The notes under the pieces: model-generated
What the model was told of the DNA's origin: nothing
Database searches by the model: none
The model's input: the letters and a program-made list of their open reading frames with translations, nothing else
NCBI GenBank assembly: GCA_013334825.1
Contig: JAAXWR010000001.1
Location: 139,769 to 203,768 of the forward strand
Length of the DNA stretch: 64,000 bases
Direction of reading: 5' to 3'
From: Candidatus Yonathbacteria bacterium
GTDB lineage: Bacteria; Patescibacteriota; Minisyncoccia; Phycocordibacterales; JACNGX01
Program-made: the position numbers and the translations under genes
In this document: piece after piece, positions 1 through 64,000 of the stretch
Layout of the letters: the number at the start of each line of letters is the position of its first letter
Position numbering within the stretch: the stretch's first letter is position 1

Positions 1-260
1 TAGCCAAGACGTTCCGCAAGAGAGTTGAGTTCTTTAGAAAGAATCGTATTGTCGATTTCATCACAAGATACTTCGGCAAGGAGGTCAAACTGTGTTTCAA
101 GCGAAAGGATATTCATGGAAATATTGTTCTCGATGGACTGGATTTCTTTTACTCGTTCGTTGTGAATACGATTAGAGATAGATATAGCAAGCCAAAAGAC
201 GCTACCCGTGATAACGAGAGCGAGTAAGTAACGTTGCCAATTGAGTGGGTGTGCTGTCAT
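1..260 (-). CDS. partial CDS whose start is in the window and which runs off the left edge: N-terminal TM helix followed by a coiled-coil region, unknown function; co-directional and immediately downstream of the GT2 gene
   Basis: Manual minus-strand translation from ATG at 260..258: MTAHPLNWQRYLLALVITGSVFWLAISISNRIHNERVKEIQSIENNISMNILSLETQFDLLAEVSCDEIDNTILSKELNSLAERLG... with no stop before position 1. It is missing from the ORF track because it is truncated. Confidence 0.4.
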   Translation of the reverse strand, partial: MTAHPLNWQRYLLALVITGSVFWLAISISNRIHNERVKEIQSIENNISMNILSLETQFDLLAEVSCDEIDNTILSKELNSLAERLG

Positions 261-305
261 ATGGATACTGTATCACAAGAGAGAGAGGTATTCCAGCGAC
301 GTGTA

Positions 306-1592
306 TCATCGCCAAAAGACTTTTTTGGAAGTAAGGGTTTTATATACAGCCGCAATATTCCAGAGTGTCGCAATGGCACCATATAACAAAAGAAATGAAA
401 GTGTGTCCCACCAGATAATACGTGGTTCTTCGCCGCCTATTTTTTTGCCGATGACGAGAATACCAAGAGTGAGAGCAAGGACTGCCGCAGTGATAAAGAT
501 AATTGCGTCAGTATTAAAGAAAAACCATGTGGGTAGAGAGAAGTCAGGAAATTGAAAACCGACTGCGCGTAATTGCTCAACCCCTTTCCAGATATCTTTC
601 CCCCACGTAAACAACGCAATACCCGAAAAGAATATTGCTGCAAAGAGAAAGAACATTGCTGTAGGCATGATAAGGATACCTAAATCGCCATGCTTGGGAT
701 TGAAGAAAAGTGTACGATAATCACGAGCGTTATTGATAAAGCCATACGTCCAGCGGAGACGTTGTTTGTAGAGGGCTTTGAGTGTCTTTGGACCAACGGT
801 ATATACATATGCATCAGATCGGTTGCCAATACGATATCCGTTGTGTTGCATGCGCATGGCAAATTCCATATCTTCTGTGAGGTGTGCGTTTTTGTAATTG
901 CCTATTTTTTCAAAAATAATGGTGCGGAAGAGAGAGAATGGACCAGGAGTAACATAGAGCGCGTTCATGTTAGCTCCTGCTTTACGCAGAAAGACGCCAA
1001 GCAAATATTCTGCATGTTGTATGAGGCGCATGAGAGAGTCGGGACGGTAGATTTTCATAGCAGGAGTAACTGCCATAACATCTTTGTCTTTTTGGAACGT
1101 ATCTATCATACGAAGGAGTGCTTCAGGGTGGACAAAAGAATCAGCATCGAGTGAGCCGACAATTTCTGTTTGTACATGTTCGAGACCAAGATTGAGTGCG
1201 GTATGTTTGCCGCCGTTTTCTTTTTGAAAGAGACGAATCTGAGGGTGCCCTTCAAATTTTTTCATGATATCCCACGTCTTATCCGTACTTCCGTCATTGA
1301 TAAGGAAGAGAAAGAGTTTCTTCTTTGGATAATTCAAAGAAAGAAGTGAATGAACTGTTTTTTCTACTGTCGTTTCTTCATTCCAGCAGGGTACAAGAAT
1401 GGTAACATCAGGAAGTGGCTTGGGGTGTCGGGGGTTTTCGGGTGGCTCCTCTGGTCTCCTGAGAGACCCTTTTTCAAAAAAAGACAACGTATAAAAGACC
1501 TCGACGTAGAGCGAGACAAACAGTACTGTGTATGTCACATAAGTAAGAAATGCGGAAGTCACAAAAAGAGAACTATCAGAATATGGATGCAT
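306..1592 (-). CDS. family-2 processive beta-glycosyltransferase (NodC/chitin-synthase/cellulose-synthase-like) with C-terminal multi-TM region
   Basis: GT2 core ILVPCWNEE...INDGSTDKT, DxD (DADSF), TED-like TPGPF, and the processive-synthase QxxRW motif (YKQRLRWTYG), followed by several hydrophobic helices. Confidence 0.85.
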   Translation of the reverse strand: MHPYSDSSLFVTSAFLTYVTYTVLFVSLYVEVFYTLSFFEKGSLRRPEEPPENPRHPKPLPDVTILVPCWNEETTVEKTVHSLLSLNYPKKKLFLFLINDGSTDKTWDIMKKFEGHPQIRLFQKENGGKHTALNLGLEHVQTEIVGSLDADSFVHPEALLRMIDTFQKDKDVMAVTPAMKIYRPDSLMRLIQHAEYLLGVFLRKAGANMNALYVTPGPFSLFRTIIFEKIGNYKNAHLTEDMEFAMRMQHNGYRIGNRSDAYVYTVGPKTLKALYKQRLRWTYGFINNARDYRTLFFNPKHGDLGILIMPTAMFFLFAAIFFSGIALFTWGKDIWKGVEQLRAVGFQFPDFSLPTWFFFNTDAIIFITAAVLALTLGILVIGKKIGGEEPRIIWWDTLSFLLLYGAIATLWNIAAVYKTLTSKKVFWR

Positions 1593-1734
1593 TATAGCGC
1601 ACTGTGGGGGATTGGCAATTGTTTGTATAAGTTAAGTACAAGGATTTCATGTTTCAGGTTACTGATAGAAAAAGAATGAGATAAAGTATACAAATTGTAT
1701 TGATTTTTGTACAAATATTGTATAATATAAGAAT

Positions 1735-2454
1735 ATGAAAAATATAATAATACCTTTTTTATTGGGAGTCATTTTTTTAGTGGCTTTTGTTATATATAAT
1801 ACGTATTCGTTTTCTATTACGATCGATACGGTCTTTTTAACCATCACCACATTTTTCTTTGCGATATTAACTGGTTTTTTCATTTCAAGACAAGGAACTC
1901 GATATGGACAAATTCGTCAGGAAATAGCAAACTTTGATGGTAATCTTTCTTCTATATATCGTACAGCTATGCATTTGAGTAATGAAGCACAAGAGCGTAT
2001 CGGTATTATTATCAAAAAACATTATTTACCTATAGTCGAACGACATGAATGGGATTATCATTTTACTCACGAGACATCAACGTTGACAGATATTCATAGA
2101 GAATTGGAAGCATCAATCACTGAAAAAACAATCGTAGGTATTTTGAGTGGTATTACATTATCGCTTCGTGATAATCAGTTGATTAGGAAACGTATGGTTG
2201 CGCTTCATGAAGAGCGAATTCCTATGTTTCAGTGGACACTCATTTTTCTTCTCGCAACAGTGTTAATTGTAAATCTCTCATTATTGTCATCAGTTGGTAT
2301 CGTGCTGTATAGTGTACTTAAGGCGGTGTTTGTTGTTGCTGTTATTGCGGTAATTATTCTCCTCTATCAGTTAGATAGTTTGAAACTTTTTAAAGGGTTT
2401 ATTGGCGAACGTTCCGCTACTGATTTACTTGATATTATTGAAGGAAAAAAATAG
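1735..2454 (+). CDS. hypothetical integral membrane protein
   Basis: 239-aa ORF with hydrophobic N- and C-terminal helices and no recognised motif; followed by an intrinsic terminator. Confidence 0.55.
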   Translation: MKNIIIPFLLGVIFLVAFVIYNTYSFSITIDTVFLTITTFFFAILTGFFISRQGTRYGQIRQEIANFDGNLSSIYRTAMHLSNEAQERIGIIIKKHYLPIVERHEWDYHFTHETSTLTDIHRELEASITEKTIVGILSGITLSLRDNQLIRKRMVALHEERIPMFQWTLIFLLATVLIVNLSLLSSVGIVLYSVLKAVFVVAVIAVIILLYQLDSLKLFKGFIGERSATDLLDIIEGKK

Positions 2455-2460
2455 TATACA

Positions 2461-2493
2461 AAAACCACAGATATCTGTGGTTTTTGTTTTTTG
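2461..2493 (+). terminator. rho-independent terminator
   Basis: aaaaccacag-atat-ctgtggtttt hairpin followed by a T-tract. Confidence 0.6.
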
Positions 2494-2529
2494 AAACAAG
2501 ATGCAATCAATAGAAGAGTATGATATTCT

Positions 2530-3267
2530 TTGGGGATGAAAGGAAAAACGTTTGTACATATACACCCTCTTACACGAGTTGTGAATGACGTCGTGCGGGC
2601 GTTTGTCTCACTTGGTTTTGAGGTTGCAGGTGGTCCAGAGATGGAGTCAGCATATTACAATTTTGATAAACTCAATTTCCCCAAGGATCATCCGGCCCGT
2701 GATATGCAGGACACATTTTGGATAAAAGACGTACCCAATACACTCCTCCGTACACATACGTCTCCGGTACAGGCACGGTTTATGGAGGTGCACAAACCAC
2801 CGTTTGCCATTGTTGTGCCTGGAAAAGTGTTTCGCAATGAAGCGACTGATGTGACGCACGAAATGCAATTCTTCCAGATTGAAGGATTGGTTGTGGGAAG
2901 TGATATTACGATGGGACACCTCAAAGGCACACTCGAACACTTTTTGAAGAACCTGTTTGGAAAAGATGTCCCCATCAGATTGCGCCCAAGCTTCTTTCCG
3001 TTCGTTGAGCCGGGTGTTGAAGTGGATATGCAATGCTTTAAGTGTGGCGGTTCGGGATGTGCAACATGCAAAAAGACGGGCTGGATTGAAATACTCGGTG
3101 CCGGTATGGTGCATCCGAACGTGCTTCTTGCCAGCGGTATCGACCCGAAGAAGTGGCAAGGATTTGCATTCGGTATGGGTGTCGATCGTGTGGCTATGCT
3201 TCGGTATGGGATTGATGATGTACGGCTCTTGTACACGGGAGATCTGCGGTTGGTTAGTCAATTTTAG
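2530..3267 (+). CDS. pheS: phenylalanine--tRNA ligase alpha subunit, catalytic core only (N-terminally short, 245 aa)
   Basis: Class-II aaRS motifs [77 protein letters not shown]. The only upstream in-frame ATG (2501) is in another frame and hits a stop. Confidence 0.9.
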
Positions 3268-3441
3268 TACAGACGCGCCTGGCCCGCACCCTTGTGGTGC
3301 TGGGGGACACACGCGGAATAAACGCGAAACATCGCGGAAGAGATACGAATTTCCTAGGGCGATACTGTTCTAAGAACAAATTGGCTGACGAGTTCTCAGA
3401 ATGTATTTAGAGGAAATTATTGGCAATATTTTATTCATTAA

Positions 3442-4311
3442 TTGTACATACATGTTATGGAAGGATATTCATCAAAATCAGAAGCTAGACCCGAGAGCTT
3501 TGATTGGGTAGAAAAACAAGGCCCTCAAGGACTTGGTAATGTTGTGCATATGCAATTTCCCAGTGGTGCGTCACACCCTTATAAAGGATGGGGAGGATAT
3601 GAAGAGCAAATGAGGAAGGATGTTTATGGAGAGAAATCTTTGGCGGACATCATTTCTTCTAATGATTTATTACTGATGTTTAATAATGCAATGGACAATA
3701 TAAGCAGTGTATTATGGCTTAGGTTTGCGTTCAAACATTATCCCGAGCGTATGGAAGATTACTATAAAAAATTTGAAGAAGCCATTATTTTAAGGTTAAA
3801 GGAAGATGAAGTTGCAAATGTAGCTTTTGATAAAAAAAATGAATTGCGTTGGAATGACGCTTGGTGGTTTGGACGTTTAGAAGAAGATAAATTTGATCCA
3901 ATAATTAAAAAAAGAGTGGTAGAGCTGTTATTAACATACGCTCCACCTATTGGCTCAACAAAACGTTCCAGTAGTTCCGAACCAGAAGAGGCAACGTTTC
4001 AGTTAAATGATTATTTAACTACGGATGAATTAAAAAAAGAATACGCAGATTGTATTCCCAACATTGGTTCAGGCTGGAAAGCAGTCCACGAAGAATTTGA
4101 ATCTAACCCGATTCAGGCATTTAAGGATGTGCTGTCTAACCCACCCGCTTATAATGCAGGGAAAAAAGCCAATTATTTTGGGATGTTTGTTACAAAATTT
4201 AAGGATTCTTTAGAAGAAGAAGAGTTGATAGCGTTAGTTAATGAAAATATGAATATCGGAGCGTTTGATAAAGATCCAATTATCGCTGCTATCAAAAAAA
4301 GTTTTAAATAA
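3442..4311 (+). CDS. hypothetical protein; AT-rich orphan gene inserted between pheS and pheT
   Basis: 289-aa ORF with no recognisable motif; markedly more A/T-rich than the flanking pheS and pheT. Confidence 0.55.
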   Translation: MYIHVMEGYSSKSEARPESFDWVEKQGPQGLGNVVHMQFPSGASHPYKGWGGYEEQMRKDVYGEKSLADIISSNDLLLMFNNAMDNISSVLWLRFAFKHYPERMEDYYKKFEEAIILRLKEDEVANVAFDKKNELRWNDAWWFGRLEEDKFDPIIKKRVVELLLTYAPPIGSTKRSSSSEPEEATFQLNDYLTTDELKKEYADCIPNIGSGWKAVHEEFESNPIQAFKDVLSNPPAYNAGKKANYFGMFVTKFKDSLEEEELIALVNENMNIGAFDKDPIIAAIKKSFK

Positions 4312-4376
4312 GTTATATATTATGTTTGTTACCGTCTCTATATTCCTAAATTCTAATTTCTAACTTCTTACGTCCT

Positions 4377-6737
4377 ATGCTCGTCTCATACAATTGGCTT
4401 AAAAACTATCTTGGCGACAGTGCGCCGACACCGGAAAAGATTGCGGAGCTTCTTACGCATGGGGCATTTGAGATTGAAGAGATGCGCACAGAGGGGAATG
4501 ATACGCTCATTGATGTGGATGTACTCCCGAACAGGGCGCATGACTGTTTGTGTCACAAGGGTATTGCGTGTGAAATTGCGCATCTCGCGAACATACCGTT
4601 TATCAAAAAATCTGGTGAATCTGTTCCTGTTACGTCCGACAAAACCATTTCTATTGCGGTGGAAGATACTGTTGCGTGCAAACGCTATAGTGTACGAGTC
4701 ATTGAGAACGTGACAGTGACAGACTCCCCGGCATGGCTCAAAGAGCGTCTTACTGCGATCGGACAACGCTCTATCAATACGGTTGTTGATGCCAATAACT
4801 ATACGATGTATGACATGGGACAGCCACTCCATGCCTTTGATATGGATAAACTGGCTGGGGGCATTGTCGTACGCCGTGCCAAAGACGGAGAGTCGCTTAC
4901 GACATTGGATAATAAACAGGTTATACTTTCTTCTGAGGATTTGACGATGTCCGATGGAGAAGGGCTGCTTGCCATTGCCGGTATTAAAGGTGGGAAGAAA
5001 GCCGAGGTAGATGCGCAGACAACAACTATCGTCATTGAATCGGCGAACTTTCTCGGTTCGGCGGTACGGAAAACTTCCGTGCGTACCGGTATTAAGACAG
5101 ATTCTGGAAAGCGTTTTGAAAACGGGCTCACACCAGAAATTGCACATGAAGCGATGGAACAAGTGACGGCGCTTATCTTGGAACTTTCTCCAGGAGCAAA
5201 AGCGGGAGAGATTGTTGATGTATATCCCAAGCGTCCGGCACCGTATCAATGTGGTTTCGCGCTACCTCATGTGAATAAGCTCTTAGGGACAGCATTGTCT
5301 CAGGACGAAATAACACATATCTTAACGCAACTAGAACTTCCGTATAGTGTCGTAGAACATCCACGAGCGCATATCGGAGGGCGGGCGAAAACATGTTTGC
5401 ATACACCGCATAAAATCGGCGCGAGTATTACCTATGATGCTCCACAGGCATTTGATTGTTCGTCGCTTATTGCATATCTCTATGCCGATGCAGGGATGCA
5501 AATACCGCGCATGACGGTTGATCAGTATGTCTTTGGAGAAGAGATTACGAAAGAACAGTTGCAAGAAGGGGATGTTGTCTTTTTCAATTCACAGGATGGA
5601 AATATTTTTTATGAAACAAAAGAATATTTTCCAGGGGTATCTGTTCCCGAAGGTGTTGATCATTGTGGATTGTATATAGGGAATGAACAAATTATTCATA
5701 GCTCACGAAAAAATGGGAGAGTGGCGCAGGAGAGTATGCAGACCATGTCTGAGACGTATACCATTGTCGGATATCGTCGCATGCCACATATTGATGAGAC
5801 ACACGTTGCTGTTACTGTTCCTGCGGAACGTCTTGATATCCGCATCGCTGAGGACTTGATTGAAGAAATCGGTCGTGTGTATGGGTATGACAAGATTGCC
5901 CCGAAAGAGCCGTTCGTGCTTCACTCGCCGACAGTTCTTCCGATATATTATGTATCAAACGCCGTGCGTTCTGTGCTGAACAAAAATGGATGTAGTGAAA
6001 TATACACATCATCATTCAGAAATGTTGGCGATATCGAAGTGCTCTATCCTGCCGCTTCAGATAAAAATTTCTTGCGTACGGATCTCGCGACGAGTATGAT
6101 GGACCGTCTCGCATTCAATGCGCGCAATATGGATTTGTTTGGCATGGACCATATTGTAATGTTTGAAATCGGAAGCGTTTTCACAAAGGCAAAAGGGGAG
6201 CAGGTGCTTCTCTGTATTGGTGCCATGTATCCGCAGATGAAAGAAGGAAAAGCAAAAGAAACAGCGAAAGGATATATGACTGAGATGATGAACTCTCTCT
6301 CAAGCGCGCTTGGGATAGAAGGGGTCGTCTTTTTCTCTGAACAAGAAACAGAAAAAGGGTATGTGGTGGAAATAGACCTCGGCGCACTTTCATCGGAGGT
6401 AACGATTCCTGATACATACGGAGACGTGCTTCTCACTTCCGATACGATGCCCCTCTACAAACCATTTTCCGTGTATCCGTTTATGACACGTGATATTGCC
6501 TTTTGGACTCCCGCAGGAACAAGTGCTGATGAGGCACGCGAAGTTGTCGTCGGAGAAGGGCACCCACTCATTATCCGCACAGATATGTTTGATACATTTG
6601 AAAAAGACGAACGTGTGTCGTATGCGTTCCGTATAGTATTTCAAGCGGTTGATAGAACGCTGACTGATGAGGAAGTGAATGCGGTGATGGAGGGGGTGTA
6701 CGCGCGGGTTGGTGAGAAGGGATGGGAGGGACGCTAG
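4377..6737 (+). CDS. pheT: phenylalanine--tRNA ligase beta subunit lacking the N-terminal OB-fold tRNA-binding domain and carrying an NlpC/P60-like insertion in the B5 domain
   Basis: B3/4 start DVDVLPNRAHDCLCHKGIACEIA, B5 ends DEITHILTQLELP ... VAVTVPAERLDIRIAEDLIEEIGRVYGYDKIAP, and a C-terminal FDX-ACB domain (FRIVFQAVDRTLTDEEV). Between the two B5 halves lies a ~150-aa NlpC/P60-like segment (FDCSSLIAYLYADAGMQIPR ... GDVVFF ... DHCGLYIGNEQIIHSS). Confidence 0.9.
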   Translation: MLVSYNWLKNYLGDSAPTPEKIAELLTHGAFEIEEMRTEGNDTLIDVDVLPNRAHDCLCHKGIACEIAHLANIPFIKKSGESVPVTSDKTISIAVEDTVACKRYSVRVIENVTVTDSPAWLKERLTAIGQRSINTVVDANNYTMYDMGQPLHAFDMDKLAGGIVVRRAKDGESLTTLDNKQVILSSEDLTMSDGEGLLAIAGIKGGKKAEVDAQTTTIVIESANFLGSAVRKTSVRTGIKTDSGKRFENGLTPEIAHEAMEQVTALILELSPGAKAGEIVDVYPKRPAPYQCGFALPHVNKLLGTALSQDEITHILTQLELPYSVVEHPRAHIGGRAKTCLHTPHKIGASITYDAPQAFDCSSLIAYLYADAGMQIPRMTVDQYVFGEEITKEQLQEGDVVFFNSQDGNIFYETKEYFPGVSVPEGVDHCGLYIGNEQIIHSSRKNGRVAQESMQTMSETYTIVGYRRMPHIDETHVAVTVPAERLDIRIAEDLIEEIGRVYGYDKIAPKEPFVLHSPTVLPIYYVSNAVRSVLNKNGCSEIYTSSFRNVGDIEVLYPAASDKNFLRTDLATSMMDRLAFNARNMDLFGMDHIVMFEIGSVFTKAKGEQVLLCIGAMYPQMKEGKAKETAKGYMTEMMNSLSSALGIEGVVFFSEQETEKGYVVEIDLGALSSEVTIPDTYGDVLLTSDTMPLYKPFSVYPFMTRDIAFWTPAGTSADEAREVVVGEGHPLIIRTDMFDTFEKDERVSYAFRIVFQAVDRTLTDEEVNAVMEGVYARVGEKGWEGR

Positions 6738-6780
6738 GCGCGGAAGCAATGCGGAACATACGCAGAACGTCGCGGAAAAA

Positions 6781-6807
6781 ACCAACACGTAATGTTGGTT
6801 TTTTTAT
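6781..6807 (+). terminator. rho-independent terminator of pheT
   Basis: accaaca-cgtaa-tgttggt hairpin followed by T7. Confidence 0.6.
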
Positions 6808-6840
6808 ATGTGGTTTGTAGAACAGACGGAGGTTTTAGGA

Positions 6841-6868
6841 AAAAACCGCCGGACGTGTGTCCGGCGGG
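6841..6868 (-). terminator. rho-independent terminator for the minus-strand small ORF
   Basis: ccgccgga-cgtgtg-tccggcgg hairpin preceded by A6 on the plus strand, which is a U-tract on the minus-strand transcript. Confidence 0.55.
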
Positions 6869-6877
6869 ATGTCTCAT

Positions 6878-7201
6878 CTACAGGGAGTAGCGACTCCTTC
6901 TCCTCTTTTTTGAGAGGAGGGCAAAGAGTTCAAGGTATATCCCTACGAGCATAACCCCGACTGACATGAGTCCAACCCCTAAAAATGCAAATTTTATGTG
7001 CTCAAAGACTGCCATGAGAACATAAATAATTATAAAAATTAAAAACAAAAATAAAGCGAAAACAAAACCTATACCAAGGGCTGATGCGACCGATAGTGCG
7101 AACGCATAAAAATTCTCAAACACGACTGCGCACGGGTCGATGTTTGAATTATCAACCGCAAGTGCGGTCGGCATTTTCGGCATTCTCTCTTTTTCTTTCA
7201 T
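6878..7201 (-). CDS. small hypothetical membrane protein (107 aa)
   Basis: Two strongly hydrophobic helices and a basic C-terminus; has its own terminator. Confidence 0.45.
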   Translation of the reverse strand: MKEKERMPKMPTALAVDNSNIDPCAVVFENFYAFALSVASALGIGFVFALFLFLIFIIIYVLMAVFEHIKFAFLGVGLMSVGVMLVGIYLELFALLSKKRRRSRYSL

Positions 7202-7500
7202 TTTTTTGTTTGTTACACGTCTTATTGGCGTTCAGAAGAAAAAAAGGCCAAAAAACGTAGGTTTTTGGAAGGAACTTATATATGTATATAATATAATCTT
7301 TTATGTAGAAAGTCAATAAGGCACAGATGCCTGATTTTTGGTATACTATATCTGTAAGAGAACATACCCAAGGGGGTATTTTGTAGTTATTTCAAAAGGT
7401 TTTTCTTTTCTTTTGTTTTGTAGTTTATATTTTAGTATCTATAACTCATCGCGTCTCATCCCGTTTTTTATCGTTTATAGTTAATCGTTTTCCTGTATTT

Positions 7501-9654
7501 ATGGCTTCACCCAAAGACAATCAAAAAACGCCAAAAAAGAAAGAAAAAGAAAGTGATGCTGGACACCATTACAGTGCGGCGGATATTTCCGTTCTTGAGG
7601 GTCTTGAGCCAGTACGCAAGCGTCCGGGCATGTATATCGGATCGACTGGTACTGATGGTTTGCACCACCTCGTCTGGGAAATTTTTGATAACGGCCGCGA
7701 TGAAGCGATGGGAGGATATGCGACACATGTTGAAGTGACACTTCTTCCCAATGGTCGTATCCGTGTTGTGGATGATGGTCGTGGTATTCCCGTAGATATT
7801 CACCCCAAGACAAAAGTCTCCGCGCTTGAAACGATTATGACGACACTCCATGCCGGAGGAAAGTTTGGCGGTGACGGGTATGCAAAAGCAACGGGAGGTT
7901 TGCACGGTGTTGGTGCATCGGTGGTGAATGCTCTTTCTGTGCATACAAAAGTGATGGTTCATCGTGATGGGGGTATTCATATGCAAGAGTACGCGCGCGG
8001 AAAAGCAAAAGCGAAAGTAAAGAAAATTGCTTCTTCAAAAGCACATGGCACGGTTGTTATATTTGAGCCAGATGAGGAAATTTTTTCTGAAATGGGTTTT
8101 AGTTGGAATAAAATCGTTACCCATATTCGCCAACAAGCATATCTTGTGAAGGGAATGCGAGTAACTGCGATTGATGCCCGAGAATATAAAACAGTGAAAG
8201 GATTGCCCGATCTTGAAAGTGAAGATGCGTTTTTCTTGTCCGCGCTTCCTCTTGATGTGCCGAGTCGCGCGTATTATTTTGAAGGAGGACTGACATCATT
8301 GGTACGCCATTTGAATGGCGCGCAAAAACCGATTCATAAAAATATTTTTTATATTGAAAAAGAAACCGATGATAAAGTTGGTGTGGAAGTCGCGTTCCAG
8401 TATGTGGACGATATTTCCCCTCGTCTTGCTTCTTTTGCAAATTCAACACCAACAAGTGAAGGAGGTATGCATGTAACAGGCTTTAAGACTGCCCTCACGC
8501 GTGGACTGAACAATTACGCGCGGAAGAACAATCTTTTGAAAGAAAGTGAAGAAAATTTTACCGGCGATGATGTGCTCGAGGGGATGACAGTTGTTGTGTC
8601 AGTCAAGTTGAAAGAGATTCAATTCGAAGGTCAGACAAAGGCAAAGCTTGGTAGCGTGGAAGCACGCGGGGCTGTGGAATCGGTCTTTGGTGAAGCGCTT
8701 TCGGAATATCTTGAAGAACATCCCGATGATGGAAAAGCGATTGTGCAAAAAGTCGTCCTTGCTCTGAAGGCGCGCAAAGCCGCCAAGGCCGCCAAAGACT
8801 CAGTGCTCCGCAAAGGTGCGCTTGAAGGCATGACGCTTCCGGGTAAACTCGCAGATTGTCAAACGAAGAGTGCTGAAGAATCTGAACTTTTTATTGTGGA
8901 AGGAGACTCAGCTGGTGGCACTGCGAAAGGTGGGCGTGATCGTCGTACGCAGGCGATACTGCCACTCCGTGGAAAGATTTTGAATGTGGAACGCGCGCGA
9001 CTGGACAAGATGCTTGCATCAGAACAAATTAAAAATATTGTTGTTGCGCTCGGTGCTGCCATTGGCGACGCACTTGATTTGGAAAAATTGCGCTATCACA
9101 AAATTATTATCGCGACGGACGCCGACGTGGACGGATCACATATCGACACACTTATCCTGACACTCTTTTTCCGGTACTTCCGTCCGATTATTGAGCACGG
9201 GTATCTCTATATCGCATTGCCTCCGCTGTATAAAATCAAACAGGGGAAAGAGATTCGCTATGCCTATACTGATGAAGATAAGAGTCGTGTGCTTCTTGAA
9301 CTCGGTGTTGATGAAAGTGCGATAGAAGAGAGCGAAGGAGAGGGTGAAGGAGACGATGCATCCACTGAAGAAAACATCGAAGAGACAACACCGACGAAAG
9401 GTGGCAAAGGCAAAAAAGAAGAAAAAAAGAAAACTGGTAAAGTATCTATTCAACGCTACAAAGGTCTCGGAGAAATGAATCAAGACGAACTTTGGGAGAC
9501 AACCATGGACCCGGCTCGTCGTACATTAAAGCAAGTGAAGATTGAGGACGCGGAAGAAGCCGACAGAGTCTTTGACACGCTCATGGGCACCGATGTCCCA
9601 TCACGCAAGTCATTCATTCAAAACAATGCGAAGTACGCGAATATTGATGCGTAA
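7501..9654 (+). CDS. gyrB: DNA gyrase subunit B with a short acidic/lysine-rich insert near the C-terminus
   Basis: GHKL ATPase motifs (LHHLVWEIFDNGRDEA, GLHGVGASVVNALS) and Toprim (EGDSAGG, IIIATDADVDGSHI). The insert is EGEGEGDDASTEEN...GKGKKEEKKK just before YKGLGEMN. Confidence 0.9.
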   Translation: MASPKDNQKTPKKKEKESDAGHHYSAADISVLEGLEPVRKRPGMYIGSTGTDGLHHLVWEIFDNGRDEAMGGYATHVEVTLLPNGRIRVVDDGRGIPVDIHPKTKVSALETIMTTLHAGGKFGGDGYAKATGGLHGVGASVVNALSVHTKVMVHRDGGIHMQEYARGKAKAKVKKIASSKAHGTVVIFEPDEEIFSEMGFSWNKIVTHIRQQAYLVKGMRVTAIDAREYKTVKGLPDLESEDAFFLSALPLDVPSRAYYFEGGLTSLVRHLNGAQKPIHKNIFYIEKETDDKVGVEVAFQYVDDISPRLASFANSTPTSEGGMHVTGFKTALTRGLNNYARKNNLLKESEENFTGDDVLEGMTVVVSVKLKEIQFEGQTKAKLGSVEARGAVESVFGEALSEYLEEHPDDGKAIVQKVVLALKARKAAKAAKDSVLRKGALEGMTLPGKLADCQTKSAEESELFIVEGDSAGGTAKGGRDRRTQAILPLRGKILNVERARLDKMLASEQIKNIVVALGAAIGDALDLEKLRYHKIIIATDADVDGSHIDTLILTLFFRYFRPIIEHGYLYIALPPLYKIKQGKEIRYAYTDEDKSRVLLELGVDESAIEESEGEGEGDDASTEENIEETTPTKGGKGKKEEKKKTGKVSIQRYKGLGEMNQDELWETTMDPARRTLKQVKIEDAEEADRVFDTLMGTDVPSRKSFIQNNAKYANIDA

Positions 9655-9721
9655 GTTTTGAAAGATGAAAAACGAAATATGAAATATGTATAATTAACTC
9701 AAAGACAGACGTAAAGACAAA

Positions 9722-9759
9722 CAGCGCGGCGACCGAAGGTCGCCGCGCTGTTCTTTTTT
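9722..9759. terminator. rho-independent terminator after gyrB, probably bidirectional
   Basis: cagcgcggcgacc-gaag-gtcgccgcgctg followed by ttcttttttc; an A-rich run precedes it. Confidence 0.7.
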
Positions 9760-9787
9760 CATTTTTCTAATTTCTTATTCCTAGTTT

Positions 9788-9979
9788 CTAGATTCTCTCC
9801 TTCAGCTCTGCGACGAGCTTTGCGATATCACTCTCTTTCTCCTCTGCGATTTGATTCCACACGGCGACGAGTGTTTCATCGCTTTGCGCATCTTTCAGAT
9901 AATCATCTTTGATACGCCAAAGGCTGGTATGTTCTTCCACGATTTGGCGCATAATATTGTAGGCATTGTTGTCTAACAT
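9788..9979 (-). CDS. possible small hydrophilic helical protein (63 aa), unknown function
   Basis: ORF track only; no overlap with other genes; low complexity. Confidence 0.3.
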   Translation of the reverse strand: MLDNNAYNIMRQIVEEHTSLWRIKDDYLKDAQSDETLVAVWNQIAEEKESDIAKLVAELKERI

Positions 9980-10092
9980 GGTGATAGGAGATTAGAAGAT
10001 TAAAAATTAGAAATATGGGGCTACGAAGTACGAACTTATACGAACACTACTGAACACGAATAACTATATTGATGAGTTTGTGTTCGTATGTT

Positions 10093-10118
10093 CTCCTGCA
10101 CCACGCGGGGTGCAGGAG
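10093..10118. repeat. REP-like palindrome (copy a, slightly divergent) with TACGAAGTACGAA-type flanking inverted repeats at 10020..10035 and 10129..10145
   Basis: ctcctgcacc-acgcgg-ggtgcaggag. Confidence 0.7.
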
Positions 10119-10151
10119 AAGCGTACTATTCGTACTTCGTAACCAATTAAC

Positions 10152-11921
10152 TTAACTCTGTTTTCTTGCAGTGATTTCTTCAGTCAAACGGGCAAGAAGT
10201 GCATCGACCGACAATTCTCCCACTTTTCCCTTATCGCGGCTTTCGAGTGTGACGGAATTGTTTGCGACTTCTGCGTCGCCGATAACGATAGTGTAAGGGA
10301 TTTTGGTGGTCTTTGCATTTCTGATGCGTTTACCGAGTGTTTCGTTATCGCCGTCAACCGAGACACGGAGACGGGCATCATGGAGTGCAACACGAATGGT
10401 TTCGGCATACGCGTGATGTCCTTCGCCAATGGGGAGAATACGCGCCTGCTCGGGTGCGAGCCAGAGCGGGAAGTTGCCCGCAGTGTGTTCGATAAGTACA
10501 CCCATAAAACGCTCCATTGAACCAAACGGCGCGCGGTGAATGATGACAGGACGATGTTTGGCACCATCTTGCCCGATATAAAATAGATCAAAGCGTTCAG
10601 GCATGACATAGTCCACTTGGACAGTGCCGAGCTGCCACTCTCTGCCGAGGGCGTCTTTAACAATGAAGTCAATTTTTGGTCCGTAAAAACTTGCTTCACC
10701 GATACCGATAAAGTACTCAATACCCATCTTGTCGGCTGCTTCTTTTACATCTTTTTCTGCTTGTTCCCATACGTCGGGTGTGCCGCCATATTTTTCTTGA
10801 TTTTCTGGGTCATGGAGGGACAAACGCGTTTGTACTTTGTCAAAGCCGAGCGTGTTAAAGACAAATCGTGTGAGGTCGATAGCATTACATAGTTCATCCA
10901 CGAGTTGGTCGGGACGGCAGTAGATATGTGAATCGTCTTGGGTGAAGCCACGTGCGCGGGTGAGACCGTTTAATTCTCCCGATTGTTCATGACGGTAGAC
11001 GGTGCCGAATTCCGCGTACCTGATAGGAAGTTCGCGGTAGCTGTGCGGTGCGTTGGCATACATCGTGTGATGATGCGGACAGTTCATCGGTTTCAAGAGA
11101 TATTGCTCTTCTTTGCCGGTATCATCGACATACGTGAGTGGAGGGAATTGCGAATCGCTGTAATATGGATAGTGTCCTGAACGTTTATAGAGATTCAAGT
11201 TGCCAATATGAGGCGTGTATACGGGAAGATATCCGCGACGGCGTTGTTCTTCGCGAAGAAACGCTTCAAGTTCGGTGCGTACAATAGCCCCATTGGGAAG
11301 CCAAAGCGGGAGTCCAGAACCAACTTCGGGCGAAAGCATAAAGAGCTCCATCTCTTTGCCGATTTTGCGATGGTCGCGTTTTTTTGCTTCTTCCGTGAGA
11401 GTGATATGAGTATCCAGTGCTTCTTTTGTCTCAAAAGCGAGTCCGTAGACACGCGTGAGCATGGCATTGTTTTCATTTCCACGCCAATACGCGCCAGCGA
11501 CTGTGGTGAGGATAAAACTTTCTGGGTCAATGTCCGCGGTTGTGGCAACATGAGGACCTTCGCACAAATCGGTGAAATCACCACTTGTATACACAGAGAG
11601 TGTGCGACCTTCATTCGCGTATTCATTGATAAGTTCTGTTTTGTACGGATTGTCCGTAAAGAGAGCGCGTGCTTCATCTGCAGATACTTCTTTGTGTGTA
11701 AAGGTAAGAGGTGTGGTGACAAGAGCCCGCATACGCTTGGTGAGCGTGGCAAGATCTTCAGAAGTAAGTGTTGTTCCTGCCGGTAATTCAATATCGTAGT
11801 AAAAACCGTTTTCAATCGCGGGCCCGATACCAAAGCGGGCATCAGGGAAACGCTCTTTGACGGCCATGGCGAGAATATGCGCGAGTGAATGGCGCGCTGT
11901 AGTAAGGTGTGCGGTGTCCAT
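10152..11921 (-). CDS. thrS: threonine--tRNA ligase (no N-terminal TGS domain)
   Basis: Second-additional-domain HxxxH (ARHSLAHILAMAV), class-II core FRHEQSGELNGLTRARGFTQDDSHIY, and anticodon-binding C-terminus. Confidence 0.9.
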   Translation of the reverse strand: MDTAHLTTARHSLAHILAMAVKERFPDARFGIGPAIENGFYYDIELPAGTTLTSEDLATLTKRMRALVTTPLTFTHKEVSADEARALFTDNPYKTELINEYANEGRTLSVYTSGDFTDLCEGPHVATTADIDPESFILTTVAGAYWRGNENNAMLTRVYGLAFETKEALDTHITLTEEAKKRDHRKIGKEMELFMLSPEVGSGLPLWLPNGAIVRTELEAFLREEQRRRGYLPVYTPHIGNLNLYKRSGHYPYYSDSQFPPLTYVDDTGKEEQYLLKPMNCPHHHTMYANAPHSYRELPIRYAEFGTVYRHEQSGELNGLTRARGFTQDDSHIYCRPDQLVDELCNAIDLTRFVFNTLGFDKVQTRLSLHDPENQEKYGGTPDVWEQAEKDVKEAADKMGIEYFIGIGEASFYGPKIDFIVKDALGREWQLGTVQVDYVMPERFDLFYIGQDGAKHRPVIIHRAPFGSMERFMGVLIEHTAGNFPLWLAPEQARILPIGEGHHAYAETIRVALHDARLRVSVDGDNETLGKRIRNAKTTKIPYTIVIGDAEVANNSVTLESRDKGKVGELSVDALLARLTEEITARKQS

Positions 11922-12016
11922 ATATGAAAACGATAAACGATAAACGATGAAAAGTAAAGGAATATACAGATTATGGAGAAGTTATCCTACAAAAAACCCG
12001 GCATATGCCGGGGTGT

Positions 12017-12616
12017 TCAGTTGATAATTTGTAGTGTATGACGTCTGTATGTGAGAGACGCCATAATATGAGGGATGTCTTCCTCCTTTGAAGTAAGCCC
12101 TATAACCGTTGTCTTCAGTACTTGTGCTACTGGGACAATAACTTTGGGATGTGTTGGAGAAGTTCTATTTTCATATCGGTTAAACGACATGTACGTCATA
12201 ATCCCATTCGTCTGTTTCGCTAAATCCTGAAGAGAAACATGTTTTTTGTGTCTCATATGAAATATGTTATCGGCAAGTACTCGTCGGTATATTTCATATG
12301 TATAGGGTGTATATACTACACCGTCAGGATTGTGCACTCGCGGGAATATGTTTCTCAGGATACTTAGTTCATTCAGGATCTCTTCCTGTGTGAGAAGAAG
12401 TCTTGATATATGAACACCCAACAGAGACGCGCAGGCGACCATGTTTTTTAGGGAAATAAACCATTCAAGTTTTGCATACCGATAGAGAGACTCTCTCGAT
12501 ATACCTGTTTCTTGAGCAAACTCTGTTTGATTCATTCCTGATTGATGTCGGAGAAAATCAATATTTCTGATAATGATTTTCATACGTTCCTCTTCGCAAA
12601 TCGGCATTTTTTTCAC
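12017..12616 (-). CDS. XRE-family transcriptional regulator with two tandem HTH domains (GTG start)
   Basis: MNQTEFAQETGISRESLYRYAK and a second HTH, VSLQDLAKQTNGIMTYMSFNRYE. Confidence 0.65.
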   Translation of the reverse strand: MKKMPICEEERMKIIIRNIDFLRHQSGMNQTEFAQETGISRESLYRYAKLEWFISLKNMVACASLLGVHISRLLLTQEEILNELSILRNIFPRVHNPDGVVYTPYTYEIYRRVLADNIFHMRHKKHVSLQDLAKQTNGIMTYMSFNRYENRTSPTHPKVIVPVAQVLKTTVIGLTSKEEDIPHIMASLTYRRHTLQIIN

Positions 12617-12707
12617 TGGCGTAGTATGTTTGTTTTTGAATAGAGATTCTGAATTGGAGGATATCGTTATTTTATGTTGATGTCAATAGAATATGTTTTT
12701 GAATAGT

Positions 12708-15700
12708 CTATGCAGTTGTTTTTTCTTCAAGAAAGCGTGCTGAATCCGCAATGACGGACACTTCATTATTGCGTGTGGAGAATTTGCCTTGGACGACGAT
12801 GCATGCGTCGGGATTGAGTAGGTGTTTATATGATTCATATGTTTTTGGGAAAAAGACAATTTCCATAGAATCATAAAAGTCAGCGAGTTTGACAAATGCC
12901 ATGGTGTCGCCTTTTTTCGTGCGGACGATGCGAATGTCTTCGATGATGCCTGCGATAACTGTACGCATCTCATCGCGTGCGTCTTCTTTCATGCGGGGGA
13001 TATGCATGCCATTTTTTTCAAAGCGCGTGCGATGTTTTTCAAGTGGATGCCCCGATACGTACAGTCCAAGTAATTCCTTTTCCCATGCGAGCAAATCGTG
13101 TTCAGGGAGAAGTGCTGCGGGTTTGAGCGTAAAGCCACTTGTTGCTGTCTCTATGAGTGAAAAGATTGAATCTTGTGTTTTGTCGGCGGAGAGATGTTCT
13201 TTGTGATACGTGAGCGCGTCATCAAGTCCCGAGACAATCGCCGAGCGGTCGCCCAAGTCATCCAAGGCGCCACTTTTTGCGAGTGCTTCAAGTGATTTTT
13301 TATTGAGATTTTTGTGTTCAATACGTTCAAGAAAATTACCGTATTTCGTGAAGGTGTCATTTTTTTTGCGTTCGGCAATAATAGCATCAGCAATATCAGT
13401 ACCGAGGTTTTTGACTGAGTAGAGACCGAAGCGGATGTTGTCTGCGTCACCATCACGACGGACAACGGTAAAGTCACCAAAACTTTCATTGACAGATGGT
13501 GGTAATACGGGAATACCCATACGTTTGCATTCGCCAATGACTTCGGCAACACGTGCGACATCACCTGATTCCGCGGAAAGCACAGCAGTCATGTATTCCG
13601 CGGGAAAATTTGCTTTCATGTATGCGGTTTTATATGCCAAGTTTCCATAACTCGCGGCATGTGCCTTATTGAATCCATAGGCGGCAAATGTTTCAATCTG
13701 TTCCCAGAGTGTTTCTACGGTACCGGGTGCCATACCTCCATCGATACATCCTTCAAAAAAACGCTTTTTTTGTTTTGCCATCTCTTCGGGGATCTTTTTA
13801 CCAATAGCTTTACGGAATTTATCTGCTTCCGTCCAGTCGTATCCTGCCAAATCAATAGCAATCATAAGTACATCATCCTGATAGGTGATGATACCGTATG
13901 AACGCTCAAGAATCGGCTTCATACGCGGGTCAAGATACGAGACGAGCGAAGGGTCCCGTTTGCGACGAATGTATTCAGGGATGAATGCCATCGGTCCTGG
14001 ACGGTAAAGCGCGACCATAGCGTTGATATCGTGAATGCTTGTTGGCTTCAAGTCCATGAGAGAACGGGTCATGCCACCACCACCAAGCTGAAAGAGACCG
14101 AGAGTTTCTCCACGCCAGAGCATCGCATATGTTTTTTTGTCATCAAGAGGAAGGGTATCAAGATTGACATCAATATCACGAAGTTGTTTGACGAGACGAA
14201 CTGAGTGTTCGAGCATGGCGAGGTTGGTGATACCGAGGAAGTCAAACTTGAGAAGTCCCGCGTCTTCAACAGCATGCATATCGTATTGCGTGATGATTTT
14301 CCCACCCTTGGGATCCATTTGGACGGGAGTATAGTCGGACATGTCTGTGGGCGCGATAACAACACCTGCCGCGTGGACGGAGATATGTCTGGCATTGCCT
14401 TCTATTTTGCGCGCTGTGTCGATGATTTCTTTTGCTTCTGAAGATTGTTCGTAGAGTTTTTTCAAATCGGCTTCTTCTTCGAGTGCGCGTTCGATGGTCA
14501 TAGGGAACCCTTGTGACCCTTGTGGAATAAGTTTGGCGATTTGATCTCCAATGCCATAGGGATAGCCAAGTGCGCGCGCGACATCACGCACTGATCCGCG
14601 CGCAAGCATGGTGCCGAACGTACCGATTTGAGCGACACGGTCCTGTCCATATTTTTCTCGTGCATAAGCAATGACGTCATCACGGCGATTGTCCGCAAAG
14701 TCCATGTCGATATCGGGAGGTGAAGGACGCTTTGGATTGAGGAACCGTTCAAAGGGGAGATTGTATGCGAGTGGGTCTACACTTGTGATAAAGGTGAGAT
14801 ACGCGACAAGCGACCCTGCGGCGGACCCTCTGGTATTGGTGAGAATGCCGTGTTCCTTGGCAAAGGTAAGGAGGTCAGATACGACGAGAAAGTACGGAGA
14901 ATATCCCTTTGTCTTAATGACGTCAAGTTCATATTCAAGACGGTGTTCGAGTTCGGGTGTATGCGTCAGTCCGCGCGCTTCAATGCCTTCATGCGCGACA
15001 CGACGAAGCTCCGCGTCATAGGTTGTATTGTCAGGGATAGGGAAGTCAGGAAAAACCCAATTACCAAGCTCTAGTTCGATATTGCACATCTCAGAAATAC
15101 GGATAGTGTTTTCGAGCGCTTCGGGCACATCAGCAAACGCCTGCACGGCAGTCTCTTGTGAGATGAAAGAAAAGTTTTCGTCAGATTCATTCCATGAACT
15201 ATCTTTATCAACAGGAGATCCGTTTTGAATAGCAATCACAATTTCCCGAATACGGTGATCTTCCGGCCTCATATAATATACATCTTGTGCAGCGACAAGA
15301 GGAATATGTTTTTCTTGGGCGAATGCGACAAGCGTGTTTCGAAGCTCCATCTGTTCGGGGATTTCTGGGTGATGGGTAATCTCTATATAAAGGTCGGGAT
15401 ACACAGAACGGAAAAACGCAAGCGACTCCTCGGCACGGTCAGAGTCATGTGATTTGAGTGCCTGAGCAATTTCACCGGAGAATTGAGGAAGTATCGCGAC
15501 AAGTCCCTCGGCGTGTTTCGCGATGAGTTCTCGGTCGATGCGCGGTTTGTAATAAAATCCTTCCAAGTGTGATGCGGTAACCAGACGGACAAGATTTTTG
15601 TAGCCCTCATTGTCTTTTGCGAGAAGGACAAGACGCGTGCGTTTGTTGTCAATACCCGCGCGTTTGTCATGACGTGTCGCTGTTGCGACGTAAAAGTCCA

Positions 15701-15902
15701 CACCGATAATGGGCTTTACTCCGTTTTTTTGACATGCTTTGTAGAAATCGATTGCGCCGTAGAGATTGCCACTATCCGTGAGTGCGAGCGCGGACATGCC
15801 ATCTTCTTTTGCCGCCTTCACCAGCTCAGGGATTTTTGGCAGTGCTGAAAGGAGGGAATAGTGGCTGTGTGTGTGGAGGTGGACGAAGCGAGGAGAATTC
15901 AT
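12708..15902 (-). CDS. dnaE: DNA polymerase III alpha subunit
   Basis: PHP domain FVHLHTHSHYSLL, polymerase core, and OB fold at the C-terminus; 1064 aa. Confidence 0.9.
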   Translation of the reverse strand: MNSPRFVHLHTHSHYSLLSALPKIPELVKAAKEDGMSALALTDSGNLYGAIDFYKACQKNGVKPIIGVDFYVATATRHDKRAGIDNKRTRLVLLAKDNEGYKNLVRLVTASHLEGFYYKPRIDRELIAKHAEGLVAILPQFSGEIAQALKSHDSDRAEESLAFFRSVYPDLYIEITHHPEIPEQMELRNTLVAFAQEKHIPLVAAQDVYYMRPEDHRIREIVIAIQNGSPVDKDSSWNESDENFSFISQETAVQAFADVPEALENTIRISEMCNIELELGNWVFPDFPIPDNTTYDAELRRVAHEGIEARGLTHTPELEHRLEYELDVIKTKGYSPYFLVVSDLLTFAKEHGILTNTRGSAAGSLVAYLTFITSVDPLAYNLPFERFLNPKRPSPPDIDMDFADNRRDDVIAYAREKYGQDRVAQIGTFGTMLARGSVRDVARALGYPYGIGDQIAKLIPQGSQGFPMTIERALEEEADLKKLYEQSSEAKEIIDTARKIEGNARHISVHAAGVVIAPTDMSDYTPVQMDPKGGKIITQYDMHAVEDAGLLKFDFLGITNLAMLEHSVRLVKQLRDIDVNLDTLPLDDKKTYAMLWRGETLGLFQLGGGGMTRSLMDLKPTSIHDINAMVALYRPGPMAFIPEYIRRKRDPSLVSYLDPRMKPILERSYGIITYQDDVLMIAIDLAGYDWTEADKFRKAIGKKIPEEMAKQKKRFFEGCIDGGMAPGTVETLWEQIETFAAYGFNKAHAASYGNLAYKTAYMKANFPAEYMTAVLSAESGDVARVAEVIGECKRMGIPVLPPSVNESFGDFTVVRRDGDADNIRFGLYSVKNLGTDIADAIIAERKKNDTFTKYGNFLERIEHKNLNKKSLEALAKSGALDDLGDRSAIVSGLDDALTYHKEHLSADKTQDSIFSLIETATSGFTLKPAALLPEHDLLAWEKELLGLYVSGHPLEKHRTRFEKNGMHIPRMKEDARDEMRTVIAGIIEDIRIVRTKKGDTMAFVKLADFYDSMEIVFFPKTYESYKHLLNPDACIVVQGKFSTRNNEVSVIADSARFLEEKTTA

Positions 15903-16106
15903 AATGAGGTAAGTATATCATGCGCATGGTTCTTGCCCGCAAGGGAGATATGTGGGGAGGTGATGAATAAGGTCTTCAGGATGGTGCATGTGTTGCAATT
16001 AATTCTGGAACCTATGGTGCAATTATTTGACAATATATTGATATATGATATATCTGAGATGTGAAGTTCTTGCTAACTTAATCAATTGTTTAAATAGGGA
16101 GGAGTT

Positions 16107-16793
16107 ATGTCCGCAACCTCAGGTGTTGAAAGTGTCTGTGCAGGGCGCATTTTTACGCCCATCTCTAAAAAGAAATCTGTGGAGACGGAGGAGAGAGCAT
16201 GGATGTCCCGTGCTATAGCCGAAGAACTTGAGCGTATGGGATATCACGTCACTTATCCTGGTCGGCAGGACAATGGACAAATCTTTGGTACATACCTCAT
16301 AACTCGCACGTCAGATGGCTATGGTGCTATACGTATTATACAACATAAGAGCGCGTATAATGTTACCAGCCCTCTGCATCCACGTGAGGATCATAGTGTT
16401 TCTCTTTTTGTGGGATACAAAAATGGTTGTGGCGGAATATTGATGAAAAACCTCATTGACTCGGCCCCGGAGCCATTCAGATATCATGTGGAGATCCAAG
16501 AAGTCTTTGAGGAGATTCTCAAACCTTTTTGCCTTTCGCATGAGAACGATCATAAGAGGGAGCCAGAGGGAGGAAGGATTTCAAATCCATATGTTCATGA
16601 TTTTGAAAAAGATTCTCGTCCGGCGGAGTCTTATAAGACTCCCAAACAGTGGTCCAACCTTCTCAGTAGAAGATTGGAGAGGTTTGAACAGGTGGCTCCG
16701 AGGGTGGTCGCACGAGAACTTCCCAAGTTTTTTAATAAAGGATATGGTGCCATTCTAAAAACACTGGAAGGACACAAAATATCTGAAAGGTAA
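16107..16793 (+). CDS. hypothetical protein preceded by a consensus Shine-Dalgarno site
   Basis: 228-aa ORF with GGGAGGAG 6 nt upstream of the ATG, which is rare in this window, and a TTGACA -35-like hexamer at about 16028. No recognised domain. Confidence 0.55.
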   Translation: MSATSGVESVCAGRIFTPISKKKSVETEERAWMSRAIAEELERMGYHVTYPGRQDNGQIFGTYLITRTSDGYGAIRIIQHKSAYNVTSPLHPREDHSVSLFVGYKNGCGGILMKNLIDSAPEPFRYHVEIQEVFEEILKPFCLSHENDHKREPEGGRISNPYVHDFEKDSRPAESYKTPKQWSNLLSRRLERFEQVAPRVVARELPKFFNKGYGAILKTLEGHKISER

Positions 16794-16799
16794 GTGTTA

Positions 16800-16830
16800 C
16801 CAAAGCAGGGCGTGAGCCCTGCTTTTTTTG
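16800..16830 (+). terminator. rho-independent terminator
   Basis: aaagcaggg-cgtga-gccctgcttt followed by ttttt. Confidence 0.65.
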
Positions 16831-16858
16831 TGTCACATCTTTCTTTTGTTTTCAGTTT

Positions 16859-17461
16859 TTATTTTTGTCCTTTTGATTCGTGCTTCTCGTCAAAATTTTT
16901 CCACATTTGACTTGCTACAGGTTTTCCTCCAGAGCCAACATATTTGCTTCCCAGTGCTTCTGCGTGTGTCGCATCGTAGGGACGTTCTGATGACGAAGAG
17001 ACGCGCTCAAAGACCATTTGTGCAATGGGCATGCGGTAATACAGAAGCATGGGAAGCGATGCAGTATTGAACAGGTCAAGGGTCATATTGACGGTATTGC
17101 CAGGGTCCAAGAAACCTGCGGTCACGTGAATCATGAGACCGAGACGACCGACGGAACTTTTTCCTTCTAGTCGTCCGACCATTGCATCAGAGACACCTGT
17201 TTTTTCATATATCATGCCGAGTGCGAATTCTCCCGGATGAAGAATGAATGGCTCATCTTCTTCTATGGAAACTTCACGCATGAGTCCTTCGACAGGCTTT
17301 TTGGTATCAATGATAGCGCTTTTGTTTCGGTCATAGACGAGAAAATGTTTTCCTAAACTCAAATCAACCGATGCGGGTTGAAGCATGTGGTCGTTATAGG
17401 GGTCAATATAAATATCGCCGTCAAGTATGGCTTGTTTAATATCGCGGTCGGAGAGAATCAT
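16859..17461 (-). CDS. dcd: dCTP deaminase
   Basis: MILSDRDIKQAILDG...SVDLSLG and the Dcd/dUTPase-fold motifs. Confidence 0.85.
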   Translation of the reverse strand: MILSDRDIKQAILDGDIYIDPYNDHMLQPASVDLSLGKHFLVYDRNKSAIIDTKKPVEGLMREVSIEEDEPFILHPGEFALGMIYEKTGVSDAMVGRLEGKSSVGRLGLMIHVTAGFLDPGNTVNMTLDLFNTASLPMLLYYRMPIAQMVFERVSSSSERPYDATHAEALGSKYVGSGGKPVASQMWKNFDEKHESKGQK

Positions 17462-17610
17462 GGTGTAGGAAAGAGGTTATAGGAGATAGCTTATAGGGGT
17501 GATCTTTTTGTTTGTGAGGGAGGGTGCTACGCACCCTTTGTCATGTTGGTATTGTAGCATGATAAAAACAAAAAAGGAAAAAAGAAGATATGAATAATCT
17601 CATAAAACAA

Positions 17611-17638
17611 AAAAGCTCCGTTAGGAGCTTTTGTTTTT
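17611..17638 (-). terminator. terminator hairpin overlapping the stop codon of the 17621..18133 ORF
   Basis: aaaagctcc-gtta-ggagctttt with T-rich flanks on both strands. Confidence 0.55.
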
Positions 17639-18133
17639 GGAGAACGTTTCTAAGACGAACGGATTTTTTCCATCTGCGTATGCAAACTGGACAGGGTTCT
17701 TAAAACGCCCCCCACATCCGTTGCAGGTACATGTTCCGGGGTAGTTGGTAACGTCACCACCGAATCTTTGAAGTTCCGGAGGAGTGTCATCAGGAACTTC
17801 ATGATGTGTGTAGTCTTCTCCGCCACAAGTTGGGCAGATAAAGAACGGGAAGTTCGGGAAAAAATAAGATTCCACACGTGGAGCGTGGTCTGTTATCTCC
17901 GGATTCACGCGTCCGTAGTTTTCTACAATTAAAAACATCCTCCATAAACTGCTCTTCGGTAAGCTACGAAGACGGAGAAGTTTTTCTTCTCGGGTCATGC
18001 CGACACTCTTTTCACAAAGGGCGACAATTTTTTCATCAACGGTTGGTTTGCGACGACCCTGGATGCCGAGATGTTTCCTGGTATGCTTCCGTAAGAATTT
18101 ATCCTGATCGGACATCTTTTTTCTTTGTACCAT
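17621..18133 (-). CDS. hypothetical protein with a C-terminal CxxC...CxxC zinc-ribbon
   Basis: FICPTCGG ... CTCNGCGG; basic N-terminus; no other motif. Confidence 0.5.
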   Translation of the reverse strand: MVQRKKMSDQDKFLRKHTRKHLGIQGRRKPTVDEKIVALCEKSVGMTREEKLLRLRSLPKSSLWRMFLIVENYGRVNPEITDHAPRVESYFFPNFPFFICPTCGGEDYTHHEVPDDTPPELQRFGGDVTNYPGTCTCNGCGGRFKNPVQFAYADGKNPFVLETFSKNKSS

Positions 18134-18448
18134 GATAAGTTAACGTTTCGTTATTGAGATACTGTTTCCAGAAAGTACTATACATAAATAATATGAATTT
18201 GCAATACTTGAAATGAGGAGTTAGAAATTAGGAATATCAAACTGGCACTCGAATCAAGAATTATGAATTAAGAATATTGACAAATAAAACCAGCTCCCAA
18301 TATTTTATAGAACTACGAACTACTCCGCCCAGCCCTTTTTAAAAGAGCTGGGCGGACCCGCGCGCTCCGCGTAGCGGAGACGTCGCGGGGAACTAAGAAC
18401 TACGTCATTCATGGGTATGGCAGATTGTTTTTCTGTTATACTTCTGGC

Positions 18449-19117
18449 ATGAGCAAAGAATCGTATACCTACACCATTGGCATTGATGAAGCGGGACGAG
18501 GACCTTTGGCGGGGCCGGTGTCTGTGGGTGTGGTGGGCATACCTGCCGAACACCAAAGTGTCGTGGAGGAAATGTTCGCACTTCTTAAAGGGCGAGACTC
18601 AAAAAAATGGTCGGAGAAAAAACGAGAAGAATGGTTCGAAAAAATTTGCGCGGCACGGCATGCCGGACTCATTGTGTTTTCTGGTGTGATGGTTGGCGCG
18701 CGTACTATTGATGAAAAAGGGATTATGTATGCAGTGAAGAGTGCCTTGGCACGAGGACTTGAGCGTCTTGATATGAATCCTCTCCATGTGCGAGTGGTTC
18801 TTGATGGGGGACTTCATGCACCTGCCGTATACGAACATCAAGAGACGATTATCAAAGGTGATGAAAAAGAGATTGTCATTGCAATGGCGTCTATTGTCGC
18901 CAAAGTAACTCGTGACCGACATATGCGTACTCTTGCGGAGAAATATCCCACATACGGATTTGAGGTACACAAGGGATATGGGACAGCGAAGCATTACGCA
19001 GCGATAGAGACATATGGGACATGTGAGGAGCATCGGAGAAGTTTTTTAAAGGGGAGCGGAAACTCGCGGAACGAACGCGGAATGTCGCGGAATTTACACG
19101 GACACAATTGGGGATGA
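18449..19117 (+). CDS. rnhB: ribonuclease HII; the C-terminal ~30 aa are encoded by a GCGGAA-type tandem array
   Basis: YTIGIDEAGRGPLAGPV and the downstream RNase HII motifs; start taken at MSKESY. Confidence 0.8.
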   Translation: MSKESYTYTIGIDEAGRGPLAGPVSVGVVGIPAEHQSVVEEMFALLKGRDSKKWSEKKREEWFEKICAARHAGLIVFSGVMVGARTIDEKGIMYAVKSALARGLERLDMNPLHVRVVLDGGLHAPAVYEHQETIIKGDEKEIVIAMASIVAKVTRDRHMRTLAEKYPTYGFEVHKGYGTAKHYAAIETYGTCEEHRRSFLKGSGNSRNERGMSRNLHGHNWG

Positions 19118-19288
19118 ACACGGATAGACGTGGAATATTTAGGAAGAGAGGTCTAAATTTGCAAAATAAAGATGAAAACAAGAGTAACACTTCTCGGGCG
19201 TCCTCCGCGTTGATCTGCGTTTGTTCAGCATAGCTTCCGCGTAACGCGCTTGCGCGTTGGGACGGTTTCTGCTATAGTATTGCCCACT

Positions 19289-19615
19289 ATGACTGTACGC
19301 ATGCGCCATACGCGCGCTCACACAGGGAACCGTCGTTCCCACCATGCTCTTCAGGCACCGCAGATTTCAACGTGCCCTAATTGTTCTGCTCCGTACATGC
19401 GTCATCGTATGTGCCCGACTTGTGGAACATATCGTGGTCGCGAAGTTGTTGATATGGTTGCCAAGAAAGAACGTTCCATTGAACGCGCGAAGGTAAAGGC
19501 AAAAAGCCGTGGTTTGGACGTACACGAAGCAACTGAAAAAGCAAAGGAGGAGGCAACACCCACAAAGAAGAAATCCACAGCAACCAAAGCCGCATCCAAG
19601 AAAGCAAAGAAATAA
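19289..19615 (+). CDS. rpmF: ribosomal protein bL32 with a ~55-aa lysine-rich C-terminal tail
   Basis: MTVRMRHTRAHTGNRRSHHALQAPQISTCPNCSAPYMRHRMCPTCGTYRGREVV is the L32 zinc ribbon; the tail is KAKSRGLDVHEATEKAKEE...KKSTATKAASKKAKK. Confidence 0.8.
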   Translation: MTVRMRHTRAHTGNRRSHHALQAPQISTCPNCSAPYMRHRMCPTCGTYRGREVVDMVAKKERSIERAKVKAKSRGLDVHEATEKAKEEATPTKKKSTATKAASKKAKK

Positions 19616-19687
19616 CATGATATACTGGAGCAAGCGGCGTACATTGACCGCTTGTCCGTTTATCAGTACTCATCGTTCTTTTTTACA

Positions 19688-20584
19688 ATGGCAAATCGAC
19701 ATCTCTGCAGAAGTATCGTCATGCAATCCCTCTTCGAGTGGGATTTTGGTGGTTGTACTGCCGACCTCGAAGAAATCGTCAAGCGTAATGCCGCGGAGTT
19801 TGCTCCCGGTATTCCCGATACTGACTTTATGGTAACGCTTGCGCAAGGTATTGCAGACAAGCGTGCCAAGATTGACGAAGTGATTGTTGCCGCCGCTCCT
19901 GAATGGCCGATTGAGAAAATTGCGGTCCTTAACCGCACTATTTTGCGAATTGGATTGTTCGAACTTCTTTTTGGTGATAGAAAGGAAGTCCCACCAAAAG
20001 TTGCTATCAATGAAGCCATCGAACTTGCGAAATCTTTTGGTGGAGATTCTGGGAGTCGCTTTGTGAATGGTGTACTTGGTGCTGTGTATCGCGAAATGGG
20101 CGAGCCAGGCAAGGATCAAACAAGCAAAAAGAAAGAGCCGATTGATATTACTAAACTTCCCATCGATCGTCTCATTGGAGCTGTTGTATATACTAAGACA
20201 GGGAACGGTGTTAAACTCGCTCTTCTCCGTGACGTTTTTGGTAAATGGACGCTTACCAAAGGACATCTCAAAGATGAGGAAACAGATACAGATGGTGTTG
20301 TACGCAAAGCACTTGATGAAATGGGTGCTGTTATCATCGAAGTCAAAGACCTTCTGGGTGAGAATGAATACCTTGCGAATACAGAAGATGGTGGTAAGTT
20401 GCGCAAACAGGTACGCTATTTCCTCGCGGAAGCAAAAGATGGTGATCTTCGTCCCGGTGAATCTGGAGGTATTGCGGATGCAAAATGGTTTACTCTTCCT
20501 GAAGTGATTGACCTTACTATGTATGACGATATTCTTCCAATTGTTACAAAGGGTGTAAATATTCTCCTTGGTAAATCGTCGTAG
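19688..20584 (+). CDS. nusB: NusB antitermination factor fused to a C-terminal NUDIX hydrolase domain
   Basis: N-terminal half has LNRTILRIGLFELLF and KVAINEAIELAKSFGGDSGSRFVNGVL (NusB). C-terminal half has GKWTLTKGHLKDEETDTDGVVRKALDEMGAVI (Nudix box Gx5Ex7R[KE]xxEExG) and the rest of the Nudix fold. Confidence 0.8.
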   Translation: MANRHLCRSIVMQSLFEWDFGGCTADLEEIVKRNAAEFAPGIPDTDFMVTLAQGIADKRAKIDEVIVAAAPEWPIEKIAVLNRTILRIGLFELLFGDRKEVPPKVAINEAIELAKSFGGDSGSRFVNGVLGAVYREMGEPGKDQTSKKKEPIDITKLPIDRLIGAVVYTKTGNGVKLALLRDVFGKWTLTKGHLKDEETDTDGVVRKALDEMGAVIIEVKDLLGENEYLANTEDGGKLRKQVRYFLAEAKDGDLRPGESGGIADAKWFTLPEVIDLTMYDDILPIVTKGVNILLGKSS

Positions 20585-20663
20585 TTTTTATTTTTTGTAT
20601 TTTTATTTTTTAAATTTTTATATCTTTTCTTTCTAACCTCTTTCCTAATTCCTTTCTCCCCGT

Positions 20664-21380
20664 ATGACTTCCCCTATCAATCCTGATATTTGTGATACAT
20701 TTGAAAAACGCGCGGGCGTCGCTTTTGTTGATAAGATGTTGTTGCAACAAGCGTTCACACATCGTTCATATTTGAATGAGCATGTGGATTTGCCACATAC
20801 GCATAATGAACGTCTTGAATTTCTCGGCGATGCTGTCCTTGAATTATCTGTAACGGATTTCTTGTACAGAACGTATCCTCAAAAAACAGAAGGTGATTTG
20901 ACGGCATATCGCGCCGCCCTTGTGAATACCATAAGCATTTCAAACGCTGCAAAAGATCTTCGTATGGATGAATGTCTTCTCCTTTCACGTGGAGAAGCAC
21001 GCGGAACAGAAAAAGCGCGTCAATATATTTTGGCGAACACATTTGAAGCAGTGATTGGCGCAATTTATTTGGACCAAGGGTATGCTGCTGCGGATGCGTT
21101 TATTAATCGTCATTTGACGCCATACATAGCCGAAGTTATTAAACGTCGTCTCTGGCAAGATGCGAAAAGTTATTTTCAAGAGCGCGCGCAAGATGAAGTT
21201 GGTATTACTCCCTCATACAGTGTTCTTGAAGAAGTAGGACCTGATCATGATAAAGAGTTTACTGTTGGGGTATATTTGGGCAACGAACTTGTTGCTAAAG
21301 GGACAGGACGTTCCAAGCAAGACGCGGAGCAAGAAGCAGCAAATAAAGGGCTCGATGCAAAAGCATGGAGAAAGGAATAG
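20664..21380 (+). CDS. rnc: ribonuclease III
   Basis: HRSY, ERLEFLGDAVLEL, and a C-terminal dsRBD. Confidence 0.9.
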   Translation: MTSPINPDICDTFEKRAGVAFVDKMLLQQAFTHRSYLNEHVDLPHTHNERLEFLGDAVLELSVTDFLYRTYPQKTEGDLTAYRAALVNTISISNAAKDLRMDECLLLSRGEARGTEKARQYILANTFEAVIGAIYLDQGYAAADAFINRHLTPYIAEVIKRRLWQDAKSYFQERAQDEVGITPSYSVLEEVGPDHDKEFTVGVYLGNELVAKGTGRSKQDAEQEAANKGLDAKAWRKE

Positions 21381-21483
21381 TAGACGCGGAAGTTATGCGG
21401 ATCAGACGCGGAACCTACGCTGAAATAGTCCGGAAGTTTGCAAGCAAACTTCCGCACACTGGTATCTGTACAATATCTAAAAC

Positions 21484-21511
21484 AAAAAACGCCACGTGAA
21501 GTGGCGTTTTT
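21484..21511. terminator. bidirectional rho-independent terminator
   Basis: aaaaaacgccac-gtgaa-gtggcgttttt. Confidence 0.65.
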
Positions 21512-21638
21512 ATATGCTATACAGTGACGAAAGTATGGAGTAAAAATACGAAATAGCGTATAAATATTTAGTCATTGCATACGTTATTCTATGGTGAGTA
21601 AAATAAAACACTCCCGGTGTATACGGAAGTGTGTCGCT

Positions 21639-22307
21639 TTAGAATGGTAAATCATCATCATCGTGTCCGTCTCCATCATGCGGTGGATATTCCTCCTGAC
21701 CATTTGAGCCCGGGGAATCTCCCACAATATACTCAATACCACTTTCATCAAGAACATCACGGATAATCTCCCAATCAGGATGCAGTCCGCAGGGTTCCTC
21801 TTCTTGAGATTGTCTGACGAATTCCTGGGTTTTTTCTCTCTCCTCATGCCATCTTCTTAGTCCTTCTGACTCGGGGGAGAGTTGCGTAATCTTTTTGAGA
21901 AGATATGTATGATCAACATATGATTCAAAGGGAATTGGCATCTGGTTGAGTACCATGATCGCAAGACCCTCGTTTTCTCGTTCTCCTCGTTCCCACGTAC
22001 CAATATATACGCCGGTATGGGGATCTTTTCTCAGTGCATAGGAGATGATAGGCCCTCGTGGTGTTACGCCACCTTTTTCCATGTACTGCTTTTCAAAACA
22101 TAACAGGTCATCGTCATGTTCCGTGAGAAGAATTCTTGACATGCCATGTATGTCAAATAATGCTCCATCACCCGTCTCCATGTCGAGCATCCCAGAGAAA
22201 GGCTCATGTATCACGGCAGGTATCGACATTGCCATACCTATGCGGAGATCCATTATATGGTCTCTCCAGAAATATTCCCCGTTCACAAAAGATGATGTAT
22301 GTTCCAT
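21639..22307 (-). CDS. hypothetical protein with an acidic C-terminus
   Basis: 222-aa ORF with no recognised motif; tail HDGDGHDDDDLPF. Confidence 0.5.
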   Translation of the reverse strand: MEHTSSFVNGEYFWRDHIMDLRIGMAMSIPAVIHEPFSGMLDMETGDGALFDIHGMSRILLTEHDDDLLCFEKQYMEKGGVTPRGPIISYALRKDPHTGVYIGTWERGERENEGLAIMVLNQMPIPFESYVDHTYLLKKITQLSPESEGLRRWHEEREKTQEFVRQSQEEEPCGLHPDWEIIRDVLDESGIEYIVGDSPGSNGQEEYPPHDGDGHDDDDLPF

Positions 22308-22489
22308 CTCAATTATTTTTATTAGTTTGAGAAGCCTGTACTACTACTTGGCACAAGGTATCAGAATAACGGTTGATATGCAAGCGGTACGCCCGTTCTC
22401 GCAGTGTGTTACTTGACAATAATTTATAATAGTGCTATCTTTATTGATAGTTTTTCAAAGGGATGATAAATAATAAAATATAAAGGGTT

Positions 22490-22723
22490 ATGAAAAAAAG
22501 TTTTTTTGTTGCGATGGGGATGTTTATTTTCGTTGTCGCCGTCCTGTACGGGGTAACAAAAATTACACCTTTGTTGCAAAAGGTGATAGAGGTGATTGAA
22601 ACGGCGATTGACACAACGGTGTCGTTTTGGCGTCGTGCTTCTATGGAGGATATTTTTCTCATTGTCCTCATAGTATTGCTACTCCAGTTTATAAGCTGGA
22701 TATTAAGAAGAAGACAATGTTAG
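22490..22723 (+). CDS. possible small membrane protein (77 aa)
   Basis: Two hydrophobic helices; followed by a terminator. Confidence 0.35.
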   Translation: MKKSFFVAMGMFIFVVAVLYGVTKITPLLQKVIEVIETAIDTTVSFWRRASMEDIFLIVLIVLLLQFISWILRRRQC

Positions 22724-22730
22724 TTACTGA

Positions 22731-22763
22731 AAAAAGCGCCAGTATGGGCGCTTTTTGTTTTTT
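22731..22763. terminator. bidirectional rho-independent terminator
   Basis: aaaaagcgcc-agtatg-ggcgcttttt followed by gtttttt. Confidence 0.6.
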
Positions 22764-22766
22764 ATA

Positions 22767-22970
22767 TTATAGCCCGATGGAATATGCGGACGTGATGCCG
22801 GAGATGAGCGAGGGAAGAACAAACAGCATAATGATAAGAGGAAGAAGAAAGAGCACTGCCGTCGCAATGAGCGTCCACTTGAAATAATTGCGTGTCTTTT
22901 CTGCCGAAGCATAAATCGCGTCAATTTTTGTTTCAAGGTCAAGTAATTTTTTTGCAATATCGGGGTCCAT
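22767..22970 (-). CDS. possible small membrane protein (67 aa)
   Basis: Amphipathic N-terminus followed by one long TM helix. Confidence 0.35.
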   Translation of the reverse strand: MDPDIAKKLLDLETKIDAIYASAEKTRNYFKWTLIATAVLFLLPLIIMLFVLPSLISGITSAYSIGL

Positions 22971-22978
22971 GGGAATTG

Positions 22979-23020
22979 TGAATCAAGAATCAAGAATCAA
23001 GAATCAAGAATCAAGAATCA
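22979..23020. repeat. perfect 7-bp tandem repeat (GAATCAA) x6
   Basis: gaatcaagaatcaagaatcaagaatcaagaatcaagaatc read directly; a member of the dispersed GAATCAA/GAATCAC/GAAGCAA family. Confidence 0.85.
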
Positions 23021-23241
23021 AGAATCTGCTACAGATTAAGTATGACAGGTGGGGGATAAAAACACAAGTGAAGTTTTTGAATGCTCTTTCTTTTTATATT
23101 CCTAATTTCTAGATTCTAATTTTTTCGTCAATTTCTTGATTCTTGCTTCGTGATTCGTGCTTCGCTTTCATCTGTATCTATGAGCCTTTCTCACTACACA
23201 CTAACACCTCACGCAATAATTCTGTTATAATACATCCACTC

Positions 23242-25509
23242 ATGTTGAAATCCATTGAGATTTCTGGATTCAAGTCGTTCGCCAAAAAGGGTGAGCTTGT
23301 CTTTTCGTCGCCTGTATCGGCAATTGTGGGCCCGAATGGGTCGGGAAAGTCGAATGTGACAGAGGCGATGCGTTTTGTGTTGGGAGAACAATCAATGAAG
23401 TCGCTTCGAAGTAAACGTGGTGAAGACCTTATCTGGAGTGGGTCGCAAGCTGCACCGCGCGCCAACCGCGCAAGTGTTGAAATGACGTTCGATAATCGTG
23501 ACCGTGTGTTTGATGTGGCATTTGATGAAGTAACCATCAGGCGCGTGGTATCGCGTGATGGAAGCAATGAATATTTTTTGAATGGATCGCCAGTACGTCT
23601 CAAAGATGTCATGGAACTTCTCGCACAGGTACATATTGGCGCATCGGGGCATCATATTATCTCTCAGGGAGAAGCTGACCGTATCTTGAACACATCGTCC
23701 AAAGAACGTCGCGGTATTATTGAAGACGCACTTGGACTCAAGATTTATCATTGGAAAATTGCCGAGAGTGAAAAGAAATTGGGAAAGACCGAAGAAAATA
23801 TGAAAGAGGTCGAGTCACTCCGCAGAGAGATTGCGCCGCATATTCGCTTTCTCAAAAAACAGGTAGAAAAGATTGAGGCAGCGGAGGCGCTCCGTGGCAC
23901 GCTTGCGAAACTTTACGCGGAATATCTCAAGCGTGAGTCTATATATCTTTCGCGTGCGGGTGATGATATCGCTCGTGACATTGAAGCAAAAGAAGCAGTG
24001 CTTGCGAGTATTGACGCCCGCATGCAAGAGGCAGAGGCACGTGTCGCGAGAGAAAAAGAAGGACAGGTGACGCCCGAGTCTCCGCGCATTGCTGACATTG
24101 AAAAAGAATTATCCGCGCTCCGCGCGGAAAAAGACGAACGCGCTCGCGCGCTCGGTCGTATTGAAGGAACGATGGATGCGGTGAAACGTCGTCGAGAACG
24201 GATGCTCGTTGATTCCGATCGTCCTGTGGCGCATACGACTGTGGTATCATTTGCCGATGAAGTACGTGGACATGCCGAAGAGGGAGAACGCGCCGATGAT
24301 ATCCTTGACGCGCGATCGGCATGTTCCGCAATACTTGGTTCTGTACGTGACTTCGCTACACGTATCAAAGACGGTGCTTCTGATGAAGAGTTGGCAGATG
24401 TTGACGCGGAATACGCTCGTCTTGAAGCAGAATATGCCGATGTGGCGCGTGGCATGGACACCTATGCGGGCAAAGAGGATGCGCTCCTTCGTGAGCGTAT
24501 GGAACTCTTTCGTTCAGCTGATGTAGAAAAGACCAAGACGATGGAAGCGGAACGTGCCATATACACACTCCGTGCTGAACGAAGTGAAATCACTGCAACA
24601 CTGGGACGTGTGCGTGACAGAGAGGTTATCATCACACGCGACAAGACAGCGTATGAAGAAGAGATTCGTGAAGGTATGGTTCTCGTGGGGAGGGCAATTC
24701 TTGCCTATGAAGAATATACATGTGAAGAAGCGGATGTTCTTGCGGAGCCACGTCATGCTCAAGAAGACCGTCGGCGTGCTATTGAGCGTATTAAAATCAA
24801 ACTTGAGGACGCGGGTGTTGGTGGCGGAGGAGACGTGATGAAAGAATACAATGAAGTGATGGAACGCGACACCTTTCTCGCGCGTGAACTTGAAGATTTG
24901 CAGAAAGGAGCGACCTCTCTCCATGAGCTCATTGTCGAACTTCGAGGGAAACTTGATATTGAATTTAAAGAAGGGTTGCGCAAGATAAATACGCAATTCC
25001 AAGAATATTTCGCGCTTATGTTCGGGGGAGGCACCGCGTCACTTGAAATCGTGAAGCAAAAAAAGCGCGTACGCAAGGACGAAGAGATACCGGATGAACG
25101 TGCGATGGACGATATGGAGGGAGGACTAAACGCCGACGACTCGGCATCGGCTGAAGAGGGAATTGATATCGCAGTATCGCTTCCCCGCAAAAAAATTCGC
25201 GGACTGCAAATGCTCTCCGGTGGGGAGCGCGCGCTTACGTCCATCGCACTTATCTTTGCCATGTCACAAGTCAATCCACCACCGTTTCTTGTTCTTGATG
25301 AGACAGACGCGGCACTCGATGAAGCGAACTCGCGTCGGTATGGTGATATGCTCGAAAACTTGGCGAGACGTTCTCAGCTTATTGTTGTCACACACAATCG
25401 CGAAACAATGTCCCGCGCAGGCGTACTCTATGGCGTAACGATGGGATCTGACGCCGCGTCGAGACTCCTTTCCGTCAAGTTTGAAGAAGCAGCAGCGTAC
25501 GCCAAGTGA
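23242..25509 (+). CDS. smc: SMC-family chromosome-condensation ATPase, short (755 aa) with no recognisable hinge
   Basis: Walker A GPNGSGKSNVTEAMRFVLGEQSMKSLR, long coiled coil, and C-terminal signature LSGGERALTSIALIFA ... LVLDETDAALD. The ORF-track start at 23143 is read-through of upstream repeats. Confidence 0.8.
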   Translation: MLKSIEISGFKSFAKKGELVFSSPVSAIVGPNGSGKSNVTEAMRFVLGEQSMKSLRSKRGEDLIWSGSQAAPRANRASVEMTFDNRDRVFDVAFDEVTIRRVVSRDGSNEYFLNGSPVRLKDVMELLAQVHIGASGHHIISQGEADRILNTSSKERRGIIEDALGLKIYHWKIAESEKKLGKTEENMKEVESLRREIAPHIRFLKKQVEKIEAAEALRGTLAKLYAEYLKRESIYLSRAGDDIARDIEAKEAVLASIDARMQEAEARVAREKEGQVTPESPRIADIEKELSALRAEKDERARALGRIEGTMDAVKRRRERMLVDSDRPVAHTTVVSFADEVRGHAEEGERADDILDARSACSAILGSVRDFATRIKDGASDEELADVDAEYARLEAEYADVARGMDTYAGKEDALLRERMELFRSADVEKTKTMEAERAIYTLRAERSEITATLGRVRDREVIITRDKTAYEEEIREGMVLVGRAILAYEEYTCEEADVLAEPRHAQEDRRRAIERIKIKLEDAGVGGGGDVMKEYNEVMERDTFLARELEDLQKGATSLHELIVELRGKLDIEFKEGLRKINTQFQEYFALMFGGGTASLEIVKQKKRVRKDEEIPDERAMDDMEGGLNADDSASAEEGIDIAVSLPRKKIRGLQMLSGGERALTSIALIFAMSQVNPPPFLVLDETDAALDEANSRRYGDMLENLARRSQLIVVTHNRETMSRAGVLYGVTMGSDAASRLLSVKFEEAAAYAK

Positions 25510-25725
25510 GGCGAGTTGTCAGTTTCAAGTTGCAAGTTTTCAGACACTATGTGCCTGCTCCGCATCCTGGGGTACTGTGGGATCAGACGCGACCATGTAC
25601 CACATAGGATGCATGATGGAAATATCTCGGGTCTTATGGGAAGAACTGAAGTCTTGGGAGACGAGGTAGTTTTTAGAACAAATATATAGCGCACCATACA
25701 TAGGCACTTCTTTTTTTTGCAAACA

Positions 25726-25751
25726 AAAAGCGCAGGGTATCTGCGCTTTTT
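25726..25751. terminator. bidirectional terminator between smc and the MFS gene
   Basis: aaaaagcgcag-ggtat-ctgcgcttttt. Confidence 0.6.
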
Positions 25752-25806
25752 AATGTGGGATTCAAGATATGTTTTTTATTTTTTCAAACAAAAAGACCTA
25801 CTCACC

Positions 25807-27060
25807 CTAACGGGTTTTCGGTCTGTATGTGTGTATGAGGTATATACCAACACTACACACAAGAACGCCACAACCAATGAGACAGACAGTTAGTGGATAG
25901 ACACCTATTGCAAGTCCATATACACCAAGTGTGATTGTTTGCGCGAGCAACGAAGCACTTGATTTTACGGAATTGATTGTCGATCTGCTGGCAGAGGGTA
26001 TTTCTCGATTAAACAGTTCAGCGATAAGAGGTGGAGCAAATCCACGTGCCAAAGCAAATCCAGAGATACAGAGAATACTTGTTTTTGTTGGAAATAGACC
26101 CATAAGAAGAAATGGCAAAGAAAGAACAGTAACTAATAGGATAATGCTTATACGTTCTCGCTTGTGTCCATCCATATGATGTGAAAATCTACTTCCTACC
26201 CAACTGATTCCTCCCGCAATAAAGAGCACAACACCATATAGAGGTAAATCTAACCGAACCTCTTGGAAATATGGATTGTAAGAAAAAAATGAAATTTTCA
26301 TAACAATCGATACGAGACAAGAGAAACCAATAATCCAGAGAACGTGTGTGTTGCGAAACGCGATACGTCCTCCTTCTGCGATGTCCTTAAGTCTTGTGCG
26401 CATGCATGTGTACTTTTGTGTAACAGGAGGTTCAATAAAGGTGCATGCTGACACAAGTGAGATAATCAGAAATGGTAATCCAGCAATGATGGGAAGACGA
26501 AGGTGAATCGTTGCAAGAAATCCAGTTGCGAGTGCTCCAAATGTTTCTAGTGCAATCATGCCGGCGCTTCCTTGTCCAACGATTTTTCGGAACATGTGTC
26601 CTCGATTTTGTTGAGCGAGTGAGTCGTGAAGGAGACTAATGTCTGCTCCCGATACACATGCCATCCCAATCATGACAGTGATGTTACCAACCCACATTGC
26701 TGTCGGACCTTCTCCGAAAGCAAAAATACTCATGCCGAGAAAATCAACAACTGTTCCGAACATAATCATGCTTTTTCTCCCTATCATATCGGCAATTGCT
26801 CCTGTCGGTATTTCGACAAAAAATGTGACAATGAGAACAATCGACTCCATGAGATAAATTTCTGAGAGTGACATGTGACCTATCTCTGTAATATAGAGAA
26901 TAAGTATTGGGCCCAAAAAAGGTGATGTTCGAAATATGCTGAATGTGCGATATGCGCGGATGTTTCGATCAATTGTGGCGTTGTTCATGTGAGTTGTATT
27001 TAGTTGTGAAAAGAGCATTTGCCCGTGAAAGGGGAGATATAAAAAACCTCCGGCTTTCAT
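25807..27060 (-). CDS. MFS transporter
   Basis: About 12 TM helices; motif-A-like GAIADMIGRK. Confidence 0.8.
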   Translation of the reverse strand: MKAGGFLYLPFHGQMLFSQLNTTHMNNATIDRNIRAYRTFSIFRTSPFLGPILILYITEIGHMSLSEIYLMESIVLIVTFFVEIPTGAIADMIGRKSMIMFGTVVDFLGMSIFAFGEGPTAMWVGNITVMIGMACVSGADISLLHDSLAQQNRGHMFRKIVGQGSAGMIALETFGALATGFLATIHLRLPIIAGLPFLIISLVSACTFIEPPVTQKYTCMRTRLKDIAEGGRIAFRNTHVLWIIGFSCLVSIVMKISFFSYNPYFQEVRLDLPLYGVVLFIAGGISWVGSRFSHHMDGHKRERISIILLVTVLSLPFLLMGLFPTKTSILCISGFALARGFAPPLIAELFNREIPSASRSTINSVKSSASLLAQTITLGVYGLAIGVYPLTVCLIGCGVLVCSVGIYLIHTYRPKTR

Positions 27061-27215
27061 CAGGTCGGAGGTCGTTCAAATGTGAGAAAAAAGAGAATTA
27101 AAATCTGCACGAACATCGGCCGTATGAAAACATAGACGCGGAAAGAAACGCGACTGAAATAGTCCACGCTTTCTGTGTATACATACGATTGTTCGTTACG
27201 TTGTTCATGAGAATT

Positions 27216-27244
27216 ATGATAGCATAGTTGATAGTTTTTGTCAA
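27216..27244 (-). promoter_or_regulatory. candidate sigma70-type promoter for the MFS gene
   Basis: On the minus strand, TTGACA (27244..27239), 17 nt, TATCAT (27221..27216). Confidence 0.35.
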
Positions 27245-27280
27245 TCACCACTAGGCGGCGCGAAGCGCCGCCTAGTGGTG
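27244..27280. other. 17-bp perfect GC-rich inverted repeat
   Basis: tcaccactaggcggcgc-gaa-gcgccgcctagtggtga, with no adjacent U-tract on either strand. Confidence 0.7.
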
Positions 27281-27308
27281 AGAATTCGTTTACCTCCGTT
27301 CAGTATTC

Positions 27309-29390
27309 TTAATTCTTGCTTCGTGATTCTTGATTCTCGTCTACCACTTCCATATCAAGGACGCGTGCGTCCAAATCTGCGCGGACGATGCGGATACGAA
27401 TGGGGTCGCCCAAGCGATAGCGTTTTTTGGTACGTTCTCCGATGATGGCATATTGTTTCTCATCAAGATTAAAAAAGTCATTACCGAGATCACGAATATG
27501 CACCAGTCCTTCCGCTCGCGTTTCTTTTTCTTCCACGTAAATACCAAATTTTGTTACACCAGAAATCGTGCCATCAAATTCTTCGCCGACATGACTTTGC
27601 ATGTATTCTACTTGTTTGTATTTGATAGATGCACGCTCGGCGTCCGCGGCATGCTTTTCCATCTCGGACGCATAGCGACTCATCGCTTCGTATGAATCAC
27701 GTTCCGTGTCTTTGACTGTGCCTCCTGAAAGGTGTGTTGCGAGGAGCCGGTGCACCATGACGTCGGGGTACCGACGAATGGGAGAGGTAAAGTGTGTGTA
27801 GTGTTCAAATGCAAGTCCAAAGTGCCCGATATTTCCCGTCGCATACACTGCCTTTGCCATGGAACGTATGGCTGCCGTAGTGATGAGTTGCTCTTCGGGC
27901 GTGCCTTTGACCTGCGCGAGGAGTTTGTTGATATCACGAGAGTTGGCACCCTGTTCGCCGATGGGCAATTCATATCCAAGTGTTTTTACAAACGTTGCGA
28001 GTTCGCGGAGACGGTCAGCATCGGGGACATCGTGAATACGATACACAAATGTCTTTTCCATGCCTTTGTCTTTGGCACCAATCCATTCCGCCACCCGCTT
28101 GTTGGCGAGAAGCATGAAGTCTTCAATGAGCTTGTGTGCGTCGAGACGCTCTTTGACATACACACCGAGTGGCTTGCCGTGTTCATCAAGATGAAAACGC
28201 ACCTCGTCTTTATCAAAAGAAATCGCGCCTTTGGCGAAACGTTCCTTTTGAAGGATATGCGCGAGCGTGTTGAGCGTGATGAGTGTGTCGCGAAGTGTGT
28301 CATCTTTCCCGTCAATAATCTCTTGGGCTTCTTCATAGGCAAAACGGCGGTCCGAGTGAATGACTGTTCTGCCAAACCACTCGTCCACAATTTCGGCACG
28401 ACCATGGGCGAGCGCATCAGCAGAAAACGTGAATATTGCCGAGAACGCAAGCTTGTCTTCGTTTGGGTTGAGACTACAGAGATCATTGGAGAGTACTTCG
28501 GGAAGCATCGGTATGGTGCGGTCTACGAGATAGACTGATGTGCCACGACGCGCGGCCTCTTTGTCGAGGGCAGTACCGGGGACAACGTAATGCGCAACAT
28601 CAGCGATGTGTACGCCCACTTCAATCGTTCCATCAGCAAGCGTTTGAAATGACAATGCATCATCAAAATCTTTGGCATCCGCAGGGTCAATGGTACAGGT
28701 GAGTACACCGCGCATGTCACGTCGGCGAGCAATTTCTTCGTCCGTAATGACACGGGCAATGGCATCTGCTTCACGTTCTACTTCTTCGGGAAAATCGGGG
28801 ACAATGCCTTTTTCAAGAGCAATGGCACGCATCTCCGCGTCATTGTCTCCTTTCATACCGATGCGTTCAATGACTGTGCCGACGGGATTGCTTCGTGGGT
28901 CGCGCCATTCTCCGATGCGAACATATACTTTTTCACCATCAGCAAGTGACGCGCTTTCTTGTTCAGGAATAATGATATCGCGATATACACGCTGATCGTC
29001 GGGGATGATAAAGACAATACCTTGTTCGCGAGAAACCGTCCCAACGAATTGTGTTTTTGCGCGAGTAACAACCGCAGAAACAGTACCAAAGAGTTCCTCT
29101 CCCTCACGGTGGGGAAGGAGAGAGATAGTAACAATATCGCCATGAAGAGCAGTATTTAAGTCATCTGTCTCGATACGAATACGTTCATCACGATTGTCGG
29201 GAGAGAGGAGTACATAACCGACACCTTTGCCAGTAATAGAGATGACACTCTCAAGTTCTGTGGGAAGAGGTCCTTTGGGAACAAATGCGCGTGGGTTGGG
29301 TCGGTCTGTACGACGAACAGGACCGCGGGATTGTCCATGCGCGGAAGCCCCGTGCGGATTCTTGTTGTTTGGTTGATGGTGTTGTGTCAT
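27309..29390 (-). CDS. rnr: ribonuclease R
   Basis: Cold-shock/OB N-terminus, RNB catalytic domain (TIDPADAKDFDDALSF), and a C-terminal S1 domain. Start taken at MTQHHQ because the ORF-track N-terminus is read-through of a repeat region. Confidence 0.88.
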   Translation of the reverse strand: MTQHHQPNNKNPHGASAHGQSRGPVRRTDRPNPRAFVPKGPLPTELESVISITGKGVGYVLLSPDNRDERIRIETDDLNTALHGDIVTISLLPHREGEELFGTVSAVVTRAKTQFVGTVSREQGIVFIIPDDQRVYRDIIIPEQESASLADGEKVYVRIGEWRDPRSNPVGTVIERIGMKGDNDAEMRAIALEKGIVPDFPEEVEREADAIARVITDEEIARRRDMRGVLTCTIDPADAKDFDDALSFQTLADGTIEVGVHIADVAHYVVPGTALDKEAARRGTSVYLVDRTIPMLPEVLSNDLCSLNPNEDKLAFSAIFTFSADALAHGRAEIVDEWFGRTVIHSDRRFAYEEAQEIIDGKDDTLRDTLITLNTLAHILQKERFAKGAISFDKDEVRFHLDEHGKPLGVYVKERLDAHKLIEDFMLLANKRVAEWIGAKDKGMEKTFVYRIHDVPDADRLRELATFVKTLGYELPIGEQGANSRDINKLLAQVKGTPEEQLITTAAIRSMAKAVYATGNIGHFGLAFEHYTHFTSPIRRYPDVMVHRLLATHLSGGTVKDTERDSYEAMSRYASEMEKHAADAERASIKYKQVEYMQSHVGEEFDGTISGVTKFGIYVEEKETRAEGLVHIRDLGNDFFNLDEKQYAIIGERTKKRYRLGDPIRIRIVRADLDARVLDMEVVDENQESRSKN

Positions 29391-29531
29391 AGGGGCAGTA
29401 TAGCAGAAAATGTGAAATAGGGAACACGAACGCCGTGTACGGACGAGAAGCAAGAAGCATGAATACGAAAGATGAATGAAGAAATATGAAATTAGAAATA
29501 TGGAGTTACGAAGTACGAACTTGTACGCTTG

Positions 29532-29556
29532 CCCTGCACCCCACGTGGTGCTAGGG
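29532..29556. repeat. REP-like palindrome (copy b, inverted orientation, with the B flank gttacgaagtacgaacttgtacgcttg)
   Basis: ccctgcacc-ccacgt-ggtgctaggg. Confidence 0.7.
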
Positions 29557-29739
29557 AACATACGAAACAAGACGGGAAGCACGAATCAAGAATCAAGAAG
29601 CAAGAATACGAGACGTGAATTATGAATAATGAATTAAGAATTATGGGACGGACGAGGGGTTAGAAATTAGAAATTAGGAAAATGGGGCTACGAAGTACGA
29701 ACCAATACGAATAAATAACACTCCTTTTTAGTTGTCATT

Positions 29740-29935
29740 CCGGGCTTGACCCGGAATCCAGAGTAAAAAGGATACTACACTACTACGTGGATGCTGAATC
29801 ACCTTCCTTCGCCAAGGCTTCGGCAGGGCAATGAGTTCAGCATGACAACACATGGTCGTAAATAGTTTCTCTTTGGGATTCGCTGTTCTGAGAAATGGGT
29901 CCCGCCCTTTGCAAGCAAAGGGCGGGACGTCTGAG
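29740..29935 (+). ncRNA. candidate structured RNA or leader upstream of rpsP (identity unknown)
   Basis: Nested complementary segments: gttgtcat...atgacaac, ttccgggc-ttga-gcccggaa, gctgaa...ttcagc, cccgcccttt-gcaagc-aaagggcggg. No ORF. Confidence 0.25.
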
Positions 29936-30030
29936 AACTTTTGAGAACTTCTCGTCCGTTCTACGAACTAAGAACTACGAACTTGTTAAAGCGCTTGCCA
30001 CGGAAGTTGCTTCGTGCTAGGATATGTCCC

Positions 30031-30444
30031 ATGCTGAAAATACGTTTACAACGCGTCGGTCGCAAACATGACCCCTCATTCCGAGTGGTGGTGTCTGATG
30101 CCCGATATGCCGCCAAGAGTGGAAAGGCGCTTGAAGTGCTCGGTACATACAATGCTCGTTTTGGTACACCGACATTCAAACCAGAACGCATTAAAGAATG
30201 GATTGGCAAAGGTGCTCAATTGTCAGATACCGTGCACAATCTTCTCATTGATGCCAAGATTATTGAAGGTAAAAAGATCAATGCTCTTCCCAAGAAAACA
30301 CCAATCAAGAAAGAAGTTCCAGCCGAAGCCGCTCCTGTAGTGGTCACATCGGACACAATGACATCGTCAATGGAGGAAGCCTCGAACGAAGAAACCTCTT
30401 CTGTGGACGATGGTTCCTCAACTACTGAAGTTTCTGTGGGATAG
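30031..30444 (+). CDS. rpsP: ribosomal protein bS16 with a C-terminal extension
   Basis: MLKIRLQRVGRKHDPSFRVVVSDARYAAKSGKALEVLGTYNA. Confidence 0.85.
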   Translation: MLKIRLQRVGRKHDPSFRVVVSDARYAAKSGKALEVLGTYNARFGTPTFKPERIKEWIGKGAQLSDTVHNLLIDAKIIEGKKINALPKKTPIKKEVPAEAAPVVVTSDTMTSSMEEASNEETSSVDDGSSTTEVSVG

Positions 30445-30463
30445 TGCTAATTATTATAGGCGA

Positions 30464-30513
30464 AATAAAGAAATGAAAACACGGCCTTCAGGCCGTGTTT
30501 TCATTTCTTTATT
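30464..30513. terminator. bidirectional terminator made of a 23-bp perfect stem
   Basis: aataaagaaatgaaaacacggcc-ttca-ggccgtgttttcatttctttatt followed by ttt. The stop of the minus-strand ORF lies inside the 3' arm. Confidence 0.75.
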
Positions 30514-31186
30514 TTTCGAACAGGTCAGGAACTTTTTTCAGCGTTTCCTTTGCCTGTTCAGCTTCATTATAAGAATTATATGGTACTGGAAGAATTTTTG
30601 TTTCTCCGTTTTTCTTTCCATTTTCTTCCATATGGTATCGGATATGATATTTAGATGTCGCAATATCCTGTAGAATCTCAATTCCAGAGCCGTCCCTATT
30701 GCTTCCCGCGATATTTCTAAAAGCACTAAGTGGTAATATATCTTCACCGCACTGGTGCAGGATTGCATTAGTATTTTCATCACAATCTTCTTCATATAAA
30801 ACATCAGTGGTCTCGATTCTCTCCTGCCCATTTGCTATTGCAGAAAGGATGTCCTCAGGAATATTTTTCAATGTTGTTTGTTTTGAACTATCTTCATATT
30901 CCCCAACTCTCTTGTTAAGTACTTGGATTGTAAGAATGATGGGCAAGTCTCCCTTGTCTGTATTGGGAACATCTTTTTCAGCGTCTTTTTTATAGTAATT
31001 ATAAAATGTCTCGTCAGAGCTGCGATAGAAAATATCTTTATCATCGTCAGCTCTTTTGTAGTAATAAACTCTCTCTGTATGTTCAAACGTATTGCCTTCA
31101 TCAAAAAATTTCTGTGCCGCCTCAAATTTTTCAGCCGGGGACTTCTCTTCGGAGATGTTACCGGCTGCGGGTATATTTTCATGCAT
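30509..31186 (-). CDS. hypothetical acidic protein; AT-rich orphan gene inserted between rpsP and khpA
   Basis: 225-aa ORF with no recognised motif; opposite strand to the surrounding operon. Confidence 0.5.
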   Translation of the reverse strand: MHENIPAAGNISEEKSPAEKFEAAQKFFDEGNTFEHTERVYYYKRADDDKDIFYRSSDETFYNYYKKDAEKDVPNTDKGDLPIILTIQVLNKRVGEYEDSSKQTTLKNIPEDILSAIANGQERIETTDVLYEEDCDENTNAILHQCGEDILPLSAFRNIAGSNRDGSGIEILQDIATSKYHIRYHMEENGKKNGETKILPVPYNSYNEAEQAKETLKKVPDLFEK

Positions 31187-31386
31187 ATTTAAGAAGTAGT
31201 TTGTTATTGTCTACTAATATAGATTATCTTAAGATGTAATTTTTTTTTGTCAATGTAACTGTGAATATTTGTCGATAAGTAACTAATTCTTCTGTTTTGA
31301 TACTGACTTCTCATCCCCATAGTTTTGTCTTGCTCGTCAGGATATTTTCGTCTATAGTTATAAGGTACAGGTCGATTTAACAGGTA

Positions 31387-31731
31387 ATGCACATGACTGC
31401 TATGGAACAAGATCAAGCCTTTCTGGAATACGTCATCAAAGCACTTGTTGACAATCCGGATGCCGTTAAAGTGTCCCGCAAAGTGGACGAGATGGGAGTT
31501 CTTCTCACGCTCGATGTCTCTCGCGAGGATATGGGCAAAATCATCGGCAAGAGTGGAAATACCGCCAAAGCCGTTCGTACGCTTCTTCGTGTCGTCGGTA
31601 TGAAGAATGACGCGCGCGTCAATCTCAAAATCAACGAGCCCGAGGGTGGTCTACGCGACACGGGATATGCCGGCGGATCTTCTGCTGCTGCCGATCTCGA
31701 CGCCGCAATGGACGAACTCAAAGAAGAGTAG
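31387..31731 (+). CDS. khpA: KH-domain RNA-binding protein (KhpA/YlqC-like) with an acidic C-terminal extension
   Basis: VIKALVDNPDAVKVSR ... GKIIGKSGNTAKAVRTLLRVVGMK. Confidence 0.75.
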   Translation: MHMTAMEQDQAFLEYVIKALVDNPDAVKVSRKVDEMGVLLTLDVSREDMGKIIGKSGNTAKAVRTLLRVVGMKNDARVNLKINEPEGGLRDTGYAGGSSAAADLDAAMDELKEE

Positions 31732-31844
31732 GCGTGAAATATGGAAAATGAAATATGAATGGATATGACGCGTTGCGTCTGTACGTTCAATTTCTTTTTC
31801 AATCAATACGCATCGCAGCATCCCGCAAGCGCAAGCAAGGGAAG

Positions 31845-31878
31845 CACCAAAAAACGGGCCTCGGCCCGTTTTTTGGTG
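31845..31878 (+). terminator. rho-independent terminator
   Basis: caccaaaaaacgggcc-tc-ggcccgttttttggtg. Confidence 0.7.
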
Positions 31879-32111
31879 CTTATAGAAATTTTTATTGACA
31901 TATATACCATATAAACGTACTCTATGTGTGTAAGTGTTTTCTTTCGAGGGTAATTTTTTCGGTATTCTTTTCTGCCTTAATTCTGTATCAGTCTCGTATA
32001 GTTTTCGTATTGTTCCCGCGTTCGTTTTGCGAATTTCCGCGTCTCATCCGCATTGTTTCTGCGATGTTCCGCGTTTGATCCGCATCGTGTCCGTGTAGGT
32101 TCCACATAGGT

Positions 32112-32789
32112 ATGCATTTTCACTTTATCACCATTTTCCCGAATATGTTTACGGACTATATGCATGAGTCCGTGCTTGGTCGTGCAACGAAACAGGGTGT
32201 ACTCGACTTTTCTGTATACGATGTAAGAGACTTTGCAAAAAATAAATGGAACAAGATTGACGACCGCCCATATGGTGGCGGTCCGGGCATGGTGATGGAA
32301 GCAGCGCCAATACTTGCCGCGGTGAAAAAAGCGATAGGGAAGAAGGATAGAAAAAAAATAAAGATTGCTATCATGGCCCCACGAGGGACACAATTTACCA
32401 ATGAACTTGCGCGGAAGTGGGCAAACAAATACGACCATGTGATTCTTATTGCGGGCAGATATGAGGGGATTGATTCTCGTGTAAAAAAGATACTGCGTGC
32501 TGAAGAAGTATCTATCGGTCCCTATGTCGTGACAGGCGGAGAATTGCCTGCGCTTCTTATTGCCGATGCTGTGGCACGTCAAGTCTCTGGAGTGCTCGGG
32601 AAAGGGGAATCGCTCGAAGAGACGCGCGTGTCATCGGGAGAAATGTATACACGTCCAGAAGTGCTTGAGTATGAAGGTAAGAAGTATAAAGTTCCCAAGG
32701 TGCTTCTTTCAGGTGACCCGAAGAAAATAGATGCATGGAAGCTGGACGCGGAACAAATGCGGAACAAACGCGGAAACTCGCGGATCTGA
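32112..32789 (+). CDS. trmD: tRNA (guanine37-N1)-methyltransferase; the last ~15 codons are a GCGGAA tandem array
   Basis: FITIFPNMF, RPYGGGPGMVM, and a SPOUT knot. Confidence 0.88.
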   Translation: MHFHFITIFPNMFTDYMHESVLGRATKQGVLDFSVYDVRDFAKNKWNKIDDRPYGGGPGMVMEAAPILAAVKKAIGKKDRKKIKIAIMAPRGTQFTNELARKWANKYDHVILIAGRYEGIDSRVKKILRAEEVSIGPYVVTGGELPALLIADAVARQVSGVLGKGESLEETRVSSGEMYTRPEVLEYEGKKYKVPKVLLSGDPKKIDAWKLDAEQMRNKRGNSRI

Positions 32790-33051
32790 TGTGGAAGAAA
32801 TATGAAGTTCTTAGAGTAAGACTGTTCTTCCACGACGTCTCCGCTACGCGGAGCGCGCGGGTCCGCCCATTGTGATGTGCAGATAAACAATATCAAAATA
32901 AAAAATTCAAATGCTTTAAACGCTCGTGTTTTAGTCTTTGAATGTTGGTGATTGGAATTTGTTTAGGATTTAGTGCTTAAGATTTCGATTTTTTATATGG
33001 GTATACGCAGATTGTTTCTATAGAATATATATCGTATCCACACACATTGTA

Positions 33052-34158
33052 GTGGTATGTACTCTCATGGCGATGTATAATAAAACTATTATGGCAATGG
33101 ACTACAAAGCAGAACTCGAAGATTTGATTGTGACAGTTATCCGTGAAGGTGCATCTGACCTTCATCTTTCAACAGGACGCAAGCCCACCGTGCGTGTGTC
33201 TAGTAGTCTTATTCCTTTGGCGCGTAAAGAAATATTGAGTCGTGAAGATACACTTGGTCTTCTTGCCGAACTTACCAGTTCTGCAAAAAAAGAAGAATTT
33301 CTCCGTGATCAAGAACTTGATTTTTCATATTCATTTGGCGAAGAAGCGCGTTTTCGTTGCAATGCCTTTTTTCAACAGGGCGATGTGTCTATTGCGATGC
33401 GCCTCATCCCAAGAAAGATTCGTACGTTTGAAGAGTTGAATCTTCCTCCTTTGCTTGGTGATTTTGCAATGAAACAACAAGGGTTCTTTCTTGTTGTAGG
33501 ACCTGTGGGTCAAGGAAAATCAACAACGCTCGCCGCGATGATTGATATGATCAACCATCGTCGCACCGAACACATTGTGACAATTGAAGATCCAACAGAA
33601 TATATTTACGAACAAGATAAATGTATTATCGACCAACGAGAGGTGCGTGTAGATACCAAAGATTTTCCGACAGCCTTAAAGAGTGCGTTTCGCCAAGATA
33701 TCGACGTTCTTCTTATTGGAGAAATGCGCGGGACGGAAACTATTTCAACAGCGGTGACAGCGGCCGAAACAGGTCACCTTGTTTTTTCGACCCTTCATAC
33801 CAACAATGCGGCACAAACTATTGACCGTATTATTGACTCATTCCCTCCAGAACAGCAAGATCAGATTCGTATTCAACTTTCAGGAAGCTTGATTGGTATC
33901 TTTTCTCAACGACTTATTCCGCGCGTATCTGGTGGTATGATTCCCGCATATGAGCTTCTTATCAACAATAAAGCAGTTGCGAATCTTATTCGTGAAGGGC
34001 GTACGCATGAGATCAATGTCCTTATAGAGACAGGTATGGAACAAGGTATGATTGATATGAACAAATCCCTTGCTGAACTTGTTCGCGCAGGTGAAATCCG
34101 CCAAGAAGATGCATATTTGCATTCATTCAATCCTCAGGGACTTGAACGCCTCATTTGA
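33052..34158 (+). CDS. pilT: type IV pilus retraction ATPase PilT/PilU family
   Basis: Walker A GPVGQGKSTT; Asp box, Walker B and His box (IVTIEDPTEY ... LLIGEMRG ... TLHTNNAAQTI). Confidence 0.85.
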   Translation: MVCTLMAMYNKTIMAMDYKAELEDLIVTVIREGASDLHLSTGRKPTVRVSSSLIPLARKEILSREDTLGLLAELTSSAKKEEFLRDQELDFSYSFGEEARFRCNAFFQQGDVSIAMRLIPRKIRTFEELNLPPLLGDFAMKQQGFFLVVGPVGQGKSTTLAAMIDMINHRRTEHIVTIEDPTEYIYEQDKCIIDQREVRVDTKDFPTALKSAFRQDIDVLLIGEMRGTETISTAVTAAETGHLVFSTLHTNNAAQTIDRIIDSFPPEQQDQIRIQLSGSLIGIFSQRLIPRVSGGMIPAYELLINNKAVANLIREGRTHEINVLIETGMEQGMIDMNKSLAELVRAGEIRQEDAYLHSFNPQGLERLI

Positions 34159-34164
34159 TAGTTA

Positions 34165-35379
34165 TTGTATATGTTATTTACCTATAAAATTATTACGCAA
34201 GATGGCGAAGAGAAAGAAGGCTCAATTGATGCAGTGAGTCGCGATGTTGCGATTGCGTCGCTTCAGCGTCGTGGTTTTATCATTGTGTCACTTTCTGAAA
34301 GTGATGAAGGAGGGAGTCTTTTTGGAAAAGAGATTTCTCTTTTTCCCCGTGTGTCAAATAAAGATGTAGTCATGCTGTCACGTCAAATAGCAACTTTATT
34401 TGATGCACATGTATCGGCTCTTCGTGCGTTTCGTCTTCTTGCAACAGAAATGGAGAATCCATTCCTTTCGAAGACGCTCATTGAAGTTTCTGATGATATT
34501 CAGGGAGGCGTTTCTTTATCAAAAGCACTTTCTCGTCACACAGAAGTGTTTTCTGAGTTTTATGTAAACATGGTAAAGGCAGGTGAAGAATCAGGAAATC
34601 TCAATCAGACATTTTTATATTTGGCAGATTATCTTGATCGTTCATACGAACTGACATCAAAGACGAAAAATGCATTGGTGTACCCAACATTTGTTGTTGT
34701 AACGTTCGTTGTTGTTATGACACTGATGCTCACTATGGTTATTCCGAAACTCTCTGCTATTTTGACAGAAACAGGACAGGAAGTTCCTGCATACACAAAA
34801 GCTGTTCTTGCTGCAAGTTCGTTTCTTACTACATATGGTCTCTTTTTTCTCGTTTTGTTAATAGGAGGAGGAATTATGCTTTGGCAATATGGACGAACAG
34901 AACAAGGAAAATTGACATTTGCTCGCATAAGGCTTGAAACGCCATATCTTGGAAATTTATATACAAAGTTGTACTTGTCACGTATTGCCGACAATATGAA
35001 TACGATGTTGTCCTCCGGAATTTCTATGGTTCGTGCAATTGAAATTACATCAACTGTTGTAGGAAATGAAGATTATCGTCAGGTGTTGATGAAGGTATCT
35101 GAAGCGGTGAAGTCTGGCTCGGCTCTTTCCTCTGCAATGGAACAATATCCTCAAATGCCGACGATTCTTGTGCAAATGATTCGTGTTGGTGAAGAAACGG
35201 GAGAGCTCGGTGAAATTTTAAAGACACTTGCCGCGTTTTATAAACGTGAAGTAGATAATGCTGTTGATACGCTTGTGGGTCTTATTGAACCAATTATGAT
35301 CGTCATGCTTGGTCTTGGTGTGAGTATTCTTCTCGCTTCAGTTCTTGTGCCGATTTACAACATTACCGCGGGTATATAG
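34165..35379 (+). CDS. pilC: type IV pilus / type II secretion platform protein (GspF/PilC family)
   Basis: Two T2SSF repeats (LSKALSRHTEVFSEFYVNMVKAGEESGNL and LSSAMEQYPQMPTILVQMIRVGEETGEL) and 3 TM helices. Confidence 0.85.
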   Translation: MYMLFTYKIITQDGEEKEGSIDAVSRDVAIASLQRRGFIIVSLSESDEGGSLFGKEISLFPRVSNKDVVMLSRQIATLFDAHVSALRAFRLLATEMENPFLSKTLIEVSDDIQGGVSLSKALSRHTEVFSEFYVNMVKAGEESGNLNQTFLYLADYLDRSYELTSKTKNALVYPTFVVVTFVVVMTLMLTMVIPKLSAILTETGQEVPAYTKAVLAASSFLTTYGLFFLVLLIGGGIMLWQYGRTEQGKLTFARIRLETPYLGNLYTKLYLSRIADNMNTMLSSGISMVRAIEITSTVVGNEDYRQVLMKVSEAVKSGSALSSAMEQYPQMPTILVQMIRVGEETGELGEILKTLAAFYKREVDNAVDTLVGLIEPIMIVMLGLGVSILLASVLVPIYNITAGI

Positions 35380-35593
35380 TTTTGGTAAAAAGAATTTGAG
35401 ATTTTTCGAAATCATTCGGAATGAGTTTTAAGTGTGTCCTGTATCCTACATGGTATATGATAACGAAGTGTTGAGTTGCGAGTGACAAGAAGAAACAGGA
35501 TGAGTTTCAAGAATACTTACGAATAACGAATATTTACGAATATACGAATACTCCCTGTTTTAGTACATATGCCACTTGTGTCATTCGTACATT

Positions 35594-35618
35594 CCCCAGC
35601 ACCACATAGGGTGCGGGG
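35594..35618. repeat. REP-like palindrome (copy c)
   Basis: ccccagcacc-acatag-ggtgcgggg. Confidence 0.65.
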
Positions 35619-35684
35619 CAGGCGTACACATTCGTTATTCGTATGCTTATATTTCTTCATTCATCTTTCGTATTCGTACTTCTC

Positions 35685-35760
35685 TGCACTGTACACCACG
35701 TAGGATGCACGGCACGCCATGCGGGGTGCAGGGCAAGCGTACAAGTTCGTACTTCGTAAC
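35685..35760. repeat. REP-like element (copy d; degenerate double palindrome plus B flank gcaagcgtacaagttcgtacttcgtaacc)
   Basis: ...gcggggtgcagggcaagcgtacaagttcgtacttcgtaacc. Confidence 0.65.
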
Positions 35761-35887
35761 CCCATATTCCTAACCCTCAATTTTATATTTCTTCATGCAT
35801 GTTCCGTTTCGTATTCTTGATTCGTGCTTCTTGATTCCCGTCTCGTTTCGTATGTTCGTACAAGTTCGTACTTCGTAATCCTTTATT

Positions 35888-35911
35888 CCCTGCACCACGT
35901 AGGGTGCAGGG
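35888..35911. repeat. REP-like palindrome (copy e, consensus, with the C flank cgagtgtccgtccctataacc)
   Basis: ccctgcacc-acgtag-ggtgcaggg. Confidence 0.8.
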
Positions 35912-35998
35912 CACGCTTGATTCGAGTGTCCGTCCCTATAACCTATATTCTCTAACCTATTTCCTAGTTTCTTATCCACAGACGAAAACCCTTGACTA

Positions 35999-36026
35999 TT
36001 TGACAATTTTCGTATACGCGCTATAC
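35999..36026 (+). promoter_or_regulatory. candidate sigma70 promoter of rpoB, implying a ~230-nt structured leader
   Basis: TTGACA (35999..36004), 16 nt, TATACT (36021..36026). Confidence 0.4.
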
Positions 36027-36256
36027 TAACGCAACGATTGGGTTTACGGAGAATACGACGTTACCAAGAACGCCCTTTTTGGGCAACTGCCTTCACAGGC
36101 AATGCAAGGTTGATGCATCTCCGCACGTTATAACTTAATACATCGCACAGAGGCAAGATGACTTGTCTTTCTTTTCGTTCGTGATGTGTTGTGACGTATT
36201 CTTGTTTCAGACGTCCGTCTCTTTTTATTCATAGTTTTTATACAGTATTTGTATCT

Positions 36257-39200
36257 ATGGCGATCACACAAAAACAATTTTCACGGTTCAAGAAACCGCT
36301 CGTCGAGATGCCAAACTTGATGGAAAATCAGTTGGCGTCTTTTGAATGGTCCAAAACTGATGGACTCAAGGAAGTGTTTGAGGAGTTTTCTCCCATTGTT
36401 GATTATTCAGGAAAGAAATTTGAATTGTCATTTGAAAAGTTTGAAATTGCGGAGCCGAAATACGATGAACATGAGGCAAAAGTGAATGAAGCGACCTATG
36501 AAGCACCACTCAAGGTGTGGGTCAAACTCAAGAATAAAACTCTTGGCACGGAAAAAGAGCAAGAGATGTTTATGGCGGATATTCCGCTTATGACCGCGCA
36601 TGGTACGTTTATCATCAACGGTGTTGAACGTGTTGTTGTTCCTCAGCTTGCGCGTAGTTTTGGTGTGATGTTCACCGCGGACGAAATCAAAGGAAACAAA
36701 TATTTTGGTGCGAAGATTATCCCTGCGCGTGGTGCATGGGTTGAATTTGAATCCGATCCTGACGGCATGATTTCCGTGCGTATCGACAAGAAACGCAAGG
36801 TCCCTGTCACATCATTTCTCCGTGCATTTGCTGAAGGTGCAAATGAAAAAGAAATTATTGCTGCGTTTAAAAAAGATGCACCTCGCGATATTGTGGAAAA
36901 ATGTTTTGAAAAAGATCCGGCAAAATCCACTGAAGATGCATTTATTGAAATATACAAACGCCTTCGTGATGGTGAAATGGCCGCTGCGGGAAACGCGCGC
37001 GATTTTGTGAAGGGTATGTTTGGAAAAGAGAAATATGACCTTTCTCCTGTGGGACGTTTTCGTATCAATAAACGTTTCGGAAAAGAGACGGGAGAAAAAG
37101 CAATTCGCGCGAATCGCGTTCTTTCGTTTGATGATATTGTCTCTGTCATTTCGTATATTGTTGAACTCAACAGTACGCCGGATGCCGAACCAGATAATAT
37201 TGACCACTTGGGTTCTCGTCGTGTTCGTTTTTATGGTGAAATGATGCAAGCCAAAGTGCGTGTAGGTATGACGCAGATGAAGCGTAATATTCAAGATCGT
37301 ATGTCCACGGTTGATTCAGACACGACGCTTCCCGTGAATCTCATTTCTCCACGTCCACTCCAAGCCCGTATCAAAGAGTTTTTCACAACCAACCAACTCT
37401 CCCAGTTTATGAACCAGGAGAATATTTTAAGTGAGGTAGAACACTTGCGTACACTTTCTGCGCTCGGTCCGGGAGGTTTGACACGTGAACGTGCAGGTCT
37501 TGAAGTTCGTGATGTACACCCGTCTCACTATGGACGTGTGTGTCCCATCCATACGCCAGAAGGTCCGAACATTGGTCTCATCGTCCATCTTTCTGTATAC
37601 GCGCGTATCAATCCGTTCGGTATGATTGAAACACCTTATGCGAAAGTCGTGAATGGTGTTGTCACAAAAGAAATTGTCTATCTCGATGCATTTGAAGAAG
37701 AACAGTATGCTATCACGCATGCCGCGACTCCTGTGGATGAAAAGGGAAATATTGTTCTTGATCGTGTTGCTGTTCGTCGTAAAAATGGACGTCCAGAAAT
37801 GGTCTCACGTACCAGTGTTGATTTTATTGATGTAGCGCCGAACCAAGCATTTTCTGTTGCCACATCAATGATTCCGTTTCTTGAACACAATGACGCCAAC
37901 CGTGCGCTTATGGGTTCGAACATGCAAAAACAAGCTATTCCCTGCGTGCGTCCTGAAGCGGCACTTGTCGCGACAGGCATTGAAGAGCGTGCCGCGCGTG
38001 ATACAGGACGTCTGGTTATCGCCGAAGAAGCAGGCACGGTGACGGTTGCTGACGCGCGTCGCATTGTGGTAAAAGGAGAAAAGAAAGACCACACGTACAA
38101 GCTTCTCAACTATGTGCGTACCAACAGCTTTACAGGCTTGCACCAACGTCCAATTGTATCAGTAGGAGACAAGGTAAAGAAAGGACAAGTGATCGCTGAT
38201 ATGTCATCGTCCAAAGATGGGCAAATGGCGCTCGGACAAAACGTCCGCATCGCGTTTATGCTTTGGGATGGTGCAAACTATGAAGACGCTATCATCATTT
38301 CCGACCGTCTTGTTCGTGAAAATAAATTCTCCAATATTAAAATTGAAGAATTTGTTGCCAAGGTGCGGGAGACAAAACTCGGTCCCGAAGTAACGACGCA
38401 TGATATTCCTAATGTCGGTGAAGCCAAGCTCAAAGATCTCGATGAGGAAGGTATCATCCGTATTGGTGCTGAAGTTGAACCAGGTGATATCTTGGTTGGA
38501 CGTATCACGCCCAAAGGTGAAACTGAACTTACTGCTGAAGAGAGACTTCTTCGTTCTATTTTCGGTGACAAAGCACGTGATGTCAAAGACACGTCACTTC
38601 GCATGGAACACGGTAAACGTGGACGTGTCATTGGTGTAAAAGTCTTTTCTCGTGAACGTGGCGACAATCTTGATTCAGGTATTTTGAAACAAATTCACGT
38701 GGAAGTTGCAAGTCTCCGTAATCTTTCCGTTGGTGACAAGCTTGCGGGACGCCACGGAAACAAAGGTGTTGTTTCGCGTATTCTTCCTGCTGAAGAAATG
38801 CCATTCGACAAAGATGGTGTTCCGGTAGATATGATTTTGACACCACTTGGTGTACCGTCTCGTATGAACCTTGGTCAGATTCTCGAACTTCACTTGGGTA
38901 TGGCTGCTCACACGCTTGGATATCAGGCGATTGTGCCGACATTCCTTGGTGCGACCGAAGATGAAATTAAAGACGAATTGGTGAAAGCTGGTTTTGAAGA
39001 AGATGGAAAAACCCAACTCTTTGACGGACGCACGGGTGAACCATTTGCTCAAAAGACATCTGTCGGATACATGTACATGCTCAAATTGAACCACATGGTC
39101 CAGGACAAGATTCACATGCGTTCTATTGGTCCATACTCACTTATTACTCAGCAACCTCTCGGAGGAAAAGCGCAAGAAGGAGGACAGCGTTTTGGAGAAA

Positions 39201-39541
39201 TGGAAGTCTGGGCGCTCGAAGGATATGGTGCCGCGCATGTCTTGCGTGAAATGCTTACGGTGAAGTCAGACGATATTGTGGGACGTACCGCGACATTTGA
39301 TGCCATCGTTAAGCAAGAACCACTCAAAATGCCAAACCTTCCCGCATCCTTTAATGTCCTTCTCAACAATCTCCGTGGACTTGCACTTGATATCAGTTTG
39401 GAAAATACAAAGACGGGCGTATCTACCGCTCCCAAGGCACATCTGCGCGCACCATCCGTTGCACCGGTCGATTCGGCGGACGAAGAAGAAAATGACGATG
39501 ATGACCTCGGCGTCTCCTCTTCAGACGACGATGAACTCTAG
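36257..39541 (+). CDS. rpoB: DNA-directed RNA polymerase beta subunit with an acidic C-terminal tail
   Basis: Conserved rpoB blocks throughout. Start at MAITQKQF because the ORF-track start at 36191 is upstream read-through. Confidence 0.95.
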   Translation: MAITQKQFSRFKKPLVEMPNLMENQLASFEWSKTDGLKEVFEEFSPIVDYSGKKFELSFEKFEIAEPKYDEHEAKVNEATYEAPLKVWVKLKNKTLGTEKEQEMFMADIPLMTAHGTFIINGVERVVVPQLARSFGVMFTADEIKGNKYFGAKIIPARGAWVEFESDPDGMISVRIDKKRKVPVTSFLRAFAEGANEKEIIAAFKKDAPRDIVEKCFEKDPAKSTEDAFIEIYKRLRDGEMAAAGNARDFVKGMFGKEKYDLSPVGRFRINKRFGKETGEKAIRANRVLSFDDIVSVISYIVELNSTPDAEPDNIDHLGSRRVRFYGEMMQAKVRVGMTQMKRNIQDRMSTVDSDTTLPVNLISPRPLQARIKEFFTTNQLSQFMNQENILSEVEHLRTLSALGPGGLTRERAGLEVRDVHPSHYGRVCPIHTPEGPNIGLIVHLSVYARINPFGMIETPYAKVVNGVVTKEIVYLDAFEEEQYAITHAATPVDEKGNIVLDRVAVRRKNGRPEMVSRTSVDFIDVAPNQAFSVATSMIPFLEHNDANRALMGSNMQKQAIPCVRPEAALVATGIEERAARDTGRLVIAEEAGTVTVADARRIVVKGEKKDHTYKLLNYVRTNSFTGLHQRPIVSVGDKVKKGQVIADMSSSKDGQMALGQNVRIAFMLWDGANYEDAIIISDRLVRENKFSNIKIEEFVAKVRETKLGPEVTTHDIPNVGEAKLKDLDEEGIIRIGAEVEPGDILVGRITPKGETELTAEERLLRSIFGDKARDVKDTSLRMEHGKRGRVIGVKVFSRERGDNLDSGILKQIHVEVASLRNLSVGDKLAGRHGNKGVVSRILPAEEMPFDKDGVPVDMILTPLGVPSRMNLGQILELHLGMAAHTLGYQAIVPTFLGATEDEIKDELVKAGFEEDGKTQLFDGRTGEPFAQKTSVGYMYMLKLNHMVQDKIHMRSIGPYSLITQQPLGGKAQEGGQRFGEMEVWALEGYGAAHVLREMLTVKSDDIVGRTATFDAIVKQEPLKMPNLPASFNVLLNNLRGLALDISLENTKTGVSTAPKAHLRAPSVAPVDSADEEENDDDDLGVSSSDDDEL

Positions 39542-39580
39542 GAAATCGTTTCGTTATCCGTTTTCACTCGTTTCATTTTT

Positions 39581-42500
39581 ATGACCACGTATCACAATCA
39601 CGATTCCGCCGAGTTCAATGACTTTGACGCAATCGCTATCAAACTTGCATCTCCTGACCGTATCAAGGAATGGTCGTATGGAGAAATCACTAAACCAGAG
39701 ACCATCAATTACCGCACGGGTCGTTCCGAGCGCGGTGGACTTTTTGATGAACGTATCTTCGGTCCCGAAAAGGACTATGAATGTTATTGTGGCAAATATC
39801 GTCGTATCCGTTACAAAGGTATTGTTTGCGAAAAATGTGGTGTTGAAGTTACCAAGGCAATTGTCCGTCGCGAACGCATGGGGCATATTGAACTTGCAAG
39901 TCCTGTCGCGCACATTTGGTTCTTGCGCGGTATCCCGTCACGTCTCGCGCTTCTTCTCGATATTTCTTCTCAAGACCTTGAAAAGGTTGTGTACTTTGCT
40001 GGATATATCGTGACCAAAGTACACGAAGAGGAGCGTGCCAATATCCTCAGAGATATCGACAGTGAATACAAGACAAAGATGAAAACTCTTTCGACTGATG
40101 CAGAAAAAGAAAAACTCAAAGAATCTCTTCAAGATACAAAACGCGAAATCCAAAGCATCGGGCAAGGTCTCGTTGTGGATGAATCTCAATACCATCGCTA
40201 CAGTTTGCGTTACGGAACAATGTTTGAAGCACGTATTGGCGCAGAGGCACTTCATGATATTTGTGCGGATATTGATCTTCCCACAATGGAACAAGAACTC
40301 GTCGCACGTCTTGACTCTGCTCCTGCTGGAGAAAAACCAAAATTAAATAAGCGTATCGCACTTCTCCGTTCGATGATTCGTTCGGGTATTCGTCCTGAGT
40401 GGATGTTTCTCTCAGCCATTCCTGTTATTCCACCGGGACTTCGTCCTATGGTTGGGCTTGAGGGTGGACGTTACGCCACGTCTGACGTAAACGATTTGTA
40501 TCGTCGCGTCATCAACCGTAACAACCGTCTCAAGAAACTCAAAGAAATTGGCGCACCCGATGTTATTCTTCGTAATGAAAAACGTATTTTGCAAGAAGCG
40601 GTAGACGCGCTTCTCGATAACTCTATGCGTCGCGAAACACAAAGTGGCGGTCTGGGACTCCAACGTCGTGCGCTCAAATCAATTGCGGACTCTCTCAAGG
40701 GTAAGCAAGGGTACTTCCGTCAAAATCTCCTCGGAAAACGCGTGGACTATTCGGGACGTTCAGTTATCGTTGTTGGTTCCAATCTCAAGCTTTCGCAATG
40801 TGGATTACCCAAGAAAATGGCGCTTGAACTTTTTCGTCCATTCGTCATTGGTAAACTTTTGGAGCGTGAACTTGCGTACAATATTCGTGGTGCCAATCGC
40901 TTGATTGAAGAAGGTATCCCCGAAGTATGGGCAATTCTCGAAGAAGTTATTAAGGACAAACATGTGCTCTTGAACCGCGCGCCAACACTTCACCGTCTTG
41001 GTATTCAGGCATTTCGCCCGATTCTTATTGAAGGAAACGCTATTCAAGTGCATCCGCTCGTGTGTACTGCGTTCAACGCTGACTTCGACGGAGACCAGAT
41101 GGCCGTGCACGTGCCACTTTCAGATGAAGCACAGAGAGAAGCACGTGAACTCATGGCATCCAATAAAAATCTCCTCGGCCCTGGAAACGGAGAACCGATT
41201 ACCAAACCATCTCAAGATATTGTGCTTGGATGTTATTGGATGACCAAGGATGTTGATGGAGAGACAGGAGAAGGAAAATTCTTCCCCTCTCCCAATAGTG
41301 CAATCACCGCGTATGACTTTGGTATCGTTGGCTTCCGTTCCAAGATTAAGGTTTTGGGAAGTGAACATCCAAAGTACGCTGTGTTTGAAGGAAAAGCATT
41401 TGAAACAACAGTTGGACGATTACTCTTCAACAGTGTCTTGCCGAATGATTTTCCGTATACGAATGAGAAAATTGGCAAAAAGGAATTGTCACGTATCATT
41501 GATGCGCTTATTGTAAAATACGGTATTGATGCGACACCTGACATTCTCGACAAGATCAAAGCATTCGGTTTCAAATACGCGACCCATTCAGGTGCATCAC
41601 TTTCGATTCGCGATATTCGTGTCCCAGAAGGCAAAAAAGCACTTGTGGATACTGCAAGAAAAGAGGTTGATGAAGTAAATGAACAATTTGCGGAAGGGTT
41701 ACTTTCTCGTGAAGAACGTTATCGTAAGGTTATCGAGATATGGCAAGGTGTACGTAATGCTGTGGAAAAACTCATTCCCCAAACGCTCGACAAAGATGGT
41801 TCAGTGAATGACATGATTACCTCTGGTGCGCGCGGTACCATTTCACAGGTAACGCAGATGGCGGGTATGAAAGGTATCATTACAAATACCTCAGGTGAGG
41901 CGATTGACTTCCCGATTATTCCTTCAAACAAAGAAGGATTGTCACCCCTTGAATACTTCATTACGACACACGGTTCACGTAAAGGTCTTGCGGATACCGC
42001 GCTTCAAACCGCGAAAGCAGGATACCTTACACGCCGTCTCGTATATGTTGCAGACAATGTTATTGTGACCGAAGACGATTGTGGTACCAAAGAAGGTCGT
42101 GTCATTCGTCGCATGAATGTGTCTGGTTTTGCTGTTGCACTTGCCAAAAATATTCGTGGTCGTGTTCTTGCTCAAGACGTGAAAGACGCACAAGGTAATA
42201 CACTCTATAAACGGGGAACGCTCCTCGGAAAAGAAGAAGCACAAGCGATTGAAGATGCGGGTGTCGAAGAAGTTGTTGTTCGTTCACCCTTGTCATGTAA
42301 TGCTGAGCACGGTGTGTGTAAAAAGTGTTACGGTGTTGATTTGGGTCGCAACATGCTAGTGGAAATGGGTGAGCCGGTTGGTATCGTTGCCGCGCAAGCA
42401 ATCGGTGAACCAGGAACACAGCTTACGATGCGTACCTTCCACGCAGGAGGTATTGCTACCGCAGGCGGTGATATTACTGCTGGTTTGCCACGTGTCGAAG

Positions 42501-43231
42501 AAGTCTTTGAACGTCGTTTGCCAAAGTCAAAGGCAGTCGTTGCCACTGCTGATGGTCTTGTCTCTGATATTAAAAAAGAAGGCAAGGAATATGTCATTGT
42601 GGTAACAAGTGAAAAATCCGCATCAGCGAAAGCAGGAGGAGATGTTGAATATCCGGTACCGTTCCGCCGCACCCCACTTGTTTCGATAGGAGAAAAAGTG
42701 GAGAAAGGACAACTTCTTACGGATGGGTCCGCACATCTTCCTGAACTCTTCAAGTATGCAGGTGCCGAACGTGCGCAAGAATATATCATTGATGAAATTG
42801 AAAAGATTTATGACTTGCAAGGTGCCACGATTTCTCGTAAGCATATTGAAGTTATTGTGAGCCAAATGTTTTCACGATACAAAATCAAAGATCCAGGTAA
42901 TACAACCTTTGTCGCGGGTCAGGTTGTCGAACGTGGTGAACTTATTGCCGCAAATCGTCAAATGAAAGATGAAGGAAAAGAAGAAGCAAAGGCATCACAA
43001 CTTGTTCTCGGTATCACTGAAGTATCGTTGACCGCCAAGAGTTTTCTTTCTGCCGCGTCATTCCAACATACATCACGCGTGCTTATCGATGTTGCTGTGC
43101 GTGGAGGAAAAGACCATCTCAAAGGACTCAAGGAAAATGTTATTATCGGACGTCTTATTCCCGCGGGAACAGGATGGAATCTTTCTCAAGGAGAATCGAA
43201 GGACACTTCCACTCCAGATTTGGAGAACTGA
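39581..43231 (+). CDS. rpoC: DNA-directed RNA polymerase beta' subunit
   Basis: Zn finger CYCGKYRRIRYKGIVCEKCG and NADFDGD. Confidence 0.95.
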   Translation: MTTYHNHDSAEFNDFDAIAIKLASPDRIKEWSYGEITKPETINYRTGRSERGGLFDERIFGPEKDYECYCGKYRRIRYKGIVCEKCGVEVTKAIVRRERMGHIELASPVAHIWFLRGIPSRLALLLDISSQDLEKVVYFAGYIVTKVHEEERANILRDIDSEYKTKMKTLSTDAEKEKLKESLQDTKREIQSIGQGLVVDESQYHRYSLRYGTMFEARIGAEALHDICADIDLPTMEQELVARLDSAPAGEKPKLNKRIALLRSMIRSGIRPEWMFLSAIPVIPPGLRPMVGLEGGRYATSDVNDLYRRVINRNNRLKKLKEIGAPDVILRNEKRILQEAVDALLDNSMRRETQSGGLGLQRRALKSIADSLKGKQGYFRQNLLGKRVDYSGRSVIVVGSNLKLSQCGLPKKMALELFRPFVIGKLLERELAYNIRGANRLIEEGIPEVWAILEEVIKDKHVLLNRAPTLHRLGIQAFRPILIEGNAIQVHPLVCTAFNADFDGDQMAVHVPLSDEAQREARELMASNKNLLGPGNGEPITKPSQDIVLGCYWMTKDVDGETGEGKFFPSPNSAITAYDFGIVGFRSKIKVLGSEHPKYAVFEGKAFETTVGRLLFNSVLPNDFPYTNEKIGKKELSRIIDALIVKYGIDATPDILDKIKAFGFKYATHSGASLSIRDIRVPEGKKALVDTARKEVDEVNEQFAEGLLSREERYRKVIEIWQGVRNAVEKLIPQTLDKDGSVNDMITSGARGTISQVTQMAGMKGIITNTSGEAIDFPIIPSNKEGLSPLEYFITTHGSRKGLADTALQTAKAGYLTRRLVYVADNVIVTEDDCGTKEGRVIRRMNVSGFAVALAKNIRGRVLAQDVKDAQGNTLYKRGTLLGKEEAQAIEDAGVEEVVVRSPLSCNAEHGVCKKCYGVDLGRNMLVEMGEPVGIVAAQAIGEPGTQLTMRTFHAGGIATAGGDITAGLPRVEEVFERRLPKSKAVVATADGLVSDIKKEGKEYVIVVTSEKSASAKAGGDVEYPVPFRRTPLVSIGEKVEKGQLLTDGSAHLPELFKYAGAERAQEYIIDEIEKIYDLQGATISRKHIEVIVSQMFSRYKIKDPGNTTFVAGQVVERGELIAANRQMKDEGKEEAKASQLVLGITEVSLTAKSFLSAASFQHTSRVLIDVAVRGGKDHLKGLKENVIIGRLIPAGTGWNLSQGESKDTSTPDLEN

Positions 43232-43273
43232 TCCTCTCTCTAAGGCAGGGTCGCATGAAGAGTACATACGCAC

Positions 43274-45004
43274 ATGTCCGACACCGTCGATACAATCAAA
43301 GACCGTTTGTCGATCGTCGATGTTGTCGGCGCGTATGTTGAGCTGAAAAAAGCAGGTGTTAATTATAAAGGGCGATGTCCTTTTCATAACGAAAAGACTC
43401 CGAGTTTCTTTGTCTCGCCTGATCGAGGGACATTCCACTGTTTTGGATGTGGAAAGGGGGGAGACATCTTTTCATTCACCGAAGAGATTGAAGGACTTGA
43501 TTTCAAGGGTGCGCTCAAAGTGCTTGCCGAACGTGCGGGTGTACCACTTGTCGTGGAACATCCAGAGAAAAAAGAACGCCGTGACCGCATCTACGAACTT
43601 CTTGAAGACGCGACGCTTCACTATCAACATCATCTCGTTGATACCGCGGATGCGCGCGCGTATCTTTTTAAGCGCGGAGTATTACCTGAAACACTCAAGA
43701 CGTTTCGTATCGGATTTGCTCTTTCTTCGTGGGAAGAGATGACCACTTTTTTGCGCGCGAAAGGATATACCGACCAAGAAATTGAAAGCTCTGGTTTGGC
43801 AAAATATGGCGAGGACCGTACACGGGGTATCTATGATCGCTTTCGTAGTCGTATCATGTTTCCTATTGCCGATGGGGCGGGACGTATTGTTGGGTTTTCA
43901 GGACGTATGTTTGGCGACGCTGATCCTGATGCTGCCAAATATATCAACAGCCCAGAAACGGAAGTGTATAAAAAATCCCAAGTTCTTTTTGGTTTCGATA
44001 AAGCCAAACGCGCGATGCGCGCCGAAGATACCGCGATTCTTGTTGAAGGACAAATGGATTTGGTTCTTTCACATCAAGCAGGACTTCTTCATACAGTAGC
44101 GCTTTCTGGTACGGCACTTTCGTCTGAGCATGTGACTATGCTTGCGCGGCTTACTCCCACACTTATCTTGTCACTTGATGGAGATACGGCAGGGATTTCA
44201 GCAGCTGAACGCTCTGCACGCATTGCGCTTTCTGCTGGTATGTCAGTACGCATGGCATGTCCTCCTGATGGTAAGGACCCTGCTGATATGATTCTTGCCG
44301 ATACGGATGCGTGGAAAAAGACCGTCGCGGAAGCACCGCATATTGTGGAAAAGTTTATGACGCTTCTTTCTGTTGGGGGAGGAGATTTACGTTCTTTTCG
44401 AACAGAAGTGTCGCGTCGTGTGATTCCACTTGTTGCACTCATTCCGAATGCGGTAGAGCGTGATCATTTTGCGGAGCTTGTTGCCGATCGTCTCGGTGTG
44501 TCTGTGGACGCAGTGCGTGAAGAAATGAGCAAAGCACATGCTCCTATCGTTGAAGATATAAGTGCGATGCACGCTATTGTGCCGAGAGTACCAGACAATG
44601 AGACAACACGCAGATTTCGAGAACGAAGACTTGCGGGGCTTCTCTACTGGCAAGAAAAAAAAGCAGATGCAATCATTGATGTCTCTGAGCTTATCGCCCG
44701 AATACGTGAGACTATTGGTGAAGGAGGGGTATTGTTTCTCGATGAATATGGACAAGAACTTAAAGATACGCTTGCATTTGAAGCAGAATACGATGCCGAG
44801 ATACGTCATGCTGATCCAGTACGAGAAGTGGAACATCAATTTTCACTCTGGAAGAGAGAATTGTTACGTGAACGCGCGCATCGACTCAAAGAATTAATAC
44901 GCATGCGTCAATCTGCGGGAGAAGATACGACTGATATATCGGGAGAACATGTATCACTTATCCGCGCGCTTTCACTCCTTGATGAACACATTGCGTCTGG
45001 ATGA
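43274..45004 (+). CDS. dnaG: DNA primase
   Basis: Zn-binding CPFHNEKTPSFFVSPDRGTFHCFGCGKGGD and a Toprim domain. Confidence 0.9.
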   Translation: MSDTVDTIKDRLSIVDVVGAYVELKKAGVNYKGRCPFHNEKTPSFFVSPDRGTFHCFGCGKGGDIFSFTEEIEGLDFKGALKVLAERAGVPLVVEHPEKKERRDRIYELLEDATLHYQHHLVDTADARAYLFKRGVLPETLKTFRIGFALSSWEEMTTFLRAKGYTDQEIESSGLAKYGEDRTRGIYDRFRSRIMFPIADGAGRIVGFSGRMFGDADPDAAKYINSPETEVYKKSQVLFGFDKAKRAMRAEDTAILVEGQMDLVLSHQAGLLHTVALSGTALSSEHVTMLARLTPTLILSLDGDTAGISAAERSARIALSAGMSVRMACPPDGKDPADMILADTDAWKKTVAEAPHIVEKFMTLLSVGGGDLRSFRTEVSRRVIPLVALIPNAVERDHFAELVADRLGVSVDAVREEMSKAHAPIVEDISAMHAIVPRVPDNETTRRFRERRLAGLLYWQEKKADAIIDVSELIARIRETIGEGGVLFLDEYGQELKDTLAFEAEYDAEIRHADPVREVEHQFSLWKRELLRERAHRLKELIRMRQSAGEDTTDISGEHVSLIRALSLLDEHIASG

Positions 45005-45052
45005 TACGTTGCATTATCTTTTTACTCGTTTTATTATTGATACATCATCATT

Positions 45053-46489
45053 ATGGCAATTCCAAAAAAGAACACGCAAGTAAAAGTATCGGCAAAAAAG
45101 AAGACCGTTTCGGCAAAGCCGAAAGGACAACGTATTACAGCAGTCAAGAAAAAGACGGTTTCTTCTCGTGTGTCAGTAAAACCAAAAACATCAAATGTAT
45201 CTGTTGCCAAGAAAAAGGTATCATCCAAAATTCCTCTCCGTGGAAAAGTTACCTCTAAACAAAAGAGTACAAAAGTATCTCCTGCACGTGAAAAGAAAGC
45301 TGTAAAAGCAACAAAGCCAAAAGCACTAGCAAAAAAAGTGTCCACAAAAAAACTTCTTCCTGCAAAAAGAAATGCCGCCTTTATGAAAAAGACGACTCCT
45401 GTGAAAAAAGCTCCGACAGGATTGCGTGGGTATGACGCGCTCAAAGAAAAAGCGGAACTTCTTCTTGCCAAAGGACGTGAACGCGGATTTATTACATTTA
45501 GTGAAATATTAAAAGAGTATCCCGATATTGAGCGCAATGTTATGTTTCTTGATGAGCTTTATGACATGCTCGGTGAAGCAGGGGTTACCGTCATTGAATC
45601 GGGAGGACTTCTCGATGATGCCTCTGATGGTCTTGATATCAAAAACATTCCTGAAGATGCGTCGTATGACTCCGTGCAAATGTATTTGCGCGAGATAGGA
45701 CAGTACCCACTCATCAACGCTGCTGAAGAACGCTCGCTTGCTCAGCGTATTGAAGCAGGGGATGATGAAGCAAAAGGGCTTCTCGTACGTGCTAACCTCC
45801 GTCTTGTGGTATCTATCGCAAAGAAATATGTGGGTCGCAGTCCGGATTTGACGCTTCTCGACCTTATCCAAGAGGGAAATATTGGATTGTTCAAAGCAGT
45901 TGAGAAATTTGATTGGTCAAAAGGATTCAAGTTTTCTACGTATGCAACATGGTGGATTCGCCAAGCGGTCACACGCGCGCTTGCTGATCAGTCGCGTACC
46001 ATTCGTATTCCTGTGCACATGGTAGAGACGATTGCCAAATACAAGCAAGTTGCCAAACGTTTGGCGCAAGACCTTGGTCGTGATCCACTTCCTGAAGAAA
46101 TTGCCACGGAAATGGGTATTGATGTTGAAAAAGTGCATCAAATCAAAAACATCAATCAAGACACGGTATCACTGGAGAAGCCAATCGGTGACGAAGAAGA
46201 CTCAGTACTCGCGGACTTTATCGCGGATGACAAGATTTTGTCTCCCGATCAAGAAACAGCACGTAACATTTTGCGTGAACAAGTACAGGATATTTTGGAT
46301 GATCTCTCTCCCAAAGAACGTAAGATTTTGGAAATGCGTCACGGACTCGAAGATGGTATCATGCACACACTAGAAGAAGTTGGTAAAGAGTTTGGAGTAA
46401 CACGTGAACGTATCCGTCAGATTGAAGCCAAGGCACATGAAAAAATTCGCCAACATGAAAAAGCGGCGAAGTTGAAAAATTATTATTAG
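45053..46489 (+). CDS. rpoD: RNA polymerase sigma-70 factor with a ~120-aa lysine-rich repetitive N-terminal extension
   Basis: Regions 1.2 to 4 (YLREIGQYPLI, DLIQEGNIGLFKAVEKFDWSKGFKFSTYATWWIRQAV, region 4 HTH). The N-terminus has KKKTVS(A/S)-like repeats. Confidence 0.9.
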   Translation: MAIPKKNTQVKVSAKKKTVSAKPKGQRITAVKKKTVSSRVSVKPKTSNVSVAKKKVSSKIPLRGKVTSKQKSTKVSPAREKKAVKATKPKALAKKVSTKKLLPAKRNAAFMKKTTPVKKAPTGLRGYDALKEKAELLLAKGRERGFITFSEILKEYPDIERNVMFLDELYDMLGEAGVTVIESGGLLDDASDGLDIKNIPEDASYDSVQMYLREIGQYPLINAAEERSLAQRIEAGDDEAKGLLVRANLRLVVSIAKKYVGRSPDLTLLDLIQEGNIGLFKAVEKFDWSKGFKFSTYATWWIRQAVTRALADQSRTIRIPVHMVETIAKYKQVAKRLAQDLGRDPLPEEIATEMGIDVEKVHQIKNINQDTVSLEKPIGDEEDSVLADFIADDKILSPDQETARNILREQVQDILDDLSPKERKILEMRHGLEDGIMHTLEEVGKEFGVTRERIRQIEAKAHEKIRQHEKAAKLKNYY

Positions 46490-46550
46490 GAGAGAGGGGA
46501 TAGGTGAGAGGGGACGGAAAGGAAATATAAAACGATAGACAGTACTAAAA

Positions 46551-46575
46551 AAGAGCGCGGACTTCGTCCGCGCTC
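46551..46575. other. GC-rich hairpin downstream of rpoD (possible terminator, no T-tract on the plus strand)
   Basis: agagcgcggac-ttc-gtccgcgctct preceded by A6. Confidence 0.35.
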
Positions 46576-46773
46576 TTGCGTGATGATGAGATAGGAATTA
46601 GCGTCCCGCCTCTGTCCCCTATGCCTATCATGTGGTATGATGTGTCTATTGGACGTTTTTGGTTTGTCTCATATACATACAAAACAAGCGATGTATAGGG
46701 TGTGGTACTCACTTATCCAATCGCCTTTTAACTCTCAATCAATAACCAGATACTAGTAACCAGTAACTAGCAT

Positions 46774-48162
46774 ATGCCTCGTATTACAGGACTTTCAGAG
46801 CGCCTTGTGCGTCACATATCAGAGAAAAAGGATGAGCCGGGATGGATGCTTGAAAAGCGTCTTGCGGCGTTTTCGGCATATGAGGAAAAGAAAATGCCGA
46901 CATGGGGGCCAGACCTTTCTGCACTCAAACTTGATGAGATTGTGTACTATACAGACCCCAAGACGAAAGAGGCGCGCAGTTGGGATGATGTACCAGATGA
47001 TATTAAGCAGACATTTGATGGACTTGGTATTCCTGAAGCGGAGCAAAAAGCACTTGCGGGCGTAGGTGCGCAATATGACGCACATAGTGTGTATCACCAT
47101 ATCAAAGAAGCGCTTGCCAAGAAGGGTATCATATTTATGGATATGGATCGTGCAGTGCGTGAACACACTGATATTGTACGCGAACATTTTATGACAGTGA
47201 TTCCGCAAGATGATCATGTCTTTGCCGCGATTCATGGAGCGGTATGGAGTGGCGGTACTTTTGTGTATGTGCCTGCTGGAGTTACCGTACCGATGCCTCT
47301 TCAATCATATTTTTGGATGCAAGCACGCAAGAGTGGGCAGTTTGAACATACACTTATTATTGCTGAAGAAGGATCATCGCTCGAATACATTGAAGGATGT
47401 GGCGCGCCACAATACGCGGAACATGCGCTTCACGCGGGAGCGGTTGAAGTCATTGTGAAAAAAGACGCGCATGTCCGCTATACAAGTCTCGAAAATTGGT
47501 CCAAGAACACGTATAACTTAAACACCAAACGTGCTGTTGTTGGTGAAAATGCGAGTATTCATTGGGTTGGTGGCAATATGGGTGCTGGGGTAACAATGCT
47601 CTACCCAACATCTATTTTGTCGGGACGTGGCGCACGCGCGCATCATGTTTCTGTCGCTGTCGCGGGTGGTGGACAGGTACAAGATACGGGGGGAAAAGTG
47701 ATTCATCTTGCGTCTGATACCGTCTCTACCATTCATGCCCGTTCCATCGCACATCGTGGGGGTGAAAGTGTGTTTCGTGGATTGGTTGATGTAGGCCCAC
47801 AAGCAAAAGGTGCTATATCCGCGACAGTGTGTGACTCACTTCTTCTTGATGATACTTCGCGTGCGGAAAGTTATCCTGCAGTGAAAAGCTCACGCAGTGA
47901 TGTTGAGCTCACGCATGAAGCACGTATCGGCACCATAGGAGAAGAAGAACTTTTTTACGCCCGTTCGCGCGGATTTAACGAAGCAGACGCGACACGGCTT
48001 ATCGTTGGTGGATTTTTGCGTCCTGTCTCTGAAGCGCTTCCTGTTGAATACGCGCTTGAATTCCAAAAACTTCTCGACATGGAACTTTCTGAACAAAAGA
48101 AGCCACGCAAACGTCGCAAGAAGGACACTGTTCTTGAGCCGTCTACTCTTGGGGCATCATAA
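46774..48162 (+). CDS. sufB: Fe-S cluster assembly scaffold protein SufB
   Basis: SufB/SufD beta-helix core with the conserved SufB blocks. Confidence 0.88.
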   Translation: MPRITGLSERLVRHISEKKDEPGWMLEKRLAAFSAYEEKKMPTWGPDLSALKLDEIVYYTDPKTKEARSWDDVPDDIKQTFDGLGIPEAEQKALAGVGAQYDAHSVYHHIKEALAKKGIIFMDMDRAVREHTDIVREHFMTVIPQDDHVFAAIHGAVWSGGTFVYVPAGVTVPMPLQSYFWMQARKSGQFEHTLIIAEEGSSLEYIEGCGAPQYAEHALHAGAVEVIVKKDAHVRYTSLENWSKNTYNLNTKRAVVGENASIHWVGGNMGAGVTMLYPTSILSGRGARAHHVSVAVAGGGQVQDTGGKVIHLASDTVSTIHARSIAHRGGESVFRGLVDVGPQAKGAISATVCDSLLLDDTSRAESYPAVKSSRSDVELTHEARIGTIGEEELFYARSRGFNEADATRLIVGGFLRPVSEALPVEYALEFQKLLDMELSEQKKPRKRRKKDTVLEPSTLGAS

Positions 48163-48165
48163 TCC

Positions 48166-49392
48166 ATGACCGTACTTGACCCTGTACAAATAAAAAAAGA
48201 TTTTCCTGTATTCGCGCATATGCCTAAAGGGTTTGCGTATTGTGACAGTGTGGCGACATCACAGACGCCATCATGCGTTCTTGACGCAATGAATGCGTAC
48301 TATACCCATGCACGCGCGAATATTCATCGTGCATCATATAGCATGGCAGATGACGCGACGACACAGTATGAGGCAGCCCGCGCGGACATTGCACGTTTTA
48401 TCAATGCTTCTGTCCCTGAAGAAGTTATTATGACCGCGGGCGCAACCATGTCGTCCAACATGCTGTATCTGATGCTTGCGGAATATTTGCCACTTCGCCC
48501 AGGTGACGATATTGTTACCAGCGTTCTCGAGCATCATTCACATTTGTTGCCTGTACAACTCCTTGCCGAACGTGAAGGACTAAATCTCTTGCATGCACCA
48601 CTTAGCAAAGATGGGGGACTTGACCATGATGCGACAGCGAAACTTATTGGTCCGCGGACCAGGATACTTGCCTTGACGCTTGCGAGTAATGTGACAGGCG
48701 CCATTGTTGATGTGCGCCCACTTATTGAAAAGGTACATGCGTCGGGTGGTATCGCAGTGATTGATGCGTCGGCATACGTGGGGCATGCGACACTTGATGT
48801 GTCTGCCTTGGATGCAGATTTTGTCTTTTTCTCAGGACACAAAATGTTGGGACCTACGGGGATTGGTGTGTTGTACGGGAAAAAGAAACTTCTTGAACGA
48901 TTGCGCCCAGCGTTTGTCGGTGGTGGCATGTCCGAGGAAACAGACATGACACACATGCGCTGTACTGATGTGCCGTATCGTTTTGAGGCGGGGACACCAC
49001 CCATTGCTGAAGCGATAGGGCTTGGTCGTTCAGTGCGCTATAGTGAAGAGCTTGGTATGGACGCGATGCGCGCACACATTCGTGATATGGTTGCATACGC
49101 GACAGAAAAGGTCGGTGCATTTTCTGGTGTAACATTGCATTCAATGAAAGACGCAGATCGCAATATTGGTATTGTCTCATTTACACTTGAGGGAATACAT
49201 CCGCATGATGTGGCGCATATCTTGGGTGAACAAGGAGTCGCGGTGCGCGCGGGACATCATTGCGCGGAGCCTCTCGCAAAAGCACTTGGCGTACCGGGGA
49301 CTGTCCGCGCGGGTTTTCATGTCTATACTACTAGGGAAGATATTGATGCCCTTGTCGCTGGCATTGCCGTCGCACGTAAAACATTTGTATAA
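48166..49392 (+). CDS. sufS: cysteine desulfurase SufS (PLP-dependent, class V aminotransferase)
   Basis: SGHKMLGPTGIGVLYGK (PLP lysine) and RAGHHCAEP. Confidence 0.88.
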   Translation: MTVLDPVQIKKDFPVFAHMPKGFAYCDSVATSQTPSCVLDAMNAYYTHARANIHRASYSMADDATTQYEAARADIARFINASVPEEVIMTAGATMSSNMLYLMLAEYLPLRPGDDIVTSVLEHHSHLLPVQLLAEREGLNLLHAPLSKDGGLDHDATAKLIGPRTRILALTLASNVTGAIVDVRPLIEKVHASGGIAVIDASAYVGHATLDVSALDADFVFFSGHKMLGPTGIGVLYGKKKLLERLRPAFVGGGMSEETDMTHMRCTDVPYRFEAGTPPIAEAIGLGRSVRYSEELGMDAMRAHIRDMVAYATEKVGAFSGVTLHSMKDADRNIGIVSFTLEGIHPHDVAHILGEQGVAVRAGHHCAEPLAKALGVPGTVRAGFHVYTTREDIDALVAGIAVARKTFV

Positions 49393-49403
49393 TATATATC
49401 ATC

Positions 49404-49862
49404 ATGGAAAGCGACATTTACAGAGACCGTATATTGGAACATCATCGGTTTCCTCGACACAAAGGGCGTCTTAATCGTGCTTCGATGAGTACCGAAGGGA
49501 CGAATGCTTCATGTGGGGACAAAGTAACACTCACATTAAAATGGGATGGGAAAAAACTCGCGAATGCGCGTTTTCACGGTGAAGGATGTGCACTCTCCCT
49601 TGCGTCGTGTGATATCCTCCTTGAACATGTGATTAGCATGACAGCAACAAAAATCGCCACACTGACTCCTGGTGATATGTATGACCTTCTTGGCGTGACG
49701 GTAAATCCTGGACGTTCTGCATGTGCGCTTCTCTGTCTCAAGACATTGACACGTGTCGCGGGAGAATATGCGGCGTCTTTTGAAGAATCTCATGTGGATG
49801 AAGAAGATACATCCGCGGTGCCGTCTCCCGAATCTTTTGGGGATGATGAATATTCACAGTAA
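49404..49862 (+). CDS. sufU: SufU/IscU-type sulfur acceptor with an acidic C-terminal extension
   Basis: NASCGD, GEGCALSLAS, and a C-terminal Cys. Confidence 0.8.
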   Translation: MESDIYRDRILEHHRFPRHKGRLNRASMSTEGTNASCGDKVTLTLKWDGKKLANARFHGEGCALSLASCDILLEHVISMTATKIATLTPGDMYDLLGVTVNPGRSACALLCLKTLTRVAGEYAASFEESHVDEEDTSAVPSPESFGDDEYSQ

Positions 49863-49870
49863 CACACTCT

Positions 49871-50632
49871 ATGCAATCACTCTTTGAAGCAAAAAAAATT
49901 TCTGTAGAAACCGCAGATGGCGCGCGTATCGTTTCCGACGTGTCTTTTGTTGTGGAGAAAAAAGAACTCCACGTTATCATGGGACCGAATGGTTCTGGTA
50001 AGACGACACTTATTTCCGCATTGATGGGGCACCCGCGTTATACTATTGTAGAAGGAAAAATACTTTTGTCAGGAAAAGATTTAACGACCGTACCTCCTGA
50101 AATTCGCGCGAAAAAAGGGATGTTTTTGTCCCCGCAACATCCACCTGCTCTTGCAGGTGTCACACTTGCGTCATTTATTCATCGTGCGCGGTTGGCGCGT
50201 TTTGGTAAGCGCGAACTTTCTCCTCTTGATCGTTATCGAAGTTTGAGACAGGCGACTATTGACGCGGGACTTTCCGAAGCGCTTCTTGACCGTAATGTAA
50301 ATGAAGATTTTTCTGGCGGAGAAAAGAAGCAAGCCGAAATTATCCAACTTATTGGACTTGGTCCCAAAATCGCGTTTCTTGATGAACCTGACGCAGGGCT
50401 TGATGTGGATGCGGTCGCGCGTGTGGGCAAAGCTATCATGACACTCCGCAAAAAAGGTATGTCCGTCGTACTTATCACGCATACACCATCACTTCTTAAG
50501 CATGTCGCGCCGACAAAAGTACACATTATGAAAGACGGACATATCATTCTCTCGGGGGGAAAAGAACTCGCAGAGCGTGTACTTGAGGAAGGATACGAGC
50601 ATATCAACGCAACTGATATACAGCATTCTTAA
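49871..50632 (+). CDS. sufC: Fe-S cluster assembly ATPase SufC
   Basis: GPNGSGKTTL, FSGGEKK, LDEPDAGLD. Confidence 0.88.
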   Translation: MQSLFEAKKISVETADGARIVSDVSFVVEKKELHVIMGPNGSGKTTLISALMGHPRYTIVEGKILLSGKDLTTVPPEIRAKKGMFLSPQHPPALAGVTLASFIHRARLARFGKRELSPLDRYRSLRQATIDAGLSEALLDRNVNEDFSGGEKKQAEIIQLIGLGPKIAFLDEPDAGLDVDAVARVGKAIMTLRKKGMSVVLITHTPSLLKHVAPTKVHIMKDGHIILSGGKELAERVLEEGYEHINATDIQHS

Positions 50633-50707
50633 CTATTGGAATGATTGACCAACACATATTGAGATTTAGTTTATTTCTAACTTCCTAATCTCCTAACCTC
50701 CTATCCT

Positions 50708-51013
50708 ATGTCTATCACTGAATTCCACATCACTGACGCGCTTAAAACCGTCAAAGACCCCGAACTTGATATTGACATCGTGTCACTTGGGCTTATTCGT
50801 ACGATTACCGTTGATGATGAAACGGTGACCGGTGTACCGGGTGCGGAAATTGTCATGACACTCACGACGCCACTCTGTCCATTTGCGGGAACACTTATTG
50901 AGTCAGTTGAAGACGCGGTGCGTGCACTGGGGCTTGAAGATGTGCGCGTGGAACTCTCTTTTGACCCTCCATGGGAAGCATCCGATGAGCTCAAGATTAT
51001 GTTGGGATTATAG
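50708..51013 (+). CDS. sufT: DUF59/MIP18-family Fe-S assembly protein (SufT-like)
   Basis: VKDPELDIDIVSLGLI ... TLTTPLCPFAG. Confidence 0.75.
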   Translation: MSITEFHITDALKTVKDPELDIDIVSLGLIRTITVDDETVTGVPGAEIVMTLTTPLCPFAGTLIESVEDAVRALGLEDVRVELSFDPPWEASDELKIMLGL

Positions 51014-51039
51014 AGAAAGACAGTGATAAGCTCGTCTAT

Positions 51040-51082
51040 AAACAAACAGAGGTTCCTTAAGGAACCTCTGTTTGTTTCATTT
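51040..51082 (+). terminator. rho-independent terminator of the suf operon
   Basis: aaacaaacagaggttcc-ttaa-ggaacctctgtttgttt followed by cattttt. Confidence 0.7.
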
Positions 51083-51358
51083 TTCTTACTGGATTTTACA
51101 ACCTGCAAAGCTTTAGTGAAGTAGGTGACTCAGCATCCGCGTTTTAATAGTTTTTCCGTGTATCTAAAATCATGTTCAGAATGAGAGACTTCACTGAGTT
51201 ACGAGTTATAAGTTTCAAGAACGCTTACGAATAACGAATACGTACAAATATACGAATACGACTCTTTTTCTTTTTCATTTTATCGTTTACCGTTTATAGT
51301 TTTCTCTTCTCATATTTCTAATTTCATATTTCATCATTCGTTTTCCGTATTCTTGATT

Positions 51359-51382
51359 CCCTGCACCACGTAGGGTGCAGGG
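51359..51382. repeat. REP-like palindrome (copy f, consensus, with the C flank cgagtgtccgtctctataacc)
   Basis: ccctgcacc-acgtag-ggtgcaggg. Confidence 0.8.
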
Positions 51383-51484
51383 CACACGTGCTTCGAGTGT
51401 CCGTCTCTATAACCCATCACCTCTGACCTCTTTCCTACATTTGTCTGTCCTTATAACCTCTCAACTTCTAATAACCCGCCTTCT

Positions 51485-52315
51485 TTATTCAGTTGTAGGT
51501 GCAGTATTCGCTTGCGGGAGGTATTGCGCCAAATGTTCGGCGATGTACGCATTGATTTTTGCATCTGTTGCACCAGGAGCGGCGATGAGATCAAGAAGTC
51601 CTTGTGATGCTTCTGCAGGTGCTCCTGCAAGTGTTGCTTGGACGGTGATATCCAATAGTTCGTATGGATATGCGCCACCAACAGTGTAATACGAGCCGTC
51701 TTTGAGAAGGAAGACACTGTACGGAGTTCCCTCAACACCAAGTGTAAGGGCGCCGTCTTGGTCGTCTTGGACAGTTTGGGCGTGGCGACCACTTTCTGTG
51801 CATGCGGTAAATGCGGTTGCGTCAACGCCTGCTTGTGTTGCCATGACGGGGAGTTGTGTTAAATCAAGTCCGTCATTGGATGTAGTTGTTGCATAGATTG
51901 CGTTCAGGAAACTCCAGAATGCATCATTGCCACCAAGTTCAGCAACACATTCTGTCGCTTCTGCTTCTGGGCGTGCCTGTTGGTGGAGTGAATCAAGAGG
52001 GAAGTGTCGGAAGACAAGTGCGATATCTCCATTTGCGCCGTACGTCTGGAAGAGACGATTGGTTGTCTCGTGAAAGCGCTTACAGAACGGACATTCAAGA
52101 TCCGAGTATTCAATGATGGTAATCTTAGCGTCCTGTGATCCGAGGATGTGGTCGCCTTCTATGACAGTCACCTCAGGGAGTTTTGGTGTATTGTTCGCTG
52201 TTTTTCCATCACGTGAAAAATAAATACCTGCGCCAATAAGGGCGCCAGCGATAATAACGGCTATCGGCATGAGCGCAGGATGCATTGTCTTCTGTTGAGC
52301 AGTGTCTGTTTCCAT
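51485..52315 (-). CDS. membrane-anchored DsbA-family thiol:disulfide oxidoreductase with a ~100-aa C-terminal extension
   Basis: N-terminal TM helix and the CPFC active site in a thioredoxin fold. Confidence 0.75.
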   Translation of the reverse strand: METDTAQQKTMHPALMPIAVIIAGALIGAGIYFSRDGKTANNTPKLPEVTVIEGDHILGSQDAKITIIEYSDLECPFCKRFHETTNRLFQTYGANGDIALVFRHFPLDSLHQQARPEAEATECVAELGGNDAFWSFLNAIYATTTSNDGLDLTQLPVMATQAGVDATAFTACTESGRHAQTVQDDQDGALTLGVEGTPYSVFLLKDGSYYTVGGAYPYELLDITVQATLAGAPAEASQGLLDLIAAPGATDAKINAYIAEHLAQYLPQANTAPTTE

Positions 52316-52495
52316 AGTGTGATAAGAGATGAAATAACAATAATGAGTAACGCTTTACAGTGTACTACGAGAGAAGTGTTTGAACAATGTGTATGAACAA
52401 AGAGATGAATGTATCGGTTTATTGTGTATAAAAAAGGAATACACAACACCCCGCGGTAAAGCGGGGCATTGTGTATATTTGTCGTAAAAATGTTG

Positions 52496-53356
52496 TTATT
52501 TAATTTCAAACCGCATAGTAACGGTCACATGTATCTCTTGTGAGCCGGGTTCGACAACAGGAGTGGGAGTAGCCCCACCTTTGCTATAACTCATAGCGTC
52601 CATTGCATATGCACGTTCATCATATGTTGGATAGGCGTATCCTTCATCAATAGAAAGGATGCGTCCGACAGAAAATCCACCCGCCTTTGCAACTGCTTCT
52701 GCTTTGGCGCGTGCTTTTTCAATTGCTTGCGCACGTGCGGTGCTTTCAAGTGTATCGGGATCATCAATCTCAAACGAGAGTGATGAGACATTGTTTGCAC
52801 CTTTTTCCACAACACCCGAAAGAAGCCCTCCTGTTTTTGTGAAGTCTCGTGATTTTACTGAAACAGTTTGAGTGACTGTATAGCCAACGATGTCAGCAGG
52901 CGGACATACTTCGACAGGCATGGCGATATCCATTGTAGGAGTCATACTCCGTGATGTGGTATTGCAATTGTAATATTGATACCGCGGTGAGACATTGTAT
53001 GCTGATGTAGTGATGTCTTTTGCTTCAACTCCTTGTTCTTTCAAAAAAGCGATTGTCGCATTTGTTTTGGTTGTATTTTCTTCTTGAAGAGCTGCGAGAT
53101 CTTCTCCTCCTTCGGTAACAATACTGAAGGAGAATTTCGCGACATCGGGGATGCCAATGGTTTCTCCTTCTCCTGAGACAGAAAACGCGCGATACGCTGA
53201 TGGTTCAATGGAGCGTCCGTATGTGCCTGCTACCATAATTGCAGCAATAGCAATAAGAATTGCTGCCACTGACCCTGAGAACGCAATCATGCGTTTTGTA
53301 TCAAATGTAATAGGTTGCATAAGTGTAGTATGAATCATTATGCGGGAATCCATCAA
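52496..53356 (-). CDS. SIMPL/DUF541-family (26 kDa periplasmic immunogenic protein-like) envelope protein
   Basis: N-terminal TM helix and SIMPL-domain blocks (VTQTVSVKSRDFTKTGGLLSGVVEKGANNVSSLSFEIDDP). Confidence 0.7.
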   Translation of the reverse strand: MMDSRIMIHTTLMQPITFDTKRMIAFSGSVAAILIAIAAIMVAGTYGRSIEPSAYRAFSVSGEGETIGIPDVAKFSFSIVTEGGEDLAALQEENTTKTNATIAFLKEQGVEAKDITTSAYNVSPRYQYYNCNTTSRSMTPTMDIAMPVEVCPPADIVGYTVTQTVSVKSRDFTKTGGLLSGVVEKGANNVSSLSFEIDDPDTLESTARAQAIEKARAKAEAVAKAGGFSVGRILSIDEGYAYPTYDERAYAMDAMSYSKGGATPTPVVEPGSQEIHVTVTMRFEIK

Positions 53357-53511
53357 TCACCTGTATTCCCGTGGAATAATATATCTATTGTATGCGAAGC
53401 ATAGAGAAGACGCAATCACGTTGCGGGTAAAAGTACTGGGAAGATAGTATATATGTGATATACTGTATGTATATTAGACAATCTATTATCGGTGTTGCCC
53501 GTATTATCATT

Positions 53512-55128
53512 ATGTCAAAAAAACCACGCATTTCCGTATCTCCTGAAAGTGTCAAAAAGACGCTTCAGAGTGTGAAAAAAGTTTCCACAACGAAAAAAGG
53601 GAAACGCATTCTTGTTATTGTGGCGCTTTGTATTATTGCTGTGGGTGGATGGTGGTATATGAATCGTGACACAGGACCAATATACGAAACAGATACTGTT
53701 ATGCGTGGTGATATTCGTGAAGAGGTTGATGTGACGGGAACTGTTGCTCCTGCAGAAGATGTACTCTTATCATTTGAGCAAGGAGGAAAGGTTTCCTATG
53801 TACCTGTATCTGTTGGCACCTATGTATATGCAGGACAACCAATTGCATATCTTTCAAACGATGACATGCAAGCACAATTACAAGGTGCGGAAGCGCGTCG
53901 CGATGCTGCGTATGCTGATCTTGCAAAACTAAAAGAAGGAACACGTCCAGAACAACTCAGTGTATATGACGCACAAGTGATACAAGCAAAGCGTTCTGTT
54001 TCTGAAGCAGAATTGTCTGTGTATGATACTATGCAAGACGCATTTACTCGCGCGGACAGTGCTGTACGAGGTAATACGGACCAACTTTTTATAAATCCTC
54101 GTTCCGCACGTCCGGCATTTTCTGTATTTATTTCTGATCCTGCTCTTAAAAATGATATTGAATGGCGACGATTTCTTCTCGAAGAAATGCTTACTACATG
54201 GGAAGCATCTCTTTCTGTAAAAACAGATATTACCACTGATAGTAATACCGCAGAAAAAAATCTTTCCGATGTGCAAACATTTCTTCAGAAAGTCGCTCTT
54301 GCGGTAAGCGGACTTGAGGCAACGTCATCACTCACACAATCAACGATTGATGGTTATAAGAGCGCTGTTGCTTCGGGTCGTTCAAGTATTAGTATTGCAA
54401 TTACGGGATTGTCATCAGCAAAAACAGGTCTTGTTTCGGCAGAACAAGCACTTCGTGTAAGCGAAAGCCAGTATAGCCTACAGGCGGCACCTGCTACCAA
54501 TGCGACCATACGCGCTGCCGAAGCACAAGTTGCATCTGCCGAAGCGCAAGTGGCGCAATATCGCGCGCTTGTGGCAAAGACAATGCTCACTGCTCCTGTA
54601 GGAGGTACCATTACGTCTCTTGATGTAAAGGTAGGGGAGACAGTCATGGCGGGCAAGGAAGTCGCAAGACTTATCTCGGTGGGGAAATACGAAATTGAAA
54701 CATATGTTCCTGAGGCAGATATTACAAAAGTACGGGCTGGTGATCATGCGACATTTACACTTGATGCGTATGATGACAACGTGATATTTGATGCAACGGT
54801 TGTGATGATAGACCCGGCTGAAACGGTGATTGAAGGTGTTTCTACATATAAAGTAACACTTCGTTTTATTGACACAGAAGACAAAGTTCGTTCTGGTATG
54901 ACAGCGAATGTGACGATTTTGACTCAAGAGAGAAACGACGTCTTGACTGTGCCGTCGCGAGCGATTGAGGAACGTGAGGACGGTACCTCCTTTATTAAAG
55001 TCCCACAGGCAGACGGTTCTGTATCTGAGCACACTGTTGTTCCTGGACTTCGTGGTTCTGACGGACGAACGGAAGTGTCAGGAGATATTGTAGAAGGAGA
55101 AGAAGTGGTGTTGTTTGAGAAGAAGTAG
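53512..55128 (+). CDS. HlyD-family periplasmic adaptor (membrane fusion protein) with extended coiled coils
   Basis: N-terminal TM helix, biotin-lipoyl-like beta segments, long coiled coils, and a C-terminal beta-barrel. Start at MSKKPRISV. Confidence 0.8.
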   Translation: MSKKPRISVSPESVKKTLQSVKKVSTTKKGKRILVIVALCIIAVGGWWYMNRDTGPIYETDTVMRGDIREEVDVTGTVAPAEDVLLSFEQGGKVSYVPVSVGTYVYAGQPIAYLSNDDMQAQLQGAEARRDAAYADLAKLKEGTRPEQLSVYDAQVIQAKRSVSEAELSVYDTMQDAFTRADSAVRGNTDQLFINPRSARPAFSVFISDPALKNDIEWRRFLLEEMLTTWEASLSVKTDITTDSNTAEKNLSDVQTFLQKVALAVSGLEATSSLTQSTIDGYKSAVASGRSSISIAITGLSSAKTGLVSAEQALRVSESQYSLQAAPATNATIRAAEAQVASAEAQVAQYRALVAKTMLTAPVGGTITSLDVKVGETVMAGKEVARLISVGKYEIETYVPEADITKVRAGDHATFTLDAYDDNVIFDATVVMIDPAETVIEGVSTYKVTLRFIDTEDKVRSGMTANVTILTQERNDVLTVPSRAIEEREDGTSFIKVPQADGSVSEHTVVPGLRGSDGRTEVSGDIVEGEEVVLFEKK

Positions 55129-55301
55129 AAGTGAATTTTTAGGAAATAGGTTATAGGGATAGACATCCGAATCAAGAATCACGAAGCATGAATCAAGAGT
55201 ACGAAAGATGAATGAAGAAATATGAATATACGAATAACGAATGTGTACGAATATACGAATAAAAAGCTCATTCTACACGTGTTATATATCATTCGTATGT
55301 T

Positions 55302-55326
55302 CCCTAGCACCACATGGGGTGCAGGG
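55302..55326. repeat. REP-like palindrome (copy g, with the B flank caagcgtataagttcgtacttcgtaacc)
   Basis: ccctagcacc-acatgg-ggtgcaggg. Confidence 0.7.
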
Positions 55327-55520
55327 CAAGCGTATAAGTTCGTACTTCGTAACCAATCTTTGTCATCCTGAACATGATTTTAGATCCACGGAGAAACTGT
55401 TAAAACGTGGATTCTGGGTCATCTTTTTTCAGCAAGTTAAAAAGTCTAACAGGACAAGGATGGGAAGACTTGATAAATAAAAAGTATACAGCATAATTTT
55501 TTCCAGTAACCAGTAACACC

Positions 55521-56237
55521 GTGACTAACATCATCGAACTTAACAATTTAGAAATGACGTACTATGACGAAGCGGTTGAGACGCGGGTATTGAAAGGTGT
55601 CTCATTCACGGTGCAAGAAGGGGAATTTGTTTCCATTATGGGACCTTCTGGTTCTGGAAAATCTACCCTCCTGCATATTTTGGGATTTTTGGAACGTCCA
55701 ACAGGAGGTGCCTATATGTTTGATGGAAAGTCGATGCAAGAGTATACAGAAGAAGAACTCGCACACGTGCGTAATGATAACATGGGTTTTATTTTTCAGA
55801 CATTTAATCTTCTCCCGCGCACGTCCGTGCTTGAAAATGTGAAATTGCCATTACTGTATTCTGGCATCAAAGAATCTGAATGGGATGAACTTGCACGTGA
55901 AGCTATTGAGGCGGTAGGTCTTGGGCATAGAGTTGAATATGAACCGTCTCAACTTTCAGGAGGGGAGAGACAGCGTGTCGCAATCGCGCGTGCATTGGTC
56001 AATAAACCCGATGTTATTTTTGCGGATGAACCGACGGGGAACCTTGATTCAAAATCGGGAGGTCAAGTCATGGGTATCATTCAAGGTCTCCATGAAAAAG
56101 GACATACGGTTATTCTCATTACACATGAGACATATACAGCAGAATACGCTGATAGAATTATTCGTGTTCTTGACGGCAACATTGAACGTGATGAGAAAGT
56201 TGCCGTGCGACGCACCGGTGCATCATTTGTAAAATAA
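55521..56237 (+). CDS. ABC transporter ATP-binding protein (MacB/LolD-type), GTG start
   Basis: [37 protein letters not shown]. Confidence 0.9.
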
Positions 56238-56245
56238 TATATTTT

Positions 56246-57490
56246 ATGATTCTTCTTCGTACTATCAAAACATCATGGACCGCGCTTCTTATCAATAAGG
56301 CACGTTCGCTTCTTACCATACTGGGTATCGTGATTGGTGTTGCCGCAATCATTTTGATTATGGCAATAGGTCAAGGTGCGCAGGATCTCATCCTTGGTGA
56401 AATTGGTGGGCTTGGCGCTGACACGGTTATTGTCCGTCCTGGGAAACAACCAACAGGCCCTTCTGATTCGGCCAATATGCTTTTTTCAGATTCACTCAAA
56501 GAGCGTGAACTTGATGCGTTGCGCAAAAAAAGTAATGTCCCTACGCTCAAAAGCGCGGAACCAGCGGTTCTTGTCCCTGCGACTGTTTCCTATAAAGGAG
56601 AAACATACCGCCCTGAGATATTGGGGTGGTCAGCGGATAATATGAGTAATATTCTTGATATCCACATTGAACAAGGGACGTCGTTTGGTGAGAGAGAAGA
56701 TAGACAAAAAGAAAATGTCGCGGTTATTGGTGATAAAGTTCGTACAGAACTGTTTGACAATGAAGATCCCTTGGGAAAAAACATTCGTATCAAAGATAAA
56801 AACTTTCGTGTGATTGGTGTTTTTCCTCCGTCGGGACAAGCGCTCTTTGTTGATGTTGATGAACTGGTTCTTGTGCCACCCTCGACTGCGCTCACATATC
56901 TGTTAGGCTCTGATCATTACAATGAGATTATTGTTCAGGCGGAATCTTCTGATGTAGTTGATCAGACAGTGCTTGATATAGAACGAACTCTTCGCGATAT
57001 GCATGATATTACTGATCCTAAAGACGATGATTTTTTTGTTCAAACACAAAAAGAGCTTCTTTCAATGGTGGGGACTATTTTATCTGTTCTCACCGCATTT
57101 CTTGCTTCCATGGTAGCCATCTCTCTTGTGGTAGGAGGCATTGGCGTGATGAATATCATGCTCGTATCAGTGTCTGAGCGCACGCGTGAAATTGGTCTAC
57201 GTAAGGCAGTGGGCGCAACGAATGTTGATATCCGCCGCCAATTTCTTATTGAAGCAATTGTGTTAACCGGTATTGGTGGTGTGATAGGGACACTCATTGG
57301 TTTTGCGTTGTCTGCTCTCGCGGCTGTTATTTTGTCACAAGTGCTTGGCGTGGCATGGGGTATTTCATTCCCTGTAGGTGCGGCGCTTCTTGGTATCGGT
57401 GCTTCTGCTGCTGTGGGACTTGTATTTGGTTCGTACCCTGCGCGCAAAGCATCAGAAAAGAGCCCAATTGAGGCACTACGGTATGAGTAA
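56246..57490 (+). CDS. ABC transporter permease, FtsX/MacB-type (4 TM plus a large periplasmic loop)
   Basis: Periplasmic MacB-PCD-like loop and a C-terminal FtsX fold ending ...SPIEALRYE. Confidence 0.85.
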   Translation: MILLRTIKTSWTALLINKARSLLTILGIVIGVAAIILIMAIGQGAQDLILGEIGGLGADTVIVRPGKQPTGPSDSANMLFSDSLKERELDALRKKSNVPTLKSAEPAVLVPATVSYKGETYRPEILGWSADNMSNILDIHIEQGTSFGEREDRQKENVAVIGDKVRTELFDNEDPLGKNIRIKDKNFRVIGVFPPSGQALFVDVDELVLVPPSTALTYLLGSDHYNEIIVQAESSDVVDQTVLDIERTLRDMHDITDPKDDDFFVQTQKELLSMVGTILSVLTAFLASMVAISLVVGGIGVMNIMLVSVSERTREIGLRKAVGATNVDIRRQFLIEAIVLTGIGGVIGTLIGFALSALAAVILSQVLGVAWGISFPVGAALLGIGASAAVGLVFGSYPARKASEKSPIEALRYE

Positions 57491-57559
57491 AAAGAGTTGA
57501 TAAATTACATAGGATAGAGCACAATAAAAGAAGTACGCGTTCCTCTAGAAAAGAATTAT

Positions 57560-57588
57560 TTGCATATTATACCTTTTTATGGTATAAT
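57560..57588 (+). promoter_or_regulatory. near-consensus sigma70 promoter with extended -10
   Basis: TTGCAT (57560..57565), 17 nt ending in TGG, TATAAT (57583..57588); AAGGAGG SD at 57624..57630, 8 nt before the ATG. Confidence 0.6.
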
Positions 57589-57638
57589 ATAAATAATAAC
57601 TTCTTCCCAAAAATAAATAAAAAAAGGAGGGTACTGCC

Positions 57639-58040
57639 ATGTTGTGGACCCACCGAATTGAAAGAGAATATGCGGAAGTGATTCGTGAGGCGTTTTTTGA
57701 AGCCGTCACATATATCTTCCGCAAGTTTGAGGCAATCAATCCGCTTCAGGCGGAATGTTGCTTCGAACTTTTACGGAGAAACATCCTCCACGGTCTCTAT
57801 GAGACTGTTACGGAGGAGACAAGGAATCTCTTTCTCCTGAGAACATCTTCTCAGGTTGAGCCCTTTTATCTTGAGGGTGATACCTATAAGACGTTTCTTC
57901 AGGAAGTGAAGAAACATTTTCTGACCGCGCAGGTCAGAAGGATTCTCGACGCGCATGTTCTTTTATGGGAGATGCGTCTCGAAGAGATTTTTTCTTCATT
58001 TTTGGAATGCCGGCATTTGTATTCCGGCATTGCGTGCTAA
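57639..58040 (+). CDS. hypothetical 133-aa cytoplasmic protein with the strongest expression signals in the window
   Basis: Consensus promoter, SD and terminator; no recognised motif. Confidence 0.6.
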   Translation: MLWTHRIEREYAEVIREAFFEAVTYIFRKFEAINPLQAECCFELLRRNILHGLYETVTEETRNLFLLRTSSQVEPFYLEGDTYKTFLQEVKKHFLTAQVRRILDAHVLLWEMRLEEIFSSFLECRHLYSGIAC

Positions 58041-58043
58041 TAT

Positions 58044-58067
58044 CGGGCCTTCATGGCCCGTTTTTTT
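58044..58067 (+). terminator. rho-independent terminator
   Basis: cgggcc-ttcat-ggcccg followed by T7. Confidence 0.7.
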
Positions 58068-58076
58068 ATAAAACAC

Positions 58077-58104
58077 AAAAAGCGTCCGCACGGACGCTTT
58101 TTGT
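58077..58104. terminator. bidirectional terminator (serves the minus-strand CMD gene)
   Basis: aaaa-agcgtccg-cac-cggacgct-ttttt. Confidence 0.6.
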
Positions 58105-58126
58105 GTTTTATTTACTGAGAGAGATA

Positions 58127-58654
58127 TTATCGAGGCATGACACCAAGTGCATCATTGAAACGATTGATATAATTGAAAAGTCCAATTGCCGCGGTAAGCT
58201 CAACAATTTGCCCATCATTGTAATGTACGTTAAGTTCCGTGTAGATTTCCTCAGGCACTTCAAGTGCATTTTTTGTGACCGCTTCCGCATAGCGAACGGC
58301 GATTTGTTCGTCGGGACTCATCTGTGCAATATCGGTATCAACAAGACGCATGTCTTCATCAGAGACGCCAAGTTTTTTCATCATGGCTTCTGTCACTCCA
58401 ACGCAATACGCACATCCGTTTAGTTTTGAAACTTTGTATGCAATCTTCCATTTATTATCTTGCTCGACAAGTCCAGGACCCATGGTTGCTTTAAAGAGCG
58501 CATAAAATGTCGCAAGGATTTCTGGACGATGTGCCATGACGCGTGCCCATTCGGGAACGCTTCCACGAGTGTCAATAAATTCTTGAAAAACTGGTGTCGC
58601 GACACCAACAGCTTCGGTATCTTCTATGATATGTACTTGTGTAATGACGGTCAT
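58127..58654 (-). CDS. carboxymuconolactone decarboxylase (AhpD-like) family protein
   Basis: CMD-fold core with the NGCAYCV redox motif. Confidence 0.75.
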   Translation of the reverse strand: MTVITQVHIIEDTEAVGVATPVFQEFIDTRGSVPEWARVMAHRPEILATFYALFKATMGPGLVEQDNKWKIAYKVSKLNGCAYCVGVTEAMMKKLGVSDEDMRLVDTDIAQMSPDEQIAVRYAEAVTKNALEVPEEIYTELNVHYNDGQIVELTAAIGLFNYINRFNDALGVMPR

Positions 58655-58788
58655 AAGAATTAAGGGTTAAGAATTAATAAAGAACACCGCTTTTTGTTAA
58701 GTATACCACATGATATACATGAATGAATTGAAAAGGGGATAGGTGTATTGGTCTCTGATGTGTTGACGATATTACTTAAATTGATTTT

Positions 58789-60015
58789 TTATTCATAACG
58801 AAGTGCCTCAATGGGTGAAAGACGCGATGCCTTACGAGCGGGGTACCATCCAAAGATGATGCCGATGGTTGCTGAAACACCAAATGCAAGAAGTATCGGA
58901 CTTAATGTGACGGATGTAGAAAGATCACTTACTGCTCCAATGATGGTAGATGTTCCCCATCCGAATATAATACCGATGACACCACCGATAGTGGTGAGGG
59001 CGACTGCTTCTGCGAGGAATTGAAAAGTAATTTCTTTATTTTTTGCGCCAAGTGCTTTACGTAATCCAATTTCCCGTGTACGTTCTGTGACGGTAGTGAG
59101 CATCATGTTCATAATACCAATACCACCAACAAGGAGAGAAATACCCGCAACGGCTCCGAGAAGAAGTGTAAATGTTCCTGTGACAGAAGATGCGGTTTCA
59201 ACAATATCTGCTTGATTGTATACAGTGAAATCGGCAGTACCACCATCTGCAATATTATGTGTCTTCATCAACACATCAGTAACGTTTGATTGTACTGTAT
59301 CCATGTCGGCATCTTCCGCGACTTTGATATATAGTGTGTTTATTGCTTTACTCCCCGTTATATATTGTTGTTCAGTAGAAAGTGGAATAAGTATACGATC
59401 ATCCGCACTTCCAAAACCAGTACCTCCTTCTTCTGTGAGAATACCGATGACAGTAAAAATAACACCATTCATACGGATTTTTTGTCCTATTGCATCGGTA
59501 TTTTCTCCAAATAAGTCATCACGTGTAGTAGGCCCAAGAACAGCAACTTTTGCGTATCCCTTTGTTTGAGACGCAGTGATAAATGATCCTGTATCAAGGG
59601 TTATATTACGTACGTCAGCATAGGTATCTGTTACACCGACAACAGACGTGTTGGTATTGTTTCCATTCGCGACAATTTGTACACGTGTGGATACTTCAGG
59701 AGCAACACCTGAGATTCCTTGAATACTTGATGAAACTGCATCTGCGTCTTCTGTTGTTAATGTCTCAGCTGAGCCAGCTCCTTGAGATACTCCTCTCATG
59801 CCTGTGGTACGCGATGCCCCAGGATATACCATGAGAAGATTGGAACCAATAGATTCAATGCTGTCTTCGACACTTTCCTGTGCTCCTTGCCCAATGCTAA
59901 TCATTGCGATGACTGAGCCAATACCAATAACAATACCAAGAATAGTAAGTGATGAACGAACTTTATTACCAACAAGGGCCGCATATGTTTCATTGGAGAG
60001 ATCAGAAAAATGCAT
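58789..60015 (-). CDS. ABC transporter permease, FtsX/MacB-type (paralog of 56246..57490)
   Basis: Same architecture and the same C-terminal ...SPIEALRYE. Confidence 0.85.
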   Translation of the reverse strand: MHFSDLSNETYAALVGNKVRSSLTILGIVIGIGSVIAMISIGQGAQESVEDSIESIGSNLLMVYPGASRTTGMRGVSQGAGSAETLTTEDADAVSSSIQGISGVAPEVSTRVQIVANGNNTNTSVVGVTDTYADVRNITLDTGSFITASQTKGYAKVAVLGPTTRDDLFGENTDAIGQKIRMNGVIFTVIGILTEEGGTGFGSADDRILIPLSTEQQYITGSKAINTLYIKVAEDADMDTVQSNVTDVLMKTHNIADGGTADFTVYNQADIVETASSVTGTFTLLLGAVAGISLLVGGIGIMNMMLTTVTERTREIGLRKALGAKNKEITFQFLAEAVALTTIGGVIGIIFGWGTSTIIGAVSDLSTSVTLSPILLAFGVSATIGIIFGWYPARKASRLSPIEALRYE

Positions 60016-60016
60016 A

Positions 60017-60733
60017 TTATGATGTCATATGAACGCGACGTGGAGTAGCATTTTGTGAATCCGAAACAATATGCCCGTCTTTTATTTCAATAATACGTGA
60101 TGCATGTTCAGCAACATAACGTTCATGTGTGATAAGGATGATTGTATGCCCGTGTTCTTCATTGAGCTTTTGAAATGTGTCAAGAACAATTTCACCAGTT
60201 TTTGAATCGAGATTTCCTGTTGGTTCATCAGCAAAAATAATTGAGGGGTTGTTGACAAGCGCGCGTGCAATTGCAACACGTTGCATTTGCCCACCAGAAA
60301 GTTGATTAGAAAGGTGATCCCATCTATCTTCAGGAAGCCCTGCCGCGTGAAGTGCCTGCTCTGCGCGAGCGTGACGTTCTTGTACGGGGACGACGTTGTC
60401 ATAAATGAGTGGAAGCATAACATTACGAAGGACAGTCGCTCGTGATAAAAGATTGAACGACTGAAAGACAAAACCAATATTGCGTCCGCGAATATCCGCG
60501 AGTTCATCATCTGAAAGCGCGAGCATGTCATGGTTGTTGAGAACATAGGAACCACTGGTCGGACGGTCGAGAGCACCAAGAATATGCATGAGCGTTGATT
60601 TTCCTGATCCAGACGTTCCAATGATAGCAACGAATTCGCCTGTATCCACAGAAAAAGAAACATCATGAAGAACAGTGAGCTCATTATCTTTTCCGATGTT
60701 ATATGTTTTAACAAGGTTTGCGCAAGAAATCAT
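60017..60733 (-). CDS. ABC transporter ATP-binding protein, MacB/LolD-type (paralog of 55521..56237)
   Basis: [37 protein letters not shown]. Start at MISCANL; the stop overlaps the permease start. Confidence 0.88.
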
Positions 60734-60865
60734 AGAAGGACAAATATTGTGAGTAATGAACAATGACAATGTTGGTGGAAAGGTGGTGTGTAAGAGAATT
60801 TTTTGTGTGAAAAAAGATGGTGTAAGAATATATAATAAGATATACCGTATAATCAAAAATACTTC

Positions 60866-62674
60866 TTATCTCATCCCAGGACCCATTCCAGGAATACCCA
60901 TACCACCACCTGAAGGCATTGCATTTTCTACTTCGGACGAGGAGGTTGTCCTTGTTGATGAAGAAGAAATGACGGTGTCTCCCACAACTAATCCTTCCAT
61001 AATAACGGTGACAGTATCATTTGATGGTCCTATTGTGACTGGCGTTTGTGTTGGTATACCCTCTGTTATGAGCATGACGGATGATATACCATCTTTTGTT
61101 TGTACTGCTTCATTAGAAATAACAAGAGCGGGAGAAATTGATTCCGTAATAATTTCAGCGGTGAGTGTCATACCTGGCTTGATACGCGTATCATCAGTCT
61201 CAAATACAATATCAACGTCATAGGTGACGACACCTTGGCTGACTGTTCCTAATACATCGACTTCCGCAACGGTTCCAACGATGGAGAGATCGGATACAGC
61301 ATCAAACGTGATACGGACACTATCACCTACATCAACTCCTTCAACGTCAACTTCATTGAGCGATATTGTTGCCATAAGTCCTTCGCCTATGATATTTCCA
61401 ATACTTGCGTTTGAGGAGACGCTGTCACCAACTACGATATCCAACGATGCCAATGTTCCCGAAACAGGTGCGATAATAAACATATCTGCATAGGACGCTT
61501 GCGCGTCCGCGAGGGCGTTTTTCTTTTGAAGGAGTGAAAGTTCTTGGCTCCGTATGTCATAACTATCTGCTCCCGCGGTAATATCATTAAGATCAGCTTG
61601 TTTTTCAATAATTGCACGTTCCGCAACGATAAGTGCTTTTTCATTATTCTCAATAGAACGAATCGATGATAATAATGATGTAATATGATTATTTGTTGTC
61701 CCTGTATGGGAAGAAAGGGATGAAAGATGTGTTGCAGAAAGTGAATCAATAGAGAGGTCACGTTCTGAAAGCTCGTCACGATATAATTGAATAAGGTCAT
61801 TCATGCTTTTGACCGCGTCTGAAGTAAGCTTCATCGCCGTGTATGTTTCGTTCATAAGAGAGGCAATTGTCTCTTTGTCGGAGTATCGAGACGCATTTTT
61901 ATACGCAGTAAACGCCGCGTCGTACGCAGTTTTTGCTTTTGTGTAGGCATCGTAGGCATCATCTGCGAATGATGCTGCACGTGTATCGTATTGTCCCGCG
62001 ACACTTGCATAATAGTCAATATTCCATTGTCCATTTCCAGCAATATCATCAGAGAAGAGTATGTCCTGAAGACCTTCAATGACATCAGGCATATCAAGAA
62101 AAGCATCCGCGACATCATTAAATCCATCTTCATATCCTTCTGTTATTGATTCTTCAGCGTCTCTTTTTTCATCTTGTGCATCACTGAGGGCGTTTGTCGC
62201 TTTTAAAACGTCAACATCATCAGCCGCTGCCATGAGTTTGTCATAGGAAAGCTGTGCGCTTTCGAGAGCAATTTTTGCATCACGAAGTGTCTTCGCGGCA
62301 TCTTTTCCGTCAAGTGTGGCGATAACCGCACCCTTTGTAATATACTGTCCTTTTTTCGCAGATACTGAGACAACAGCACCTGAGGTTTCCGCATGTATTT
62401 CAATATCCCGTTCGGCTGCAACTTGTCCTGATCCTGAAACAGTTTTTTCAAACGTAGTACTTGTTACTGTATCAGTTGTCGGTATGGATGGTTTTTCATT
62501 AGTAGTTGTTGATTTCCATATAAGAAATCCAATAACAAAACAGAGTAAGATTCCCACAATACTCACAAGAATTTTATGCGCGGATATAAAAGAAATAGTT
62601 GTTTTTTTGATGTGTGAAAAAGAGATGTTCATAAGAAAAATAAAAAATAATAAATAGATATAGACAACAAACAA
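60866..62674 (-). CDS. HlyD-family periplasmic adaptor (paralog of 53512..55128) with a Gly/Met-rich C-terminal tail
   Basis: TM helix, lipoyl-like segments and long coiled coils; tail MPSGGGMGIPGMGPGMR. Confidence 0.8.
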   Translation of the reverse strand: MFVVYIYLLFFIFLMNISFSHIKKTTISFISAHKILVSIVGILLCFVIGFLIWKSTTTNEKPSIPTTDTVTSTTFEKTVSGSGQVAAERDIEIHAETSGAVVSVSAKKGQYITKGAVIATLDGKDAAKTLRDAKIALESAQLSYDKLMAAADDVDVLKATNALSDAQDEKRDAEESITEGYEDGFNDVADAFLDMPDVIEGLQDILFSDDIAGNGQWNIDYYASVAGQYDTRAASFADDAYDAYTKAKTAYDAAFTAYKNASRYSDKETIASLMNETYTAMKLTSDAVKSMNDLIQLYRDELSERDLSIDSLSATHLSSLSSHTGTTNNHITSLLSSIRSIENNEKALIVAERAIIEKQADLNDITAGADSYDIRSQELSLLQKKNALADAQASYADMFIIAPVSGTLASLDIVVGDSVSSNASIGNIIGEGLMATISLNEVDVEGVDVGDSVRITFDAVSDLSIVGTVAEVDVLGTVSQGVVTYDVDIVFETDDTRIKPGMTLTAEIITESISPALVISNEAVQTKDGISSVMLITEGIPTQTPVTIGPSNDTVTVIMEGLVVGDTVISSSSTRTTSSSEVENAMPSGGGMGIPGMGPGMR

Positions 62675-62688
62675 TATGTCGTTTTACC

Positions 62689-62744
62689 CGACGCCACACT
62701 CTCTTTTTGTTGTGTGTGAATTGAAAAGAGGGTGTGGCGTCGAA
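62689..62744. other. long inverted repeat (~18-bp stem, 16-nt loop) between the hlyD start and an upstream small ORF
   Basis: gacgccacactctctttt ... aaaagagggtgtggcgtc. Confidence 0.5.
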
Positions 62745-62801
62745 CGAGAACTATTGCGATGCGTTCCCGTGAGACGGAGACTGTTATTGTGTTATTTCAA
62801 T

Positions 62802-63125
62802 TTACTCGGAAGGCATTATTTGTATTTCTGGAGTTGTTGAGGATGTTGAATCACCGCCTCTTTTTGATTGAGCAGAACCATTTACAGGCATAGAGGGACG
62901 ATTTTCTTCACGTCCAGACATATCTTCACGCGCATGCATTATCCTCTCTCCTTGTGGAGGACGTGTTGCGTGTGTGAATGTATTCCATGCAAATATACCG
63001 ATTATGATTACTGCAAGAATACTTATTACTGTGAGAAGTGACTTTTTATGCGTGAAAAAAAATCTGTTGCCACTGTTTTTATGAGTATCTTTTTTATCTT
63101 GAGATACATGTTCTTCTGTGTGCAT
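62802..63125 (-). CDS. hypothetical small single-pass membrane protein
   Basis: One TM helix and an S/T-rich C-terminus. Confidence 0.4.
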   Translation of the reverse strand: MHTEEHVSQDKKDTHKNSGNRFFFTHKKSLLTVISILAVIIIGIFAWNTFTHATRPPQGERIMHAREDMSGREENRPSMPVNGSAQSKRGGDSTSSTTPEIQIMPSE

Positions 63126-63255
63126 AAAGTAGAGTGTGTAAAATAATACACATCGAGACGAATAATGGTTTTGAATATCCTTATGAAAGAATATTCTTCT
63201 AAAAAAGAATAGAAGATGATACCTCGCGACGTATCGTTACTATTGTTTGCCTGTG

Positions 63256-63285
63256 GGGTATGTCAGTTCTTTTTTTGTGTGAAAA
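63256..63285 (-). terminator. terminator-like hairpin
   Basis: agttcttttttt-gtgtg-aaaaaagaact. Confidence 0.45.
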
Positions 63286-63395
63286 AAGAACTCGGGTCTC
63301 CGTCCCACACCATCTCCATGCGGGGCGGAGGACCGAAGCTCTCTTTTCATACGGAAATGTTTCCGTAGTATCTATAGAGAAGTACTGATTAGGAA

Positions 63396-63899
63396 TTAGG
63401 AATTATCGGATGTGTCAGTATCTCTCTGGCGACCGTTTCCGTTGCGAGGACCATGTCCTTCTCCTTCACCATGACCTTGGGGGTCACGCTCGGACATGTG
63501 TGCAAGGCGTTCATCAGCCTCTTCTTGAGTAAGAGTGCCGTTTGCGACAAGTTCAGATACATGTTCTTTCATGCGTTCTTCAGCTTTCGCCCGGAGAGCG
63601 GTATGGATGGTTTCTGAATCAAGACCGTTTTCAGAAAGGATGTCGCGCATATTTTTTCCTTCTTCAAATGCTGTCTTGATAATATCTTCTGATAACCCAG
63701 TCACTTCGGATATTTCGGTGATACGTTCCGCTTCATGTGTCGCACGTTCTTCTTCTGACATTGCTGGTTCACGTTCTTGTCCACAGGTGCATGTATCATT
63801 TCCGCTGGAAGCGTTTACATATCCATATGCGGATCCAGCGAGAGTGAGTGCAAGAGCGCCCATGAGGAAATAATTGAGTTTTGTTGGTTGTGTTGTCAT
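63396..63899 (-). CDS. hypothetical secreted protein (signal peptide, acidic, disordered Gly/Glu-rich C-terminus)
   Basis: MTTQPTKLNYFLMGALALTLAGSAYG signal-like N-terminus; no motif. Confidence 0.5.
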   Translation of the reverse strand: MTTQPTKLNYFLMGALALTLAGSAYGYVNASSGNDTCTCGQEREPAMSEEERATHEAERITEISEVTGLSEDIIKTAFEEGKNMRDILSENGLDSETIHTALRAKAEERMKEHVSELVANGTLTQEEADERLAHMSERDPQGHGEGEGHGPRNGNGRQRDTDTSDNS

Positions 63900-63936
63900 A
63901 AATAAAATAAGTTTATTATGAATAATAAGGAGATGT

Positions 63937-64000
63937 ATGAATATGATTGTCGACTGTGCATCGACAAGAAAAGGACATAGGACGTACGTTTCCGTATGCG
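63937..64000 (+). CDS. partial ORF whose start is in the window and which runs off the right edge, preceded by an AAGGAG SD
   Basis: taAGGAGatgtATGAATATGATTGTCGACTGTGCATCG... with no stop before the window end. Confidence 0.25.
   Translation, partial: MNMIVDCASTRKGHRTYVSVC

Follow-up and report, generated by a model that had tools for sequence, protein, structure and literature searches.

Rickettsia palindromic elements (RPEs) are said to have been described by Ogata et al. in 2000 as selfish DNA in protein-coding genes, and the REP units of proteobacteria are single imperfect palindromes with a GTAG-type head that are tied to RAYT (IS200/IS605-like) transposases. The parC iterons of plasmid R1 form a direct-repeat array next to the par genes, and the repeat units of Borgs are near-perfect copies. 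The genomes of Patescibacteria are tiny and are expected to contain little non-coding DNA. Dispersed TAACTGA heptamer repeats have been described in Beggiatoaceae, Cyanobacteria and Bacteroidetes, alongside the cyanobacterial STRR, with a 7-nt unit and near-perfect copies (PMC4679880). Regulators of the OmpR/PhoB family and ArcA use 11-bp direct-repeat operators (PMC3798270, PMC4173790). Borg tandem repeats are reported to arise independently at each locus (PMC9879509). Here, tandem arrays of a GCGGAA-type unit are described from a 64-kb stretch of DNA, the whole of which is called the window below, and from related contigs, which carry L numbers; full-text literature searches found no published description of this element. 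The features discussed are as follows, with genes assigned by Pfam and with weight-matrix chain scores given for the arrays.

2530-3267: pheS
3301-3350, plus strand: pheS array, five units, the first and last degenerate; score 35.7; nhmmer E 2e-7
4377-6737: pheT
6738-6777, plus strand: pheT array, four units; score 43.3; nhmmer E 1e-10
6776-6805, no strand: pheT terminator, canonical two-way hairpin AAAAAACCAACA / TGTTGGTTTTTT, directly behind the pheT array
19054-19145, plus strand: rnhB array, nine units, the first four well formed; score 73.2; nhmmer match
19115-19117: stop codon of rnhB
19203-19242, minus strand: rpmF array, four inverted units; score 37.1; nhmmer E 1e-9
About 19289: true start of rpmF
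20664-21380: rnc
21384-21435, plus strand: rnc array, five units; score 47.8; nhmmer match
21431-21454, no strand: rnc hairpin CGGAAGTTTGC-AA-GCAAACTTCCG, in which the final unit of the array pairs with an inverted one
21485-21511: canonical rnc terminator, downstream of the rnc hairpin
27138-27168, plus strand: MFS mini-array, two units and the tail CTGAAATAGTCC; alone not significant
32003-32117, minus strand: trmD 5' array, 10-11 units, effectively 32016-32107; score 83.5
32112-32789: trmD
32746-32796, plus strand: trmD 3' array, five units; score 54.7; nhmmer E 7e-11
32791-32833, no strand: trmD 3' hairpin GTGGAAGAA ... TTCTTCCAC, the last degenerate unit and an inverted unit, with no T-run after it
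Minus strand: MFS transporter and rnr
Elsewhere in the window: NusB-NUDIX fusion, smc, rpsP, khpA, T2SS E and F, rpoB, rpoC, dnaG, rpoD and others

A first-pass annotation of this DNA had proposed helically phased GCGGAA-type arrays at gene 3' ends, and the window letters carry the array sequence as described at every site it cited. The heptamer GCGGAAC occurs 19 times in the window against 6.9 expected, a count of at least 19 being reached in 0 of 100 shuffles, and at least three CGCGGAA-like cores are chained at 10-12 spacing four times in the window as compared to 0 in 100 dinucleotide shuffles. Analysis of GCGGA spacing in the window, a check suggested with that annotation, detected the expected periodicity, with same-strand peaks at 10-12 (11 pairs on the plus strand), 21-22 and 31-32. 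When the cut-off for the weight-matrix chain score was set at the maximum of 20 shuffled strands (27.0), seven window arrays exceeded the best of these, confirming that the arrays are real and non-random. An nhmmer profile built from the arrays returned the same seven window sites and no others, and neither approach found arrays in the 33-64 kb part of the window. The reverse-orientation array reported upstream of trmD was recovered as a minus-strand array, and the minus-strand rpmF array was added to the original list. The site reported at 27128-27180 has the sequence described, including an exact 12-mer, CTGAAATAGTCC, in common with the rnc array, but contains only two units and is not significant by itself. 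Gene names given earlier (pheS, pheT, rnhB, rnc, rnr, MFS and trmD) agree with Pfam. The same motif stands in tandem in many spacers of one lineage, at seven sites in the 64 kb of the window and at further sites in relatives.

A separate 7-nt repeat family is also present in the window. No Rfam match at gathering score and no tRNA match was found in the window, and neither a candidate array-binding protein nor a transposase, including RAYT, was detected among the window ORFs scanned with Pfam. GC skew is positive across the whole window, which therefore contains no replication origin or terminus. The TrmD of the window is identical to a protein from a Candidatus Yonathbacteria metagenome-assembled genome, which assigns the window to the Patescibacteria (Parcubacteria group). 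A search for sequence beyond the window ends recovered only an identical strain.

The unit was defined from 89 copies parsed from the window and close relatives. Units of 11 nt (57), 10 nt (30) and 12 nt (2) give a mean length of 10.69 nt, in agreement with the period of about one helical turn noted earlier. The 11-mers read GCGGAA-C-N-N-A-Y and the 10-mers GCGGAA-N-N-T-C, such that the conserved part is an 8-nt core (W-Y-GCGGA-W) with 2-3 bases free; the core is ∼92% conserved per position, far better kept than the free bases. The 10-mers are interspersed among 11-mers, with (10,10) neighbours in only 3 of 71 adjacent pairs, and because two 10-mers are rarely adjacent the mean unit stays near one DNA turn. 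Strong core conservation combined with one-turn spacing suggests that some protein reads the module. Intrinsic curvature from phased A-tracts, another proposal of the first-pass annotation, would fit a period near one helical turn and the presence of A5-6 or AATTT in some units. However, an A4+ or AnTn tract is found in only 8 of the 89 units and the conserved part is GCGGA rather than the A-rich stretch, so that curved DNA is a most improbable account of the arrays.

Neighbouring 11-mers match at 0.89 of 4 free positions, as compared to 1.46 of 4 for random pairs, and since neighbours are less alike than random pairs the arrays did not arise by recent slippage in place. In the pair of bases preceding each core a recurrent order is seen, AT>AC>TC, to which the 32-bp period detected in the arrays by Tandem Repeats Finder corresponds. 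Most arrays conform to a single ordered module of four units and ∼43 bp (consensus GACGCGGAAnnnATGCGGAACAAACGCGGAAnnTCGCGGAA), to which 15 arrays drawn from various loci and genomes could be aligned. Its sub-repeats measure roughly 11, 11, 10 and 10-11 nt, always in that order; 11+11+10 makes the 32-bp step, and lengthening proceeds in roughly such steps, up to 9-12 units. The module lacks an internal dyad, being composed of direct sub-repeats rather than a 100-150 bp palindrome, and nhmmer matches spanning the full module come from several genomes and from loci that are not orthologous. The 13-mers that some non-orthologous arrays have in common were considered and dropped as evidence of descent; with ∼3 free bases per unit they are expected by chance, and the ordered module was therefore preferred as evidence of common descent. 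One ordered module recurring at many loci of a lineage is what is special about these arrays.

The position of the arrays relative to genes was compared among syntenic relatives (TrmD identity 93, 85, 85, 84 and 81%; RnhB identity 95, 84 and 77%). Sense arrays lie at the stop codon, a few bases past it or over the last codons of pheS and pheT, and likewise at the 3' ends of rnhB (window, L250, L248), rnc (window, L249), trmD (window, L001, L125, L126), smc (L248) and rnr (L248). In the window, the pheS array begins 34 nt past the stop codon (3265-3267) behind a small hairpin, the pheT array begins on the base directly after its stop codon (6735-6737), and the rnc array begins 3 nt past the stop codon (21378-21380) and ends in the tail CTGAAATAGTCC. 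As noted earlier, two arrays run into coding sequence: the rnhB array covers the last ∼20 codons and continues past the stop, encoding the tail GSGNSRNERGMSRNLHGHNWG, and the trmD 3' array covers the last 14 codons, encoding DAEQMRNKRGNSRI, and continues past the stop at 32787-32789. Antisense arrays lie just upstream of the start codon or core promoter of trmD (window, L125, L126; decayed in L127 and L001), T2SSE (L125, L126) and rpmF (window, L250), and the MFS mini-array has the same arrangement. The trmD 5' array, the longest in the window, abuts the trmD ATG (32112). The rpmF and T2SSE arrays end just upstream of predicted core promoters, that of rpmF immediately before the -35 element of TTGCGC-17-TATAGT. 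The MFS mini-array is antisense to MFS and identical in the relative L001; its distance from the MFS start codon is 78 nt, and a strong MFS promoter is predicted upstream of it.

Across the clade, the GCGGAA strand faces outward from its nearest gene, toward the spacer, at 10 of 10 independent boundary positions, an outcome with a probability of about 0.001 under random orientation by our own calculation. The original assignment to gene 3' ends was thus half of the pattern: arrays do cluster at gene ends, but specificity for 3' ends fails on the mirror-image antisense arrays before the trmD, rpmF, T2SSE and MFS starts. At L248 rnr, gene and array are both on the minus strand, which makes gene direction separable from replication direction; the array follows its gene, and a leading-strand orientation was rejected accordingly. 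Outside the clade, L192 and L215 are of the sense type, L198, L181 and L234 are of the antisense type directly upstream of Shine-Dalgarno/ATG starts, and L204 is ambiguous.

Unit number and presence vary widely among relatives. The trmD 3' position has 5, 3, 4, 5 or 0 units and the rnc 3' position 5, 8 or 0, and the rnhB 3' array is present, shorter or absent. The trmD 5' position is kept in relatives with 4-12 units and is elsewhere decayed or empty (11, 12, about 5, decayed and 0 across the window and relatives). Arrays are absent from the same position in L249 at rnhB, in L248 at rnc and in L004 around trmD. In the closest comparison (95% RnhB identity), 8 substitutions were found in 132 array bases, 3 of them in the core 5-mers, to which about half of these bases belong; this one small comparison shows no visible constraint. 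No near-identical array copies were found within the window, and the comparisons with relatives revealed neither target-site duplications nor terminal inverted repeats at the arrays. The tail translations quoted in the first-pass annotation are correct, and the tails of RnhB and TrmD are Arg/Asn/Ser-rich as it stated. However, comparison of the RnhB and TrmD C termini showed that the array-encoded tails are not conserved: they are confined to close relatives and variable among them, and distant homologs end soon past the conserved domain, ∼20 residues earlier for RnhB and ∼10 for TrmD. Loss of arrays in relatives and lack of tail conservation both argue against a required device, in line with the refuting condition given with the first-pass annotation, and these comparisons show that the repeat is dispensable at any one site and that its unit number changes fast.

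The arrays had also been suggested to act as a transcription termination or 3' UTR device in place of missing intrinsic terminators, a proposal that would be in keeping with sense arrays at or just past the stop codon at seven boundary positions. Hairpin-plus-T terminators are common in the window, and the statement that few canonical terminators exist at the array sites would hold for pheS, rnhB and trmD, where none was seen after the arrays, but not for pheT and rnc, where canonical terminators directly follow. The spacer of the pheT terminator has a folding z of -5.8, and the spacer of the last pheT array unit extends into the terminator stem. The arrays themselves contain no GC-rich hairpin with a T-run, and their RNA would be G-rich. 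Rho loading sites are unlike G-rich RNA, and this candidate was rejected. Given in addition the wide use of ordinary terminators in the genome, the mirror-image arrays at 5' ends, the copies inside genes described below and the same gene ends without arrays in relatives, a role in termination is very unlikely.

Several other candidate functions were likewise rejected. For DnaA-box arrays, the units match only 5 of 9 positions of TTATCCACA, and GC skew shows no origin; for ECF-type promoters, the GGAAC-to-CGT spacing is wrong; DNA uptake sequences are not indicated, as the motif stands in tandem and too rarely as a single copy; no support was found for sites of CsrA or of a TRAP-like RNA-binding kind; and antisense promoters at 3' ends lack a consistent -10 element.

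Pairing at the RNA level was considered, in which 3' (GCGGAA)n would pair with 5' (UUCCGC)n and lead to RNase III cutting or protection of mRNA ends. The rpmF array is able to pair with the rnhB array, and the two, which face each other, fold together as a single long and imperfect hairpin (z = -2.2), with an even better pairing match in the 95% relative. The arrays on the two sides of trmD are complementary to each other (72% over 53 nt), and in L125 and L126 the spacer between trmD and T2SSE contains arrays that face one another. Arrays often end in a hairpin made of the last unit and a single inverted unit, and spacer-directed polarity is what hairpin arms would give. Spacers are structured in general (mean z = -2.4), which is not specific to the arrays. 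However, the arrays are unpaired in centroid folds. Half of the positions (pheS, pheT, rnc, SMC and rnr) have no partner array, the arms around trmD are very unequal (11 versus 5 units), no Rfam family is matched, and for single-stranded RNA it is hard to see what an average period of 10.7, with 10 and 11 alternating, would mean; in-frame copies inside genes would also be left unexplained. RNA pairing is accordingly a doubtful general explanation, although pairing of facing arrays may be relevant at some sites.

Copies were also found inside genes, on contigs that were retrieved by motif search and hence carry no information on frequency but show where the element can reside. L223 has five arrays inside a 23S rRNA gene, one of which falls in an intron match; the group I introns of this gene number at least five. 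L247 has one array inside a 16S gene carrying a large insertion. Two conserved protein genes contain an in-frame array that matches the module inside a Pfam domain. In L036, titled Patescibacteria group bacterium, an array within the Topoisom_bac domain of topA encodes NAEQRGTYAEPRGI in a variable loop where homologs have a short link; in L227, the array lies in the Dus domain of dus. Among the matches listed from a scan of genome contigs for GCGGAA(N4-6)x3, most are chance or codon-period matches in unrelated phyla, and only L036 was useful. Among those listed from a pattern scan of metagenome contigs, most high-GC matches are ordinary tandem repeats, but there are also contigs of low GC content and Patescibacteria-like character whose arrays resemble those described here. 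A widespread CGCGGAA-binding factor was dropped as a candidate, in that triple CGCGGAA at 10-11 spacing occurs at 19 loci in viral contigs versus 32 and 14 in composition-matched controls. No shared regulator was found in the neighbor genes of one recurrent high-GC family. Since viral counts resemble controls and no regulator is shared, matches in unrelated organisms are taken as ordinary tandem repeats.

The geometry of the arrays is reminiscent of a host boundary or regulatory DNA element, i.e., a docking platform of fixed polarity on which proteins would assemble head to tail on one helix face, in the manner of OmpR/PhoB-type regulators, ArcA or ParR on 11-bp direct repeats, and which would serve as a roadblock, an insulator or a promoter-proximal operator. 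Consistent with this possibility are the 8-nt core with 2-3 free bases, the 10.69-bp period with interspersed 10-mers, the four-unit modules, a polarity that is invariant whatever the strand or gene end and extends to non-coding copies behind stop codons, the ends of the rpmF and T2SSE arrays just before predicted core promoters, and the retention of positions among relatives despite unit turnover. Against it stand the copies inside topA, dus and rRNA introns, those in convergent spacers ahead of ordinary terminators, and the trmD upstream array, which abuts the ATG and leaves no room for a promoter. Arrays are lost without replacement in close relatives, core constraint is not visible in the one close comparison, and the window has no candidate binding protein. 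A host docking platform is therefore rather unlikely, if the strongest of the alternatives. In a broader version, an ultra-small bacterium would have a genome-wide, outward-facing boundary system whose cis component is the arrays, in which an oligomerizing DNA-binding protein insulates genes and in-gene copies are strays. This is a speculative extension that we regard as improbable; were it true, the protein would load head to tail on phased cores at both gene ends, and each gene would be insulated from its neighbors' transcription or other traffic.

With moderate confidence, we favor the interpretation that the arrays are a lineage-specific, dispersed and insertion-prone repeat of Patescibacteria that behaves like Rickettsia palindromic elements or REP. 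This interpretation fits best because the arrays occur in spacers, in tails and loops of proteins and in rRNA introns alike, and because presence changes among relatives, the tails are not conserved and an ordered module is shared. The repeat sits where extra DNA is tolerated, namely in spacers, last codons, permissive loops and rRNA intron or insertion sequence. Its orientation is probably filtered by selection, such that outward polarity would reflect selection on tolerated insertions rather than a 3'-end function. The GCGGAA strand is polar and stop-poor (72% polar or charged residues on translation, with stops at 1.7 per 100 codons), and each of the six overlaps with coding sequence is in the sense direction, which could explain the polarity in part; a sense copy would contribute a polar, stop-poor peptide that can be borne in a protein tail or loop. 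The opposite strand encodes 38% hydrophobic residues. Likewise, the GCGGAA strand contains 20 ATG, 10 of them with GGA 3-8 nt upstream, as compared to four on the opposite strand, none with upstream GGA. Potential decoy ATG codons preceded by GGA are thus confined to the GCGGAA strand, which could account for a further part of the polarity; sense copies before a start codon would present decoy GGA-spacer-ATG sites and only antisense copies would survive there.

The core is probably a protein docking site, and its recurrence once per DNA turn would suit a protein that binds or propagates the element. If only copies with intact cores are propagated, cores would stay alike and free bases would drift; host-level selection would also explain why cores are better kept than free bases. 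Effects on host genes would be secondary, comprising longer untranslated regions, occasional inverted-copy hairpins and variable Arg/Asn/Ser-rich C-terminal tails. Several observations count against a dispersed repeat: copies that are nearly identical, as recent activity would leave them, are missing from the window; the in-gene and rRNA cases come from contigs retrieved with the motif; outward polarity is also seen in non-coding post-stop copies (pheS, pheT, rnc and SMC), for which filtering gives no reason; the interspersion of 10-mers looks designed for binding on one helix face; and no enzyme or mechanism of spread was identified.

Whatever reads it, the repeat bears on how Patescibacteria genomes evolve, in that it fills spacers and lengthens essential proteins (in the window RNase HII and TrmD, on other contigs Dus and topoisomerase I), and is present in introns of rRNA genes. 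It bears as well on whether Patescibacteria carry unknown DNA-binding or mobilizing proteins, and its outward polarity and one-turn spacing provide a handle for finding the protein that reads the motif. Annotation is also affected, stop codons and C termini shifting with unit number.

As compared to known systems, the likeness to RPEs lies in dispersal through spacers and RNA genes and in frame inside conserved genes, with addition of a tolerated peptide, and in that neither element has a known transposase. In contrast to the 100-150 bp palindromes of RPEs, the element here is an expandable ∼43-bp run of four direct 10/11-nt sub-repeats, in a phylum unrelated to Rickettsia. With REP/BIME it shares abundance as an extragenic repeat at gene ends, often between stop codon and terminator, occurrence in both orientations and the possibility of hairpins; it differs in comprising direct repeats with helical period rather than palindromic units, and in the lack of a RAYT in the window. 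TAACTGA repeats and STRR are similarly lineage-restricted tandem motifs at very many spacers, often near start codons and occasionally in ORFs, whereas the unit of the GCGGAA arrays is 10-11 nt long and joins an 8-nt core to a free spacer, four such units form an ordered module, and polarity is strict. Like the Borg repeats (PMC9879509), the arrays are tandem repeats that evolve fast, occupy spacers and the ends of genes, and give rise to disordered segments in proteins; unlike them, one diverged motif family is common to all loci here. The operators of OmpR/PhoB and ArcA and the parC iterons differ in location, lying at defined promoter positions or beside par genes, whereas GCGGAA arrays follow stop codons and occupy convergent spacers, genes and introns; only the rpmF and T2SSE arrays stand just upstream of a -35 element or core promoter, and OmpR/PhoB-type placement is otherwise not seen. 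In build, these operators likewise combine conserved bases with a variable spacer, in sets of 2-10 copies that follow one another head to tail at intervals of one helical turn, and by this analogy they would offer the best model of how a protein might read the module.

A second family of tandem arrays, with a 7-nt period and units of the GAAnnnn type (e.g., GAATCAA repeated 6.7 times, GAAATAT, and TACGAAT, among others), outnumbers the GCGGAA arrays in the window. These 7-nt arrays fill many intergenic spacers, frequently as inverted pairs, at the following positions:

4337-4368, 9659-9688, 9764-9790, 18251-18275, 22980-23026, 23133-23164: 7-nt GAAnnnn arrays, first half of the window list
27305-27337, 29447-29717, 35500-35850, 51208-51350, 55169-55262, 58654-58677: 7-nt GAAnnnn arrays, second half of the list

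As with the GCGGAA arrays, the purine-rich strand of most 7-nt arrays was judged by eye to be directed away from the nearest gene. Sense-strand sequence in general had a purine fraction of 0.447 beside start codons (i.e., pyrimidine-rich) as compared to 0.523 after stop codons.

Two further kinds of repeat were observed in the window. Copies of a dispersed hairpin family, CCCTGCACCACGTAGGGTGCAGGG, are flanked by TTCGTA-type repeats, and a hairpin resembling this family occupies part of the spacer that separates the pheS stop codon from the pheS array. The second repeat is a GC-rich element of 40 nt, present as two mutually inverted copies with 98% identity, embedded in unrelated flanking sequences and containing a small hairpin (CTCCGC-TAC-GCGGAG).

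10083-10125, 29523-29566, 35584-35626, 35723-35761, 35877-35919, 51348-51390, 55292-55334: CCCTGCACCACGTAGGGTGCAGGG hairpin copies
3281-3306: CCCTGCACCACGTAGGGTGCAGGG-like hairpin after pheS
18349-18388: 40-nt GC-rich element, upstream of rnhB
32830-32869: 40-nt GC-rich element, inverted relative to the other copy, directly past the trmD array

Relatives compared around trmD (contigs L001, L125, and L127) carry an inserted gene encoding a Bro-N domain, located downstream of khpA and ahead of the trmD 5' array; this gene is absent from the window. In L125 and L127, the Bro-N gene is followed by a separately called ORF of 82 to 87 residues. In place of the Bro-N gene, the window contains an unannotated ORF between rpsP and khpA.

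L001 9016-9861; L125 5528-6353; L127 559-1384: khpA-trmD Bro-N gene region
Window 30509-31186, minus strand: unannotated ORF of 225 residues

Pfam domains revealed an insertion and a fusion among the window proteins. In the phenylalanyl-tRNA synthetase beta chain (pheT, 4377-6737), residues ∼351-464 form an NlpC/P60 domain, which is cell-wall peptidase-like, between B3_4 and B5; a second assembly of this strain is annotated with the identical arrangement. A single ORF at 19652-20584 joins NusB to a NUDIX hydrolase domain, a fusion kept in two relatives compared around rnhB (L248 and L249). As called, the long ORF of rpmF probably begins too far upstream (19250-19300), with the conserved start at about 19289; the conserved predicted promoter TTGCGC-17-TATAGT lies only ∼13 nt upstream of this start, which would make the rpmF leader very short. 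Similarly, TGTATAAT is positioned ∼10 nt ahead of the T2SSE ATG.

In the low-GC, Patescibacteria-like metagenome contig L223, at least five group I introns split the 23S rRNA gene (1184-8764); two of them score above the Rfam threshold and three below, and several GCGGAA arrays are located in the inserted sequence of this gene. Two recurrent elements were found among the matches listed in the metagenome motif scan. The first, conserved over ∼120 nt as GGGAATTTAGCAGTGCC...(CCGCGGAAA)x3...GTGAAGTGAAATTTTTAGCC, occurs among these matches on many contigs from a single sample series. The other comprises modules spaced about 170 to 270 bp apart on contigs of ∼60% GC, each with a CGCGGAA triple and in one case adjoining a tmRNA gene.

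L129, L130, L135, L136, L143, L154, L163, L173, L180, L203, L208, L210, L219, L233: contigs with the ∼120-nt element
L128, L144, L218, L229, L245: contigs with CGCGGAA-triple modules

Follow-up and report, generated by a model that had tools for sequence, protein, structure and literature searches.

A dispersed 28-nt hairpin repeat, probably a very small mobile element, in the intergenic spacers of a Candidatus Yonathbacteria genome

The window analysed in this work is a 64-kb stretch of DNA from a Candidatus Yonathbacteria (CPR) MAG, taken over its whole length. It contains 11 short hairpin units distributed over 8 spacers, all of them intergenic and all in spacers separating housekeeping genes. 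Units and accompanying modules are given below, with scores (in bits) from a covariance model that was built from 114 family members and run on the window with filters off.

3277..3304, minus strand: solo unit of 28 nt, minus strand reading CCCAGCACC-ACAAGG-GTGCGGG with tail CCAGGC (14.5 bits), in the spacer separating pheS from the gene that follows, within a GCGGAA-type repeat.
10093..10122, plus strand: unit a, cTCCTGCACC-ACGCGG-GGTGCAGGA with tail GAAGC and an 11-bp stem (34.1 bits), in the gyrB/thrS convergent spacer, 30 nt beyond the thrS stop.
25591..25618, plus strand: degenerate unit with core GTACCACATAGGATGC (28.4 bits), in the SMC/MFS convergent spacer.
29527..29556, minus strand: unit b, minus strand reading CCCTAGCACC-ACGTGG-GGTGCAGGG with tail CAAGC (35.9 bits), in the spacer between RNase R and the divergently oriented rpsP, upstream of RNase R.
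35435..35462, minus strand: old, transition-decayed copy, plus strand reading CCTGTATCC-TACATG-GTATATG (21.5 bits, E 6e-4).
35594..35623, plus strand: unit c, CCCCAGCACC-ACATAG-GGTGCGGGG with tail CAGGC (38.1 bits).
35682..35738, plus strand: unit d, two nested hairpins, of which the outer, CTCTGCAC before and CATGCGGGGTGCAGGG after the interruption, has tail CAAGC (outer remnant 10.6 bits).
35690-35717, plus strand: inner unit of d, TGTACACC-ACGTAG-GATGCACGG with tail CACGC (31.2 bits).
35842..35880, plus strand: unoccupied class-1 target module (module B without hairpin), tttcgtatgtt^cgtacaagttcgtacttcgtaatc.
35888..35915, plus strand: unit e, the consensus copy, CCCTGCACC-ACGTAG-GGTGCAGGG with tail CACG (44.2 bits).
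35916..35966, plus strand: class-2 target module (module C), beginning ttgattCGAGTGTCCGTCCCTATAACC, given as context and lying outside the mobile unit.
51359..51392, plus strand: unit f, hairpin identical to that of unit e with a longer tail, CACACGTGCT (44.2 bits).
55302..55331, plus strand: unit g, CCCTAGCACC-ACATGG-GGTGCAGGG with tail CAAGC (34.4 bits), between an HlyD-like gene and an ABC ATPase gene.

A dispersed, intergenic, palindromic repeat family had been described here in an earlier note, and its seven sites were all confirmed. The covariance model placed hits at 35886 and 51357 (44 bits each), 35593 (38 bits), 29530 on the minus strand (36 bits), 55301 and 10092 (34 bits each) and 35687 (31 bits). 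The tally of at least seven had missed three copies, at 25591-25618 (degenerate, 28 bits), 35435-35462 (minus strand, 21.5 bits) and 3280-3306 (minus strand, 14.5 bits). The 16-nt core GCACCACRYRGGGTGC matched the window 8 times with up to 2 mismatches, compared to 0.08 matches expected from shuffles, and the full 24-mer 4 times with up to 3 mismatches, compared to 0.00 expected. When positions were checked against the genes, 11/11 units were intergenic, and the motif was not restricted to the window, since at least 10 further sites were found in the same population and others in many phyla.

The recurring unit is the hairpin plus a tail of 4-5 nt, about 28-29 nt in total, rather than the 24 bp originally proposed. 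It consists of a 9-bp stem with a conserved top (CACC...GGTG), a 6-nt loop (ACRYRG), a covarying lower stem and a 4-5 nt GCARG tail, which appears in the window as CAAGC, CAGGC, CACGC or GAAGC. The perfect 9-bp stem attributed to the family holds for copies e, f and a (11 bp in the latter), whereas copies b, c and g each contain a single mismatch, in some cases together with a G-T pair. Stems of 9-11 bp with 6-nt loops gave DNA folding energies of -7.8 to -12.3 kcal/mol, including -12.3 kcal/mol (z -4.95) for unit a and -10.7 kcal/mol (z -4.1) for unit e. The T-A closing pair of unit a is a compensatory change with respect to the C-G pair of other copies. The units occur in the window as solos, one nested pair and same-strand neighbours only, with no alternating-orientation clusters or inverted doublets. 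Orientation relative to the neighbouring genes was sense in about 13 cases and antisense in 2, a bias that would fit a role at the RNA level too.

The unit is able to insert into another copy of itself. The site 35685-35760, previously read as a 'degenerate double', is a nested insertion, in which the inner unit (35690-35717) interrupts the outer hairpin after GCAC and splits it into 35682-35689 and 35718-35738. The spacer upstream of rpoB, for which three copies had been counted, therefore carries four recognisable units and one decayed. The nesting position is repeated in three other places (L126:7270, L129:3898 and L132:4792), so that nested copies share one position in four places. Several further contigs in the related population (L121, L122, L124, L130 and L133-L136) also carry unit c with identical flanks. 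The related sequence L114 lacks the block of approximately 110 nt carrying unit c and an 80-nt block containing the decayed copy (35435..35462), and keeps a shortened version at the unit d site.

A sigma-70-like rpoB promoter, TTGACA-16-TATACT, is located at 36000-36027, downstream of the hairpin units. An rpoB leader or attenuator was rejected as a reading, because the units precede the promoter and differ among strains; the hairpins upstream of rpoB are spacer passengers and no rpoB regulatory device. Intrinsic terminators were rejected as well, because no U-tract follows the hairpins; a terminator scan of positions 35300-36300 returned other sites only, the unit tails being GCAAGCGTAC and similar. 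Searching Rfam 15 with the window, the rpoB spacer and 18-19 related loci, at gathering thresholds and at E up to 1, yielded only noise and no family match, and the tRNA scan of the window detected zero tRNA genes.

The flanking modules B and C that had been assigned to the copies are genuine repeats but lie outside the element, since they are also present without a hairpin. Hairpin-free modules are located at 35842-35880, 10019-10034 (minus strand) and 29686-29701 (minus strand) in the window and at L114:2596-2660 in a relative, module C being hairpin-free at L114:2636-2690. The empty module at 35842..35880 aligns in register with the filled copies at 35723-35761 and 55316-55354. Both modules belong to the spacers themselves, are AT-rich with a 7-nt period, and were in place before the hairpin inserted into them. 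Within them the target in this genome is TT^CG(T/A), and the clear solo copies of the lineage all lie directly 3' of TT (TT^C); the exception is the unit at 3277-3304, preceded by TC. The preference for TT cannot be separated from the T-rich context of the modules.

Comparison of strains approximately 92% identical revealed three clean presence/absence sites and a fourth, suggestive one, with no target duplication. All the relatives L114-L118 show a clean 28-nt gap at unit e (35888-35915), reading ...ttaatt^cttgattcgag..., and the 28-nt block 3277-3304 is missing exactly from the orthologous spacer of a distant Yonathbacteria relative (L120). The unit b site is uninterrupted in L128 (gtac^gaaca), where 29 nt (29527-29555) are missing. 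At the unit f site the relatives carry an uninterrupted module C (ttcttgatt^cgaatgtctgtcc) and no hairpin, an event less clean than that of unit e because their corresponding spacer is rearranged. In addition, units e and f are identical hairpins at unlinked sites, and in L112, assembled independently from the same strain, the contig breaks exactly inside the repeat. Together with the nested copy, these observations lend weight to the role of non-autonomous mobile element that had been suggested among others. Gain or loss affects the unit cleanly and as a whole, and each event may be either an insertion or a precise deletion. Since copies b/g, e/f and those of the c type share long flanks (units b and g with their flanks are 97% identical over 62 nt), part of the spread may reflect movement or recombination of whole modules and not of the 28-nt unit.

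Covariation indicates that the hairpin structure is under selection. Among 114 distinct hairpins, 84.6% of the cells were paired versus 75.9% in shuffles, 122 cells showed double changes versus 44.5, and the covariation score was 0.248 versus 0.096, a value reached by 0/500 shuffles. The pair formed by columns 6-23, which the search pattern left unconstrained, was UA in 58 cases, CG in 18, AU in 9 and GC in 6. The asymmetry of G-T and A-C mismatches, used as a test of strand-specific structure, was uninformative because it was dominated by the stem-end position in one phylum.

The hairpin was found at approximately 80 low-GC loci in many phyla, where inverted pairs predominate. It occurs in Patescibacteria, Thermodesulfobacteriota, Planctomycetota and gammaproteobacterial MAGs, and at least 9 copies are present in a Mu-like prophage. 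In prophage L138 the hairpins lie between genes, just upstream of ribosome-binding sites. Matches in high-GC genomes (Streptomyces and others) were set aside as chance or coding because they all fall within long ORFs; three of them (L002, L015 and L029) correspond to a single orthologous gene. The hairpin is not lineage-specific, and its apical motif is nearly identical across phyla. Literature searches with the hairpin sequence returned one irrelevant match, and those on GIY-YIG with hairpins, tRNA or Patescibacteria and on REPs in CPR found no description of this hairpin family.

Outside the Yonathbacteria, the hairpin is associated with tRNA genes. For 14 of the 81 hairpins, a tRNA or tmRNA gene is no more than 150 nt away, an approximately 6-fold enrichment over the ~3% expected. 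Inverted hairpin pairs are inserted in tRNA loops, in particular in the T-loop at GTT^CGA, as in the insertions GTT^...^CGA(A/T)TC of L022, L054, L079, L094 and L104. A tRNA T-arm reads GGTTCGAATCC, and the Yonathbacteria target reads TATGTTCGTACAAG. A hairpin pair was also found 9-23 nt upstream of an ORF of the PF01541 family (E about 1e-16) in L070, L051, L042 and L067, and L094 has a degenerate form of this arrangement. The cassette comprises, in this order, a tRNA fragment, a hairpin pair, a GIY-YIG nuclease of ~85 aa and an intact tRNA; hairpin pairs form its left boundary and often both boundaries. This architecture is present in L042, L051, L067, L070, L094, L140, L141 and L145. Clustering of all ORFs near hairpins brought out no dominant neighbour family besides the small GIY-YIG protein, which was recognised separately. 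In a sample of 8 GIY loci picked by protein alone, 3/8 had a family hairpin within 100 nt, 8/8 adjoined a tRNA gene or fragment (7 complete tRNA genes according to aragorn, and a fragment in L142), and at least 4/8 had the order tRNA fragment, hairpins, GIY, tRNA. The adjacency of GIY-YIG genes and hairpins could also arise because both independently favour tRNA genes. Only the hairpin is shared between the cassette and the window, which contains neither a tRNA gene nor a GIY-YIG ORF, and no GIY-YIG homologues were found in the viral contigs searched.

Pfam scans of the window ORFs bore out the statement that the window encodes no RAYT-type transposase, and no GIY-YIG, RAYT or other transposase gene was found in the window or in the DNA of relatives examined (~250 kb with redundancy). 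Each unit has a single hairpin, and no TnpA- or TnpB-like ORF was found. A phmmer search revealed no Y1-like ORF in the window, in relatives or in the ~565 kb around 81 hairpins, a weak test made with an E. coli RayT sequence as query. By association, the best candidate enzyme would belong to the GIY-YIG family, whereas mechanistic precedent would favour a Y1/HUH enzyme (RAYT/IS200-like). We know of no strand-transfer catalysis by GIY-YIG nucleases.

We consider it probable that the palindromes are copies of a very small (~28-29 nt) non-autonomous mobile DNA element, REP/REPIN-like in behaviour, with a putative mobilising enzyme. The hairpin would fold in single-stranded or extruded DNA and serve as the cis site of a nuclease or transposase that is encoded at another genomic locus and acts in trans. 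This enzyme would cut a short T-loop-like target, and the hairpin would be copied into it through peel-and-paste or through break repair templated by a filled copy of the repeated target. The Yonathbacteria solos may represent the first hairpin and the inter-hairpin spacer of a pair, with all else stripped. More tentatively, the hairpin could be the cis-acting end of an undescribed cross-phylum class of mobile elements, whose autonomous form would be the hairpin-pair-bounded cassette with a minimal stand-alone GIY-YIG nuclease and a replacement tRNA, invading tRNA gene loops such as the T-loop at GTT^CGA. The 28-nt solos would then be derivatives spread by nuclease-triggered copying into T-loop-like TT^CG sites and, if so, would be among the smallest mobile DNAs known.

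A classical REP/REPIN system seems to us a rather doubtful explanation. A single-copy RAYT (a Y1 HUH enzyme related to the TnpA of IS200/IS605) encoded elsewhere in the genome would bind the single-stranded hairpin, cut beside it and move it by peel-and-paste at the replication fork. The units are imperfect stem-loop palindromes within the 20-40 bp range of REPs, and share with REP, BIME and REPIN sequences a small size (24-29 nt), a GC-rich stem, many extragenic copies (11 units in 64 kb and at least 10 sites elsewhere in the population) and a non-autonomous character. IS200/IS605-type transposition is characterised by clean gain or loss, by insertion 3' of a short motif and by the absence of target duplication, and all three are found here. 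The inverted doublets of many other genomes carrying the hairpin are REPIN-like, and the ACGTAG strand lies on the G-rich strand in 8/11 units, the direction expected for insertion on the lagging-strand template, although this is not significant. REP sequences are normally lineage-specific, unlike the apical sequence of the hairpin, which is conserved across phyla. A GTAG-like tetranucleotide is present, but it is located in the loop (RYRG/GTAG within CACC-ACGTAG-GGTG), the unit ends being TT^C... and ...GCARG, whereas in REPs the GTAG (or CGTC) tag is unpaired and terminal to the stem-loop (Di Nocera et al. 2013, PMC3733652). REPs occur in several phyla, Planctomycetes among them (PMC3733652). 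The Yonathbacteria hairpins also differ from REPs and BIMEs in occurring only as solos and nested copies, with no alternating clusters in the window, and in the strong association of the family with tRNA genes and tRNA fragments; the gene recurring beside the hairpins is GIY-YIG and not RAYT. The resemblance to REP/BIME sequences put forward earlier is partial; the family is REP/REPIN-like in behaviour and no more than a putative REP.

A host function is unlikely. The hairpin would be an RNA or DNA element protecting mRNA 3' or 5' ends, an RNA-processing site or a protein-binding site, and would have spread by selection and recombination of spacer modules. Compensatory stem changes, the conserved loop, the sense orientation of most copies relative to a neighbouring gene and the prophage L138 copies upstream of ribosome-binding sites would suit such a role, and E. 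coli REPs are described as acting as 3'UTR elements (bioRxiv 10.64898/2026.03.23.713779). However, variable presence at three cleanly aligned sites, with a fourth suggestive, between such similar strains argues against a needed local function, and some copies are nested or decayed or interrupt tRNA loops, leaving tRNA fragments. Both orientations moreover occur in co-directional spacers (3277-3304, L130), the units upstream of rpoB precede the promoter, and neither a U-tract nor an Rfam match was found. Local duplication or replication slippage with no dedicated machinery is highly improbable: the spacers are built as mosaics of tandem modules with a 7-nt period, in which expansion and contraction are clear, but the same hairpin occurs with covariation at unlinked sites, on other contigs and in other phyla, the indels match the hairpin unit exactly, and one insertion (3277-3304) is in an unrelated GCGGAA-type repeat.

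The preferred reading, a very small non-autonomous mobile element, has parallels in other systems. The small dispersed repeats (SDRs) of Nostocaceae, which Elhai et al. reportedly described in 2008, are said to be hairpin-forming, intergenic sequences of 21-27 nt, nested and within tandem heptamer repeats, and to have been recognised as insertions by comparing related genomes. The Yonathbacteria units share the very small size (28-29 nt), the hairpin and the intergenic position, sit inside one another and inside heptamer repeats, and vary in presence among relatives. To our knowledge SDRs have been reported only in Nostocaceae, with no associated transposase and no described link to tRNA or GIY-YIG. 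They belong to another phylum and have an apparently unrelated sequence, whereas the hairpin spans several phyla. Nostocaceae SDRs are mentioned in PMC5861425.

IS200/IS605 elements and their miniature derivatives (PATEs) resemble the units in their dependence on hairpins, in insertion 3' of a short sequence with no target duplication and in precise loss. The hairpin, which inserts in tRNA loops and hairpin tops, may plausibly prefer single-stranded or looped DNA too. These elements are, however, at least 100 nt long with two different subterminal hairpins, whereas one 24-nt hairpin suffices here, and no TnpA or TnpB gene was seen with the hairpins. Phage T4 has Seg-type free-standing GIY-YIG homing endonuclease genes, and mobile double-hairpin elements and endonuclease inserts are found in fungal mitochondria. 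As in the cassette, a small GIY-YIG ORF lies there beside or within a conserved multi-copy target gene, a partial target duplicate is left, and hairpin pairs mark the junctions. Unlike homing endonucleases, the cassette protein consists of a catalytic domain of ~85 aa with no DNA-binding domain, and the window has no such gene. Homing alone fails to explain how 28-nt solos came to be scattered among spacers, unless homology is provided by the repeated modules.

The genomes of CPR/Patescibacteria are usually described as streamlined and repeat-poor. The present results suggest that a 28-nt mobile hairpin, which would be at the lower size limit for mobile DNA, is actively reshaping the spacers of a roughly 1-Mb-class CPR genome. 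These repeats break short-read assemblies of such MAGs and may serve as strain-level markers. Conservation of the stem top and loop across distant phyla implies a conserved, horizontally spreading partner protein, in contrast to the lineage-specific REP/RAYT pairs. How mini-repeats move is a question dating from the cyanobacterial SDRs and the CGTC-REPs described without a transposase, and the recurrent association of the hairpin with tRNA loops and with a minimal GIY-YIG nuclease provides a concrete, testable candidate for the movement of such 'orphan' mini-repeats.

All seven hairpin sites listed in the earlier note (copies a to g, at 10093, 29532 inverted, 35594, 35685-35760, 35888, 51359 and 55302) proved real when the sequence was re-examined at each of them. 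The 16-nt core GCACCACRYRGGGTGC occurs with two or fewer mismatches at 8 places in the window, where 0.08 are expected. A covariance model of 114 family members, run on the window without filters, scored the seven sites at 31-44 bits and added three copies:

25591-25618: hairpin copy, 28 bits
35435-35462, minus strand: hairpin copy decayed by transitions, 21.5 bits
3280-3306, minus strand: hairpin copy (indel block 3277-3304), 14.5 bits

Two units are indeed present at 35685-35760, formerly described as a degenerate double, one being nested in the other just after GCAC of the 5' arm; such nesting recurs at three other sites in relatives. With the outer shell of the nested copy counted, the window holds 11 units in 8 spacers, and 0 of the 11 lie inside genes. 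Copies e and f are identical hairpins 15 kb apart, and a separate short-read assembly of this strain terminates exactly inside the hairpin repeat. As single-stranded DNA, the consensus hairpin folds at -10.7 kcal/mol (z = -4.1).

Covariation was tested on 114 distinct hairpins against shuffles. Paired cells amounted to 84.6% (75.9% in shuffles) and double-change cells to 122 (44.5 in shuffles), and the covariation score of 0.248 (0.096 in shuffles) was reached by 0 of 500 shuffles. Slid registers of the stem gave 31-53% pairing, and the stem pair that the search pattern did not constrain occurs as all four Watson-Crick types. The stem is strongly supported and is maintained by compensation. 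Its top four pairs and the loop are sequence-conserved, with ACGTAG more frequent than ACGTGG and ACGTGG than ACATAG. No Rfam family matched the hairpin family.

The window carries core genes (pheS, pheT, gyrB, thrS, dnaE, RNase HII, nusB, RNase III, SMC, RNase R, rpsP, trmD, pilB-like, pilC-like, rpoB, rpoC, dnaG and rpoD) together with suf genes and ABC/MacB transporters; its GC content is about 44%, and no tRNA gene was found over the whole 64 kb scanned. The plus strand is the G-rich one, as cumulative GC skew keeps rising across the window. The mechanical rpoB ORF begins with GTG at 36191, and the gene calls of relatives (1094 aa) indicate a real start at ATG 36257. Pyrimidine-rich leaders of the TTCTAA/CCTAA type, with no obvious Shine-Dalgarno sequence, abut start codons at 4339-4376, 20620-20663, 50660-50707 and 9982-10020 (minus strand); others, e.g. 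the gene at 16107, show a clear GGAGG.

The majority of spacers are built as mosaics from AT-rich modules with a 7-nt period (GAATCAA eight times; TTCGTAY/TTCTTGA/TTCATCT runs), found at 22979-23025, 27303-27350, 29447-29660, 35623-35690, 35783-35880 and 55160-55262. Reminiscent of the cyanobacterial heptamer (STRR) repeats, they occur in both orientations and grow or shrink between strains, and hairpins insert within them. A second, G-rich family of GCGGAAC-type units, spaced by about 10-11 nt, lies at 3303-3340, 6729-6776, 19056-19103, 21375-21422 and 32737-32796, with its reverse complement at 32044-32096, and directly follows the stop codons of pheS, pheT, RNase HII, RNase III and trmD. 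The 40-nt pair 18349-18388/32830-32869, 98% complementary and containing a small hairpin (CTCCGC-GTA-GCGGAG), may represent a further palindromic family. Finally, a 62-nt dispersed repeat without Rfam match (51123-51184 and 55363-55424, 87% complementary, with a related stretch near 29780-29850) has an internal ATCCACG/CGTGGAT stem and adjoins copies f, g and b.

Relatives were fetched by protein identity and DNA pattern. The close ones (L114-L119 and L121-L137) come from the same lake populations and are about 92% identical in shared genes; L120, a more distant Yonathbacteria MAG, is about 78% identical. Orthologous comparisons gave three clean blocks and a fourth, suggestive one:

35888-35915 (CCCTGCACCACGTAGGGTGCAGGGCACG, 28 nt): single gap in all relatives, reading ...ttaatt^cttgattcgag...
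3277-3304, minus strand, 28 nt: single gap in L120
29527-29555, 29 nt: missing from the close relative L128, reading gtac^gaaca
Copy f site: module C uninterrupted in relatives, spacer otherwise rearranged; suggestive

No target duplication was found at any of these four events. Within the window, the site that is filled at 35723-35761 and 55316-55354 also has an empty paralogue, 35842-35880. From the indel blocks and this paralogue it follows that the mobile unit is the hairpin plus a tail of 4-5 nt (GCAAG, GCAGG or GCACG). The flanking modules B and C, previously attached to the element, are not part of it; they are pre-existing context, found without a hairpin in empty sites. Every clear solo copy of the Yonathbacteria lineage is preceded by TT, most at TATGTT^CGTA or TTGATT^CGAG, with the exception of unit 3277-3304, which is preceded by TC. 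In one close relative, 2.1 kb carrying two short unannotated ORFs are inserted between DsbA-like and SIMPL genes (L115:18737-20854); this insertion is missing in the window (52316-52495) and in L114.

A wider scan, with one genome per species and the pattern CNNGCACCACRYRGGGTGCNGG, gave at least 111 loci. Among the matches listed, all 33 hairpins of high-GC loci lie inside long ORFs, and these were set aside as chance or coding matches. The low-GC matches listed comprise 81 hairpins in 80 loci, most of them placed between genes or at the margin of one. Their sources include numerous Patescibacteria lineages, Planctomycetota, Thermodesulfobacteriota and 'delta' MAGs, low-GC gammaproteobacterial MAGs and other groups. 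A Mu-like prophage contig (L138, IMGVR_UViG_3300033489_000052; MuA-like rve, MuB-like AAA, GemA and Gam genes) has at least nine family hairpins in gaps between genes, some nested or concatenated. In a Planctomycetales MAG, hairpins at L077:5687-5760 lie inside an ORF of at least 2666 aa, open from end to end of the 8-kb locus, and may be an in-frame intragenic insertion. Among the matches listed, the hairpin of other genomes usually has an inverted copy of its own type 1-7 nt downstream, and the two form a REPIN-like doublet; this second hairpin has the loop CYRYGT and often GAACC/GGTTC instead of GCACC/GGTGC. The spacer within such pairs (GCARG) is the counterpart of the tail in Yonathbacteria solos.

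Outside the window the hairpins are associated with tRNA genes. Of the 81 low-GC hairpins listed, 14 have a tRNA or tmRNA gene no more than 150 nt away, where tRNA density alone would predict about 3%. Stretches derived from tRNAs are split by hairpin pairs as follows:

T-loop, at GTT^...^CGA(A/T)TC: L022, L054, L079, L094, L104
Anticodon loop: L070, L042, L140, L141
D-arm: L051, L094, L145, L033, L028

Four loci (L070, L042, L051, L067) share the order 5' tRNA fragment, hairpin pair, ORF of about 85 aa and complete tRNA, of which L094 has a degenerate version. The ORF begins 9-23 nt past the pair and encodes a stand-alone GIY-YIG catalytic domain (PF01541, E about 1e-16). As a check against circularity, eight GIY-YIG homologues were sampled by protein from a database search. 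A tRNA gene or fragment adjoins the GIY gene in all eight; aragorn found seven complete tRNA genes, L142 having a fragment only. The order fragment, hairpins, GIY, tRNA occurs in at least four of the eight (L141, L145, L147, L155), and a family hairpin within 100 nt in three (L140, L141, L145), the others having variant hairpins. About half of the cassettes are flanked by hairpin pairs on both sides. Nearly all named homologues in the database come from Patescibacteria; Omnitrophica and Pseudomonadota MAGs contribute a single entry each. No GIY-YIG ORF was found in the window or in the fetched DNA of relatives. In an Omnitrophica MAG, the GIY-YIG/tRNA-Gln cassette lies between two tRNA-synt_1c (GlnRS/GluRS-type) genes (L147:215-1266 and 2147-3258; 350 aa and >562 aa), in an arrangement made uncertain by a run of N. 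In a Saccharibacteria MAG, a tmRNA gene call of unusual length (L040:5255-5681) contains a family hairpin (5321-5342), and two GIY-YIG genes stand between tRNA genes 1.7-2.5 kb away.

The hairpin unit is a discrete, variably present block without target duplication, able to nest, widely distributed and site-selective for a T-loop-like TT^CG. Of the roles proposed earlier, that of a non-autonomous mobile element is favoured by these properties, and we lean towards a mini-element mobilised in trans. Once folded in extruded or single-stranded DNA, the hairpin would serve as the recognition site of a trans-acting enzyme. This could be a Y1/HUH enzyme acting by peel-and-paste, as in REP/RAYT and IS200/IS605, which would explain why duplications are missing, why insertion occurs 3' of a short target and why loops are preferred; no Y1/HUH gene was seen in the DNA examined. 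Alternatively, a GIY-YIG nuclease could break a repeated target (tRNA loops or TTCGTAT-type spacer modules), followed by repair from a filled copy. Such break-and-copy would account for the physical linkage, for tRNA fragments left as debris of co-conversion and for the confinement of Yonathbacteria solos to repeated modules, and would require an activity that this protein family is not known to have. As partner enzyme we place GIY-YIG slightly ahead of RAYT, the Y1 HUH transposase partnered with REP elements. That the hairpin serves a host function is less probable, given its strain-level presence and absence, decay, nesting and disruption of tRNA sequence; moreover, all units of the rpoB spacer sit upstream of the sigma-70-like rpoB promoter (TTGACA-16-TATACT, 36000-36027). 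Identity as a transcription terminator was rejected.

The earlier observation is confirmed and its interpretation partly supported. The resemblance to REP/BIME elements holds for behaviour: like REP/REPINs and cyanobacterial small dispersed repeats, the element is tiny, hairpin-forming, nested, placed within heptamer repeats and variable between relatives. It does not hold for one defining feature of REPs, a GTAG-type tag unpaired at the stem foot (PMC3733652), since here the GTAG-type motif lies in the loop; unlike in REPs, the recognition part is conserved across phyla. Association with a RAYT is a second such feature of REPs; the absence of a RAYT-type transposase from the window was borne out, no transposase, GIY-YIG or HUH gene being recognisable there. 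In the searchable, incomplete literature we found no description of the hairpin family or of the GIY-YIG/hairpin/tRNA cassette. The element itself belongs among the miniature mobile palindromes; that it is linked to an autonomous element of a new kind is plausible but unproven.

Follow-up and report, generated by a model that had tools for sequence, protein, structure and literature searches.

The question raised by this locus is why a small gene of no recognizable kind should be led by a consensus Shine-Dalgarno (SD) sequence in a stretch of genome where such sequences are scarce. The gene, an open reading frame of 133 codons that we call ORF133, lies between two sets of exporter genes in a 64,000-nt stretch of DNA from a metagenome-assembled genome (MAG) of Candidatus Yonathbacteria, a lineage of the Parcubacteria/Patescibacteria; we refer to the whole stretch as the window. 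A preliminary description of the window suggested that ORF133 could be an immunity, regulatory or cargo protein associated with the neighboring exporters, or alternatively an element of foreign origin whose expression signals are unlike those of its host. Here we examine the signals, the protein, the transcript and the surroundings of ORF133, and we weigh these suggestions together with explanations in which the RNA itself is the object of selection. Loci compared with the window carry L numbers (L001, L002 and so on).

A putative self-contained transcription unit

The promoter, the SD, the coding sequence and the terminator of ORF133 are arranged as follows.

57560 to 57565, plus strand: -35 hexamer TTGCAT by direct reading, identical in L004 and L002
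57580 to 57588, plus strand: extended -10 element TGGTATAAT, with TG at 57580-81 and TATAAT at 57583-57588, invariant in the window, L004 and L002
57596 to 57638, plus strand: A-rich 5' leader of about 43 nt, its start placed from the position of the -10 box
57624 to 57630, plus strand: SD sequence AAGGAGG, 8 nt from the ATG, duplex energy -12.1 kcal/mol, the best of 46 starts
57639 to 58040, plus strand: ORF133 coding sequence, 133 aa, orthologs 89, 65 and 62% identical
58044 to 58067, plus strand: intrinsic terminator CGGGCC-TTCAT-GGCCCG followed by T7, with the hairpin at 58044-58060 and equivalents in L002, L001 and L004
58068 to 58111, no strand assigned: perfect 21-bp inverted repeat, arms 58068-58088 and 58091-58111, 100% complementary

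The consensus promoter, the consensus SD, the hairpin with its T7 tract and the 133-aa ORF had all been reported in the preliminary description, and we found each of them where it had been placed. Read directly, TTGCAT is separated from TATAAT by a 17-nt spacer, and our promoter scan lists ORF133's own site as TTTGCA-18-TATAAT (10 of 12 matches, with TG). Since the scan found 38 promoter-like sites in 14 kb where 31 were expected, this match is by itself statistically unremarkable. L002, whose protein is 65% identical and whose synonymous sites are saturated, retains the -35 hexamer, the extended -10, the SD and the first codons, while the surrounding spacer has diverged. The promoter block is 69% identical to that of L002, compared to 37% for the flanking upstream spacer, and the SD block is 77% identical, compared to 43% for the leader. 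The conservation of promoter, SD and terminator in the orthologs bears out the earlier view of this locus and shows what, judged by these signals, would be a self-contained monocistronic unit.

In the minimum free energy (MFE) fold of the 5' region, the first 30 nt of the leader are unpaired, and in the fold of the full transcript nucleotides 57607-57614 pair with 57998-58005. The perfect inverted repeat downstream of the terminator is probably the terminator of the convergent AhpD/CMD gene, serving as a bidirectional back-stop. An inverted repeat over the -10 box (57564-57590) was considered as an operator and rejected, as it is not kept in L002.

Shine-Dalgarno sequences are rare in the window

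We quantified SD strength at 46 curated starts as the duplex energy between positions -22 to -3 and the 16S tail ACCUCCUUA, which may not be the host's own. The median energy of the 46 starts was +0.7 kcal/mol, compared to -2.2 at random positions, and the regions from -20 to -1 contained 12% G, compared to 24% in the window overall. Only two starts fell below -6 kcal/mol, those of ORF133 (-12.1) and of an orphan gene at 16107..16793 (-11.9), and the next strongest were at -5.0 and -4.7; an energy of -11.9 kcal/mol was reached by only 0.16% of random positions. The preliminary description was thus right that SD sequences are scarce in the window, although not that ORF133 is the sole gene led by one. 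A 57-aa ORF starting at 63937, read with the help of ten further kilobases of the source genome, may be a third SD-led gene. A -10-like hexamer stood 4 to 10 nt before the ATG in 10 of the 46 starts, against a background of 3%, which points to leaderless mRNAs, and many of the window's genes appear to be leaderless.

Both L004 and L002 keep the SD of ORF133 as AAGGAGG; L001 has GGAGG, 5 nt from the ATG, and there the ORF133 ortholog has the clearest SD of the locus (-10.0). Likewise, the clearest SD on L087 belongs to the ortholog of the 16107 gene (-8.4). The family of that second gene keeps a TTGAC-type -35, a (TG)ATATAT -10 and GGAGGAGTT-ATG in the window and in L093, and has a weaker GGGGGA in L087. 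Given that two unrelated genes keep GGAGG through deep divergence, the conserved SDs of these two families argue that SD recognition would be functional in the clade.

We looked for a 16S rRNA gene in the window and in 88 loci from which the anti-SD could be read, and found only a truncated, unrelated fragment in L022. As an indirect test for an anti-SD, we asked whether SD-like motifs are avoided inside coding regions, and obtained z-scores between -2.1 and +1.5. Tsurumaki et al. (2022, PMC9297842) report that no more than 48% of the 16S genes of Parcubacteria show an anti-SD motif, and that a subgroup of these bacteria has no such motif. If the genome of the window belonged to that subgroup, AAGGAGG could not act as an SD.

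ORF133 as a protein gene

Between ORF133 and its L002 ortholog, substitutions at the three codon positions number 34/25/60 and dN/dS is 0.21, and the 133-codon frame is open and free of indels in three lineages at 62 to 65% amino acid identity. The family is small: among 5.8 billion proteins we found only three related clusters, at 89, 65 and 62% identity, and the homologs are confined to about five metagenome contigs. The exact protein is on record in a Ca. Yonathbacteria genome and in two Logan assemblies, with the same neighbors. By these patterns of substitution and occurrence, ORF133 is to be regarded as a real, lineage-restricted protein gene. One copy departs from this pattern: in L004 a 1-nt deletion shifts the frame at codon 108, and the sequence downstream is conserved in the old frame. 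Either the 909-bp contig was misassembled here or the gene was inactivated very recently; the deletion lies within the loop of a predicted hairpin, and the RNA structure is unaffected by it.

The product (16 kDa, pI 5.75, GRAVY -0.09) contains no signal peptide, membrane segment or hydrophobic segment. The structure prediction that the preliminary description had proposed yielded a confident model, although no fold match: with four sequences only, AlphaFold2 returned a seven-helix all-helical fold (pLDDT 82, pTM 0.81), and Foldseek against PDB and BFVD gave a best E of about 2 with TM <=0.35. The protein is accordingly modeled, with the qualification that this is a prediction, as soluble, acidic, all-helical and cytoplasmic. 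The earlier statement that ORF133 has no recognizable domain stands, as Pfam, NCBIfam, PHROGs, PADLOC, a PDB sequence search and Foldseek all returned no match. A profile search of 1.84 billion protein representatives recovered only the family itself and two spurious repeat proteins, and the family alignment found no further copies in species genomes, JGI metagenomes or viral contigs. Membership in a phage or defense system found no match in PHROGs, PADLOC, BFVD, phage or viral contigs.

Several specific assignments were tried and rejected. An R46-x4-H51 motif resembling that of HEPN RNases is present in the window and L002, but L001 has Asn in place of His51, and the HEPN fold is unmatched (best PDB match E = 2.1, TM 0.35). 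A CsoR-like or anti-sigma role found no family match, and the CMD/AhpD family (PF02627) does not match ORF133, although it does match the neighbor at 58127..58654. Cys40, Cys41, His106 and Cys124 are retained in every full-length ortholog; a thiol- or metal-dependent regulatory role would be a guess from these cysteines.

The coding sequence is unusually structured

The most unusual property of ORF133, absent from the preliminary description, is the secondary structure of its coding sequence. In a 200-nt sliding scan of the whole window, folding z-scores averaged about -0.55 with a standard deviation of 1.6, and five consecutive windows across 57601-58200 scored -4.8, -7.0, -4.1, -8.4 and -6.8. 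Other strongly negative windows were mostly intergenic, several of them over terminator-like hairpins. The coding sequences compared to their own shuffles as follows.

ORF133, native: MFE -161.6 kcal/mol
ORF133, synonymous-codon shuffles: -118.0 +/- 5.6 kcal/mol, z -7.8
ORF133, codon permutations: -112.8, z -8.6
L002 ortholog: z -5.4 synonymous, -7.7 permutation
L001 ortholog: z -2.8 synonymous, -5.4 permutation
Three control genes: z -0.1 to -1.4 synonymous, -0.2 to -1.5 permutation

Across 63 coding segments representing all 44 genes, ORF133 was the extreme, with a z-score of -9.0 and the next-lowest segment at -4.0. The idea that such structure is general to orphan genes or to genes in variable slots was rejected, as four such genes (ORF228, its L087 homolog, the gene in the corresponding L006 slot and the 57-aa ORF) had z-scores of -0.7 to -2.7. 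The second SD-led gene, at 16107, is not hyper-structured, and SD leadership and hyper-structure are therefore not obligatorily linked.

The predicted structure is made up of the following elements.

57626 to 57654, plus strand: SD/AUG hairpin, -10.9 kcal/mol, in which the 3' part of the SD pairs with codons 3-6 and the AUG lies in the loop
57664 to 58031, plus strand: hyper-structured core of the coding sequence, about 10 local hairpins in the MFE structure
57671-57723, 57724-57769, 57775-57837, 57839-57852 and 57853-57885, plus strand: core hairpins 1-5
57893-57915, 57918-57940, 57948-57980, 57981-57997 and 58006-58031, plus strand: core hairpins 6-10

The 5' part of the transcript folds at z = -5.8, and that of L002 at -7.4. 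The SD/AUG hairpin is partly conserved, with a similar one in L002 (-11.5) and none in L001. A consensus structure for the four-sequence alignment contains 116 pairs, with 90.8% of cells paired, and seven local hairpins hold their position in all three lineages. Compensatory double changes support 17 of the pairs, compared to 7.1 +/- 2.1 in shuffles (0 of 500 reached 17) and 1 to 7 in slid controls, a covariation signal drawn from only three independent lineages. Overall stability is maintained although individual pairs turn over.

Changes at paired positions also carry information on which strand is selected. In reciprocal comparisons, Watson-Crick pairs became G-U roughly two times for each change to A-C (35:15, 35:19 and 42:22), and this excess favors selection on the sense RNA strand. 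The antisense strand folds nearly as well as the sense strand in terms of z-score, from which a DNA-level or antisense role for the structure is possible. A search of Rfam 15 at gathering thresholds and at E <= 10 found no family, and the best sub-threshold matches fell on terminators only. ORF133 also has the highest third-position GC (GC3) of the 44 genes (0.507, compared to 0.375 +/- 0.062) and a poor codon-usage fit, both of which we attribute to the constraint of RNA pairing. In mRNA structure, as in SD strength, ORF133 is a strong outlier.

Genomic neighborhood and distribution

As the preliminary description noted, ORF133 is flanked by convergent HlyD-ABC-MacB operons on both sides and by a CMD/AhpD-family gene.

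Ending at 57490, plus strand: HlyD-ABC-MacB operon (its last gene is called MacB1 below)
58127 to 58654, minus strand: CMD/AhpD-family gene
58789 to 62632, minus strand: second MacB-ABC-HlyD set

The best relatives of the AhpD-like neighbor are found in Parcubacteria/Patescibacteria MAGs, and the protein encoded at 16107..16793 is 100% identical to a hypothetical protein of a Ca. Yonathbacteria MAG. The order MacB1, ORF133, AhpD, with AhpD facing the other two, is common to the window, L004 and L002/L003. The nearest species-level genomes, L005 and L006, lack ORF133 and keep both neighbors (MacB1 at 74% and 70%, AhpD at 78% and 75%), and ORF133 is thus dispensable. In L005 the slot holds about 300 bp of unrelated noncoding DNA, in which we found no remnant of ORF133, and in L006 it holds an unrelated 177-aa membrane protein gene with its own promoter and no SD. 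In L001 the ORF133 ortholog lies between the N-terminus of an IS30-like transposase and a homolog of the window gene at 63396..63899, which encodes a secreted protein; beyond that homolog is an ECF sigma/anti-sigma pair, as on the right flank of the window. The block from 58127 to 63125 would be either an insertion relative to L001 or a segment deleted there. By its distribution across these loci, ORF133 is a gene without a constant partner in a rearrangement-prone region.

A proposed role and its alternatives

The explanation that we favor, with slightly better than even confidence, is that ORF133 is an accessory gene specific to its lineage, expressed as a stable, structured message that depends on its SD. 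A sigma-70-type promoter would give rise to a single-gene mRNA with a leader, about 470 nt long and closed by the gene's own terminator, and this mRNA would be translated via a canonical SD in a window where nearly all other genes start without one. Selection on synonymous sites would have folded the coding region into a string of some ten hairpins, with the first hairpin partly covering the SD and the AUG. The message would be nuclease resistant and long-lived, and its translation would be throttled: with the start region partly closed by a hairpin, strong SD pairing would be needed to open it for initiation. We infer that the ORF133 transcript may be a stored or conditionally translated mRNA. 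The conserved SD of ORF133 also argues that the lineage would not have lost SD recognition.

Two alternatives start from the position of the gene. An accessory, immunity or cargo function for the flanking MacAB-type exporters or for the AhpD-like redox gene would suit the MacB1-ORF133-AhpD arrangement of the window, L004 and L002/L003, and it would give some meaning to conserved cysteines beside a thiol-peroxidase-related gene. However, L005 and L006 hold both neighbors without ORF133, and L001 shows the reverse, its ortholog adjoining the transposase fragment and the secreted-protein gene and no exporter. In addition, the convergent orientation and separate terminators imply that ORF133 is not cotranscribed with the AhpD or exporter genes, and the protein has neither a signal peptide nor a membrane segment. 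The exporter link proposed in the preliminary description therefore fares badly, and we consider such a function very improbable. Its other suggestion, a recently acquired foreign or mobile gene that retains the SD-type expression signals of its donor, seems to us improbable as well, if less severely so. Patchy distribution, with absence from the same slot in L005 and L006, the different context in L001 beside an IS30-like transposase fragment, and the highest GC3 (0.507) with a low codon-usage fit would all be expected of such a gene. Yet our searches of phages and plasmids (tblastn), viral contigs and 185,579 species genomes turned up neither a donor nor a homolog, and among 1.84 billion protein representatives ORF133 had no homologs other than the members of its small family. 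The total GC of ORF133 (0.450) equals the genome mean (0.445), no flanking repeats, integrase or tRNA lie in the window, and the atypical codon choice, including third-position GC, can be ascribed to selection on RNA pairing. Other window genes are also preceded by TATAAT-type -10 boxes, so that only the leader and the SD differ from the host's habit, and an SD kept through saturated synonymous divergence has been selected in this host, which counts against a recent arrival.

The remaining alternatives place the RNA at the center. The approximately 470-nt transcript could be a functional structured RNA (a regulator, scaffold or decoy) that also encodes the 133-aa protein, a reading that we think unlikely. 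It would account for an extreme and conserved structure with compensatory changes across the whole transcript, for a stability that is held while single pairs turn over, and for the L004 copy, in which the frame is broken in a predicted loop and the RNA fold is intact. Against it, the transcript has no Rfam match at any threshold used, no conserved unpaired motif or target was identified, constraint at the protein level is clear, and the broken frame of L004 may stem from misassembly of its 909-bp contig. A related proposal, which we hold to be decidedly unlikely, is a new kind of bifunctional element in which the hairpinned, nuclease-resistant message is a translationally poised store for SD-using ribosomes, in a lineage whose other genes start without SDs, and the RNA fold itself is selected alongside the protein; a still more speculative variant would be an SD-bearing, RNase-resistant message for translation outside the producer's normal regime. 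We would give very little credence to ORF133 being the toxin mRNA of a type I toxin-antitoxin-like module, stable, folded, with its SD occluded and activated by processing. The high degree of structure, the predicted pairing of the SD region with the 3' end together with the local SD/AUG hairpin, and the monocistronic unit in a patchy intergenic slot are what such a module might look like, but the product is a soluble, acidic protein of 133 aa (GRAVY -0.09) rather than a short hydrophobic peptide, PADLOC returned no match, and the predicted 5'-3' helix competes with the terminator hairpin and consists mostly of A-U and G-U pairs. Our scan found no antisense promoter-like sites inside the coding sequence; the sole minus-strand match in the ORF133 unit, at 57593-57566, mirrors the -10 box. 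Finally, a noncoding structured RNA with a fortuitous ORF might be read into the extreme folding z-score and the lack of protein homologs, but this is hardly credible given substitutions of 34/25/60 with a dN/dS of 0.21, 133 codons open and indel-free in three lineages, a confident AlphaFold2 model, and a conserved SD at the correct spacing.

Comparison with known systems

The favored reading, of a structured and SD-dependent accessory message, has partial precedents. In the SD-"blind" Bacteroidia, the rpsU gene (bS21) of Flavobacterium johnsoniae is the one gene with a strong SD (PMC9976891, PMC13000453). ORF133 resembles it as a rare, conserved, strong SD in an SD-poor genome (2 of 46 starts below -6), and by analogy a lone strong SD suggests that a special translation route or ribosome state may be involved, with SD use that would be regulatory rather than default. 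The ORF133 product differs in being nonribosomal (133 aa, pI 5.75, no Pfam or NCBIfam match), and the window has at least two unrelated SD-led orphans. We know of nothing in rpsU that corresponds to the hyper-structured coding sequence of ORF133. The parallel would be functional at most, as ORF133 is not ribosomal and the 16107 gene lacks the structure.

The background against which ORF133 is set resembles that of SD-poor or anti-SD-lacking Parcubacteria (PMC9297842) and of leaderless-rich bacteria, with upstream regions that are G-poor and SD-less and with -10 boxes that abut the starts. ORF133 is the exception to this SD-less background.

With respect to mRNA structure, ORF133 invites comparison with two further kinds of system. 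Toxin mRNAs of the hok/Sok type are compact, very stable, highly folded and monocistronic, with an occluded SD and pairing of the 5' and 3' ends; the type I (hok-like) toxins are short (<60 aa), hydrophobic membrane proteins opposed by a cis-encoded antisense RNA. The ORF133 mRNA is likewise compact, folded and monocistronic, it lies in a variable slot, and both SD occlusion and 5'-3' pairing are predicted for it. In contrast, its protein is large, soluble and nonhydrophobic, our promoter scan offered no candidate antisense RNA gene within the coding sequence, and its structure consists of local hairpins over the entire coding sequence rather than a long-range switch. Dual-function RNAs such as SgrS/SgrT, RNAIII/delta-hemolysin and SR1/SR1P serve both as structured RNAs and as protein templates, with a short ORF that makes up a minor part of the molecule. 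The ORF133 transcript shares this combination of structured RNA and protein template; however, ORF133 fills about 85% of the transcript, and an RNA-level role for it is hypothetical. In our view ORF133 combines variants of two known kinds, the rare gene led by an SD where the lineage is poor in SDs and the structured or dual-function mRNA.

The selection of start codons by Parcubacteria is a standing question. These bacteria are uncultured, with reduced ribosomes, and some of them reportedly lack the anti-SD. ORF133 and the orphan at 16107 are natural, conserved SD-led genes in a setting where about 95% of starts are SD-less, and they offer ready probes of whether such organisms make use of SD pairing, and when. 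With a folding z-score of about -9 against its synonymous recodings, and with compensatory changes in its orthologs, ORF133 is also a natural and unusually clear example of selection acting on the structure of an entire mRNA, and it may help to show how the stability of a message is tied to its translation.

A second SD-led orphan gene

ORF133, the 133-aa orphan, is not the window's only self-contained SD-led orphan unit, as we found a second with its own promoter, leader, SD, ORF and terminator.

16027-16828 (+): second SD-led orphan unit

Its promoter reads TTGACA-16-(TG)TATATC and is followed by a leader of ~46 nt, in which GGGAGGAG forms the SD preceding the ATG at 16107. The ORF runs from this ATG to 16793 and encodes 228 aa, with a strong terminator beyond it. 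Searches of the 228-aa product against Pfam and PADLOC returned no match, and its homologs were found in Yonathbacteria-like genomes only. In two loci carrying such homologs, the SD was kept (L093) or weaker (L087). Hyper-structure, a feature of the ORF133 coding sequence, was absent from the mRNA of the 16107 gene.

We also considered a possible third SD-led ORF at the window's end, read in part from L089, the locus that extends it.

63927-64000, onward in L089 9790-9963 (+): 57-aa ORF with SD-like AAGGAG

Here, AAGGAG lies 4 nt upstream of the ATG at 63937 (duplex energy with the 16S tail, -9.3 kcal/mol), and the ORF, which extends past the window end, is antisense to the 3' end of a putative anti-sigma gene. 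In L001, a related locus, the ORF found at the corresponding place lacks an SD, so the 57-aa ORF may be spurious.

ORF133 and its neighbourhood in related loci

We compared ORF133 and its surroundings with those of its copies in loci L001 and L004.

L004 545-548: 1-nt deletion in a T-run of the ORF133 copy (89% identical)
L001 1-95 (-): contig end, encoding MKHTAKTYTHISEKERFTIETLLRSSVSIRT
58127-63125: AhpD, MacB2-ABC2-HlyD2 (the second exporter set) and a 107-aa ORF, compared with L001 and L089

The L004 deletion falls in a predicted hairpin loop and shifts the frame at codon 108, and the 25 codons after the shift are 96% identical if read in the old frame. In L001, MKHTAKTYTHISEKERFTIETLLRSSVSIRT, which we take to resemble the N-terminal helix-turn-helix of IS30-family transposases, lies directly upstream of the ORF133 ortholog in divergent orientation. 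The block 58127-63125 is missing there, between the ortholog and the homolog of 63396..63899. Farther along, the window and L001 share the ECF sigma/anti-sigma genes. Relatives are polymorphic for this 5-kb block, through either an insertion or a deletion.

Folded and repetitive sequence

Outside ORF133, folding z was also -5 or lower in several 200-nt windows, most of them intergenic and some on terminator-like hairpins.

30401-30600, 27101-27300, 18201-18500, 31701-31900, 50901-51100: folding z <= -5

One of these, 31701-31900, sits inside a ~900-nt stretch (31190-32110) without a convincing ORF or an Rfam match, which could hold an unrecognised RNA.

The window's intergenic regions also contain many period-7 tandem repeats, some adjoining gene starts.

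22980-23026, 27305-27337, 29583-29607, 55169-55198: period-7 repeats
11928-11948, 29961-29983, 58654-58677: further period-7 repeats

The unit GAATCAA/TTGATTC occurs at four sites, on either strand, with 6.7 perfect copies at 22980; other units include AAACGAT, CTACGAA and TAAGAAT. Such repeats may act as arrays for protein binding or as contingency repeats.

Start regions

We examined 46 start sites in the window, including the following.

1735, 15902, 18449, 23242, 29390, 49404: example start sites

Their upstream regions were G-poor (12% G) and T-rich, and SD-like sequences were rarer there than at random positions. A TATAAT-like box ended 4-10 nt upstream of the start codon in 10 of the 46 genes, against a background of 3%, which suggests that leaderless mRNAs are common in this window.
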